Positions 1 through 64,000 of a stretch of 64,000 nucleotides of DNA are shown here, one piece after another (the first letter of the stretch is position 1; every line of letters starts with the position of its first letter). Position numbers and translations under genes: made by a program. The stretch lies in contig JBITNC010000001.1 of assembly GCA_050084985.1 (NCBI GenBank), positions 3,968,001 to 4,032,000 on the forward strand. Reading direction: 5' to 3'. Origin of the DNA: Nageia nagi. Taxonomy: Eukaryota > Plantae > Pinophyta. A model generated the notes under the pieces. The model was not told the origin of the DNA, ran no database searches, and saw only the letters and a program-made list of their open reading frames with translations.

Positions 1-1035
1 TCTCTTAAGTAGTCATGTTAGTGTGTTGTAGTTTGGAGATCCTGAGTTGTGGGTATCCCAACGAGTCCTAGTGTCCCAAGAGAGTTGTCGTGCTTACGCC
101 ACCTCAGGGAGGGCCCCACAACTCAATGTTGGCTTACTGGGCTTCTAGGAACACCATGTTGGCACTTCAGGTTGACTGGGACCCCACGTTTGCATTACTG
201 GACCTTATGTTGCTGCGTTGGCATCCGAGGACATCATAATGGTGCGTTAAGTCATTGGGCCCCTCTAGTTGCTCAACGTTGAATTAGAAGGCTTATGGAT
301 GACTTCGAGGTGAACTATTGACTGGAGCTTGTAAATACTTGAGGGGAGCTCATTTGGACATATACGAATTATTGTTATTGCTACTCTTTTTCCACGGGAT
401 TTGTTCGTACTTGGCGGTGCCGAGTAATCTTTCCTAGGCAGAGTGTCTAGGGGGCAGCTGGGTTGAGGGATCCTAGTTGTCTACGGCATAGGTGGAACAC
501 CTTGACCATCCGGTGGAATCCGAGGGTTTGTTCCTTCCATTCAGTTGGATATCCAGTGTTCGTGGAGAGCCCCTTCGGTGGGGAGGAGACGAAGGCTGAG
601 GGAGTGAATCTGTCCCATTGGGAAGCCTACAGTTGCCTATTGGCTGATTGTATGATTTGTATTGCTCATCAACAATAATATATATATTTGGAGGCTTTGG
701 GATCTCATTAAATATTACTTAATTGTCTCGTATGTGCATGTGTTGGATGTGTATGCTTGTTTATGTTGATTTTCCAGTGTTTGTGAATGAGCTAGCCTTG
801 TAGTCTACTATTGCATGCATTTATGAGTTGCTGGGAGCAACGACAACTTGAGAGGGCTGACATCAAGGGTGAGGGGGCTTTGGATGCCCTAGGAGACCAA
901 CGTCTGGCTTGGGGAGTGTTTGGGTGCCCGGGAGACCTCATGTGAGTGGAGAAGGAGCTTGGGAGCCCTAGAGGTTCAACCCTAGTTGGATTTAAAGTCT
1001 GCAATTTGGCACGGGTGTTCATTTGGAACATTACA
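1..1035 (+). repeat. 5' LTR (partial)
   Basis: Ends GGAACATTACA, followed by a PBS; closely matches 4395-5359 from about position 100 onward. Confidence 0.92.
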
Positions 1036-1037
1036 AG

Positions 1038-1049
1038 TGGTGTCAAAGC
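1038..1049 (+). promoter_or_regulatory. Primer binding site, tRNA-iMet type
   Basis: TGGTGTCAAAGC versus canonical TGGTATCAGAGC, 2 nt after the LTR. Confidence 0.85.
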
Positions 1050-2169
1050 TTGGATCTGGGTAGCCTGTGTATGAAACCTAGAATCCACAAGTATTATATC
1101 AGATCTAGCGCCAGAAGGGAGATGGCATTTGGTAGGAAGAGCGAAAGATCAACGGTTGGAGAAGCGTCGGAGAGGGTGGCACATGAGGAGGATAGGCAAC
1201 CATGGACGGTGGACCTCCAAACAATTGAGCCGTATGGAGATGAGAGGGAGGCTCATGAGGTGTTAGAAGGTAGATGGAGATCTGAGGAAAGAACGAGACC
1301 ATGGATAGTAGATCCGTAGGAGATAGAGCCGTTTAGGAGTGAGAGGGAGGCTCGTGAGATTTTGGAGGAGAGGCCAAGATCTAGAGGGAGGCGGAATGCA
1401 ACACTGGTTCGGGGCTTCACCTCGGAACGAAGATTTGAGGAAATGATCTCGACCATTAATAATATGACCGAAGCTATGTATGCCATGTATAGGCAGATTG
1501 AGTGGCGTTGGGGTGGTTTTGAGGTGGAAATGGAGCCACAACGCCAAGTTAGGCGAGATTCGGGAGGTGTGCAACAAGATCGGGGTGAAAGGGAAACCCC
1601 ACGGCAAGCAAAGAGGGGTGAGGAGCATTCGCGTTGGGGCCAAGATGAGGACAACTTACAACAAGCCAGGAATGGCCAACATGCATTACGTCTAGCTAGA
1701 GGAGGCAGGGAGCCCCCACGTCTGGACCAGGAGGGCTGTGAGGACGCATGGGAAGAAGATTGGGAGGATTTGGAGCATAGTCTAAGGAGATCCCGGAGCT
1801 TTAGAGATCAGGAATCCACCCACCATGGGTCGTTGGGACAGCCGAAGTCCAATTTTGTGAGATCCACTCCTATCAATTGCAACAAAGTACAAACCCTCTC
1901 CTAGGGTGCTACCTGGAGGACGATGTGGGTTGGATGGAAGATCAGCCAATCATACCTAGGCCATCCAAGCCTATGTTTCGCGCAGAGGACCCAGGAGGTG
2001 GCCAAAGATAGGGTTTCTAGCCCTTTGGGGTTGAACGGCTATTCAAAGAGTATTCACAGTTGGATCTGGGGTTGAGGCGAGACGTCAACTTCAACGGCTA
2101 TTTGGAGCTGCTGGGGTTAAAGAGGGCAAGCTCACACGGGTTGCGACATGCCGTAGTGCAGGGTATGAG

Positions 2170-3400
2170 AGGAGAGATCTGTAGCACCGAGTCAACAAGA
2201 TGCAAATCCCGATGTTTGATGGTGTGAAGATGACAGCTAGGGCATGATTGCACCAGTTGTAGACATACTTTACTCTAAACTGTAGTATGGTTGAGGAGGA
2301 CGTAGTGCATTTTGCATTACTACACTTGGAGGGAGATGCGCTGGAGTGGTGGCGGCATTGATGGTGAGTCAAGGATACTCACTCATCACCACTTTTGATG
2401 AGTTCGCCAGGAGGGTTGTGATGAGGTTTGATCGGAAGAGGGAGGATGATTACTTCTGGGATCTTATTACACTGAGGTAGTCAAGGAGTGTGGATGAGTT
2501 TGTGATGGAGTTCCAACGGTTTGCTGTCATGACTCATCATTTGCCTGAGGAGCGGCTGGTTTTCATTTTCATCGAGGGATTAAAGGAGCCGCTCATGGGG
2601 ATGGTGAAGGTGTCCTCTTTGAGGAGCCTAGACGATGCTATCTAGGTAGCCTATGAATTGGAGCCCACTGTGAAGTCCCTCAAGGGGGGATCGGGATCCA
2701 AGGGATGCTTTAGCCAGAAGCCGTTTTTAGAACGGCCTAGTAAGGCTAAGGTAGCACCTCCGCCCAAGCCAGAGCAGTTGGATTTAGCCACTCGGAGGAA
2801 GCTGAGGGAGGAGGGGAAGTGCTTCTTTTTCAAGAAGCCTTGGGAGCCAGGTCATTGTTACATGGGAAAAGGGCAAGCTCATTACATAGAAATGCTCTCA
2901 GGAGGTGAATCGGACAATTCAAATCTAGAGATAGGAGCTGATACAGGTGGTTTTGGATCACCTAGAGTGGCAAGCACACTTGGAAGCATGATAGCTTCTT
3001 TGCATGGGGTGAAGAAGTATCTAACACTAAAGGTAATTGGACAAGCAGGAGGCCAAGATGTCATGGTCTTGGTTGATCTAGGTGCCTCACATAACTTCAT
3101 AGACGCTGGCTTTGTGGAGAAAAAGGGAATGAGGACTAAGGCATTTAAGGGGTTCAGAGTTTCCAATGCCAATGGAGAGCTCACTCTGGTGGATCATATT
3201 GTGGAGCGGTTTGGTGTGAGACTGCATAGTTGTGTGGTATGGCAGGACTTCAATCTATATCCACTCAAAGGTCATCCACACATTATCTTGGGTGTGTAAT
3301 GGTTATTCGATCTTGGAGATATCCACACAAATTACCAAAAGCTCCCCATGAGATTGATGGAAAGACTAACACGTTGCAAGGGATTAGGGATTATTGCCCT
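2170..3400 (+). pseudogene. Decayed gag and aspartic protease
   Basis: Gag-like FALLHLEGDALEWW, degenerate zinc knuckle CFFFKKPWEPGHC, protease motif VLVDLGASHNFI; several in-frame stops. Confidence 0.88.
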
Positions 3401-4243
3401 CAGGTGGACAACAAGAGATTGAAGGTGATTGGGTGGTGCCAAGAAAAGGAAGAAGTTGAGGAAGGGATTAGGCAACATTCAGAGGAGCTGAGAGGGGTCA
3501 CGAAGGGCCATGAAGGAGCGAATTCCTATGTTGTGCACATTGGAGACTTGTTTTTCAACGTTGGACACCTGGAAGACCCATATTGCCATAAGGGGTCGTA
3601 GAGGAGTTGGAGATCCCATGTTAGCCATGCTGGAGACAGGACAACCCACGTTGGCATTGCAGGGAATTAGAGACCCCAAGTTGGCCAAACCAGTGGCAGG
3701 AGATCCCACATCAGTCATTCTGGGAGTTTGTTTGCCAACGTTGAGCTATAGGGAGGCTAGTCATGCCACGTTGTGGTGCAGGGAGGCTTGGTTGAGTACG
3801 AGGAACTATTTGGATGAGGTGCACCTCACGTTGAGCTAAACGGATGATTGGAGTGAAGGTTGGAGCCTAAGAAGACTCATGCATTTCTCCATGCATGTGG
3901 GAGGAGGAGTTTGGTTGTTGCTGAGTCAGGGGACAGTTTGGCTCATGATGTTGGGAGTTAGGAAGCTCCAATATGTGTTGATGACCGCCAGGAGAGTTGA
4001 GGTTGTATGGAGTGGAGATTGGGTACACATAGGGAGCATGAGCTCCATTGGTTTCTTCTGACTTTGGTTTCAATGGTTGCAAGTACTCCATCATCATTGT
4101 CAGAGTTCCAATACTATCTACCTCCTAAATGAAGACCCTCAGTTTGGTGATGACGGGATATCATCATCAAAGGATTCTTGGAAGACAGCATGTTGCAATC
4201 TTCCATTATTGCTTGGGGACAAGCAATCTTAGGAGGGAGACTT

Positions 4244-5359
4244 TGTGATATCCCTTTTGTACTATAGTGCCAAATTGTATTTGTCAAGCAAATATCTTAG
4301 AGATATCCCTTGTAGGTGGTCATGTTCATGTTGTAGCTTAAGACAAGAGACATACTGGGTCATGTGGACCACACTTGGGTCGTCATGCTTGCACACCTCA
4401 GGGAGGGCCCCACACCTCAACATTGGCTTACTGGGCTTCCAGGAACACCATGTTGGCACTTCAGGTTGATTGGGACCCCATGTTGGCATTACTGGACCTT
4501 ATGTTGCTGTGTTGGCATCCCAGGACATCATAATGGTGCGTTAAGTCATTGGGCCCCTCCAGATGCTTAACGTTGGATTAGAAGGCTTATGGATGATTAT
4601 TGACTGGAGCTTATAATTACTCGAGGGGAGCTCATTTTGACATATACAAATTATTGTTATTGCTATTGCTACTCTTTGTCCACGAGACTTGTCTGTACTT
4701 GACGGTGCTGACTAATCTTTGGTAGGCGGAGCATCTAGAAGGCAACTAGGTTGAGGGATCCTAGTTGTCTACGGCATAGGTGGAGCACCTTGCCATCTCG
4801 TGGAATCCGAGGGTTTGTTCCTTCCATTTAGTTGGACATCCAATGTTCGTGGAGAGCCCCTTCGGTGGGGAGGAGATGGAGGCTGAGGGAGCGAATCTGT
4901 CCCATAGATTTGTTATTGTGATTGTATATCCGAATTGGCTTGGGAAGCCTACAGTTGCCTAGTGGCTGATTGTATGATTTGTATTGCTCATCAACAATAA
5001 TATATATATATCCGAAGGCTTTGGGATTTCATTGAATATTGCTTAATTATCTTGTATGTGCATGTGTTGGATGTGTATACTTGTTTATATTGATTTTCCA
5101 GTGTTTGTGAATGAGCTAGCCTTGTAGTCTACTATTGCATGCATTTATGAGTTGCTGGGAGCAACGATAGCTTGAGAGGGTTGTTGTCAGGCATGAAGGG
5201 GCCTTGGATGCCCTAGGAGCCCAACATCTGGCTTGGGGAGTGTTTGGGTGCCCAGGAGACCCCACGTGAGTGGAGAAGGAGCTTGGGAGCTCTAGAGGTT
5301 CAACCCTAGTTGGATTTAAAGTCTGCAATTTGGCATGGGTGTTCATTTGGAACATTATA
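4244..5359 (+). repeat. 3' LTR
   Basis: Starts TGTGATATCCC right after the PPT; ends GGAACATTATA (CA mutated to TA). Confidence 0.9.
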
Positions 5360-5384
5360 GACTGCTAGTGGGACCTTGGAGTCT

Positions 5385-8012
5385 TGTAATGTCTCCAATT
5401 TGGGACATCTAGATGATACTCCTCGTGCCTATTCATTGTGACTTTTAATACTTAGACTAGGAGTGATTTATTTGTCAAATTATGTATTTTTCATATTCAT
5501 ATTTGTGCCTCAAGAAGGGTGAATTATGCATTTAATTAGGCCAATAAAAAGGGCCATTATGATGAAATATAACCCCACGTCCAAGTCTCAATCCTCACAC
5601 CACATGGAAGAGCAACTCGGTTGAGTTTTATGATAGGTTATTGAGCATGTTTTCATCCCTTGGGTCTCTACTCAGTTTGGGGTATAAAAAGGTGAAGCAT
5701 CTTGCCCAAAAATTGCTCCACACAAAAAATAATTGAGACAGCAGTACTCTTGAAGGTTGCAGCAGTGATGACAAAAAGGGAGAAAGACCAAAAACCATCA
5801 CCACTAGCATGGTACAGCCCAAGCAACGTCTCAGATTAGTATGAAAGTCTTATAAAAGATGAGGAGCAAAACTCGAACATCAAACATAGTATTTTTGGCC
5901 CCCGTCCCGCCCACCCCAAGGAATGTTTCACATGATAGCAAAAGGCACATTTGAGACCAACACATACTCAAATTTTGGACAGCAAGATATGATGTTTTCA
6001 AGAAGGTATGACAGTCCTCTTCATATTTGTAACAACCATACACTTTCTTGTATTCCTTCATAATGGATTGCAAAGGTAAAGGACATATTTGTGGTTGATA
6101 TACACTTAAGTTTGGTGCAGCCAAACGCAAGATTTCAAAACATGGCACTACAATGCCATACCCATGGAAACCAAGTCACAATGAAAGGGGACAAACAGAT
6201 GCATTTTGAGATCCATATGACTACTTTGGTTGGCACCCTTGGAGTCATTAATAGAGTTATGATTTACACCTTGTTCGATACAATTCACAACATGCCAATG
6301 GGGGAACAGCAGCAAGAAAGAGCTCACTTGATACTTCATATAACAGCATGTATTAATCTTGATGTTGCCAAACAAGATACAAATTTACAAACATTTCTAT
6401 ATGATTTTGGTACAAACAAGTACGTTTCAGTTTGGGAGATTGGTTTGAAGACTGATGTGTTCCAAAGGACGGAGTTTGTGGACTCAAAAATCAGTCCACT
6501 ATTGACTGATGTATGCCTAGTTGTGGTTGGGAACAACCCTTCCAAATTCAATTCAGTTTGTACAAGGGATATAGCATCAAGTCCCAATGAAGAAAAAGCA
6601 TTTGGGAAGTATTTGAGCAACAATGCAGCTGTTAAAATAAGTCAAACCAGTACCTTATTAGTTGTGATTTGCCACAATTTTGGAGCAAAAAAGCATTGGG
6701 ATCAGTTTGGAAGCAAAGTACAGAGATGGAGGTTTAGAAGGCATTCACCATCAACAACATTTCTTGCCTCTACTTGTTAGGACAGCCGTCTCCATGATTG
6801 CATCCTTGTGATATAATCAAGTGGCTGTTTTGTAGTTTATTTGGATAGTTAGCACAATTGGAGGATGGCCATGGAATCAAGTATCACTTAGGACATTTGG
6901 AGAATTTTGTACACTTGAAGACCATACAAGAAAAAAAATGCCATTTTGGGATGCATTTGGAATTGCTTGAGGGCAAGCAATTTGAGGAGGGAGGACTTGG
7001 AATGTCCCCAATTTGGGACGTCTAGATGCCACCCCTCATGCCTATTCATTGCGATTTTTAATACTTAGACTAGGAGTGATTTGTTTGTCAAATTATGTAT
7101 TTTTCATATTTATATTTGTGCCTCAAAAAGGGCAAATTATGAATTTAATTAGGCCAATAAAAAAGGCCATTATGATGAAATATAACCCCACGTCCAAGTC
7201 GGCCATGCTAAGGAGGTTTGGGGCTATTTAATATTTTATTATTTCTTCCCTCCTAGTTGGCTGCCTTTTGGGGACATATTTGCAAGCTTGAACATCTATA
7301 AAGGCAAGACATTAGCTCACTTGAAGACATCATCATTGTGCATTCGATCTTGGATCATCTTGGTGTTGGGATGCTTCCTCACTCTTCCTTCTAAGGACTA
7401 GGGCTGCTCTCTAGCCTAGAAGTGGCCTATCTACACTCATACTCACTTGGAGAGCTTGCGCCAACCTTAAGAAGCCATCTAGAGTCTTGCGGCATCCATT
7501 ATTGCCACTTGGGAGCTTGCGCCAACCATTTGGAGTCATCTTGTTGTACCAAGTTTGAGGGTCTTCTTGGGATGTGCGCCAAACCTTGAGGAGTCTTGGT
7601 TGAGCTACATTGAGTCTTGGACTTTGCCCTAGAATTTTTACGAGCTTGTTACAACCCTATACTTATTCTTGTTTTATTATTCATGATATTGGCTCTCATA
7701 ATGCATCTTGAATGTGAATGAATGTTCCTTTATTTTTGCTATTCTATTATCATTTGTTGTGTATGGGAATGAATGTGGATTAGAGTATTTTTGAGCTATA
7801 TTTCTGTTATGTTATAGATCTGAAGTTGTGGCCTAGTTTGGTCATTCTCACATGTTATATGAGCATTATATCAGATCTGGTTTTTTTCTGTTACAATTCA
7901 ATCTTAAGTGCATGTTTGGATGGTTAATGAGCATTTACTAGTGTGCCCTAATTGTTGAATGAATACGGAATTGTGTTGGGAAGTTGTGCTTGTTTTAGAA
8001 AGGTACATTACA
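5385..8012 (+). mobile_element. Internally deleted non-autonomous gypsy element: truncated 5' LTR 5385-5587, full 3' LTR 6998-8012
   Basis: TGTAAT...ATTACA termini; TSD AGTCT at 5380-5384 and 8013-8017; 5385-5587 matches 6998-7200; PPT GAGGAGGGAGGA at 6984-6995. Confidence 0.9.
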
Positions 8013-9190
8013 AGTCTTTGCCACAACTTGAGGAGGTGGGAGTCCTAAAGCAAACCTTGCCACTGTTGAGGATTATTTGAAGCCTTGGTGCTTCTTTGTT
8101 GGAAAAGTCATAAATATCTATAAGGAATCATCCCTAGGGCACAATTGCTTTGAAAACTAAGGTATGCAATTCGGTTCTTATTTGCAATAATATTTGAATT
8201 ACATTTGTGGCTCCATTTACTTGTGTTATTTCATGAGATCTTGCCCTAGTTACCATAATGTTGCATTTTGAGGGTTCATTTTTGAGTTTGTGCACTTTGC
8301 TACTGGACGTTGGGTCATTTGCTTGAGATCTTGCATCATTGGCCTAGATGTTGGATTTGTGAATGTTAATTTATGTCATTCTGCCATAACAACTTGGACG
8401 TTGAGCTTGCATGAGAAATTTGCACAATTTTAAGCATTGTGAATGAGATTTGGCATTATTGGCTCAGATGTTGGGTTTCAAGCATTAAAAAATTGCACTT
8501 AATGTTGGACATTTATATTTTTTGAGCATAATAAATAGGGCATTTTGGGTATTTGAAGTGCTTGAACAGTTTAATGATGAATTTGGGTGAATTTTAGTAA
8601 TTGTTATGAGCCCTATTTGGGCAATTTCGAATCAGCCCTAGTTCGGAATATTTCACTATTGCATGTACAACTTAGTTCTCTTATTAATGAAATTTGGAGT
8701 TTGATCATGGCCTTCAATACTGTTAGATTACTAAAAAATGGATATGATGAAATTAAATAATCAAATATCAATGAAATGGTTAGGAAACATTTTTCAAAGG
8801 TAAATTTCCCCTTAAGCTTATACTCTGAAGTCAACTTTTACCCTTATGTTTCAAGATTACTAAAATCTCTTATAGATTGTATGTTGGTGAGAGGGTAGAG
8901 ATTAGCTTCTAAAAAAATTCAATGTCAATAATATTTAATTAAGTCATTTAAATTTTTTAATAAGTTTGTATTATTATTTTGCATTTGTTGTTATTTATTA
9001 TCATAAATTTGATTATAACAATTCAAAAGATTAAAAAAAAATATTTTTAAGGAAATATGATAAATAATTTAATAATAAAAGTGTATTTAAATACTTTCTA
9101 AATAAGTACATATATGGCCTCTTTCATGGTTTGTGTGGTGATTCATGCGCGAAGGGTTTTGAGCGGCGAAGTCCTGACTTCTGATCAGAT

Positions 9191-11917
9191 ATGAATCCTT
9201 TGGATTGGATCGCTTGGGCAAGGGGTGGTGGTTTAGCTGGGCTACGATCACCAATGCCAAGGTAAATGATGGAGGAGCCTAGGAGATCCTTGCGTAGCTT
9301 CTTCTCACAAGAGGCTACGGTTGACACAAGTCCCCCTCTCAAGGCTGAAAGGAAGGGGGGGAAGATATGTATGAGAGTTTCAAATGCTATTATTGTTGGC
9401 CTATGGTGTTGTCATTGTTGTCAAAGTGATTGATGATCTAAGATGCTACCATTGAGATGTTACCATTGCTATCCATAACACACTATCCCACAATGCCAAA
9501 GGTGAACAAGTCTTTCAGTGTTGAATGATAATTCTTGTTGAAGTTATTCTATGTACTAGTAATGAGGTGTTAAGTGTATTTTGTTAGTATGTCAATTGCA
9601 TCCATTTTATGTAAAAGCTCTTGCAAGAAGTATGCTAGAACCTGAAGATTTGAATTCGGGCATGTAAAAGATTTGCCAAGTGTCTAAGAGATGTACAACA
9701 AGGTTTGCTAATTGTTGAGCAAGATACTGTCATTTTTGTCAACACACTTTGTTAGGCATGTACTGGTGAATTTATTATATAGTTATCATGATGTTATAAG
9801 TGGTTCACTTGAAGTTGTTTGATTCTTGTATTTAATATATCAAATACTATTTGAGAATTTTTTGGATGCGTTGGTTGGTTGCAAGGAAGATGATAGTAAG
9901 TGGAATTATTTGAGAAAATATCAATCATCTTTGGAAAGGCATAACTTTTGATAGGTGCATCTAATTGAGTTGATTATTTCTTCATTAGATAGCCCTCGAA
10001 GATACCTTTCCAACAAATATATATTTATGCCTACCTTTCATAAATATTTGACCTTCATTTAAGTGATTTTGGTTAGGGGGCATTTAGGAGGCTCGTTAGC
10101 GCAGGGGGCATTTTGGAGGCTAGATTACGTTTTTCTTGCTTTAAAAGGTGATAAAAGCAAGGGTTTGTCTTTAGGGTGTGAGAGATGGTTGGATCCAAGA
10201 AGTATATGAGTGTGCAGGGTGTTGAAGATTGCAAAGATTGAGATCATCAGTGTGCAAAGTATGAGTTTGTTTGTATGTAGGGTTTGAGAAGATTGTAGAG
10301 TTTGGACGGAAGCATTCAGATAAAGAGTTTCATGAACTAGACTATTCAAGGTCTTTTGACAAGGTTTAATTATCTTCATCAAAGATTTATGATTTTCCAG
10401 TTGATGCAGGTAGATCAGGGGTTGGTGCTCCTTCCAGTGGGTGTTGGTAAATTGTTTGTAAAATTGGTGCTTTACATTTTACAAAGGCTGGATTTGGATG
10501 GAATTCCAAGCAGTCATTTTCGGGGATGTGGCCAAATTGGTGAACCTTTTTATATCCTGTGTTGTGTGATGCTTCCTTGGTGTACTTGTTTTTGTTCTGG
10601 TTTTAGTTTTCTATTGCATTATTTCAAGTACTCTAAGTTTGAGTTTTAAAGTTGAAGACACTGATTCACCCCGCCTCAAAGTGTCATTGTGTGACTAACA
10701 ATTATCAACCAGTTTGCGGATAGAGGAAGATTCAATTTGGTTTGCAGGCTCCATGGTGCAAGACTAGATATTGAATCTGTTCGAAAAAGGGCTAAGGTGA
10801 AATGGAAAATCAAAGGACAAGTAAAGATTATCGCTATGCCCAATGATTACCTTATGTTTTTCTTCGCTAATGCAAATGATTGAGATTATGTCTTTACTCA
10901 ACCATGGTTTTATGGAAAGTGAGGATTATCCTTGGAGAAATGGCAACTAGGGTTCAATCTTGCCAAGGCCAAACTAATGAATGCTCCAATTTGGGTCATT
11001 CTTCCGCACTTGCCCTTTGAATTCTGGCAGTAGAAAGTTTTTGAAGGAATGGCAAGGTCTTTTGGAAAATTCATTACAGTGGATGAAGTCACAAAAGCTT
11101 GCAAAAGACTCATAGATGCAAGATTCTGTGTCATGGTTGAATATGGGGTCAAGCTACCAAAGATTGTCATGGACTTAGGAGAGTGGGTTCAGGAGCTGCA
11201 ATTTGAAAGAATCAATTATCTATGCTCAATATGTGATCAGTTTGGACATAACAATAAGTCATGTCTTGCCCAACAAGTATGGTGACCAAAACTACATCAA
11301 AATGGGGCGTGTGGGAAACTAGTGTTGGCAATCGATATTAATAAGGACACAAAAATCAGTGAGGCTGCACCTAATCGAAGTAGTAATGATAATCAGAATG
11401 TGTTGAATGGAGATGACAAAACAAGCAAAGATGCGACCAATATTGATAAGGCACCCATCTTAGATTCAGCTTCTGAATCCCTAGTTTTGGTGACCGTAGC
11501 TGATGGAGTTGGTGTACTTGATGTGGCTCGTTAATTGTAGACAGCTGCATTAATAATGAGCCTGCCCATGATTCAATTACCATTGAAGAAAACGTAGAAA
11601 ATAATGTTCACAAGAAAGGCATCATGGAAAAACAGCTATTAAATGATGACGACTGGAAACAAGTAACTCTTAGAAAGAGACGAAAAAATTCCCCTTCAGA
11701 AAACATATCTGACTTTGATGAAAATCAAAGCCTTAGAGGTAACTGTAGAATCACAAGGAGCGTTTCAAAAAAGCCTGATCTTGGAAAAAGGCATGTTGGG
11801 TGATCGAGTGAGGGAGAGATCAGAGAAAAAGAAATTGCTAGAGAAGTTGCTGATGACAAGCAACCAACAATAGATGATTTGGAGAGAGGGTTTCTTTTGA
11901 AGCAAGGAAAGAAATGA
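9191..11917 (+). pseudogene. Plant L1 ORF1 (DUF4283-like domain plus CCHC zinc knuckle)
   Basis: Frame rejoins after removing 9394-10705 (..MRVSNAI|INQFADRGRFNLVCRL..); QPWFYG, APIWVILPHLPFEFW and CSICDQFGHNNKSC motifs; several stops. Confidence 0.88.
9394..10700 (+). mobile_element. Solo LTR, 1307 bp, probably copia (SIRE-like 3' end)
   Basis: TGTTG...TAACA termini; TSD ATTAT at 9389-9393 and 10701-10705; ATTCACCCC motif near the 3' end. Confidence 0.88.
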
Positions 11918-12870
11918 GGTTCTCCTAGAAGACCTTAGATTGCAACGCTACGATTGTGGTAGCTGAATTGCTCAGGATTAGTTTATGTATAAAATTGGGT
12001 CCAATTGGTGGATACCATGTAGGTTATTGAATGAACATCTTGTTCTGTATAACATAAACAGTGGCAGGATGTTGCTGATATTGTTACAAATTTGTTGTTA
12101 CAGGTTTTGGGTACCTATATAAAACCTCCCCTCAATTTACCAAATGGCCTTTTTTTGGTCATGACCAAACAACAAAAAATAAGTACATATATATTGTACA
12201 ATCATATTTAATATTAGATGTTATAATTAATTTAAATATTTTAAATATAATTAATTTAAATATATAAGATAATGCACTACCATGAAAAGAAATAAGATAA
12301 ATATCTAGATTTTGATACCTTTCTAACATTTTTCAAATATATATTTAATATATTTGCATTTTTTAAATATATATTTAAAATATGTAAACCAGTAGTATAC
12401 CCAACCATGAATATTGTATTATATTATAGTATTTCATATTGTATGGCTATTGTATTGTAGTAATTCATTTGAATTCAGTGCATGCATGCATGTAGAGATA
12501 TAATGAATGAAATAGAAACTGTTTTCAGTACATTCTATTGTCAATTTTGCTTTCAGCTTTTTTGTAGTTATCAAATGCATTGACCGAAAATTAAGTAAAA
12601 CAACATGAAACTCAATATAATGAGCACAATGAAATATAGTAGGAGGAATTTTTTCAAACAGTAGCAAGGTTCACAGCCTATGGAAGACTCGTATTGCTAC
12701 TGTGATCCTTTTAGCAACATGACATCAAAATATGAATTGTCAAAATGTCAAGATATTCCACTGCATTTTGAATTGTTGTATGGTAACAGGAATATGATTA
12801 TGCCATCACAACTACATGTCAATTTTAATAAGAAAACAGATGACATATGATATTGATTTAACTATTGCAG

Positions 12871-12964
12871 GCCTTTGCAACCTCAAGGATTAGCAGAAAC
12901 CATTTGTGGTTCACCTCTGTACATGGCCCCAGAGATCATGCAATGTCACAAGTATGATGCAAAG
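12871..12964 (+). CDS. ATG1: ATG1-type Ser/Thr kinase, internal exon (activation loop)
   Basis: AG/GT bounded; encodes (R)[31 protein letters not shown], the plant ATG1 signature. Confidence 0.93.
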
Positions 12965-13048
12965 GTGATCTATTTTAATCAAACTCTTAGTATATTTGTT
13001 TTTCCAAAGTCTCATAAATTTGTTAAAAATATTGTAAGTTGTCTTCAG

Positions 13049-13129
13049 GCAGATCTTTGGAGTGTTGGTACAATTCTCTATCAGCTTCTGACTGGAAAGA
13101 CACCATTTTCTGGGAATAACCAATATCAG
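13049..13129 (+). CDS. ATG1: ATG1-type kinase, internal exon (subdomain IX)
   Basis: AG/GT bounded, 81 bp, in frame with the previous exon; [27 protein letters not shown]. Confidence 0.93.
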
Positions 13130-13252
13130 GTCTAGCCGAGGATGTTCACAAATTTAATTCTTTCCTCTACAATTTATTTGGATAATCAGATATGTATGAT
13201 CTATAAATTGTTCTCCATATTTACAAGTGTTTCTAATGTACTTGGTCTTCAG

Positions 13253-13361
13253 CTGCTGCACAACATTCTAAAATCAAATGAGATTTCATTTCCACCAGAT
13301 TTAGGAACCTTGGATCCAAACTGCATTGACTTATGCCGTAAATTGCTACGCCGAAATTCAG
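13253..13361 (+). CDS. ATG1: ATG1-type kinase, internal exon (subdomains X-XI)
   Basis: AG/GT bounded, 109 bp; LLHNILKSNEISFPPDLGTLDPNCIDLCRKLLRRNS. Confidence 0.9.
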
Positions 13362-13469
13362 GTATTTTGCTGCTTGATTATCTCTTCATAATTTTAAATA
13401 TTAACTTTACAGTTCTGCATTTGGTATCCTATTATATGTTTTGCTTTTGGTTTAGTTCCACGTAAACAA

Positions 13470-14079
13470 GTTGAGATTACAGATGCCTTAATTGCTTGAT
13501 TTTTATTTTGATGAAAAAAGATATTCTATTAAAATAGACACAATGGCCACAAGCCACTAGGTACAAGTTAAAATGTTCTGAGCCCATACATATTTTTTAG
13601 TAGTAATATGATGTGTGACAAGAAAGTGCCTTTAATCTATATATTTTTAAAAAAAGCCACACCCCAGTTTTGCATTTGCTATCCTGTTTTAAGTTTTGTT
13701 CTAATTTATTAACACATAAATAGATTGAAATTGGAGATGCCTTAGTACTTGAGTTTATTGTGATTAGAAAAGATATGATTGTAAATACAGAGAATGGTCA
13801 CAAGCCACTGTGTAGCACAAGTTAAAATGTTATATTTCTTAGTAGTAAATTTAACGTCTGTCAATGAAGTGCACATTATTTATATATATTTTTAAAATTA
13901 TGTATAGATTGAGATTGGAGATGCCTTAGTACTTGAGTTTATTGTGATTAGAAAAGATATGATATTAAATACACAGAATGGTCACAAGCCACCGTGTGGT
14001 ACAAGTTAAAATGTTATATTTCTTACTAGTAAATTTAAGGTCTGTCAAGGAAGTGCACATAATCTATCTGTTTTTAAAA
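13470..14079. repeat. Three direct copies of a ~180-bp intronic unit
   Basis: AGATGCCTTA...CACAAGCCAC...ACAAGTTAAAATGTT at about 13470 (diverged), 13721 and 13905. Confidence 0.85.
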
Positions 14080-14439
14080 TAATGTCATAGACCAATAAAC
14101 CAAATTTAAGTGGGGATTATGAGTTATCCTGAAGTAATGCTGGAAAAATATCTTTCACAGGATCAGTCATAGCCCTGTTAAGAATCCACTAGTAAAAGAA
14201 GCAAAATTGTAGAGATCCACAATTATAACATAATAACCGTAATCCAGTAGAAGTAACAATATAATCAAGCTAAATAACAACACCATGCAATTGCCAAATC
14301 CAAAATATTGGATACAAAAGTTTGCAAATAGAATAACAATATAAAGATCCAGCCTTGCCACTTCAAGGGGCTGCCAAGTATTCATGATAAGCAACCAAAA
14401 TATGATTGCACATTTTCCGATGATTATGAGCCTAGCCCA

Positions 14440-17400
14440 TGTTGGAAATATGGCCAAATATTCAAACGAAAATTGGGGTTGTAAGATGACATTTTCAGCC
14501 TTGGATAACGTCTCCTTTAAAGGAGATGTAACAAAATCGTAGAGATAAATTTGAGCAATCTGGAAAAAAAATGGGCTCAAATGGACACTTGAGTCAAAAA
14601 TTATGGCCGAAATACAAAGACATCTTTCCCAAGCTATTTTTAGCACTTATTTTCTTCTTAGTTCAGTAGATGAAATAACCACCATTGATGTAGATCCAAC
14701 GGATGAGATGAGCTAGGGTTAGTGCTTGCTTTGTTTAGGTTGGTGTTGTGTAATTAAGCCAGTTTCTAGTTTTTCTTAGAATCTCTTTGTAGTTTTGTTG
14801 TGTTTGAGCTCTACAGAGCCTGATTGAATAATATACTGAAACTCTATCAAATTTTTGCCAAAATCCAAAATATAAGAAAGGCAAAGGCTAAGGCCAATTT
14901 GATTTGCTCTATATTATTGTAATTGTGTACTTTTAATTCTTCATTTGGTATCAGAGCAAGGGCGATCAAGAGTTGGGTTTGAGCAATTGTGGGGTTTATC
15001 GGTGGCAAGTTTTATCAAAGTTTTCCCAGAGATCACAGTTCCGGTTGTAGAAGGGTATAATGGCCAACAAAAACAATTTCATTTTGAACCTTGAATTCGA
15101 TGGATCCAACTACGAGTATTGGAGAACCAGAATGAGAACAATTCTGAAAGGCAGAGGTTTCTGGAAGATTGTAGAAGATGGATAGACTGAACCATAGGAT
15201 TGGAATGCATTGTCTATGGATTAGAAGAAGGATATGGAAGATAAAGACATGAAGAACAACTTGGCATTGGCCTTGATCCAGTCAGCTCTATTCGAGAGTC
15301 TCTTTCGCCGAATTTCGGCATGTGCCTCGCCTGAAGAAACCTGAAAGGTACTGAAAGAAAACTACTAGGTGGGTGCACAAGTTAGGGAGGTGAAGTTGTA
15401 GACCTTGCGACGAGATTTCTAGAACTTGAAGCAAGAGGAGAATGAAATGGTAGGAGATTACTGTGTTCGTTTGAAATTTGTGGTTAACAAAATGGCCACA
15501 TTAGGAGAAAATATTGAGCAAGAGGTGATTATCAAGAAGGTTCTACAGTTTGTAATGTTTCGAAACTTCTTGTAGATGCTATAGAGCCTTCAAAATTTGA
15601 AAACGCCTGTACTAATAAAGTTTGGTTGAAGGCAATGCAAGAAGAGATGGATCACATTGAGAAGAATAGTACTTGGGAGTTGGTGGATTTGCCCAAGGTA
15701 AAGAAGGTTTTAGGTTGTAAATGGATCTACAAAATAAAGGACAGTGATGGATTAGTCGAGAGGTATAAGGCATGATTGGTTGCGAAAGGCTTCACTCAAA
15801 AATATGGGTTGGACTATGAGGAGAACTTTGCTTCAATGGCAAGGCAGGAGATAGTTCAGATGTTGCTATCATTGGCAACACACAAGCAGTGGAAAGTCCA
15901 TCATATGGACGTTAAAAGTGCCTTCTTGAATGGCTATTTGGATGAGGAGGTTTATGTGGAATAGCCACATGGATTTATTGTCCCAAGAAAAGAAGATAGT
16001 CGATATGTTGAGGAAAGCTCTATATGGGCTAAAGCAGGTACAATGTGATTTTGAGCGGAGCAAAAGCAAACCTACTTTGTATTAGAAGAGGCAAGGTAAC
16101 AATATTTTGACTGTCTTTATGTTGATGATATGCCATGTATGGAAAGTAGTTCGGATTTGATTGATGCATTTATGGAGGATATGAAGAAAGAATTTGATAT
16201 GAGTGACTTAGGCTTGATGAGTTATTTCCTAGGAATGGAGGTACATCAGTTTAGCAGTGAAATCTTTGTGTGTGAATTGAAGTATGTTAGAGATATGTTG
16301 AAAAGGTTAGGGTTTCAAATGAGAGCAAACTTGTATAAACTCCAATAGCATCTGGAGAAGTGTTGAGTCTACATGATGGAGCAAAGAAAACAAACAAAGC
16401 GTAGTACATGAGTATAGTGGGTAGCTTGATGTTTTTGTGTAACACTAGGCCATATATTTATTTTGCTGTTTCTTAGTGTTCCAGGTACATGGCAGATCCA
16501 TCACAATTGCACCTGAAAGTGGTAGAGGATACAAAGATATGTAAGAGGCACCATTGATTATGGAATCCACTACAACCAGGAAAAGCAGTTGAAGCTAGTG
16601 GGTTTCAGTGATAGCGATCGGAGAAGTAACATAAATGACAGAAAGTCCACAAGTGGACAATGCTTTTCCTTAGGATTAGGATTGATTACATGGAGTTCCA
16701 AGAAGTAAGCCACATTTGCGTTGTCTTCTACGGAAGCTGAATATGTTACATTGACATCAGTAAGTGCATAGGCTTTGTGGCTCAAGAAAGTGCTAGCAGA
16801 GATTGGAGAGAAGCAAGGGACTTGTACTGCTTCATTTTGTGACAACCAGTGTGCCATCAAGTTGGCACATAATCCTATCCACCATTCCAGGTCCAAGCAT
16901 TTTGGTATCAAGTATCACTTCATTTAGTACTGGTGGAGAAGGAACATGTGAAACTGAGTTATTGCTCCACACAAGATCAAATAGAGGACATCTTCACAAA
17001 GGAAGTAGTGAGGACTCAGTATTTCTTGCTAAAAGATCTGATTGTGAGTCCCCTTGCCAGCAAGGGGGAGAATGTTGGAAATATGGCCAAATATTAAAAT
17101 GAAAATTGGGGTCATTAGATGGCGCTTTCAGCCTTGGATAATGTCTCCTTTAAAAGAGATGTACCAAAATCATAGAGATTAAAAATCTACGCAATCTAGA
17201 AAAAAATGGGCTCAAATTGACACTCGAGTCAAAAGTTATGGCTAGAATACGAAGACATCTTTCCCAGGCTATTTTTAGTAGTTATTTTCTTCTTAGTTTA
17301 GTAGATGAAATAACCACCGTTGATGTAGATCCAATGGATGAGATGAGCTAGGGCTAGGGCTTGCTTTGTTTAGTTTGGTGTTGTGTACTTAAGCCAATTT

Positions 17401-17560
17401 CTAGGGTTTTTCTCAGAATCTCTTTGTAGTTTTGTTGTGTGTGAGGCTTACAAACTTTGCTGAATTTTTGCCAGAATCCAGAATATAAGAAAGGCCAAGG
17501 CTAAGGCCAATTTTATTTGCTCCATATTATTTTAAATGTGTATGTTCTCTTCATTCTTTA
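14440..17560 (+). mobile_element. Ty1/copia element, internally deleted (protease and integrase missing)
   Basis: LTRs 14440-14943 and 17073-17560; TSD GCCCA at 14435-14439 and 17561-17565; PBS TGGTATCAGAGC at 14946-14957; PPT AAGGGGGAGAA at 17062-17072. Confidence 0.95.
15060..17040 (+). pseudogene. Copia gag fragment joined to decayed RT/RNaseH
   Basis: Gag FDGSNYEYWRTRM; jump near 15560 to AMQEEM..KNSTWELV; HHMDVKSAFLNG, YVDD, ALSSTEAEYV and CDNQCAI motifs; many stops and frameshifts. Confidence 0.92.
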
Positions 17561-17872
17561 GCCCATACTCCTATTTATAGGAGAGCCTATCACATCATCC
17601 ACAAGATTAGTAATGAAATTGCTATGAATCCCTCTTGTGAAATAAGAAAAATTGCAGTCAAGAAATACAATTACAATGCAATAACAAAACTTCAATGACA
17701 TTAAGAACAATATAAGAAGAACACCATGCTCAATCACCAAATCTAGAATATTGGAAATTTGAATGTAACATTGCCTTTTTCTAAAAAATGAATAATTTTG
17801 GAATCCTAAGGGTTCCCTTTTTATCAATATTTTATTTATGTATCTATTTGTTGCTAGTTACTTGGGATAGAA

Positions 17873-19330
17873 TATAATGGTCCTACGGACCCACATTATG
17901 AGCCGCAAAGTGGGACATCTTCCTCCCAAGCTTAGGATGAATTATTTATTGTATTTGGGGATAGAGTTTGCCACAGCTCTTGGAGAGCTGGTTAGACTTG
18001 TTCATTGGATAGAGCATCTCATGGGAAACGCTTTGACATGTTACATGACATGGTTTCATCAAGAAACGAAAGAGTTATGGCCTTGAAGTTTGTCAGTTGG
18101 ACCAGTCTTCCATATCGTGACTGCCCATGGAAATCCAGAAACATCTCCATATTGATCCCTTGAAATGTGACGTCCCACTCCTTGTGATATGAGTTAGTTA
18201 TGGATTGTATTTAGGTGTGAGCTTGGTAATTAAGAGTAGATTTAGTGTGTTTTATCATAGTAATAGTGGGGGCCGCTTGTATGAGTTGTAATACATGATT
18301 CCAAGGCAATTAATAATTTTAAATGCAATATTAATCTCCAATAATGAGGCGTTGCATATCTAGCCATTGGATCTTGTAATGTGGACCATTAAATATGATT
18401 ATTGGCATCCCTAGGCAACGTTGCCATATGCATGATATCTTGGACACACACATCTAACCCCACGTTTGGGCATTTGAGGGCCTTTAGGAGGCTAACTTTG
18501 GACTTGGAGGTTGGAGTGATGACTTCTAGGTGAGATCCAGATCCAGGGAATGTTATATAAGACAATAGAGCCTCATTACAGAGATAGACTTGATTTTATA
18601 CAGAAACCCTTATCTTTGGAGTTCCAAAGACTTGATGGTGTCAAGCACCCTTGAGCGCAATGCACAAGGAGAGTTTAGGAGGCATAGAACACCTTTTGCC
18701 CTATGGTTGAGGTGATTGTTCGTGCGAGTGAGGCTGCCCTACCTTGAGGCGTCCACAAGCGGTCGACACCTTTGAATCCATCCAGTGGCATTCCGGAATC
18801 ACATCTATTCTCTTCACTGGTAGCTAGCCTTTGAGCAAGCCCTTCAATGAGGCATCCATAGAACTGGTAGGAGGTGATTGTTCTACATCAGTTTCAGAGT
18901 CTATCTCAGCTCATTATATGCCCTAGTTGGCTCCTTGGAGGCCAACATTGAGCCCTTTGGGCCTGTTTGGTATTGTACTCTTCACTTGTCAATAATTGAA
19001 TTCGTGGCATACTTGGATCTCATTTCTTGTCTCCATATTTGATGTTCATGCTTCCATATTTGTAACGTTGAGCTATATTTGTAGGTATGTGCTTGTATGG
19101 TGTATCGTAGGCATTCTTGGAGGTGTTTTGCATAGTATATGAACCCCCAAGTGTGACATTGGGGTATAAGGGTCGAATCTAGCTAGAGAGGTGCATCATT
19201 TGGCTTCCTGGCTAGTTATTTTGCATGTTTGATGCCCTAATGTAGTTGTGGCATGCATAGGAGCATTGTATGATTTTGTTTTGGCATTTTTTGGCTAATT
19301 TGTGTGTTGAGAATATTTCGGAATATTACA
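17873..19330 (+). repeat. 5' LTR of a gypsy element
   Basis: Ends GAATATTACA, followed by PBS TGGTATCAAAGC (19332-19343); start inferred at TATAAT (decayed TGTAAT). Confidence 0.75.
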
Positions 19331-22300
19331 GTGGTATCAAAGCTTAGATCTATCCAGTCTATGTGGTTAGATCTAGTTAGAAACAAATTGAACCAATGGA
19401 TTAGGAGGTTTTGCATTTGAAAGCCATTTTCGGGGTCAAAACGACATTTTTTCAGAGAAATCTGAATTCCTAGACTAAGTCATCTAGCATTTGGAGAATA
19501 TATCTGCAGATTTAAAGGCCATTTTCAGGTATAAAAAGTCTTGATCTATTATCCTATCTAGTTTGAAAAATTTAATATGAAGATTTCAAATCTTGTGCTA
19601 GGGTTTTTTGAAAGTCTAGCAAGATCTGCATTGTGCATGAAGAAATGAGAGTTAGCTCCAATAAAAAAAGAAAATTCAGCCAAATCTATAGTCAAGGTAA
19701 ATAAATCAGAATTGGGAAAAATTTTAGTGAGGAATTTGGTCACCAAGCTAGCCGAAAAAGGTGTTTCTCATGATGCAAAAAACAAACTACTATGGCATCT
19801 CAGTATATGGTATGAAGAAGAGAAATGGAAGAAGAAAGGACTCATGGGGAGTAAAGAGGAATCTCAAATTCCACTCCCACTGCCATGGCCACATGAAACA
19901 CCATTAAGGATAAAGCTTCTACCCCAAATCTATCAAGGAACTTCCAGCAAATTCAAGGAACAAATAAGTTTTCAGTTTTATTTGGCTCTCTTGGGTCAAG
20001 GGACATATGAGATTGCCAAGGAGTTTGGGGAGACTTGCGAAGGAAAGGAGGAGGCTAGGTCTACTCCTATGGCCAAGATGGAGGCATCACCAATTGCTTG
20101 GGAAGAGAATACCCTCTCTTTGCAGCATCATTTGTATCATTGTGAGACTTGGGTCTGCGATAATGACACTCTAAAAAGGTATGAAAGTAATTCAGAAATT
20201 TGGCATGTTGTTAAAAGTAATAATAATGGGAAAAAAGAGGAAAGAGCCATTGTTGTTTCAGATTTGGTTTTTGGAGAGTGTTATGAGGAATAATGAGAAA
20301 AGTGAAGATTTTGAGCCTAGCATGGAAGAAGATAAGGATTGAACCAACAATTGAATACTCATTACATAGTAAGGTATGCAAAAATGATGTGATGATGATG
20401 ACCAATTTAGATCTTAGAAAATAAAAAATCGTTGGCCAAGGAATTGCACCATTACATGAGGTATGTCTAGTAGAGCTTCAAAATGGTTCCTTTGAAGTGC
20501 ACTCACTTACATATGTTGGGAAAGAGCATGTGAATATTGGAATTTGAGATTAGCTTTCGAAAACATCCACACTAGTTTCATGTCTTTGATTTTGAAGTGT
20601 ATTGTGTGGGAAAAATCAATTCTTCATGTTGTTCACAATACTCTTCTAGTTCCTTGGGATCCAAGTTTCTTGGTACTAAAGCATAGTGAAGGCATGAAGG
20701 CTATTGAGGGCTTCTCCCCCATGGTTTAGCTCTTGAAGAAGAGTTTGCATGCAAAAAGGGTCTTACACCAATTGTGAAGAGGGACATTGAATTAGAGAAG
20801 ATTCCTATTGCCATGAAATGGAACATTTTGTTCCTAGCCATCACATGGAAATGGAGAAAGAAAAGAAAGAAAATATATTAATGTCCACGAGTGACCAAAA
20901 ATAGTCAATGGGACTGGAAGGTACAAGTGTGCAAAGTAGCATGCGGGGACCTAATGACCCAAAATACAAGCAAACAAAGTAACTTGTTGAAAACAATACA
21001 GGGGCTAAGCCCTACCAAGGAAATTCAAAAATTAACAAAATACCTAGTGAAAACATGCTCATTCTTGTTGGAGATTAATCAACCCGACTGGTCTCCCCCT
21101 ACGATGTGGCCGAGGAGACTATCTCGACGTTGCTATAGCTGAAGAAGGAGGTGATATGTTGCGATCTTAGGGAAATAGGGTCCGTAGACACTCGTTGTCT
21201 GGTACGTCATGCTGGTGGAAGATAGTCCTCTCTCCTGCTCCTGTGAACCTCCTCTTCTGAGGAAGCTCGAAAAAAGGAGGTAATCAGATGGTCCCTAGTC
21301 GTGCTACGGGTGTCGGATAATAAGCGTTTCTTGTGAAGGAAAGTCTCTCTGAGATAAAGTGCCACACAATGTTGGTCTGAGAATTGAAATAATGCCAAAA
21401 TTGAGTTGTAGGAGTTTCGAAAAAGGCAATGATATCGCCCTTGAATCTCATAGTATATCGAACACTTTAAGATGAAATGATCCTCAGTCTCTAGCTCGAG
21501 TGAGCAAAGTTGACAGACTCTGAGCTCATGAGCTAAATGGTGATCAATCTCGATCCGTAACTAAAGGGAACACACTCTGAACTATCCAAGGAACAATCGC
21601 AAGCCAAGAGGGAGATGTAAACTTATGTACCTTGGGGGGTTAACGATCCATCATCAAGCTGCAAGAAGTGTTGGGAGTAATGTAACAACTTGGGCGTGAG
21701 GGGGAGCTGGGTCCTCACCCAAATGCGCAAAATATATGTCTTATAAGTTACATTTCTGATCAAAGCCAAAGTATCCTCTATATCTCTATGAGCATCATTT
21801 TGAGGTATAGGTAACTGTTCAGGTGAAAACCCGAAGCGCTGTAATATCTTAGAGACCTTGGTGAACCAACACAAACGACATCCTTGCGCTGCTAGGTCCA
21901 TGGATGAAGCCAAGGCTCTATATGGGAGTTTATCACCTCTACCTGTAGAGGCAAAGCTACGGAGACGCCGAAGAAAAAGGGTCAACATCGCTAGGGACCA
22001 AATTTGTAGAGGTTGACTACCAAATTCCGTGAACATAATGTGATGTGGGATGGATCTCTTGCTCCAAATGGAGCGGGACAAAGTGCCGACCATAATCCTC
22101 TCCACTGTGATCCAATCAGAACTCCTCGAGCTGGGACCCCAAGCCTCGGAGCCATACAATAGTGTGGGGCTGGCAAGAGCATGGAATAATTGGAGCTTGG
22201 TCAGGACATCTTGGAAATGGAGCTCGATACATTGTCGCTCAAGGGAGGAAACCGCCGCATATCCATGACGAACTCTAGGTTGGATCACCGCTCTCATGGA

Positions 22301-25300
22301 GAAATGGGGGCTTGTGAAAAGTACTCCCAGATAAGTGTAAGAGGTGGCAATTTCAATAACCTTGCCTTGGTATGTGATTTGGGTTTGCTCAGCCATGGCC
22401 TTCGGAATGTTGAAGACCACAACATTGGTTTTGTTGACATTAACCACTAAATCCTGCCTGGAGATGAACAAATCCAGAGTGTCCATCAAGTGCTGAAGGC
22501 CTTCTGCTGTGTGTGAGAGTAAGACAATGTCGTCGGCAAAGAGGATGATGGGGAGTCAACTACTATGGAGAAGGCACCCAGCTTCGAGGCTTGCAGACTC
22601 CAATATAAGTTTCTCCAGTTTGTCATTATAGAGACCGAAAAGGGTTGGGGAGAGCAAGCAACCTTGTTTCACACCTATGGTGTTGCGTATGCTGTCGGAA
22701 AGGCCCTCAGCGGTACATACTTGACCCAAAACGGTCTCATAGAGAGTTGAAATGGCAGTAATGCCTTGCTCGGGGATCCCCAATCATCTAAGTTTGTCCA
22801 TGAGTCTGTGCTGTGGGACAATGTCAAAAGCCTTCCTGAAGTCTACAAAGCAATTGAAAACTGGAATCTTCCGAAACTTAGCCTCTTCGATGATCGCATG
22901 AAGGGCGAAGATGTGGTCTATGGTGCTATGATCTCTGCGGAAACCTGCCTGTTCTCTTGCCTTAAGAGCTCTAGTGTCCGCCCATTGGGATATGTAGCTC
23001 TCAAGAATGGTGTTATAAAGCTTGGCCATGGTGTGGCCAATCATGATGGTTTGGTAGTTGCTCGGATCACAAGGTTCATCGGACTTGAGAATGGGGTGAA
23101 TAATGTTCGAGGTCCAGAGGTGGGGAAGCTAGTGCAAATAATGGTGTTAAATAGATGGGAGAGGAAGTGGGGGAGGATGGAGCTTGCATGTTTAAGATAT
23201 TCGGCTTGGAGGTTTTCGATGTCAGGCGCTTTTTCAGAGTTAAGGTTGAGGATAGCTTTGTGGATGAGGTCGGGGGAAAAAAATCTGAGGAGGAGGGACG
23301 AGTGATGGTAGGAGATTGGATATGGCTGGGATTTGTGTAGAGGCGAGAGGCGTAAATGCTCCAGTCTTGGAGGGTGATTTGGCTAGTGGTGGGTTTCCTA
23401 GGTGAGAAAGAGCGCCAAAAGACTTGGGGTTACTGTTGAGGGTCAAAATGATCTCCTGTCGTCATTTGGCCAAGAAGTGTCGCTTCTTGGTCCTCAAGAG
23501 GCGATGGTATGATCGAAGCAGGGATTGGGTGTCATGGGAAGAGGCTGCAGAAGCGATGGTGGACTTGAGGTGGTGATGATGGGATTTACACTTCGCGTTG
23601 AACCATTGATTCATTGGGGAATGTCTAGGGTGCCGAGGTCGCGACAAGGGGAGAATGATGTGAGGGAAAGTCTGCATGGCTGAGGAGAGGTCTCTGAAAG
23701 AAAAAATGACTGATCGTTGATCGAGGGGAGAGAATGCATGTGGGGAAGTTTTAGCTTTAGAGCGAGGCTACACATGGGGGAAAGATCCTGGTCAAAGTGG
23801 ATGACAGTGTGAGGGATGCGAGGGGGGTGGAACGGAGGGAATGGGAGGTGGTGGTGGGAGCGGAATCCGAGAGAGACAGGGTCAGGTGGGCATGGTCAGC
23901 AAGGGGAGACAAGGGGCAACCCAAAAGGTCAGGCAATGGGAAACAAGTGAGGGGCCAACAAGTATGTAATCTGCAACACTAAACCCACGTGTGTGGGGGA
24001 AGCAAGTGTGGTGACCGGAGTGGGGTAACCGAGCAGTACCATTCAAAATGACAAGGTCGTGGGTCTCACAGAGCTCAAGAAGGAATCTCCTATAGCTAGA
24101 AGTAGTCATGGTATCGGTAGAGGCCCGTTGAAACTCATCATTGCACTCCAAAGCACGAATATGAAGAGGGTCCACCCGCTCATCAAAGTGCTGAGTCTGA
24201 AGACTCTCCGTTCTGCCATTAAATCCCCCTGCCAACATGATGTCCTCTTGTGTTGTAAATCTAGAAATTTCTGGGAAGAGGTCTAGGAACAGAGACTCAC
24301 CATCTCCTTGTAATGAATAGCGTGACATCATTGGAGGGAAATTGATAAGGCGTAACGCATTTTCTATCTTAGCTTACATTGTTTGTCTAGGTATCCCATC
24401 ATGGAGGAAATTGATTCATCACTCTTCACATCATTAGAAGGATTGCTCATATTTATTCGTAGTGTTTGTTGTGGCAACTTCAGTGCAAAAATGTAGCATG
24501 TGGGAGAATGTGGTTGACATCCAAAGAGCATTGAAGAAGTGGACCACCAACTCCCCATTGATTCTTGTCCCTAAAAACCCCAACGTTGGTTTGGGAGATG
24601 ACTGGTTTGATCAAGATTTCATGCATTTGGTTCAGCTGTACATCTGCTGCCCCAATGTCCCTATTTGGAATTTGACACTCGCTGATTTTTGTGAGAACTT
24701 TTCCAATTTCGACTTTCCAGTTAATGGTGTTTTGAAGAACAGCAGGATTGCTGTTATTTTCTGCTTAATATGGACTTAGTTAAAAATGGAGACTGCTGTT
24801 ATTGGTAACATTTCAGACCTGTTGTTTGACCCTGAGCACATGAGAACAGCTACAGTTCCTCACAGATTGATGATTGTGTATATTCCAAACCTTAATAAGC
24901 ATGTCTGGATATTTGATTTGCCTAATTTTGAGTATGATAATTCAATTTTGAGGGCTGTTGTATGTGATGAAAGTTGGACTGTGATGAAGAAGGTATGGGC
25001 TGCATTAATGGTTGATAACAATGAGTCCGCTTTTGTACTCTTTGCTCATGAATTTGAGACTAATATACACTCAGTAAAGGCTGAACTTATTGTTGTTGCA
25101 AGATGGACTGTCTCAGATAATATAAGGAATGCTCTTCATTTGATAAGGGTTGCCTATGATCAGAGAATACTTGTTGTCTTTACACACATTGTTGATGCAT
25201 TATTTGATGATAATTTGATGACTGCTGTCCCTGTCTTAATGGCTACAAACATTGATGACTGTTTGGTGATGATAAGAGGCTTTGTTTGGATTATTATTGG

Positions 25301-25707
25301 TATTTCAGGTACTGATTTATTGACTGCTATTAGTACACAATTAGAGGTTTTTTGGTTGGCACTCCTTGCACCATTTGAGTGTAATTGTGGAGATCCAATG
25401 TTGGCAACGTTTTTGCCAACTATCGACACATGTTTGTACATTGACTGGGAAGTCTTGAGGACTGATTTTGAGCCATTGCACACTGATTTTTATTTCAAAC
25501 CTGAGTATCATACACTTGCTAATGTTTGGAGGGATGTTGTGTACACTTTTGAGGCTGAGTTTGTTGGATGCATAGTTGATATGATTTCCCCACTTGAGCA
25601 TGATAGATCCTATTCTTTGAGATGGTTTTGGGACCTTGGATTGTATTGCAATTTCTTAAGGGCAAGCAATTTCGAGAGGGGAGGTTTTGTAACATCCCCT
25701 TTTTCTG
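19331..25707 (+). mobile_element. Internal region of non-autonomous gypsy element(s), split by a LINE, ending in a PPT and an LTR stub
   Basis: ORF 19712-20293 (KLLWHL..LPQIYQG) resembles the gag-start fragment at about 44730-44950 (KLIWYL..LLQIYHG); PPT GAGAGGGGAGG then TGTAACATCCCC at about 25689. Confidence 0.65.
20857..24341 (-). mobile_element. 5'-truncated non-LTR retrotransposon (partial APE, RT, C-terminal Cys/His motif), unlike plant L1
   Basis: EQAGFR, FVDFRKAFD, GVKQGCLLSP and LFADD RT motifs; GGFNGRT endonuclease remnant; CQLC..EDHF..C; (TTTC)n-like 3' tail. Boundaries approximate. Confidence 0.9.
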
Positions 25708-25724
25708 TGAAGACAATCTCTTGA
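24786..25724 (+). other. 312-codon orphan ORF in gypsy internal region, reading through the PPT
   Basis: Uninterrupted ORF in AT-rich DNA; same frame as 24462-24779 with one TAG between; no recognisable domain. Confidence 0.4.
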
Positions 25725-25941
25725 TGGCCTCCATCACTTCGTTCTTAAGCTGCTCCTTCATCAGTTCCCATCCTTCATGGAAGGAAGTCTGCTTCTGAAG
25801 GTGCAAAGGGGTGGTGCTAATTTTCTGTAACTCTTTTATAATCTTCCTGCTAGCTGTGAGTTCCTTCTTCAACCTTTTCATCTCCTTTTTGGCTTCATAG
25901 CCTTCCTGTTCCATAACTCGACCAAAAAAATAATTTATAAA

Positions 25942-25946
<5 letters not shown>

Positions 25947-25978
<32 letters not shown>
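25947..25978. repeat. (TA)16 microsatellite
   Basis: Direct reading. Confidence 0.95.
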
Positions 25979-25981
<3 letters not shown>

Positions 25982-27861
25982 GTAGCACTTTAATTTTTCC
26001 ACTCATGATCTAATGTGAGATCGAACTGATGGAAAGTGCATTTTATGAGAGTATCATAAAAATAATATCCCAAAGAAAATTTGATAATATTAGTAAATTA
26101 ATATATTCCAAAATAAATATATAAATATATATTTTTTAAAATCAATTCTTACCATTTTGATCTTTAATTATTACACCTTTTTGATCCACTTTAATTTCAA
26201 TATCATTACTACCCTTGCATATCATAACCTTTTCTTGTTGCTTGATTTTTGACTCTATATATGCAATTATAATATTTACATTATCTTTATTGAATGTAAC
26301 ATTTAATTAATAAAAGGTAATTTCAATCATTTTTAAAAAAATAACAAATCAAAAAAATTTACCACCCTTTGGTGATGAGCTTGCTAATTTTCTGTAACTC
26401 TTTTATAATCTTCTTGCTAGCTGTGAGTTCCTTCTTCAACCTCTTTATCTCCTTTTTGGCTTCAGTTCCCATCATTCATGGAAGGAAGTCTGCTTCTGAA
26501 GGTGCAAAGGGGTGGTGCTAATTTTCTGTAACTCTTTTATAATCTTCCTGCTAGCTGTGAGTTCCTTCTTCAACCTCTTCATCTCCTTTTTGGCTTCATA
26601 GCCTTCCTGTTCCATAACTGTAGCATTTTGAGTAACAATGTGTTTCTTGGCTGTCAACCCTAGTTTCATTGGCATCTTGAAAATCTCAATGACATAGTCC
26701 TCCGCTCTTTGAGGGTGCTTCTCTTTCGAGTAGCAATGGCTGATGGAGATCTCCTTTCGAGAGGTAGAGACAAAAGTGTTCATCCTCCAAATCTTCTCTG
26801 CATTTGAAAGTTCTTCCTCCTGATCTTCAAAATGCAGGTCTTGGTTTATGTCTTCATCATGAGCCGTACTCATGCTGAGGGCTCTAAGGCAAGCATCCAT
26901 GTCAAGATTTGGATTTTCGGTTGCTGGTTGAGGGGGAAACCTTTGAACCAACAATCTTCCTTTATTAACCTTCTTGACTCCTTCGCTAGAGTGGTCTGAA
27001 CTACGGCCATTTCCTTGCCTTGATGCTCTTCCTGCTACCTCTTTTTTTTTTTGCTCTTCAGTCTCTCCTTTGTCTTCTTCATCTCCTCTATTACCGCCTA
27101 TAGATAAGCCTTTGTTCCGGGGTTGGGGAGATCTCTCATGACTCCTCTTGGTAGAGGATTGATGTGAAGAAGGGGACTTCTTCCTATGTTCGGTAGGAGA
27201 GGACATGGATGCAGCCACCTCTCTAGCGCATTTCTTCCCAATTATCTGGACGTTGTCATCATAGGTACCAACGTCCACTATCTTATCATCCGAGATGGTT
27301 TCAATCTCGGTTTCATCAGGTGCTGAAGCACCTACAACTACATCCTCTTTCTCAAACATATTGGCAGCGTTGTCAACATCATCATCATCTTCTTCTCTCT
27401 TGCTACGACTCTGTGATTCTTCTCCAGAATCTTCCACTGTACGGTCAGGATCTTCATTAGTTTCTTCATCGAAAGAAGAAGAGGAACGTTTAGAGCTATA
27501 GCTAGAACTTGGTTGTAAAGGGGGAACTTTTGCCCTTGGATTAGGAGAATTGGTGGATCTGGAAGGAATTGCCTTGGTGGACGAACCACTACCACAAGCT
27601 ACATTCACCACATCGTCCAACACATTCGAGGGGAGAGCGTGATATGCAGCATCTCTGAGATCAGCCTTTATTACTTTGCGCTTGTTGGGACCTAGGATGG
27701 GCTCTCTTGGGGCCTCTTGTCTTTTCCTGTAGGAAGTAAGATTGTCTTCCTTGGCAAGGATGTGGTGTGAGTAGCAACAGGAGACTTGATCCTTAGAGGG
27801 ACCCGTTTAGATCGGAGCTTGGTAGTTCGAGGCCTTTGAGGAGGCTTTTCTACTTGGAGGG

Positions 27862-30800
27862 TGTTGGGAAGCTTTTCTTTCCCACGCGGGACACTCTGAA
27901 TATTGCGAGCGGAACTTACGAGATCCCAATCAACATAGTTGGGAATGTGTTACCAATTCCCCTGTTTGGAAAGGACTGTGTACCTCCAAGGCTCTTGTTG
28001 AAACACCCTGCCAGCGATCCCAATGTCGTGATGTTGTAGGGTTTGTTCGCCCGATGTGTTTTCTAAATAGGGATAGATGTAGAAATAAAGTGCGATATCC
28101 CTCTTTGGAATCAGCCTCAATGGAATGGAATGAGAGGTATGTAGTCTGTTAATCAACGATGTTTTATTCTTTGATGTATAGAGTTTGTTCGGAACTTATG
28201 TGTGTGGACTTAACGATTGTATTTGGGTTTAAAAGCATAAAGAAAGCATAAAATGAAAAAAAAATGGTAAAAGGTGACGGACAACACCTTGGAGAAAGAA
28301 ATGGATACTTGTTCGGATTATGAGTTTGAGGTTCACTGACGGGAAAGTGTCTAAGAGTTGATCTCTTCTGAATCGGTTAAAGACTCTTCATCCAATTCAT
28401 CCAACCTTGCAAGCAAACAACTTAATGTTCGAATTGCTTCAAAGAGGAGCGGGGAGGAACGTCAGATGGGTGGAAACGGAAAGTTTCAACATGGGTGGAT
28501 CACCGTTTTGGATGGACTTAAAAAGATGTCATAGAAGTAGAAATCTAACATAGAATACCCAATCAACTTTCATGCTAAGGACCAAGCAACAAACATAGGT
28601 AGGCTTCAAGCACTTTTCAATGTTTTTTAGAGATAACTTCCCTAAAGCCCAAGAGCTTTCAAAGGAATAAAACGAAAGTACACAAACCCCCTATGAGTGC
28701 CCTAAAAGAATCAATCCATAGCATCAATATGAAAAGTGTCAAACTCAAGTCTTTGCATTAACCACTTTGTATTATCTTTGAAAAAGAGTTGTGTGCAAAG
28801 ATACATCAATTTGCTACTCTCTTACAAAGGTTCTCTCTTCAAGCTTGAAGTGTTTTGCTTCAAAATGAAGTCCTTCATATTTTCTTTGTAAAAGAGTTGT
28901 GCAAGGATACATCAATTTGCTCCTCTCTTACAAAAATTCTCTCTTCAAGAATGAAGTGTTTTCTTCAAAATGAAGTCCTTGAATGAAATGAGACCCTTGG
29001 TCTCTTATTTATAGACTTTAGGAAACCCTAAAAGTCACTATTGAAACCCTAATCTCTAATTGCAATAGTAAAACTATTTACAAACTAATTGAAATTGCTA
29101 ATTAAGATTACAATAGAACTAAGTTAGCCAATATTTGGTTTACGTATTAAAAATTTGCCAGAATAGACCCCTTTCTATTCTGGCGGTGGTAGGAAGATGG
29201 CTTGTACATTTGTGGCAATTTTGGCTTCAAAATCATCTTCCATGAACGTTTCTATGTTCTTGATGGCACGGTGGATTGTCTAGAGGGCTCCTTTGTCTGA
29301 TAGCAAATGCTCCAAGATGGCCTTATTGGTTTTGACCATTTCCTTGCATCGGGTGGCAAGTGTAACTCCACCTTTCATTTGTCTTCCTATCTTCAATGTT
29401 CCAAGCATCTAACGCCATTTGGCCCCTATCTCAGAGAACAACAAGAGTTAGAAGACTCATGGCACTTTTTAGGCAAGCAAAGAGAGTTTTTTGAAAAAAT
29501 TGGATTTTTTTGGCTTTTTTTTTGCTCTAAATGTGCCATCATTCAAAGTGCCATAATTTGTGAGTTTCAAGGCATTTTGAGTGAGTTTAGGATAACACAA
29601 GGGTAACTAACTCAGAGGAGAATGCCTTGGCAAAAATTTAGGACTTTTGGAGGATTTTTCAATTTTGGTAAAAAAAGTTGACTTTTTCAACAGAAAAATA
29701 GTGAAATTTGGCAAAATTGCCAAATAATGACGGAATCAAGTTCTAACAGCTTAGACGGATGAGAAATGTTTAGGGAAGATGTTTTGAACTTTGAAATGGC
29801 CAAAACGGACTTGGAAAACAATTTTTGGAATTTTTGAATTTTTTTTTGGATTTTTTTGAAATTTTTTGAAGAAATGAGGATTTTAAGCAATCTTAAGATT
29901 TTTTTTTGTGTTTTTTTGCTGAAAATAAAAGTTGATCACATGGATAAAGGGTATCCAAAAAAGTGATCAAATTAGAAATCTGAAAAAATAAAATTTCAAG
30001 TGTTTGAGGTTTGGAAAAATGGGATTTTGACATGAAAATCCTCAAAAACTTGGAAAATGAAGTTCATGTGAATGGAGGATGCTTGGATTTCGAATTTCAA
30101 TGGAGTTTGGGTAAATGGCCAATATGCTGTGTGTTTGAAAAAATCCTCAAAGGCTGAAAAATGGCTTCTTTTTTCACTTGGCTTTCAAATTCTCCAAAAA
30201 TTTGGGCAGCATAAGGGTGCAAAAATGAGAGGTGAGAAGAATGGAGGGATATGGCAGTATTTATAGACTTTGAGGGTTCAAATAGTGTCCATATGTCAAC
30301 ATCCTAGCTTTTTAGACCAAAAATTTTGCATTTTGGACTTATTCTCTTCATCCTCAATGTTGAAAAAGTGGAGAAAACATGGGAAAGAAGGCAAAACCAG
30401 CACCTACCTTTTGGAGGTTGATAACTTGCCTTTTTGGCAAATTTGCAAGAGGCAAAGATGCTCATATTTGAATTTGCCACCCTACCTCACTTTCCAATTT
30501 CTATTTTGAGACTTTTTTTGAAAAATTTGGAAAAGTTTGGAGCTCTCCCATTGGTTGATCCAAATTTTGTCATTTTGAGGGAATAGATCCACTTTTTTCA
30601 AAAAACTTAGAACTTGATAAAGATGCAAAATTGGATTTTCCATGCATCTAGGATCAAAAAATGTGATTTTTCAGCAAATTAGAGGGCTGGAAGGCTAGGC
30701 GCAGGTTTTGAGGGGTTTAGGCAAGTTTTGAAATTTCAAAAAATGGGGGATAACTTGCAAAACCAGCGCCTACCTTTTTGGGGGCCAAAACTTGTTTTTT

Positions 30801-33522
30801 TTGGAACATTGCAAGAGGCAATGTTGATCTTCATTGAATTTGGCACCCTACCTCACTTTTCTTTTTTGATTTTGAAATTTTTTTGAAAAATATGGAAATT
30901 TTTGAAGCTCTCCCATTGGCTGATCCAAATTTTGGGATTTTGAGGGAGTAGATCCACTTTTTTCAAAAAACTCAGATCTTGAATGTTGTGCAAAGTTGGA
31001 TTTCCCATGCATCTAATATCAAAATTTTCAATTTTTGAGCAAAAAAGGAGGGTGGAATGCTAGATGCTGGTTTTGAGTGTCTTGGCATGTTTTTGGAAAG
31101 TTAGAAAATGGGGGAAACATGCCAAAACTGCCGCCTAGGTTTTTGGGTGACAAAAATTGATTTTTTTGCAATTTTTCAAGAGGCAAAGTTGATCTCCTTT
31201 GGATTTGACACCCTACCTCATTCTCATTTTTTTTGACTTTGCAACTTTGGAAAATTTTAAAAAATTTGGAGCTCTCCCATTGGCTGATCCAAATTTTGGG
31301 ATTTTGAGGGAGTAGATCCACTTTTTTCAAAAAACTCAGATCTTGAATGTTGTACAAAATTGGATTTCCCATGCATCTAGGATCAAAATTTTCAATTTAT
31401 GAGTAAAAAAGGAGGGTGGAATGCTAGGCGCTGGTTTTGAGGATCTTGGCATGTTTTTGGAAAGTTAGAAAATGGGGAAACATACCAAAACTGCCTCCTA
31501 GGTTTTTGGGTGACAAAAATTGATTTTTTTGCAATTTTTCAAGAGACAATGTTAGTCTCCTTGGAATTTGCTACCCTATCCCACTTTCATTTTTTTATTT
31601 GGCCAACTTTGGAAATTTTTTGGAAAATTTGGAGCTCTCGTATTAGTCAATTTAATTTTGATGATTTGAGGAGGTAGATCTCATTTTTTTGAAAAACTCA
31701 AATCATCAATCTTGTGTAGAATCCCATTCTATACCCCATGAAGGTCAAAATTTTCAATTTTTTTCAAATTTGGAGCACAAGAAGGGTAGGCGCAGGTTTT
31801 GAGGCATTTAGGCCATTTTTCAATTTTTGGGTTTTGAGGGAAACAAGGCAAAACCAGCGCCTAGCTCTAGGAGGGGTATTTTTTGGTCAATTTAGAAAAT
31901 TCCAAAAGGAAAGGTGCTTAATTTTCTATTTGCCACCCTACCTCATCTTTGGATTTTCATTTTTGCAATTTTGAAATTTTCAAAATTTTAGAGCATTCCT
32001 ATTGGCTGTCCTTTTACTCATTTTCCTGTTTTTTATTTACTTTTCGTGGAGCAAAACTCGTCGAAATCGCAAACTTAAAAGACCAATTTGATGTAGAATC
32101 GTGTTCCCCACGAACTTGAACTCAAAAATCGCCATTTTGGATCAATCTGGGCCTCCCAAAAGGTAGGCGCAGGTTTTGAAGAGAATAGGCCATTTTTCGA
32201 AATTTGATTAAGTGAAGGAAAACTTGGAAAACTTCCCCCTAACTTGTCGGGGCTCAAAAGTCGAGTTTTTTGACATTTCCAAGAGCAAAGTGACCTTGAT
32301 TTGTCATTTGGGATCACACCTCTCTCTCGGATTTTCATTCTGAGCACTTTAAAAAAAAACTCACTTTTTTGGGGTCAACTTGAAGCTTTTCGCACTTCAA
32401 AACACTCACTTTTTTATTTTACTCCCCAAGGGTGTTCAACTTACTGTTTGACTCATTCTAGGACATACTTGATCCTTTCCAGTCTTTTATAGGCCCAAAC
32501 TGATGCATTTTCGCCATTTCTGGGCTCTAAGTATGAATTTTGACCATTTTTGGCTTTTTTGGACATTTCTGAGCTTGAACGGTAAAAAATGATCATTTCA
32601 GGCATTTTGAGCTCAAAACTTACATTTCCGACATTTTGGGCTCAAAACTTACATTTCCGGTGTTTCCGAGCATATCCAAGCATTTTGAACTCAACTTGAC
32701 AATTTTGGTCATTTTCGAGCTTTTCGGGCCTAAATTGTGCAAAACCACATATTTTCACTATACTGATCACTTTTGGGCTCAAAAATTGACCAAAACATGC
32801 TTTTCCATGCTACTGACCATTTTCTGGCTCTCTAAGCTCAAAATTGACAAAAATGCGCCTTTTGACTGTAAATGCTCTTTTTGGGTTCAATTTGTGCAAA
32901 AACGTGCATTTTCATGCTACTGACCATTTTCTAGCTCTTTGAGCTCAAAAGTGATGAAAACACAGTTTTGTACCATATTTGCCCTTTTTCCAGTTTTCAG
33001 GGGTCAAAATTGACAAAAACATTCATTTTTGTCATCCTTACTGTTGTAACTGGACTTGGATTCAAACTTGACAAAAAACGTTCATTCTGTCATCTGGGCA
33101 CTGTTATGTTCAAATTCTGCAAAAACATGCCTTTCTGTTGCGCTTGGTACCTGTGAACTGATTCTGTGCAAAAACGCTCCTTTTTCGTCAACATGGCTCT
33201 TCTGGATTGAAATACTGTCAAAATGCATCTTTTTCACCTTGTTGGCCAATCGCTTAAAAGTCCACTATCTGGTTGCTGTCATGATCCGTGACTCCATTCT
33301 ACTAGAAGTTGCTTGAGATCGGGCCCTGACTTGGCCATTGGCTAAGTTGAACTCTCTACATGACTCTGGGGCATGTCTCCTTGGTGTTCAATCATCTAGG
33401 CCTTAGGATATTTGCACTGGCTGTAGTTTGATCAAGCCCGGGCAATGGTGCTCATTGCCTTAGTAAGAAAAAATTGGGTCCCCAAAATGCTGCATCTTGG
33501 GGTGTGTTGTACGGGGACAACA
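27862..33522 (-). mobile_element. Giant solo LTR, 5661 bp (non-chromovirus gypsy, Tat/Ogre/Athila-like)
   Basis: TGTTG...CAACA termini; TSD GAGGG at 27857-27861 and 33523-33527; flanking ORF rejoins; minus-strand CTATAAATA at about 29010. Confidence 0.9.
30270..32330. repeat. Tandem array, ~365-bp period, inside the solo LTR
   Basis: CCATTGG(C/T)TGATCCAAATTTT-like anchor at about 30549, 30913, 31278, 31642 and 31999. Confidence 0.88.
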
Positions 33523-34015
33523 GAGGGGAGCCTTTTTCTTTCTCAAAAGAGCATCTATGCGTGCAATTTCCCCTTTATCATGTACATTTCTATATTTCTC
33601 CTCATTTCCCAAAGGCTTGTGTGGAAACACAATGGGCCTATGGAAAGCTATCTCATAGAAATGTGCTATTATTCCCTTAGGATCATTGCTCTTAGTAGCA
33701 GCTTCCCTGAAGAAGTTGTATGTTGTAGCTTTTCCCTCACATGTGTTGCCTCCACCCACGTCTGGCACACAGATTTGGATATAGAAATAGGTAAGTTTAT
33801 AGTGGCATTCTTCTTCCAGACCTTCTCCATCAGGAACAAGAGTTGCCTGGCAAACTCCATGAGAATCATCCTATCACTGGCATATCTCGGCAGGAGTAGG
33901 GGTTTCTCTTGTGAGCCATAGAACCTGATGTATGTAAAATCAATGTCCTGCAGAAAGAAATCTGCATGTACATTGATGGCTTGACCAGTTGCATCAAAAA
34001 TCCTCTTCACAACAC

Positions 34016-34445
34016 CCCTTGGGGCGTGACTATCGCTGGTATCGTCGGGCACCAGCATAGACATTATGCTTCGCAAGCGTGGTATGACCAACGGCACGAC
34101 CTACATGTCTAGCCAACTCCGCCTTACCGTCAAATCCATAGTTGCATGCTACTCGAGGTCTCATACCTCTAGGGCTTGATCCGGCCCCTTGGAGCACCGT
34201 ATTGTCATAGTTACCAGAGAGCCTGGCACACACCACCCAACCAACGGCCTTCTAACGGGTTTCACCCCTAAGGTCCCCCTGAGCTTTATTCACCCTATCA
34301 CCCCGATTAGTACAACCATAGGAACGAACTCACTTCCATGCTCGCCATGGTTCCTCTAACACGATGATCCGGGTTCGGAATGGCTCCCCGTGTGCTAGAG
34401 GTTACGCTCTATGCACACTCACCACCTCAGGAGAGGCGACCCTCT
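34016..34445. other. GC-rich, hairpin-dense 430-bp insertion of unknown class
   Basis: Absent from homologous positions in copies B (~41985) and C (~52250); many short inverted repeats. Confidence 0.75.
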
Positions 34446-35149
34446 CACATTCTCCCCTTTGATATCTTTGTAGATATCATATTCCCAGTAATCGGTCCTC
34501 TTATAGAAGTACTGGTCAAAAGAGGGCCAAAAACAAGGGCGCATGTTTCTTGAAGGGTGCAAAAGGACGTGATGAAAATGATGCGACTAGGTCCTTAAGC
34601 ACTTAGCCAAATTCCAGACTAGATTTGAAGTTTAACTCCTAGTCTCACCCTTTTGGAGGGGTGCTAAAAGCATGCGCCTCAATCCTTACGCTTGATTCCT
34701 GGCATGCTTTCGAAGGCCTGAGATCTCAAGAAAACTTCAAAAAAATGCAAGTTTGTCCTTGGCCACATGTTGAGGAAGGAGTTCTTTCTCTTCTCTACTC
34801 CCACGCTCTGCCCCAGATAGGTTTGCAAATTGAAACAAAGGGGCTGACTTCCCTTTTATAGCCCTCAGGATGGGATAGGTGTCGCCATGGGATAGGCGTG
34901 GAAGGAGGTCCAGTGCATGGGTTCCCACTTGTCAACGACGAAGTCCAACACTTAGCCAATTTTCTTTTCCTTATTCTGGTTGCATGGTTCTGGACGAGTG
35001 CAAAAGGACCCCTCCAAAACCTTGCGACAAGCCTTGATGCCCAAGAAAACGACTAAGTATCCTCTACCTTGGTCGCATCCTTTTAGACGAGTGCAAAAGG
35101 ACTCCACAAAAAGATTGCTACAGCCTTAAAGCTCAGAAAAAATGCTTAG

Positions 35150-35303
35150 TATGAAATCTACTAACTCATGTTTTCAAACCATAGATTTCATGTCTTGCAA
35201 ATCAGTATATATGAAATCTGCTAACTCATGCTTTCCAACTTTAGATTTCATGTATTGCAAATAGGCATATATGAAATCTACTAACTCATGTTTTCCAAAT
35301 TTA
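35150..35303. repeat. 60-bp tandem repeat, about 2.5 copies
   Basis: ATGAAATCT(A/G)CTAACTCATG at 35151, 35211 and 35271; each unit has the inverted repeat ATGAAATCT/AGATTTCAT. Confidence 0.9.
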
Positions 35304-37860
35304 GCTCTGATGCAAATTGATCATAGACTGAAAGTGCAAGGGATGCAGTAGCTTTTCCTCCCTTCTCCATGTCCACCAATGAGTAGCACAAAAGCCCCAA
35401 ACATGTGTCAAAGTTTGGCAAGAAGATTGCCCACATTGGTTGTTTATTCTCCCCTCCAACAATGCAAGGAGTCCCATCCAACAAGTCTCCCACTGAGCTC
35501 TAACGGCTGCCAACAAATCATTCTCCACAATGCTCATAGAAGCCCACACAATGCCTCCCTCTTTACCACATTGTATTGCGGTCTTGCTCCCCGTAGTGCA
35601 ACCCATGAGGAATGAAAGAAAGCTTCCAAAGCTTGGCCAATGAATTTCCAAACAGTCCCTCTTGCAACAACAGCCAAGACAGCGGCCAACGACAACCAAG
35701 ACAACGACCAACGAACTTGCTCTATCCTTGGCGGCTTCAGGTTTGTGATGAGAACTTCTCCAAATGATCTTGAAGAAGATCATTAATGCCCTTTTTGCAG
35801 CAGCTGGTAGGACATGATTATGTGTTCTGCTTGGAGCATTAACATCCTCCAATGTCACCCAAACACCCTTCATTTCTCCAGCCATCAATACAATCCTCCG
35901 CACATGCATACCAGTGTCCAAACCATCATCTAATGATGTAGAGGTAGCAGGTATTTCAACAGCAATCCTCAAAGTATCCATGAGATGGACTAGAGCCTTA
36001 ACGTCCTTCAATGCAAGGGAAGTTTCCTCCAAACTTGTGTCCATAGCCCAACCACATGCAGGCCTTGAAAGTGCTATCATCTCCAAACTCAAAATGAAGT
36101 CAAAAGTCAATGAATCAAAATTATCATGCAAAACATACCTTTTGAAAATCGGGCGATCATCTTCCTAGCCTAAGGATTGGTGACTCAAGAGTACAGAAGT
36201 GCTCTTAAGACCCTTAGAAGCCAAACGTTCCACATCCACCCTTGAAGGGCTCTCCTCTCCTCCTATGTCCCTCTTGCCTGGTCGTCCATCTTTTCATACC
36301 ATCTCCAAATGACTAGATGAAGCTTGGGGAAAACAATCCTTGGTGCCTTGCAATGTATACTTCTTCCCATCTACTTCAAATTTCATCACCAACTTCTGAT
36401 AATTTGAGCGAATGTCTTCCAAGTTGTACAACCTTTGGACTTCCAAAAGCAAATGTGGAATGCCATCCAAGGGGTAAATGTAGAAATCTTCCCAAGCCAT
36501 ATAGTCCTGGACCCTTATGCCAAACTTCTCCACTATCCTATCAACCAACGTGAGTTTCCCATTGGCATTGGTGACATAGAATCCTTCAAACTCCTTGGTC
36601 TTTGAGTCCTTTCTTGTGCACAAATTCTTCATCAATGAAGTTGTGTGTGGCTCCTGGATCTATCAACAACATCACCTCTTGGTTTGCAACCATCCTCTTA
36701 ACCTTGAGCGTGAAGTATTTGGGTATTCCAAGTTCAGTTCTCCCAAGTCCAGCTCTAAATCTGAATCATCATGCTCTGAAATCACCTCGATGTAGTGGAC
36801 TTGTCCCTTGCTCAAGCACATATGGCCACGCTCCCAAGGTTGCTTGCAACTGAATCATGTTCCTCTTCATTAATTCTTTCCTCGTCTCCTGGCTCGTCTT
36901 GCTCTCTTCCGGAGGTTGGCTTCTTTTGATGGTTTGAGGTCTCATCTCCAACGCCCCTCTCCCAGACGTCCCCATACAGGGTGGAATAGCGGGCTTGATC
37001 CTCATCATGCCAGGTTCCAAATCCAACACCCTCTTGATGGCATCTTGAGCTACATTGGGGAGAAAGCCTTAACCAACCCCTCAATGGTTTCGCTAATCCC
37101 TCCATGAAGAGGAAGGTAATCCTCTTCTCCGAAATGCTAGGAACCATCACAGTGATTTGTTGGAAATCCGCCACATACTTTTGCACTAACCGCCTTTGCT
37201 TTACTGCTGTCAAATCTTGGAAATAATCATCCTCATCTTTTTGGTTGAAGCGATCTATCTTCCTTTTGTTGAACACATCAAATGAAGTGATAGCCCCATG
37301 ACCCTGCGTAGTCATGCCATGCTGCCACCAGTCATATGCTAGGCCATCCAAGTGTAGTGTTACAAATCGTATGGCATTGTCCATCATGGGACTAAGCGTG
37401 AAGTATGTCTACAGCTTTTATAGCCTTTCCCTTGGAGTCATCTTGTTGCTTCTATCGAACAAGGGCACTTGCATTTTGCGCAACCTTTGTTGCAAATCTC
37501 TCCTATTCTTTCATGGTCTGTTATGAGAATGACTCTCGTTGGCCCTCTTGCCTAAAAATTCTAGATACATGCAAAAGGTCACATGCTCTTGAATTTTGGT
37601 GAATTTGTAGAGTAATGCCGATACAATTGATTGAGCTCAAGTGGTGAAATCAAGCTCATATTACTCTCTTGCCTTTGCATAAACATGGGCTTGTTGGGAT
37701 GTGGTAGAGGTGGAGGTGTTGCGACCTTCTTTGGAACGTCCCTCTCAAAAAATCTCTCCATCAACGGTTCTCTGGCAAGTGGATCTCTGGTAGACCCCAT
37801 CCTGAATAGTGAGTATCTCCCATCTTCCACCATTATGGAAAACCTAGCTCTCTGAAACAC
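35150..37860 (-). mobile_element. Fragment of non-autonomous gypsy (gag + protease), related to 1-5359; both LTRs lost
   Basis: AIRFVTLHLDGLAYDWWQHG (gag) and FEGFYVTNANGKLTLVDRIVEKFG (protease), near-matching element 1. Confidence 0.85.
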
Positions 37861-38094
37861 TGGATCTCAATATGAAGAAACAATAGAGCAAGATACAAAC
37901 AATATGACCCAAGAGGGTTGACGTCTGGCTCAAGGGATCAGATATAGGGCACAACACTCTCCAAATGCTATTAGAAGTTGATGTTGCATTGCTAGGGCCT
38001 TCAACCCTCGGATCTAAGATGCAAGACTGGATTTGACTATGGGATTCTGTCCTTAGCCAAGATCTAGTGAAGGCAACATCCCACTAAACGCTTT

Positions 38095-41000
38095 TGTTGG
38101 TATGTTTTTCTTTCCTTACCAAAACATGCACAAGATGTGGAGGAAACAACCTTACTTGTTTCCGCCTAAAAGGATTGGTTAGCCCAAGCGCTCACATGGA
38201 ATATGGATCCAGGCACAGTGGATAGAGATGCATGCTATTCAATCGTATACAATTGAGACTTACCGTCTAAATTCTTTTCCACAAAAGAGGAAAGATTGCA
38301 AGTGTGAACGAAAGCAAAGAAAGATCACAAATGCAAGGATAAGTAAATAAGAATGTAAAATTAAACATATGAAAATATCACCAATGATGCAACATCTCGA
38401 CAGATCAGTTCGGATTCTTTAAGAAAGATGTATTCACTTATCAAGCCTAGCAGTAAATAGCAAAGCTCAAGTTGCCACTAGATGAGAGCAAGAAGTTCTA
38501 GGGTCTATGATGGAAGACTTGTGGGAAATGAGAATGAAGAGAAATGACCAACATGTGAATACATATATTCTAGTTGAATAGCATAGAGATATGCTATACG
38601 CCACATAATACATTCACTTATGTGCAAACCATGCAATGAACAATTTGGACCACTTCAAAAGATATTCAACTTTCTTCTCTTAAAACTCTTAGTTTTCAAA
38701 GAGAATGCACTTAAGATGTAAAAACCATTCAAATTGGTAAGAAACTCTTACAAGATAAGATGCATGATCCCACAAATGACAAATTTCACAACATTTCTTT
38801 AAAGTACCATTCCAGAAGGAAATCAACTTATAAAGATACTCAGTGGCATGAACATGAGTATTCGTTTCTTTTGATTGCAAAACTCTTAGTATGTAATATT
38901 TCAAAATAAGCTAGAGATGCAACAACAATATGTAAAAAATCCTTTATGCAACGAATCCTCATATTCACAAAATCTCCTTTTAAATGGTCCGAGTGGGGTA
39001 TAAATAGACCATCAGAAGTGTTGCCCTAAAGGCATCAAATCTGATATTGTGTGCTCACATGCAACACACATATCAATGCAAAATCAGATTGTATCACAAA
39101 TAACAATGCAATTGGCATCCAAAACCGACAAAATATAAATGCCACAACCACAAAATGTCTAATCTATGCAAAATGAAATCAGACATGCTGAAAAAGTTTG
39201 ACATCTAAACCAGCGAGAGCAAAATCTCATCCTTGCACTGGTCAGATCCATAAATGAATTTGACAAATTTGATCCGGCGGGAGCAAATATCATCCTTGCA
39301 CTGGTCAAATAATGTAAAAGAAATCTGAAAGACTGTAACCATATGCATTTAACAACTGAAAAGACAATTAGAGACATAATCTACAAGTGGATCAAATCTA
39401 GGCCAGAATTGATCCGGCACCCGTGGAGTTCCACTCTTTGTTGGTGAGATTGTAGGACTATGGTCTCATACAAGAAAGCGAATGCTTTCCGCATTCCTTT
39501 GGAAATTATGCACATGGAATCTGCCTGCCTGGATGAAGCCTGCATTTGGAATCTGCAGATGACCATCTGTCTCTTGTGATGAATGGGTCTTCTTGCCTTC
39601 AATAGATTAAGATCTTCAACTTCAAGATGTTCTTGTATCAAGTTTTGGGCCTTTGCCAAGATTGCCTCTTTCTTCCGCACTTTACTATCTTCCTTTTGGA
39701 ACTTCAATTGATACACATATTGAGTCATTTGTTCTTCTACTTCCTTTCTTAGGGGTATTTTGATTTTAAGCACTGCTTGGCACTTATCCAATGCATGCTT
39801 CAGACAATCGTGCCAATACATGAACTCATAGCAGTAGACCAATTTTTCAAGTTTGTCGGCAAAGGTACGTTGCAAGTGGGTGATGATAGGGAGATAACCA
39901 TTGAGCTTCTCGAGGAGGGCTGTAATTTGGGATTTCAATTCTTTGATCTCAACACCTTGCTCAACAAGGCTACAAATTTGAGAAGCCAACTTCTCAATGG
40001 TCTCCATCATTTCCTTTTTCTAAGGAATCCTTCATCAACTCCCAACCCACATGAAATGAAGCTTGTTTCTTGCATTCTACAAGAGTGGTACTTACAGTTT
40101 GGAATTCTTTTATGATTTTTGTATTGGTTGTAAGTTCCTTCATCAATCTCCTCACCTCCTGTTTGGCCTCATAGCCTTCTTGCTCCATAACAACTATGTT
40201 CTGAGTGACTATGTGCTTCCTTGCTGGCATGCCTAGCTTTGTAGGCATCTTGAAAGTCTCTATCATACAATCTTCATGTCCTTTGGGACATTTCTCCTTG
40301 GAATAACAATGGCTAATGGAGATCTCCTTCCTACTAGTAGAAACATAAGTATCTGCTCTTTTTACCTTCTGACCATCGGAGAGCTCCTCCTCTTCGTTCT
40401 GAGTTCTTAGATCTGGATCTATATCCTCATCATGAGCCCTGCTCATGCTTAAAGCTCTCAGGCAGGCGTCCAAGTCAAGCTCTGGATGTTTGATGGTTGG
40501 TTTGGGAGGAAGTCTTTGTACCAACTCTATGCTTTTGTTTGCCTTCTTGACTTCTTTTGTTGGAGTAGATTGAATGAGGACAACTTCCTTACCTTGATGT
40601 TCATCTTGCTTCTTTTTCTTCTTTTGCTCTTTTGTTTCACCTTCATCTTCTTCATCTCTATCAGCACCTCCTAGAGATATTACTTTCCTACGGGGTTTAA
40701 GGAGATCTCTCATGGCCGGTTCTCTATGCTGGAGCCTTATGAGAAGATGGGGGTCATTTTCTTCTATGTTTTACAGGAGAGGGCTTGGAAGCGCCCACCT
40801 CTTTAGCATACTTCACTCCAACAATTTGGATGTCTTCATCACAAGTTTCTACATCAATAAATAAATCATCATCATCTGGGAGAGTATCAATCTCCATATC
40901 ATCAGGTGCAGAAGCACCTATGGCTACATTCTTTTGATCAGGGTACTCATCATCATGGTGGTTAGCATCATCATTATCATCCTCCTTCTCATCATCTTCT

Positions 41001-43316
41001 TCTTCACCATGACTCTCTTCTTCTTCTTAGCTCTCTACTTCGTCCGAGCCTTCTTCACCACTGCTTGGTTCATCATCATTTTCTTCATCTAAAGAAGAGG
41101 AGGAAGAATCGAAAGAACCGGAACTTGGTTGTAATGGGGGAACCATTCTCTTTGCATCCAGGAAGGTGAGAGGGTTTTTGTGGAGTTGGTTTTCTGATAG
41201 GGGAATCACTGGCACAAGCGTGCTCTAGTACATTCAAAGGGACATCATGGTAGCCAGCATCCCTATGATCAGCCACCTGTTGGCTTATCTTAGCTGTGTT
41301 AGCCACTACATTGTGTTTATTGGATCCCATTGAAGCATACTGTCCTAAAGTTCCTTGTCTTTTCCCAATGGAAAGCAAGGAATCCTTGACTTGTGGAGGT
41401 GTATCGCTGGCAGGAGGAGGTGTCTTGATCGTAAGTGGGACCTCTTTTGGTCTCTCTATTACGGTTCTAGGCCTTTGAGGTGTCACTCTTTTCTGCCTCA
41501 AGAGGGGCCTTATCTTTGCTCAAAAGAGCATCTATCTTCTTGATCTCCCCTTCATCACGTACATTCCCATATTTTTCCACATTTCCCAAAGATTTAAGCT
41601 TGTATATTATGGGTTTTGGAAATGCATGTTGCAAAAATGGGCACTGACACTTCTAGGATCATAACTGCTGCCTCCTTATAGAAAACATATTGGTAAAACT
41701 CCTTCCTCATACTCTTGGCCTCAACCCAAGTCTGAAAAACATAACTTGCAATGGAAATGGGCAAGTTAATAGTTGCATCTTTCTTTCTCCACACTCTTTC
41801 CTTCAAAAATAATAACTGCCTGGCAAACTCAATGAGAATAAGCCTGTCGCTAGCATATCTGGGCAGGAGAAGAGGTTGCTCTTTGGAGCCATAGACTCTG
41901 ATGTAAGTATAATCAGTATAATGCGGATAGAAATCTGCATGTACACTAATGGCCTAGATGGTTGCATCAGAAATCCTTTTGACTACCGATTCTCCTTTAG
42001 GGTAAATGTTCCACATCGGGATGCCTTTCTTGCTTAACTTTCTTTCATTTGCATGTTCGTTGGATCTGAATTTTCCCTGTAACAAAACATATAGCAAGTA
42101 GGAGTTCATCTAAAACCTCTTGAAGGAGTCCAAGTGGGCCAACTGGTGACAAGGAGCATCACTGATTACCTTGCTCCATCGTATAGCTCTCCCTGAGCTG
42201 ATCACAACAATGAAATCAGTGAATTCTTTCCTATACTTAGTATCATTTTCTTGCACTTTTGACTCCGGACAATAAAATAATTAACTTGGACACTGTAGGG
42301 ATGAATTCTTCCCTGCGAGCACTAATCAATCTCTGGCCCTCGATGCTTTGGTAATCGTCATAGAGCCAACGTCTAATATAGTCTCCAGGTCTGGTGGTGC
42401 TATCATGGAATTCCGCTGACTGGGCCAAAGTATAGTGATCTCCATATCTTTTCCAGCCAAAAACAGCTTCAATCCTTGCTGGAGAGAAGTCCATGATCAG
42501 TTCCCTTCAGAGTATAATAGAACTCTCTTATCATATTTACATCACTTGGCTACCTCGTAGCACAAGTCAGGGAAAGAAACAACAAAAGGCATCATAGTAG
42601 CATTAAATAGCCCACAGGATTGGATGATATCATCAGGTAAATCTTCTTCAGTAATACTGGCATTGGATGCAATAGTTTGGATGGGATCAATATTTCCCCA
42701 ATCATTATCTTTGACAAAAGTGAATCTCCCTTTGAATTTGGCTTCAGGGAGCTCTAGTTTTTCTCTCTCTTGAAATTCAATTTGGCTTTCTCTCAAAAGC
42801 CTCTCCATTTGATCTTCTGTAACATGTCTCTTGAAGAGTTGCTTCTGAATTTTCTTGGGTTTGGATGGGGTAGGCTTTGCCCTGGAACTCATCTTAGAAT
42901 CTGGAAAATATAACAAATAACCCAAAAGGGCCTGAATTCTGGCAAAAAATACCCAAAAAAGGTCAACTGTTTTGGATGCACTGTTATGGATCTATCTTGG
43001 AGCAATGTAAAGAACTCTAGACGTGCAGGTTCAGGCTACTAGATCGTCCTGCAAAAATGGACTGAAAAAATCCCCTTTTACAGAGGCTGCATTGAGCGTA
43101 TATGTTTGGCACATTGCATGGGTGCCACTTGTCTACTTGGTGTTTTTATTCTTGGTTCCTCAATACTTAACCAAATTTAGCTCACAATTCCTGGGGTGCA
43201 CCGATTTGGAAGGGCGCTTTTTCACAGTCTGAAAAACATGCACCTAGGTACCTTATGGAGAAACACATCACTTAGTCAATTCATCCTTGCTAGGGCAAAA
43301 TATTTCATTTGGAATG
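38095..43316 (-). mobile_element. ORF-bearing giant LTR, copy B (3' end intact, 5' part cut by a gypsy insertion)
   Basis: Minus strand ends GGAAAGAAAAACATACCAACA, like the solo-LTR end GGGAAAGAAAAGCTTCCCAACA; followed by PBS-like GCGTTTAGTGGGA (38079-38091); collinear with 49271-53600. Confidence 0.72.
39381..42892 (-). pseudogene. Accessory ORF copy B, about 1170 codons (globular N-terminus, acidic/Ser-rich linker, likely coiled-coil C-terminus)
   Basis: Starts MSSRAKPTPSKPKKIQKQLF; listed ORF fragments tile the interval and align in order with copy C. Confidence 0.85.
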
Positions 43317-45299
43317 TGTGATGTCCCATTTGGACGAATGATAAAATGTATCATGGTCACTTTGTATGCTAGTGTATGTTCATAGTCATGTTGTTCATGT
43401 GTTACTCAAGCAAGAGCTTATGGTCTGCAGACCCTACTGTGAGCCTAGCAATGGGACATCTCTGCTTGAGTAGTGATGTGTTTATTGTAATGGGTTATCC
43501 TGGATTGTGGGAATCCCAATGTGTCATGTGTAGCTCATGGGTAATCCCGGATTGTGGGAATCCCTAGGTAGATGTGAGTCATGTATGTTCAGGGTGCACA
43601 AAGGAGTGTGCCAGCGTTGGGAGGACCCAACATACCCCCGTTGGCTCAGGAGACTTCATGGACCCTCATGTCAGCCCAGGAGGCAGTTTGGATCCCAGTT
43701 CAACCTTGAGGGCCTTTATGACCCCCACGTTGGCATATTGGGCCAATGGGACCCCACATTAGCATACTGGGCCAATAAGACCCCCACGTTGGCATTGTTG
43801 ACTTGTTGACCTTGATGTTGGATTAGAATTGGCTTGGGGTGATAACGAGGCATGACGGGTTTACATGAGAAATTATATATTAAGGATGGAGCTCCATGAT
43901 GAGGTTACCACTTATCATTTACTTTCTATACTAGACCCGATTGGGCAACCCAGTATTGGTGGTGCTGAGCAATGTTCCTAGACGGCGTCTAGAGGAGTGG
44001 CAGGGTTGGGAGCTTAACATTCTACGACTTAAGTGGATCACCTAGCCCATCCGATGGAATTCCGAAGACGAGCTTCTACCTTCAGAGGTTTCCAGGATTC
44101 GAGGAGACTCCATCGCAGGAGGGGATTCGGGTTGCTGAGGGAGTGAGTCTAATCCGTTTGTATGTTCGGCTTGTGAGGTTTTGGAACCCTGGATCTATGT
44201 TTGTCCCTCCATTTGTATTTCCATTGTCTCATATAATATTAGACGGCTCATTGTGTCTCTCTTCATTGTGTTGTTCCATTGTGTGCATGCGTTGGCCCTT
44301 GAGGCATTGTATTGTTGTTGTTTCATTGTATGTTCCATGCGTTGTGATATACTAGTGTTGGGAGCTTCATACTTGTGTTACATTGAGTTGTATTGCATTC
44401 GTTGGTGCTATTGTGTTGTCCATCGTTGTTGTAAGGCATTCGTAGGGTTTGTAGGGTGTTGGAGAAGCCTTAGAGGTTGACGTCAGCATTGGGTAACCCA
44501 AGTTGGTGTGTTGAGGTGTTTGTGTGCCCTAGAGGGCAATCATTGGGTGTTTGAGAGTTGTAGAAACCCTAGTCTGAGTTGTTTTTGATTGAGGGTTAAT
44601 TTGGATCCTCACAAGTGGTATCAAAGCCAAGATCTTGCCAGCTTGAGGGGATAGAGGGCTGATCTATAGTCATAGTGAAGAAGTAGGATTACGATCCAAA
44701 GGTGTTCTGTCACTTGCTCTGAAGATATGAGGAAAAGATTCTGATGGAGGAAAGGAAGAAGCTCATTTGGTACTTAGGTGAAAGGCATGCTGACATGATG
44801 AGTAAGAAGAAGGGACGCCACATCTACCCAGACTAGACCCAGTGCACATGACACCACCATAGATTGAAATCTTGCTCCAGATCTATCATGGCATGGCTAA
44901 GGAGTTTCAGAGGGATGTCAACTTTCATGTGTACCAAGATTTGCTAGGGTATGGAGTGAACTCATGGGATGGAAACATCGTTGGGGAAGTTGGGGCTAGC
45001 CCAACCCAGACGACCGATTCAAGGGGTGATTATAAGAAAGACACAACTCGGGATCTGAAGGAGAAGGACGATCTGGAAGAGGGTTTCAAGGAAGGGGCAG
45101 CCTTGGATCTAAAAAGGAAGACTGAGCGGAAGATATCCCTCCGTTCTAGTGCCATGCATAACAGGTTAGAAATAGTCACGTAAGTGATTTCGACAAGAAG
45201 CATGGATGCCACTATCTGGAAGAAGAAGAAAGAATGGGTTTGTCTCTTCACATTGACCAAAGGAGGGCCAATGTTGGACACCGAGGAAGCCCATAAGCA

Positions 45300-48200
45300 A
45301 CCATCGAAGATTCAAGCCATTCTGGATTAGTATCCGAACGTCTTTGGGGAGATACCTAAAGGCCTATCGCCGTCACGAGGGTTTGAGCATGTGGTAGACC
45401 TAGAGGAGGGTGCCAAGCTTGTCATAGTTAACGCCATATAGGCATCCCAAAGCCTATAAAAATGAGATCGAGAAGGCCATCAAGGAGTTGTTGGATATGG
45501 GGTTCATCAGATCCACAATAGCCCTTTTGCATCCTTAGTAGTTTTGGTGAAGAAGAAGGATGAGACCATGAGGATGTGTATTGACTATCGGTTGCTAAAC
45601 AAGAAGACTATCAAGAACCGATACCCGATCCCAAGGGTAGACAAACTCATAGATGAGTTACATGGAGCCAAGTACTTCTCCAAGATTTATCTAAGGTCAG
45701 GGTATCATTAGATCTGGATGGAGGAGGATATCCATAGGACAACATTTCGATGCCACTTTGGCCACTTCGAATTCATGGTGATGCCATTCGGTTTGACCAA
45801 CGCACCTGCCACTTTCCAGTTCGTAATGAACTAGGTGTTTCGGAGGCAATTGTATGCTTTAGTATTCTTTGATGACATATTGATCTACAACAAGATGTGG
45901 GAGGAGCATTTCAAGCATTTGGAGAATGTATTGAGGATACTGTAGGAGCACGATTCTATGCCAAGTTTTCCAAATGTGAGTTCGAGATGCTGGAGATCTT
46001 GTACTTGGGGCATGTCATAAGCCATGAAGGGGTGAAAGTAGACGAACATAAGATCTCTGCTATCCAGGAGTGGCCAGTCCCTACAACCCTCACGTCGCTG
46101 AGAGGATTCCTTGGGCTATGTAACTACTACGGAAGATTTATTCATGGGTTCTCCCACTTGGCAGCACCTCATGTAGCTCACCAAGAAGGATGCCTTCGTT
46201 TGGAGTGATGAGGCACAAGAGGCTTTTAGGAAACTCAAGGAAGTGATGTGTACATGCCCTTGTTTGGCCATACCCGACTTTTCAGCCCCATTCACGGTGG
46301 AGTGTGACGCATCCAAATTGGGTATAAGGGTTGTGTTGATGCAGAACGGGCAGCCAATGGCTTTCAAGAGCAGGAAGATAACCAATGCTGAGAAAAACCT
46401 GAGTGTGTATGACAAGGAGATGTTGGCTATCATGCATGTACTCGAGAACTTCAAGCAGTATTTGGTATGTGGACCGTTTGTCATACAGAGTGATCATAAC
46501 AATTTGAAGTACTTCCTTAGCCAGACAGATCTCACCGAAAAGCAACAAAGATGGGTGAGGAAGCTGCAATCGTATGATTTTGAGATCCAGTACATCAAGA
46601 GAAAGAAGAACGTTGCCGTAGATGCCTTGTCCCGAAACCCATCATTCCATTCATTCTCTACCATCACAGCCAAATGGAAGAGAGAAGTTATGGAAGAGTA
46701 TGCACAAGATGTGTTCACTACAGGGATCCTTGACGGATCAATCAGTAACATGAGGTATGTGGTAAGGAATGGCTGATTTACTAAAGGGTGAGGATCCTCC
46801 TGACACCCACGTCTGAAGTGAGGAAGAAGGTGTTTGCATGCACTCCATAACACACCCCTCGTAGGTTGATGAGTCCAGAAAATATTCTATTATTGACATA
46901 ATATTGTTATCTAATGGGTGCATTTAAAAGGATACTTTAAGTAAGTAATAATATATATTGTATGCTTACTAGTCTAATTAGAGATAAATTATCATATTAT
47001 GTTATTTGCTAATATTTAATGTTTTATGTACTTTTATGTACTATGAGAGCAATAAAAGAGTTAAAGATATAGCTCTTTGACCAATGGTTCGAAGATGGTC
47101 CATATCAGCAATCCTTTTCTGGCTATGGAATCACAATGACTTGTTCACAACAGCTCTAGACACACTACCCTTAGCTCCGGATGAAACTCTGTTCGCTTTA
47201 GACATTGTCAAGATAGCTCCGGACAACTTTTGGTTGACCAAATGATGTCAGAATAGGGTATATACTATATCGATAGGAAGCTATTGAAACAAGCTTTCCA
47301 TTGATGTATAGATTGAAGACAACGGAGCTACCATGAAAAAGATATAGCCCCCAAAATTTGCTGTCACGTGTATATAGTAGGGTTGAAAATCAGTGTCGCA
47401 GCTAGATGCCGAACAGAGACCAAACATAGACATGTTATATATTTTCGAAAAGCTCTCGAAAAAGGGTATCGAAAAATATAAAGATATCATAGATTTGATA
47501 TATCTTGCGAATATTATGGCTGCTACAAATTTGCCCCAGCATTCAACACGTACAGTTGGAGATGATATCCTATTTTGAAGACAAAGCATTAAAGCAGATC
47601 CTACAGAGGTGGAGATTTGTTGTTATTTATTGTACACAGCCAGATTTAGAGTAACCAAGATTGGAGAACAAAGAATAGACCAGATCTGAAGATTCTCATC
47701 TTTGGGTGCCCAAGTTAGCACCATATCTTCCATCTTCTAAATATGTATTGGATTGTAATTGTGGATAGTTTGTTTTATTTGTATTGAGTCATTTTTAACA
47801 TAGTGTAGAAAGAATAAATACCTCTTGAGGGAGAGATATGCAAAAGGGAGAGATATGCAGAAGAGAGAGATATGCAAAATATAGAGATATACATAATATA
47901 AAATAGAGAGATAGAATATTGTGGGAGACTGAAATATTTTCAGTATCTATTTGTACGCAGTTGATTCATGAATAAGAGCTGATCATTTTCTGAATTTGAG
48001 TTTTGTTTAGGCACTTTGCTGGATGAAGTTGGGCCCCCTTCAACCAGTAGAGTTGCCCTTATATTTTTGTAGTAGTTATTTTCAGCAGTAGTGTGTGAGT
48101 ATCATTTTCCATTGTGCAATTCCTTTCTCGTGATTTCCATTGTCAAGGCCTTATTGCAGCTACTAGATTAGATTTTCCAATTCCTGCAATTTCAATTCCT

Positions 48201-49255
48201 GTAATTTCCATTCTTGCAATTTCCAATTATGCAACTTTGAATCTTTCAATTAAATACATAGTGAGTAGGACCAGGTTCAATTGCATACAACCTTAGGACA
48301 CCACCTGGATTTAACAAGTAATGAAAAAATTAAATGTGGATTCCCAAAACTGGTGAGAGGAAACAAAAACTATCTTGAGTGTCGGAGCATCAGCTCCTTG
48401 ATCTAACTGGTCCCTTCACAGTAATAGGTGAGAGGTTCACCAGATGAGGGTTAATGATAGACCTTGAAGTGGAAATTTGGGGGTTCATACTTGACTCATC
48501 ATAGGTCAACCAGGTGTTGCAAAGACATATCAAGCCATCAGGGAGAGATTCACGTGGAAAGGGCTCAGGCAGGATGTATTGGACCACCTGGGAGTGTGCA
48601 CATTGCCAGGAGAATAAGGATGAGTATGTGAAGCCGAGAGGATTACTTCAACCCCTGCCTATTCCCCAACAGAAATGGGAACACATCTCCATGGACTTCA
48701 TCATTGGTTTGCCGAAAGCCCAAGGTAAAGATTGCATTATGATGGTGGTTGATAGGCTCACCATGTTTGCCCACTTCTTCGCTATTACCACCACTCACAC
48801 AGTCATACAAATTGTAGAGTTGTTCTTCCGAGAAGTTTTCAGACTGCATGGCATACTGTTGAGGATAGTCAATGACAGGGACAACAAATTTATGAGTGTG
48901 CTTTGGTAAGAACTATTCTGGCTGAGTGGAACAACCCTCACCCCTAGCACAAGTTATCATCCTCAAATTGACCGATAGACATAGATTGTCAACAAGTTGG
49001 TTGAAGGGTACCTGCGTCATTATGTCACTGGCCAACAACAAACGTGGATCAAATGGCTCCACGTTGGGGAGTATTGCTACAACACTACTCATCATTCATC
49101 TATTAAGATGTCCTCCTTCCGTGCGTTATACGGATATGATCCCCATAACTTTACAGATCTGATTTTTGATGTAGAGCTCCCATGGTTAACCAGTTTTTGT
49201 AGGAATATTAGGACATCCTAAGGGTGTTGAGAGACAACTTGAGGATGGCTTAGGA
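45300..49255 (+). pseudogene. Gypsy pol (RT-RNaseH-integrase), interrupted by a solo LTR
   Basis: [46 protein letters not shown] and WEHISMDFIIGLP motifs. Confidence 0.93.
46867..48501. mobile_element. Solo LTR, 1635 bp, inserted in the integrase zinc finger
   Basis: 9-bp inverted termini TGATGAGTC/GACTCATCA; TSD TAGGT at 46862-46866 and 48502-48506; integrase reads HNTPLVG|QPGVAKTY across it. Confidence 0.92.
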
Positions 49256-49270
49256 TAGCAAACGAAGTTC

Positions 49271-52200
49271 TAAATGGCTAGGATGGGGTATAAATAGGCC
49301 ACTAGAAGTGTTGCCCTAAAGGCACCAAATCTGATATGGTGTGCACACATGCAACACACATATCGATACAAAATCAGATTACCTACATGAATCGATGCAG
49401 ATGGCACTTAAAAACCTGACAAAACATAAATGCCACAACTAACATGCATTTAATCTACCTCTAAACTACTCAAAAGTAAATAAGATATGCAATAAAGAAG
49501 TCTGACATCTGAACCGGCAGGAGTAAAACCTCATCCCTGCACTAGTTAGAACCATAAATGAGTATGATAGATTTGATCTAGGGGAGCAAAAACTCATCCT
49601 TACACCAGTCAAATCAAGTAAATAAAGTCTTGACATAATAACAACCGTCAAATATGCATTTAAACAAAAGATCAAATACTGCAGACAAAATCTATGGGTG
49701 GATAAGACCTAGGCCAGATCTGATCCAATATTGGCGGAGTTCCACTCCTTGCTGGTGAGATCGTACGACTCAATGGTCTCCTTTAAGAACGCCACAGTCT
49801 TTTGCATGTCCCTGTAAATCATGCCGATGGTGCTACCATCCTGTCCAAAATAATCATCTATCTTCTTGGACGTAGCTTGAATTTGGTGTCTCCAGATGAC
49901 GATCCGCCTCTCATGGATGATGGGATGCCCTACCTTTAGTAAGCTGAGGTCATCGATGTCAAGATGCTCCTGTATTAGATTTCGAGCCTCTGCCAATACT
50001 ACCTCCTTTCTCACATTGTTTTCCTCCCCTTGGAACTTGAGTTGATAGACATATTCACTCATTTGTTCCTTGACCTCCTTTCTCAAGGGGATTCTGATTT
50101 TTAGGGCTGCATTGCACTTTTCAAGTGTGTGGTTCAACCAATCGTGATGATAAGTGAACTCATGGCAATAGACCAACTTCTCAGGATTGTCAGCATAAAT
50201 ATGCTGCAGATGGGAGACGTTGGGAAGATGACTATTCATTGTGCTAAGGTGTGCTGAAATTTGCGCCTTGAGATCTTTGATTTCAACACCTTCAACAAGG
50301 AGCTTGTAAATTCGAGAAGACAGTCTCTTGATAGCCTCCATCACTTCCTTCTTCAGCTGCTCCTTCATCTTTTCCCATCCGTCATGGAAGGAGGTATGCT
50401 ACTGCAGATCTAAGGATGTGGTATTGATCTTTTGGAACACATAGTCGTGAGTTCCCTTTTTAATCTCTTCACCTCCTTCTTAGCTTTGTAACCTTCCTGC
50501 TCCATGATTGCAGCATTCTGAGTGACTATGTGTTTACGGGTTGTCAATCCCAGCTTCACGGGCATCTTGAATGTCTCAATGATGCGGTCTTCTACTTTCT
50601 GAGGGTGTTTCTCCTTCAAATACCAATGGCTGATGAAGATTTCTTTTCGAGAAGTGGAGACAAAAGTGTCAACCCTTTGAATCTTCTCGCCATTCGAAAG
50701 CTCTTTTTCCTCATCTTCAGAGCATAGGTCCTGGTCTATATCTTCATCATGAGCCATGCTTATGCTTAGAGCTCTAAGGTAGGCATCTAGGTCAAGATTT
50801 GGATGTTCGGTTGTTGGCTGAGGAGGAAATGTTTGAACCAACAGCCGTCCTTTGTCAATCTTCTTGACCTGTTTCGATGGAGTGGTTTGAACGATGGTCA
50901 TCTCCTTACCTTGGTGCTCTTCTTGCCTTCTCTTCTTCTGCTCCTCTGTCTCTCCTTCATCTTTTTCATCTCCTCCATTACCGCCTATAGATATACCTTT
51001 GTTCCGTGGCTAGGGAGATCTCTCATGGCTCGTCCTCTTTGTGGAGGATTTATTCAAAGAGGAAGGGGACTTCTTCCTATGCTCGACAGGAGAGGGTTTG
51101 GAGGCAGTCACCTCTTTAGCACACTTCTCTACAATGATCTGGACATCATCATCATAAATTCCAACATCCACTATCTCATTGTCATGTAGGAGAGTCTCAA
51201 TCTCCGTCTCCTCGGGTGCAGAGGCACCTATAGCTACATCTTGCTTTTCAGGGACAGCGGTAGCATCATCATCATCATCTTCTTCCTCTTCTTCGCCATG
51301 GCTTTCTGATTCTTCTCCAAAATCTTCCACTATACTGCTAGGCTCTTTATCAGTCTCTTCATCGGAAGAAGAAACGGAATGTTCAGAACTGGAACAGGAA
51401 CTTGGTTGCAAAGGGGGAACTTTCTCCCTGCATCTAGGAGAATGAGTGAGTCTGGAAGGGACCGTTTCCGTGGGTCAATCACTAGCACAGGCCTCATGCA
51501 CTACATCATCCAGCACGTTCGAGGGGAGAGCATGATAGCTAGCATCCTTGAGATCAACCACTACTACGCTGCACTTGCTAGGGCCTGGAATATGTATCCT
51601 TGGAATCTCTTGCCTCTTTCCAATAGGAAGCAAGGACGTCTTGCCTGGTGTAGATGCATTGCGAGCAGGAGAAGGAGACGACCTGATCCTAAGTGAGACC
51701 TTCGTAGATCTAAGCTTTGTGGTTCGGGGTCTTTGAGGTGGCTCTTCTGCTTGAAGGGGAGCCCTTTTCTTGCTCAGAAGAGCATCAATCTTTGAAATCT
51801 CCTCCTCATCTTGCACGTTTCGGTACTTCTCCACATTCCCTAAAGACTTATGCGGAAATGCAATGTGTTTGTGGAATGCAGTGCTGTAGATATGTGCAAT
51901 TATGCCCCTAGGATCATAGTTTTTCGCAACTGCCTCCTTGGAAAAGGCATATTGCTGTAGTACCTTCCTTATGCTGGCTGCCTCAACCCACGTCTGACAC
52001 ACGTATCTAGCAAAAGAGATTAGCAAGTTGATGGTTACATTTTTCTGCTTCTAGACTTTCTCTTTCAGGAATAAGAGCTGCTTAGCAAACTCCATGAGGA
52101 TCAGCTTGTCGTTGGCGTATCTTGGCAAGAGTAGGGGTCGCTCCTCTGAGCCATAGACTCTGATGAAAGTATGATCAGCGTTTTGTAGGACGAAATCTGC

Positions 52201-55059
52201 ATGTACACTGATAGCTTGAGTGGTTGCATAAGAAATTCTCCTTACCATGGACTCCCCTTTGGTATCTTTGTAGATATCGTACTCCCAATGATTTTTCCAT
52301 TCACAGAAATGTTGGAACTTGTTCTGATACCACCATTGTGGATAGGCTCACCACATGGGGGTGTTATTTTGTCCCAGATATCTCTCGTCAGCCAGCTCTC
52401 TGGATCTGACTTTGCCATGCAATAACAGGTATACAAGATAAGAGTTCATATAGAATCTCTTCGAGTAACCAAAATATGCTAATTGATGGCATAGGGCATC
52501 ACTGATTAACCCAGCCCATCAGATAGCCCTTCCCAAGTTGATAACTGCAATGAAGCCCGTGAACTCCCTCCGGTACTTAGTGTCGTTCTCTTGACCAGCG
52601 ACCCTTGATAAGAGAGTGATTAGCTTGGCCACAATAGGCAGGAACTCCTCTCTACGCACGTTGATCGACCTCTAGCCTTGAAGATTCTGGTAATCTTCTA
52701 GCAACCAGGGCCGAATGTAGTCTCTGGGTTGGGTCATGGAATTCTTCAGAGTGTGCCAACGTGTAATCGTCACCATATTTCCTCCAGCCAAAGTCTACTT
52801 CAATTCCAGCAGGGGAGAAATCCATGATTACATTTCCCTCTGTATCCCGTAGGACTCTTTTGTCATATTCACATTTCCTAGCCACCTCACAACACAAGTC
52901 AGGAAAAGGTACTGCAAAAGGCATCATAGTGACGTTGAACAAGCCACGTGTGGATGAGCTCTTCTGATAAGTCCTCCTTGTTGATGGAGGTTGTAGAGGC
53001 TAATGTCTGGATGGTGTCTAAGTTTCCCCAATCTTTATCATTGACAAAGATGTATCTCCCCTTTAATTTGGCTTCAGGGAGCTTTGGTCTCTCTCTCTCT
53101 CCTGAAATTCAATCAAGCTTTCTTTCGAAAGTCAGGTCATCTGGCTCTTGATTACATGTCTTTCAAAGAGCTGGCCTTGAATCTTTTTGGCCCTTGATGG
53201 AGGTGGCCTGATATTGGAAGCCATGCAGAAATGTCTGAATACCCCAAGAAAACCCTAAAGACAAATTTGGGTGTTGTGAAAGATGCAAAAAGGTAGAGTT
53301 TGACGTGCAGATTTGGGTTGTAGGATGTCCAACACACTGAATGATAGTTGCTTCCCTCTTTTATATGAGATGCATGGAGGTTGAATGCATGGCAGGACAC
53401 ATGCTTGCTATTTGTCTTCTTCTCCTGTCAACTCCTGGCGTCTCACACTTGACCCTTTTAACCTTGCAATCCTAGGTGCATAGTTTTGGATGAGTGCTTG
53501 AGCATAACTTGAAAAGCATGCGACTGAGCCTAGGGTCACTGAGTCAAATTTCGGAGCATAATTCTTCACCTCAATTCTAGGCGCATGAATATGGATGAGT
53601 GCTAAAGCATGTGTCTAAAAGCATGCGCCTAGGCTTGGGACTTCACTGAAATGTTTTAGCCAAAAAAAGCTAACTGGATGCACAACATCCCCTAAAACAA
53701 TTTATTTCTCCCTAGCGCACTGTTTTAGATGAGTGCAAAAGCATGCATTAGAAATGGTGCGGCTAGGAGGAAGAGATGGTAAATCTGAAATGAAGTGATC
53801 TAAATGACTAAGAGGTGGGGTAATATTTATAACATTTTGAATTGCCACGTGTCACCTTCGGGTTGGTCAAACTAGGGGTCAAATGACGGAGCTAAAACAA
53901 GGGTGCATGGTTTTAAAGGGGTGCAAAAGCATATGATGAAAATCATGCGACTAGGCTCTTAAAACACTTAGCCAAATTCCAAGTCGACACTAAAGCCCAA
54001 TTCTTGGTCGCATCGTTTTAGAAGGGTGCTAAAGCATGCACCTTAATCCTTGCACCTGGGGTCTAGCACGCTTTCCAAGACCAAAAATTCCAAAATGACT
54101 TGAAAAATGCAAGTTTGACATAGGTCGTACGTTTTGGAGGGGGTGCTTTTCTCCCTTGGTCCTACCCAATGCTCCAAACAATTTTGCAAATTGAAAGATT
54201 GAGGTTGACTTTCTTTTTATAGCCTTTCGGGTAGGATAGTTGTCGCCATATAATAGGTGCAAGAAGGGGTCAAATGCATGAGAGTCCACTTGTCAAGAAC
54301 CTAGCCCGACACTTAACCAATTTTCTCCTCATGAATCTGGTTGCATGGATTGAATAGGTTGCAAAAGCACTTGCTTGAAAACATGCGACAGGCTTTGAAG
54401 GCCTCAAAAATTGCTAAGTCCTTTCCCTCCTGGTCGCATCGATTTGGAAGGGTGAAAAAGCACTTGTTTGAAAGCATGCAATAGGCTTTTAAGGCATCCA
54501 AAATGACTAAGTATGAGAGACTTTCTTCTTGGTCACACGGTTTTGGATGGGTGCAAAAGCACTCGTTTGAAAACATGCGACAAGCTTTCCCAAAATATCC
54601 TAAGTATGAGGGACTTGAACCTGGTCGCACCATTTTGGGTGGGTGCAAAAGCACTCACCTAAAAACATGCGACAGGCTGAAAGCATGATTTTGCCTTGCA
54701 TTTTGACCAAAATGACTTCAGACATGAAATACAATGAAGGGGAGACAAATTTCGACAACTTGAAGGAACTCAAAAGTGCAATTCTAAAACTGAGAATGCA
54801 AGTGATGAGTATGAAAATGCAGCATGAGGCTGGTTGCACTATTTTGGGTGGGTGCAAAAACACTCAAAAACATGCGACTAAGGCAAAAATGCACAATTCT
54901 GACTTGACTTGACCATGAAAATGTAGTTTTAACCCGTTTCCTGAAGCTAAACCAAAACGTATGCATTCCCTTTGACAACTATTACTTCCATGTATTTTTC
55001 TTTTATTTCGAGGTTCTTCAAAACGTAGAAATTTTGGGGGGTGTTGTGCAGGCACAACA
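49271..55059 (-). mobile_element. ORF-bearing giant LTR, copy C (5' end intact, 3' end deleted)
   Basis: Minus strand starts TGTTGTGCCTGCACAACACCCCCC, the same terminus type as 33522, 55733 and 60982; degenerate repeats (53400-54900) precede the ORF. Confidence 0.78.
49709..53224 (-). pseudogene. Accessory ORF copy C
   Basis: Starts MASNIRPPPSRAKKIQGQLF, ends KEWNSANIGSDLA; collinear with copy B. Confidence 0.87.
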
Positions 55060-55732
55060 AAGGTGTTGATGGGTTTGTAGAATGAGACTGAAGTTCCACT
55101 TCCTCATCAGATTGAAAATCCTCTTCATGGCTGCTCATTGTTTTAAAACTGAAAATACAAATTTTCAATCTATATTCTATTATCAAATAGTCTCTTAGAC
55201 ACTTGGTAGAACAAGAAAAAAAAATCACTAACAGCCATCTACTTCAATGCTGTTCATTGTTTCCAAGTTTCCAATAGTAGACATTAAAAAAACATAGAAT
55301 GGAAGATAAAATAAAAACTAAGATACACAAACCACAAAAAACTTTGAATCGAAGATAAAATAGAAGAAAAACTTACCTCAAATCTGCTCTTCATTACTTG
55401 ATTTCCTTCTTTCCTCTTTCGAGTTGTTCTTCTCTTTCTTTGATGGGTATTGCCAAACTTGCAAATGGCAAAATGATTTGCAATTGAGTTTAAAGTCATG
55501 TTTTTAGGGTTAAGGGGGTTGGAGACCCTTGTGGGACCACCCCCCTTAGTCACATTAAAAAAATAAAAAAAAGTGAGCTTTTTTATTTAAAAATGGTGTT
55601 CAACCGGCTGCTGGATGGGGGGATGGGAATCTATCCCCTAGTCGTCCCTCTACCGTGCCCCTTACCTACATGTTACGGGGAAACGTCCCCTTCCCTCCAA
55701 ACCCTATCCTGGGGATGTCCCCGGGACACCCT

Positions 55733-58700
55733 TGTTGTGTCCGTACAACACACCCCAAATACAAGATTTTGGGGACCCTATTTTTGCAAAGACAATGAGG
55801 AGCATTGCTTTGAGATTGGCTTTGGGCGATAGATAGTTCATTTTGAAGAGTGCAAACATGATATCAGGGAGCGATTCAAATAGATCTTGCAATGAAGGCC
55901 TTGAAGAGTATGAGAGTATCCAATCACCAATTTTGCAGCTAAGGAGTCAAGATCTGAGAGAGAATATCACGGATTTTGGTCTAGAGTGCAATCAGTGGAG
56001 ATGGGGTCGTTTCTTCAGAGTTTTAAGTTTGCAAGTGCCAAGTGTGACGAAATTGAGCGTTTTTCTCAAGTACAAAGATCGGGAGTAGTGGATGCAGCTA
56101 AGATAACAAAAATAAGTGTTTTTGTCAAGTATGAGCCTGGAAAGCTCAAAAATGGTCATTATCATGAAAAGGCGCGTTTTGGTCGATTTTGAGCCTGGAA
56201 GTGGTCAGCATGGTAAAGATGTGCGTTTTTGCACTGTTTGAGCTCAGAAAGCTCGAAAATGGTCAAAAATGCAAAGTTGAGTTGAAAATGGTTGGAAATG
56301 CTTGAAAGTGTTGGAAATGATCGTTTTTTTCACACTTAAGGCCTGGAAATGCCGGAAATCGGTAGAAATGGATACTTTAAGCCCAAAAGTGCCGAAAATG
56401 ATGGAAAATGACAAGTTTGAGCTCGAAAAGGTGAAAATGGTTGTTTTTGCATCGTTTGACTCTAAAATCATTGAAAATGCAAAATTTGAATCCGGAGATG
56501 CCGAAAGTGGCGTTTTGGTTGAGTTTGAGCTCGGAAATGCGGAAAATGGTTGGAAATGCACAGATTGAGTCCGGGATGGCCCAGAAATGCGAGTTTGAGT
56601 ATCCCTAGCCCTAGGCATGTTTTCCCAAGGTATTGAAGACCCAAACAAGGGGAAAATGGTGCATGTTTCTCATGGTTAAATGCAAATGGTGTCGGATTTC
56701 AAGTCCAAGAGCTTCATTGGAGAGATAAAATGAATTCTATCACAATGAAGACTTGAAATTTTCGATGTTGACCAAGTCTAAGGCACTCAAATCCTAGTAG
56801 GAGTTTTTCAAGCCTATGGAAAAACCATAGAGATGATTTTTGGCGCCTAGATTGACAAGATGAAGTGTTTTTTTGGCTCAAAAAACATGTTTAGATGCTT
56901 GGGAACAAGGAAGAGACCACTCTAAGCACAGTTGATACTCAAAATTTTCGATTTTGAGCACTTTTGGGCATCCTAAAGGCTAGGCACAAGTTTGGGGAGC
57001 TATAGAAATCCAATAAAGTGAAAAATGGCACCTAAAATGAAACAAAAATCAAGTTTGAGGTGTCCATTAAGTGAAATTTGGCATTTTGAACACATTTAGG
57101 TCTTGGAAAAATCAATTTTGAGGCCCAAAATGCTAGGTGCAGGTTTGCAAGGCTATGGAAATCCAATAGGATGAATTTTGGCAAAACTAAAGTTTGAAGG
57201 TTTGAGAGCAAGGAAGAAGGCATTCCAAGGCACTTTATGTCTACAAAATTTCATTTTTGAACAAGGGAAATGCCCCAAAAGGTTAGGCGCATGTTTTCAT
57301 GCCAATGGAATTCCAATCAAGTGAATTTTGGTGCCTAAGTCAAGGATGGAGATGGATTTTTGATCAAAAACCAAATTTGAAGGCATAAATGGATGAAAGA
57401 CCCCATTTCAAGCACATTTAAACTTGCAAATTTTCATTTTTGAGCAAGTTTGGGAGTACAAATATCTAGGCACAGGTTTGGGGGTGATTGAAGATCCATA
57501 GAACTGAATTTTGGTGCCTAGGTTGGAAAAATTTGACAAATTTCACTCAAAAATCAAGTTGGACCCCTTCATTGCATAGAAAAAGGCAATTATAGCACAT
57601 TTAACACTTGAAAATTTTGATTTTGTGCCATGGACACCCCTCGAGAAGGTAGGCGCAGCTGTTCATGTCATTAGGAATCCATAGACCTGAAAATTGGCGC
57701 CTAACATGAAAGAATGTGAAGATTTTGCCCAAAAATCAAGTTTTTTGACATATTTGCAAGGAAAATGCCATTTTGAGCTCATTTAATACTTCAAATTTTC
57801 AATTTTGAGCAACTTAAAGGCACCAAAAAGCTAGGCGCAGTTTTCCAAGTGTATGGAATTCCAATGAGATGAAAACTAGCGCTTAACTTGTAGAGGAACA
57901 TCAAATTTTGCTGAAAACTCGAAAATTTTGCCTTCATTGCATGTAAAATGACATTCTAAGCACCTTTAAACTTTGGAATTTTTGAATTTGAGCAAGTTAA
58001 AGGTCTCAAAAATCTAGGAGGCATTTCTCATTCCTATGGAAATTTCACCTTTTAATCTTTCGAAATCCATAGACATGAAAATGAAAAAAATTGCCAAAAA
58101 CTTCAAATCTTTCCCAAAACCTCCTAAAAGCCCCAAAACCTCTCAAAACTTGCCAAATGCCTTGTAATCCTATCCTCCATCCATCCATAAGCTCAAATCC
58201 ACTTTTTGAAAAATTTCCAAGTTTCGGAACCCCCCATCTTATTCGAAAAATAGACCACAAAATCCACTTTTCAAAAAATTCTCTCAGAATTTTTGAAAAT
58301 TTGCCACAATGATCACATCACAGGCAAATCCAAATTCAAAGGAGCTCAAAAGACTGTCAGAAGGATCCAGAACAATGATTTGAAGCTCCAATTTTTTGCC
58401 AAATTGATGCAAAATGCCTCGAAATACGTGCTAGAGGGTATCAATTTTTGTAAATATTTTATTTTTTAGCATATTTTAGGGGGATGAGACTGTTCTCTCA
58501 CTAAAAGGATATTGTAATCTCAATTTAGCATTCAAATTGGCATTTTAGAGCTTTTTTAGGAATTAGGGCAACACTCAAATTTTGACCTAAAAAGTCTATA
58601 AATAGACCATATGGGGTCACATTTTGAGGTAGAATGTTGTAGTTCAAGAAATTTCCAATTTTTTCAAAATTGAAAATTTTTGCAATTTAGGAGTAAATTG

Positions 58701-59541
58701 ATGTACTTGTGCAAAACTCTTTTGCAAACATAATACAAATGGCTACAAGTCGATTCAAAGTGTATTATCATCTATGGGAGTGGTGGATTGATCTTTTTAG
58801 AGCAATTTTTGTAATTTGAACATTTTTGTGCCTTCTCTTTGAAAACTCTCAGTTTTAGAAGAATTTGTTGCAACTTTTTAAAAATGTTTGAATTGTCTTA
58901 AATTGTTGCTAATTCATCACTTGCTTGTTAAATGCTTAGTATTCTGAATTGACTTTCTCTTAAGACATTTTCCTAGATCTTTTGTTCAAAACTATCCACC
59001 TTCACTCACGTTTAGTCCACTTGGTTGCATTGGTCCTGTTCACAGAGTACTGATAATCAGTTTTGCTTCTCGCTCATCCTTGGAATGATTGGACAATAGT
59101 CATTTATTTCAAGGACTTGATTGAATTGAACAAGATTTCTTAACTGATCAGAGAGGAAGAACATTTAGACAATGCTACATTGTGATTATCTCGTTGAAGT
59201 CTAGCCAATATTCGACCTCATTCTCATTTTTTCTTTTCTTTATTTTACACTTTCTTTAAAACTTATGGCAAATTTCAAACTATTGTAAGATAACACACCT
59301 CAATCCCTACAAAAAACGTGAGTTAACAGTTATTACCTCTACTATATCACTTAGCTGATTCCCAAACAAGACCTACCAATTTAAAGCTCGTATTAACGAC
59401 AGAGCTTTCCGATAGAAACCTTGGCGTATCAGTCTTTACAAGTGGAGTTCAGTAACGCATTCTCACCTACATGTTGGGTCGCTTTCCCGTCCTGATCTTA
59501 TAGGTGATTGTCGAGTAAGAGGAAAGGTTTCCTTCCCAACA
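55733..59541 (+). mobile_element. Giant solo LTR, 3809 bp, same terminus family as 27862-33522
   Basis: TGTTGTGTCCGTACAACACACCCC...TTCCCAACA; TSD ACCCT/ACCCC (1 mismatch); CTATAAATAG at about 58596. Confidence 0.87.
56760..58045. repeat. Degenerate tandem array, mostly ~180-bp period, inside the solo LTR
   Basis: TAGGC(A/G)CA..TTT...GGAAATCCA-like anchor at about 56980, 57133, 57283, 57466, 57648, 57830 and 58013. Confidence 0.8.
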
Positions 59542-59648
59542 ACCCCCAAAAGGGAGACGACAGAGAAGCATCCCCCGAGGTGTCCCCACGTCTCGGGGAC
59601 ACGGGGGACGAGGAATCGCAAAAAAATTTGTAGGTGATGCGTACCCTA

Positions 59649-60991
59649 ATAAGCTTGCTATTTATAGTTTCCAAACTTGCTAGGTGTCACCTTTCAACTG
59701 GCCAAAAATGAGGTCAAATGGTTGTGGTGGGATGGAGGGCGCACGTTTTAAAGTGAGTGGTTTTCCATGTTTTGAAATGCATGCGTCCACCAACTTGGTG
59801 TAACAAAATCACTTAGCCAATTTTTCTCAAAAATTTATCCTTTAAAGCTTGGAAGCGCCTTTTCAAGTGGGTGCTTTTGCATGTCCCAAAATCCTTGGCC
59901 CTAGGGTTAGGCGCCTCTAAAAAAAACTTAGCTTGAAATTCTTCAAAATATTTGGGCGCATCAATTTAGAAGAGTCCTTTTGCATGTCCCAGAAAACATG
60001 CCCTTGGGCAAAGGAGATTTTACACTTAGACAAAAAAAATGATTGTTCCAGGTTAGGATGTCTTGGGGCTGGTGCATCAAAATGAATGAATCCTTTTCCG
60101 ATTTTCCAGAATCATGTGCATAACACCATGGCATTCTTACCAATGCAATGAATTAACTTTCAACAAAAATGGTTTCCAAAAATAGTTTTTAGGATGGGTG
60201 CACCAATTTGGAGGAGTGCCTCACCTCTACATAAGCAAAATCTGAACACAAAATGAAATGATTTGACCAAATGCCTTGAAAATAAAGTTGACCTCCCTTT
60301 TATAGCTTGCGCCCCCATATGGACAGGTGTCACATGCCGATCGGTGTAAATGAAGGTCCAATGCATGTCAACACACTTGTCTGGCCCATAGTAGACGTCC
60401 CAAAATTTTAACACTTAGTTAATTTTTATGCACATGAGGGTTGTGCGCATCGTTTTTGGTGACATGCACTCAAGCCATTTTTCCTAAAATTCTAAAAAAA
60501 AAGTGCTTAGTGTTGGAAGTACCTCATTCATTTGGGCGTACCTTTTTTGGTACGTGCTTTTTCACTTCATGAAATACATGTGCCAAGTACAAAATATGCA
60601 AAATTTCACAAAAATAACCAGAAGGACCCCCAAAAATGCTATGCAATGAAGGGAAATACCTTTTTATATATAAAGGGTGCAATTTTGGCATGAAGAATGC
60701 AATTTTGGACACAAAAATGCAGGAATTTACTAGATATGTGCAAAATGAGGTTGGGCGTGCCATTTTTGGTACACGCAAAAGCATGTCCCCAAAAACATGT
60801 GCCTCAAAAAAAAATGATGGTTTTCGATTTGTTTCAACTTGAATATGTAAATTTTGTCACGTTTATCCTTGTTTGGCTTTGAAACTCATGTATTTGACTT
60901 AGAAAAGTTTTCATGCCTTGTCTTTCAGTATGATGTCCTCAAAAATACAAAAAGTTTTGGAGGGTGTTGTGTAGGCACAACACCTTCTCTC
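59649..60991 (-). mobile_element. Start of a 3' LTR of the giant-LTR family (copy D, begins 60982) with its PPT
   Basis: Minus strand GAGAGAAGG|TGTTGTGCCTACACAACACCCTCC; homologous to 53820-55059. Confidence 0.78.
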
Positions 60992-62196
60992 GTTGGGTTG
61001 TCATCCAACAAGAGGCCCAAGAGATGGCATTGCCACTTCGAAGATAGAAGATGTAGAATATGCTCAATGATGATTTCCCCAATCCTACGCCAAACATATA
61101 TATAAGAATCCTCCAAGGTGGGGTGCCTACACACCCACCTAGGTGATGTCATACTTGGGCATCCCACATCATGCCTCAGGATCACTCTAATCTATGCACT
61201 TTGCTTTTAATCATGTGTTGGGCCTTGGGATCCCTACAATTACACATCAATGCTAATTATGCTTTATTTTCCCTCTAAGAGGGAGACGTCCCACATTGGG
61301 GCTAACAATTGATCCATGGGACCCATACATCTTCTATCCAGAGGTTACAATCATGCCTACACTACATAAAAGACCACTAACTACTAAATCACACCTAAAA
61401 AGGAACGACTAATAAAATGGAACATCATAGCCTTACCTAGGCGCAAGACTGGGACAAGACAAACCTCATGACCTTCATGACACCTATGTAGGGTCCCTTG
61501 AAGACATAAAAATGGCAAGTTAAAGCAATCCCCTTCCTTGGTTCAGATCTCACTTGAGACACCATCCTTGACCCCAGAGAATCTTGCGCTAGGCTCATCT
61601 TTCCCCTATTGGCGCAAATGCAAATTGAGACACCCATTTTGTCTTCTCCAAACCTTGCGCAAGGCCATCTTGACAAAGGTGGTGACCCTCTGGTTATCTA
61701 CGCTAGGCTTCTAGGCGCATGTCTCAACCAAGACAAAACACTTGACCTCTTGGAAACCTGCTTTGGCCATGTACTTTCTCCTTGAATGCAAATCTTGGCA
61801 CAATCAAGCATCACGACCTCCTTCACACCTATGCATGCTTTTTGAAGTTAGCTAACCTCGAAATGTGCACCAAGATTGCCTTGAGAATTGGGTCCATCCG
61901 TAAAGGCACATATCCCTGGTCCCCAATCAATTCACCCTAGAAAAACCTTAAGAAATGTCTATAAAAAGGGAAGCTTGCTTTCATTTTTACATCACAAGTT
62001 CACTCTCTCCTTTCAATTTGCTAGGGCATCAAGGTAGGCCGATCCTTTTGAGAGTCTTTGTAGTGAGTCAAGAAAGCCTTCCCTTTTTATTCATTAAGGC
62101 ATTGGAGATGCTATTTCACATCAAGGATTAAAATGGTAGGAGCAAGCCTTCGAGATGAAAGGGAAGATGATTGAGCGAGAATAGGTGGGAAGTACC

Positions 62197-63656
62197 TGTA
62201 GATTCCTACAAAATAAATTCTTTATTAAAGCCCCGGTATACCTTAATTTCAACCATGGGTTCATTCTTAGATTCTCTGGAGTTTTTTGGAGCGGATAAAA
62301 TAGCTCGGGATCAGAGTAAAGTTTTCCGGAATGAAATGGTGACGTGGCGGAGAATAAGATATTCATCTTTCGGCAAGGACCAAGTTCCGGAAAAGACGAA
62401 GTAAGCACAAGTGTCTCCGGAAAACAAAGCATTCCTGATATATGAAGATGACATCACGGAAAAGAAGAAGCTCATAATTGCAAAGGAAACCGGAGTCCGG
62501 AGGAGATGACGTCTGCAAGGAGTAACTTCGTATCCGGGGTCTTTGAGTAAAGTATTCCGGAGAAATAAGGTGACGTCAGCAGGTAGCGACTTAGTATCCG
62601 GAGCCATAAAGGAAAACATTCCGGAGGAAAGAAAGATGACGTCACAGGCGAAACGACGTTCACATTTTTGAATAAGAACGGAGCCCGGAATGGATGACAT
62701 CATCAAGGAGTAATTTAGTGTCCGGAGCCAGTGAATAAAGAAGTCCGGAGATTCAAGGCTGACGTCAGGCGAAGGGGAAAGATTAACATTTGGGATTAAG
62801 CCCGCGTCCAGAGGAAAATAGGCCGCAATGAAAGATCGAAGAGTCCGAGTTGGAGAATTGAACATTCCGGGAGAGAAGGAAGTCTGCAAAATACCTGAGC
62901 GCCATCATCAGGGAACCGAATCGTCGGCGATCTGCCCAATTTTGTAACAGTCGGCCAAGTGTCATATGTAGGTGATATCAGTTCAAGAAGGCCAGAATCT
63001 TGCGGCCGTTTTGTAAACGTTTCTATTCTGTAATCTTGTAACTGTTATTAATACAGTATAAATATATGAAAATAAAGAGAAACTAGGGTCGGAAGCCTAG
63101 TATTGCCCTTTTCATTTGTTCTCGAAGACCTGTAGCTTCAGTCCGGTACTATGAAACCATCTTGACCTTTCTTGTCTAGCACTCGTAATTGTTATTCTTA
63201 ATTTGGTTACATTGTGGCAGCTTAGCTTGTTTCCTGAGTAATAGTTGCGGGTTGCTAGTATAACTGTGTCTGCTACATGGTAGAGTAGAAGCTGGGGAGC
63301 TATTCAGAGAGTGAGAACTTGTTCTGTGGCTGCGACACTAGATTCAGGCCAAGGTTTCGCACACTGCGAAAGCCCGCGCTGAACTAGTGATCTACCCCTT
63401 TGCTTTCTCTCTCGTTACCCTATCCCTTTACTTCCTCTCTCGTTACCCTATCCTTTTACTTCCTTTCTTGTTACCCTATCCTTTTGCTTGAATCTCTCGC
63501 TCCCTACTCTTTTTATCTCTTTCCTGTTACTTTTTCTTTACCCAATGGATAAGGAACCGGCCTTCTCCGGAGATCAGGCTGCGTCCCACAGTCTGTTCGT
63601 GAACTACTTTGGTTAAGATTGTTCCAGGCGCACATATTACACAATCTCAATCAACA
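62197..63656 (+). repeat. CpG-rich LTR of a non-chromovirus gypsy element that continues off the window
   Basis: TGTAG...CAACA; TATAAATA at about 63057; PBS motifs follow. 5' boundary less certain. Confidence 0.75.
63403..63486. repeat. 28-bp tandem repeat x3 in U5
   Basis: CTT(C/T)CTCTCTCGTTACCCTATCC(C/T)TTTA units. Confidence 0.85.
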
Positions 63657-63667
63657 GTATTTCTTTT

Positions 63668-63713
63668 TGGCACGCCCGGTGGGACCCGAAGAAATTTATT
63701 GGCGACTCTGCTG
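63668..63713 (+). promoter_or_regulatory. Two tandem primer binding sites
   Basis: TGGCACGCCCGGTGGGAC (63668-63685) and TGGCGACTCTGCTG (63700-63713). Confidence 0.75.
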
Positions 63714-64000
63714 AAGCACCATCCATGGTATGTATTAAAGCAAATTATTTGTGAATATCATAGGTGCTTTGAACCTGTCATTTTCTTTTGCAATCTAGAG
63801 TTTATGTGGACAAGATCTAAAACTAGAGCAGCAAAAGAAGAACCGGAGTTTGGGAAGTTAGATACTCCTAGGAGAAAGACCCTGATCAAGTCCAAGTCTC
63901 TGAATAGTATCGACTCCCTAAAATCCTTTATCAAGCCAGAACCATCCAATCTTCATACTAGAGATACCTTCCCTAAAATGGCTAATCCAGCTCAGAATAT

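Follow-up and report, generated by a model that had tools for sequence, protein, structure and literature searches.

A protein-coding gene in the 64,000-nucleotide stretch of Nageia nagi DNA analysed here (the window) very probably lies inside a single unit with TG..CA ends. In this unit the 5' terminus is followed by about 1.8 kb of short repeats and TATA-like motifs, the ORF, 0.4 kb, a second TATA-like motif, a 0.9-kb tail and the 3' terminus. We regard the unit as probably an LTR, and we are still more confident that the ORF belongs to U3 rather than to R/U5; judged from the layout alone, a gene inside an LTR is likely. That the product is a PMD/VANC-like regulator, encoded in U3 and acting on the LTR of its own gymnosperm retrotransposon, is a tentative proposal that falls somewhat short of an even chance.

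The window consists of nested plant transposable elements and holds copies A to D of the unit and two related solo units, S1 and S2 (Table 1); a scan of the window with the family profile yielded no further member. Thousands of variant contigs from four DNA or unlabelled runs were found over all 30 bins of 36000-55999, i.e. the repeats there are multi-copy; contig depth was given no weight as evidence. The 5' side of B is cut by a plus-strand gypsy element. A probable DNA transposon (55060-55732 and 59542-59648, with a TAGGG start), which may be hAT-like, took in both S2 and C, so that one family of units inserted twice in one small target, and S1 inserted in copy A.

Table 1. Copies of the unit, related solo units and host flanks in the window.
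Feature	Position	Strand	Content
Copy C	49268..55059	-	TGTTG terminus, ORF, 3' TATA-like motif; broken off at 49268; within probable DNA transposon
C 5' non-coding part, likely U3	53225..55059	-	93-bp tandem repeats, 9x GTCGCA/TGCGAC, TATA-like motifs at 54222, 53832 and 53366
C decayed ORF	49709..53224	-	nominally 1,172 codons
TTTAGGGCAACAC...CTATTTATA motif, likely main LTR promoter	49289..49318	-	common to B, L001 and S2 (there CTATAAATA)
Copy D	59649..60982	-	5' 1.33 kb of unit; cut at 59648 by probable DNA transposon
Copy B	38095..43316	-	pre-ATG part, ORF, TATA-like motif 39007, 0.9-kb tail, CCAACA end
Copy B ORF	ATG 42892, stop about 39398	-	within B
Copy A, in pieces	25706..35154	-	5' non-coding part 35154-34507, deletion-joined to ORF pieces
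Copy A ORF pieces	34515-34452, 34013-33522, 27861-26466, 25917-25706	-	
S1	27862..33522	-	related solo unit, 5,661 bp, without ORF, TSD CCCTC, in ORF of A; 365-bp and 107-bp tandem repeats, 7x CGCCTA
S2	55733..59541	+	related solo unit, 3,809 bp, without ORF, TSD ACCCT/ACCCC
Host repeat, left half	60983..61349	-	contains purine run read as PPT; TSD copy GAAGG at 60987-60983
Host repeat, right half	37850..38094	-	TSD copy AAAGC at 38094-38090; then decayed PBS(Met)-like motif and host gag-protease

The unit starts with TGTTG at all four 5' termini (C 55059, D 60982, S1 33522, S2 55733) and ends with CCAACA at all four 3' termini (B 38095, S1 27862, S2 59541 and the related locus L001), the inverted ends being short (~5 bp). 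C thus shares its terminus with the solos S1 and S2, as had been stated, and both solos are bounded by TSDs, which match at 5/5 positions in S1 and at 4/5 in S2. The sole TSD pair for an ORF-bearing unit, GAAGG/AAAGC, flanks D and B and is decayed (3/5). All three units with both ends readable (S1, S2 and D+B) are solitary, and no copy runs from 5' to 3' terminus in one piece. The first 18 bases of C (55059-55042) and of D (60982-60965) form a hairpin, TGTTGTG-N4-CACAACA, so that the terminus is the same on either strand.

Copy D is homologous to the first 1.24 kb of C (68% identity, score 212 vs a shuffle maximum of 39), and B is collinear with C over 4.4 kb (43241-38978 and 53521-49268, 66%) and has an LTR-type end at 38095, both in agreement with the original prediction. 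The break in C had been placed at 49271; it lies at 49268, hence the 3' TATA-like motif at 49297 falls within C. For the loose ends at 49268 and 38994 no significant placement was found. A gene in a 6.7-kb unit had been claimed by joining C to the tail of B, which gives 6,675 bp as measured; the claim is better supported by L001 and by the insertion described below than by that argument. L001, the one related locus among 166 pattern matches of a metagenome scan, runs continuously through 320 bp of pre-ATG sequence, ORF, TATA-like motif, tail and B-type end into unrelated sequence devoid of a PBS. Its ORF is 80% identical to that of B and 72% to that of C, and identity in the 3' non-coding parts is 83-86%. 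As L001 spans the break of C, joining C to B is no longer needed; the 5' part of C and L001 together amount to ~6,800 bp. L001, B and C have the order from ORF to tail in common, C and A that from 5' part to ORF. The tails of B and L001 (1.3-1.4 kb) show no alignment to the 5' sequence of either C or D, and the ORF is therefore not placed between two short LTRs. L001:1-76 repeats L001 1668-1743 in inverted orientation with 100% identity and is likely an amplification chimera, rendering the first bases of this locus unreliable.

D and B are likely the two ends of one insertion with a decayed TSD. D stops at the C-equivalent of 53823 and B starts near 53590, i.e. together they tile the unit. Run X4 contains 10 contigs in which the repeat right of B passes into a 30-mer instead of B. 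Without gaps, this 30-mer matches the window best in the flank just left of D (21/30, a score attained somewhere by 3 of 500 shuffles), and when anchored at the position predicted by the TSD it scores 30, reached at none of 42,646 sampled positions and at none of the other three termini; a gapped, unanchored search was not significant. Sequence comparison thus suggests that the flanks left of D and right of B are likely one host LTR, in which case the supposed PPT of D and PBS of B are target sequence. The purine run before D, which had been taken to fix an LTR 5' end, is best read in this way, as is the PBS-like motif reported after B, and no PBS motif follows B. The tiling of D and B supports the long unit but takes away the sole priming-site evidence. 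D+B may represent one solo unit that was split by the probable DNA transposon holding S2 and C and by the gypsy element, and was then trimmed by deletion. B as 5' LTR of the downstream gag-protease element was rejected, since that repeat runs on without B in other copies. Nor were C and B accepted as the two LTRs of a single element, as they are 66-70% alike with mostly synonymous divergence.

The predicted decayed ORF of about 1,170 codons was found in C at 53224-49709; it is broken into five frame segments with in-frame stops, and every ORF copy seen is now dead. dN/dS is 0.14 between C and B over 750 codons and 0.13-0.22 in all five copy pairs, with 0.07 in the N-terminal, 0.38 in the middle and 0.12 in the C-terminal region; these values come from best-scoring aligned segments, which biases dN down somewhat. 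The ratios indicate that the ORF evolved under purifying selection, and as divergence is mostly synonymous the gene was functional while the copies diverged. Its product comprises a conserved N-terminal domain of ~450 aa, an acidic, Ser/Pro-rich middle and a predicted helical C-terminal part. The named relatives are hypothetical proteins from Taxus chinensis (2 of 10 clusters looked up), and the relatives P0005 and P0006 lie on contigs of 11.5 kb and 12 kb. A full-length protein search gave no match, and a profile search gave three proteins, none with a telling domain. No match to PF10536, PF04195 or PF03078 was obtained, PF10536 being absent in the ORF pieces and the 34 relatives scanned. Pfam scans of ORF pieces and relatives found no transposase or recombinase family, and within the unit there is neither a second ORF nor a transposase family. 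Scans of the viral contig collection yielded no related locus (6 pattern matches without DNA likeness to the window), and L002, from the genome contig collection, was discarded, its 35-aa match lying in a bacterial gene and being due to chance.

In one search of 48,161 chains the top structural match of the model of a family member was VANC21 (PDB 9lnk), 4.3 Z units above the next row, with 222/362 residues covered and 6% identity. Foldseek searches of PDB and BFVD gave no hit at E<=0.001, a sequence search of PDB none at E<=10 and an Atlas search with P0027 no usable match; the C-terminal model is poor (pLDDT 50). We consider a PMD/VANC-like fold of the N-terminal domain rather likely. In an unbiased k-mer test, which leaves the by-eye motif TG[CT][GA]CC[TC]A uncounted, GTCGCA/TGCGAC occurs 9 times in the 5' part of C vs 0.32 expected, and CGCCTA 7 times in S1 vs 0.14 expected and 5 times in S2. 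GTCGCA/TGCGAC is absent from D and B, which fits fast turnover and also weakens the link between motif and protein. CpG depletion is 0.31-0.44 in the 5' parts vs 0.38 in the window, i.e. no lower, and thus gives no sign of protection from methylation. The N-terminal domain might bind the repeated motifs as candidate sites and counter methylation or activate the LTR, as VANC21 does for VANDAL21. Given a PMD/VANC-like fold, it is at most about as plausible as not that the protein acts on its own LTR. The more far-reaching scheme is somewhat unlikely: a gymnosperm LTR with a built-in anti-silencing module, consisting of a VANC-like gene and a binding-site array in a 6.8-kb U3, with solos that would be self-protecting and would serve ORF-less relatives in trans, missed by surveys because of their LTR-length cap.

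The reading of the unit as an LTR with the gene in U3 and hence two copies per element, put forward in the original prediction, keeps the support of the termini, the TSD length, the repeat-rich 5' part and the promoter-like layout and has lost the PPT and PBS signs. Eight PBS motifs were compared with the 3' flanks, 0/4 of which match, and a PBS or PPT is seen at 0/8 termini; solo LTRs lack both sites. As had been claimed, there is no PBS motif inside the unit in the five non-coding parts scanned (C 5', D, C 3', B 3', L001 3'). Two direct copies of the unit around gag-pol were not found in the window, L001 is too short to show them, and no internal region that might carry a Tat-type pol with aRH was seen. 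B, L001, S1 and S2 each have a TATA-like motif at a distance of 913-1152 bp from the 3' end; it is TATTTATA in B, C and L001, and TTAGGGCAACAC upstream of it is common to B, C and S2. S2 resembles B weakly in the TATA region and the tail, and the tail of B shows no clear likeness to S1. This second motif (39007/49297), ~0.9-1.15 kb from the 3' end and kept in ORF-less relatives, would be the U3/R promoter, and the gene would be under the control of the upstream TATA (53366), making every LTR, solos included, a promoter-plus-gene cassette. Such a U3 probably arose when plus-strand priming moved upstream and thereby drew in an accessory ORF that had lain between pol and the 3' LTR.

The solitary state of S1, S2 and D+B and the termini devoid of PBS and PPT would also suit an independent mobile element bounded by TG..CA and a 5-bp TSD, with an ORF for its own mobility or helper protein and with non-autonomous derivatives represented by S1 and S2, and VANC is itself described from DNA transposons (PMC5735166). 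However, inverted ends of just ~5 bp, the TATA-like motif retained ~1 kb from the 3' end in ORF-less relatives and the failure to find a transposase or recombinase family argue against it, and long LTRs leave many solos, as described for Retrosat2 (PMC3485330), rendering such an element improbable. If the unit is an LTR, full-length RNA might start at the upstream TATA (53366 or earlier), which would put the ORF into R/U5 as first cistron, like an Ogre-type 5' ORF before the PBS. The upstream motif is indeed the canonical one, TATAAAAG, in C and L001, as compared with TATTTATA downstream; yet in alignments the downstream motif corresponds to the canonical TATAAATA of S2, a unit with a tail weakly homologous to that of B, and a 5-kb R-U5 would presumably need unusually long strong-stop DNA, so that this arrangement is quite improbable. 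An ordinary internal accessory ORF with short LTRs, the long unit resulting from deletion or from the joining of unlike copies, is highly improbable: that no single copy spans both termini, that C and B are just 66-70% alike and that accessory ORFs are normally described as internal (PMC7264820) speak for it, whereas it is opposed by the shared orders of parts in L001, B, C and A, by the lack of any repeat of C or D 5' sequence in the tails of B and L001, and by a terminus-to-ORF stretch free of PBS motifs. Finally, the gene may sit in the U3 of a giant LTR, with a product that is no self-targeting chromatin regulator and has another accessory role, e.g. in RNA or particle handling, its VANC likeness being a shared helical arrangement. 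We give this a modest probability, as the single outstanding match in the structural search is a plant transposon accessory protein; an env-like membrane protein was rejected, no segment of the protein exceeding a mean hydropathy of 1.5.

With the gene placed in U3, the unit resembles several known systems in part. Tat/Ogre Ty3 elements, including gymnosperm TatIII, are described as carrying extra ORFs with a PMD (and coiled coil), i.e. selected non-gag/pol ORFs in plant retroelements (PMC4408406, PMC6317226), and the N-terminal fold (via VANC~MAIN) is likely related, next to a predicted helical C-terminal part. Unlike those ORFs, reported upstream of gag or 3' of pol and antisense in TatIII, the present one is in sense orientation inside the terminal unit, and it lacks the Pfam matches named above, being likened by predicted fold. 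VANC21 of the Arabidopsis VANDAL21 MuDR transposon shares the structural match and the short motif arrays in its own non-coding parts, where it is reported to bind a short tandem-arrayed motif and to cause methylation loss (PMC5735166), but VANC is described beside a transposase in a eudicot DNA transposon, whereas here we find a 5-bp TSD, no transposase and 6% identity. Rice Retrosat2, RIRE3 and RIRE8 are likewise reported with long LTRs (over 3.2 kb), an extra ORF (ORF0) and many solos (429 vs 162 complete for Retrosat2), but their LTRs are half as long, and ORF0, which is placed upstream of gag-pol, was searched separately from the LTR (PMC3485330). MMTV sag is described as a protein gene within U3 that is duplicated along with the LTR and persists in solo LTRs; it differs in being a retrovirus gene for an unrelated kind of protein, with a far smaller LTR and ORF. 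The MMTV LTR is about 1.3 kb long and sag has about 320 codons. According to the account in PMC4667437, sag lies mostly in U3 and has an internal U3 promoter. A U3 gene is thus known from MMTV sag, and the present case is real as a layout, the LTR pair and the anti-silencing system being proposals that await proof. For plants, reviews place accessory ORFs in the internal region (PMC7264820), and a limited literature search, judged by titles and the openings of abstracts, returned no description of a plant LTR with a protein gene inside. The REXdb reference survey is reported to cap LTR length at 6,000 bp (PMC6317226), and a family with 6.8-kb LTRs would be missed by design. A VANC-like fold beside motif arrays would permit a direct test of sequence-specific anti-silencing by LTR retrotransposons, a property so far demonstrated for VANDAL DNA transposons. 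If the proposal holds, it would bear on retroelement multiplication in conifer genomes, which are heavily methylated, and the solos would be no inert leftovers.

Several further features were observed in the window. The ORF of copy A contains an insert of ~440 bp (34013-34452) that starts TGTGAG, and at 25743-26619 of this copy a direct repeat of 158-178 bp (94-99%) surrounds an AT-rich insert of ~460 bp with (TA)16. S1 has a short ORF-like stretch between two TATA-like motifs (29175-29414, minus strand), at a position equivalent to the ORF of C, which shows no significant likeness to that ORF; the C-terminal part of the ORF product has no homology to this stretch or to P0086. An LTR pair (86%) with a gag-protease-like region occupies 84-5380, where no pol ORF of at least 120 aa is listed, and this element is 58% like the host element at 36325-37504. 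After the host protease a stop-free frame of 287 codons (35301-36164, minus strand) has no Pfam match, and some of its sequence matches 25276-25436 in inverted orientation. The minus strand at 21623-24373 carries decayed remnants of LINE-like reverse transcriptase (RVT_1, E about 1e-6).
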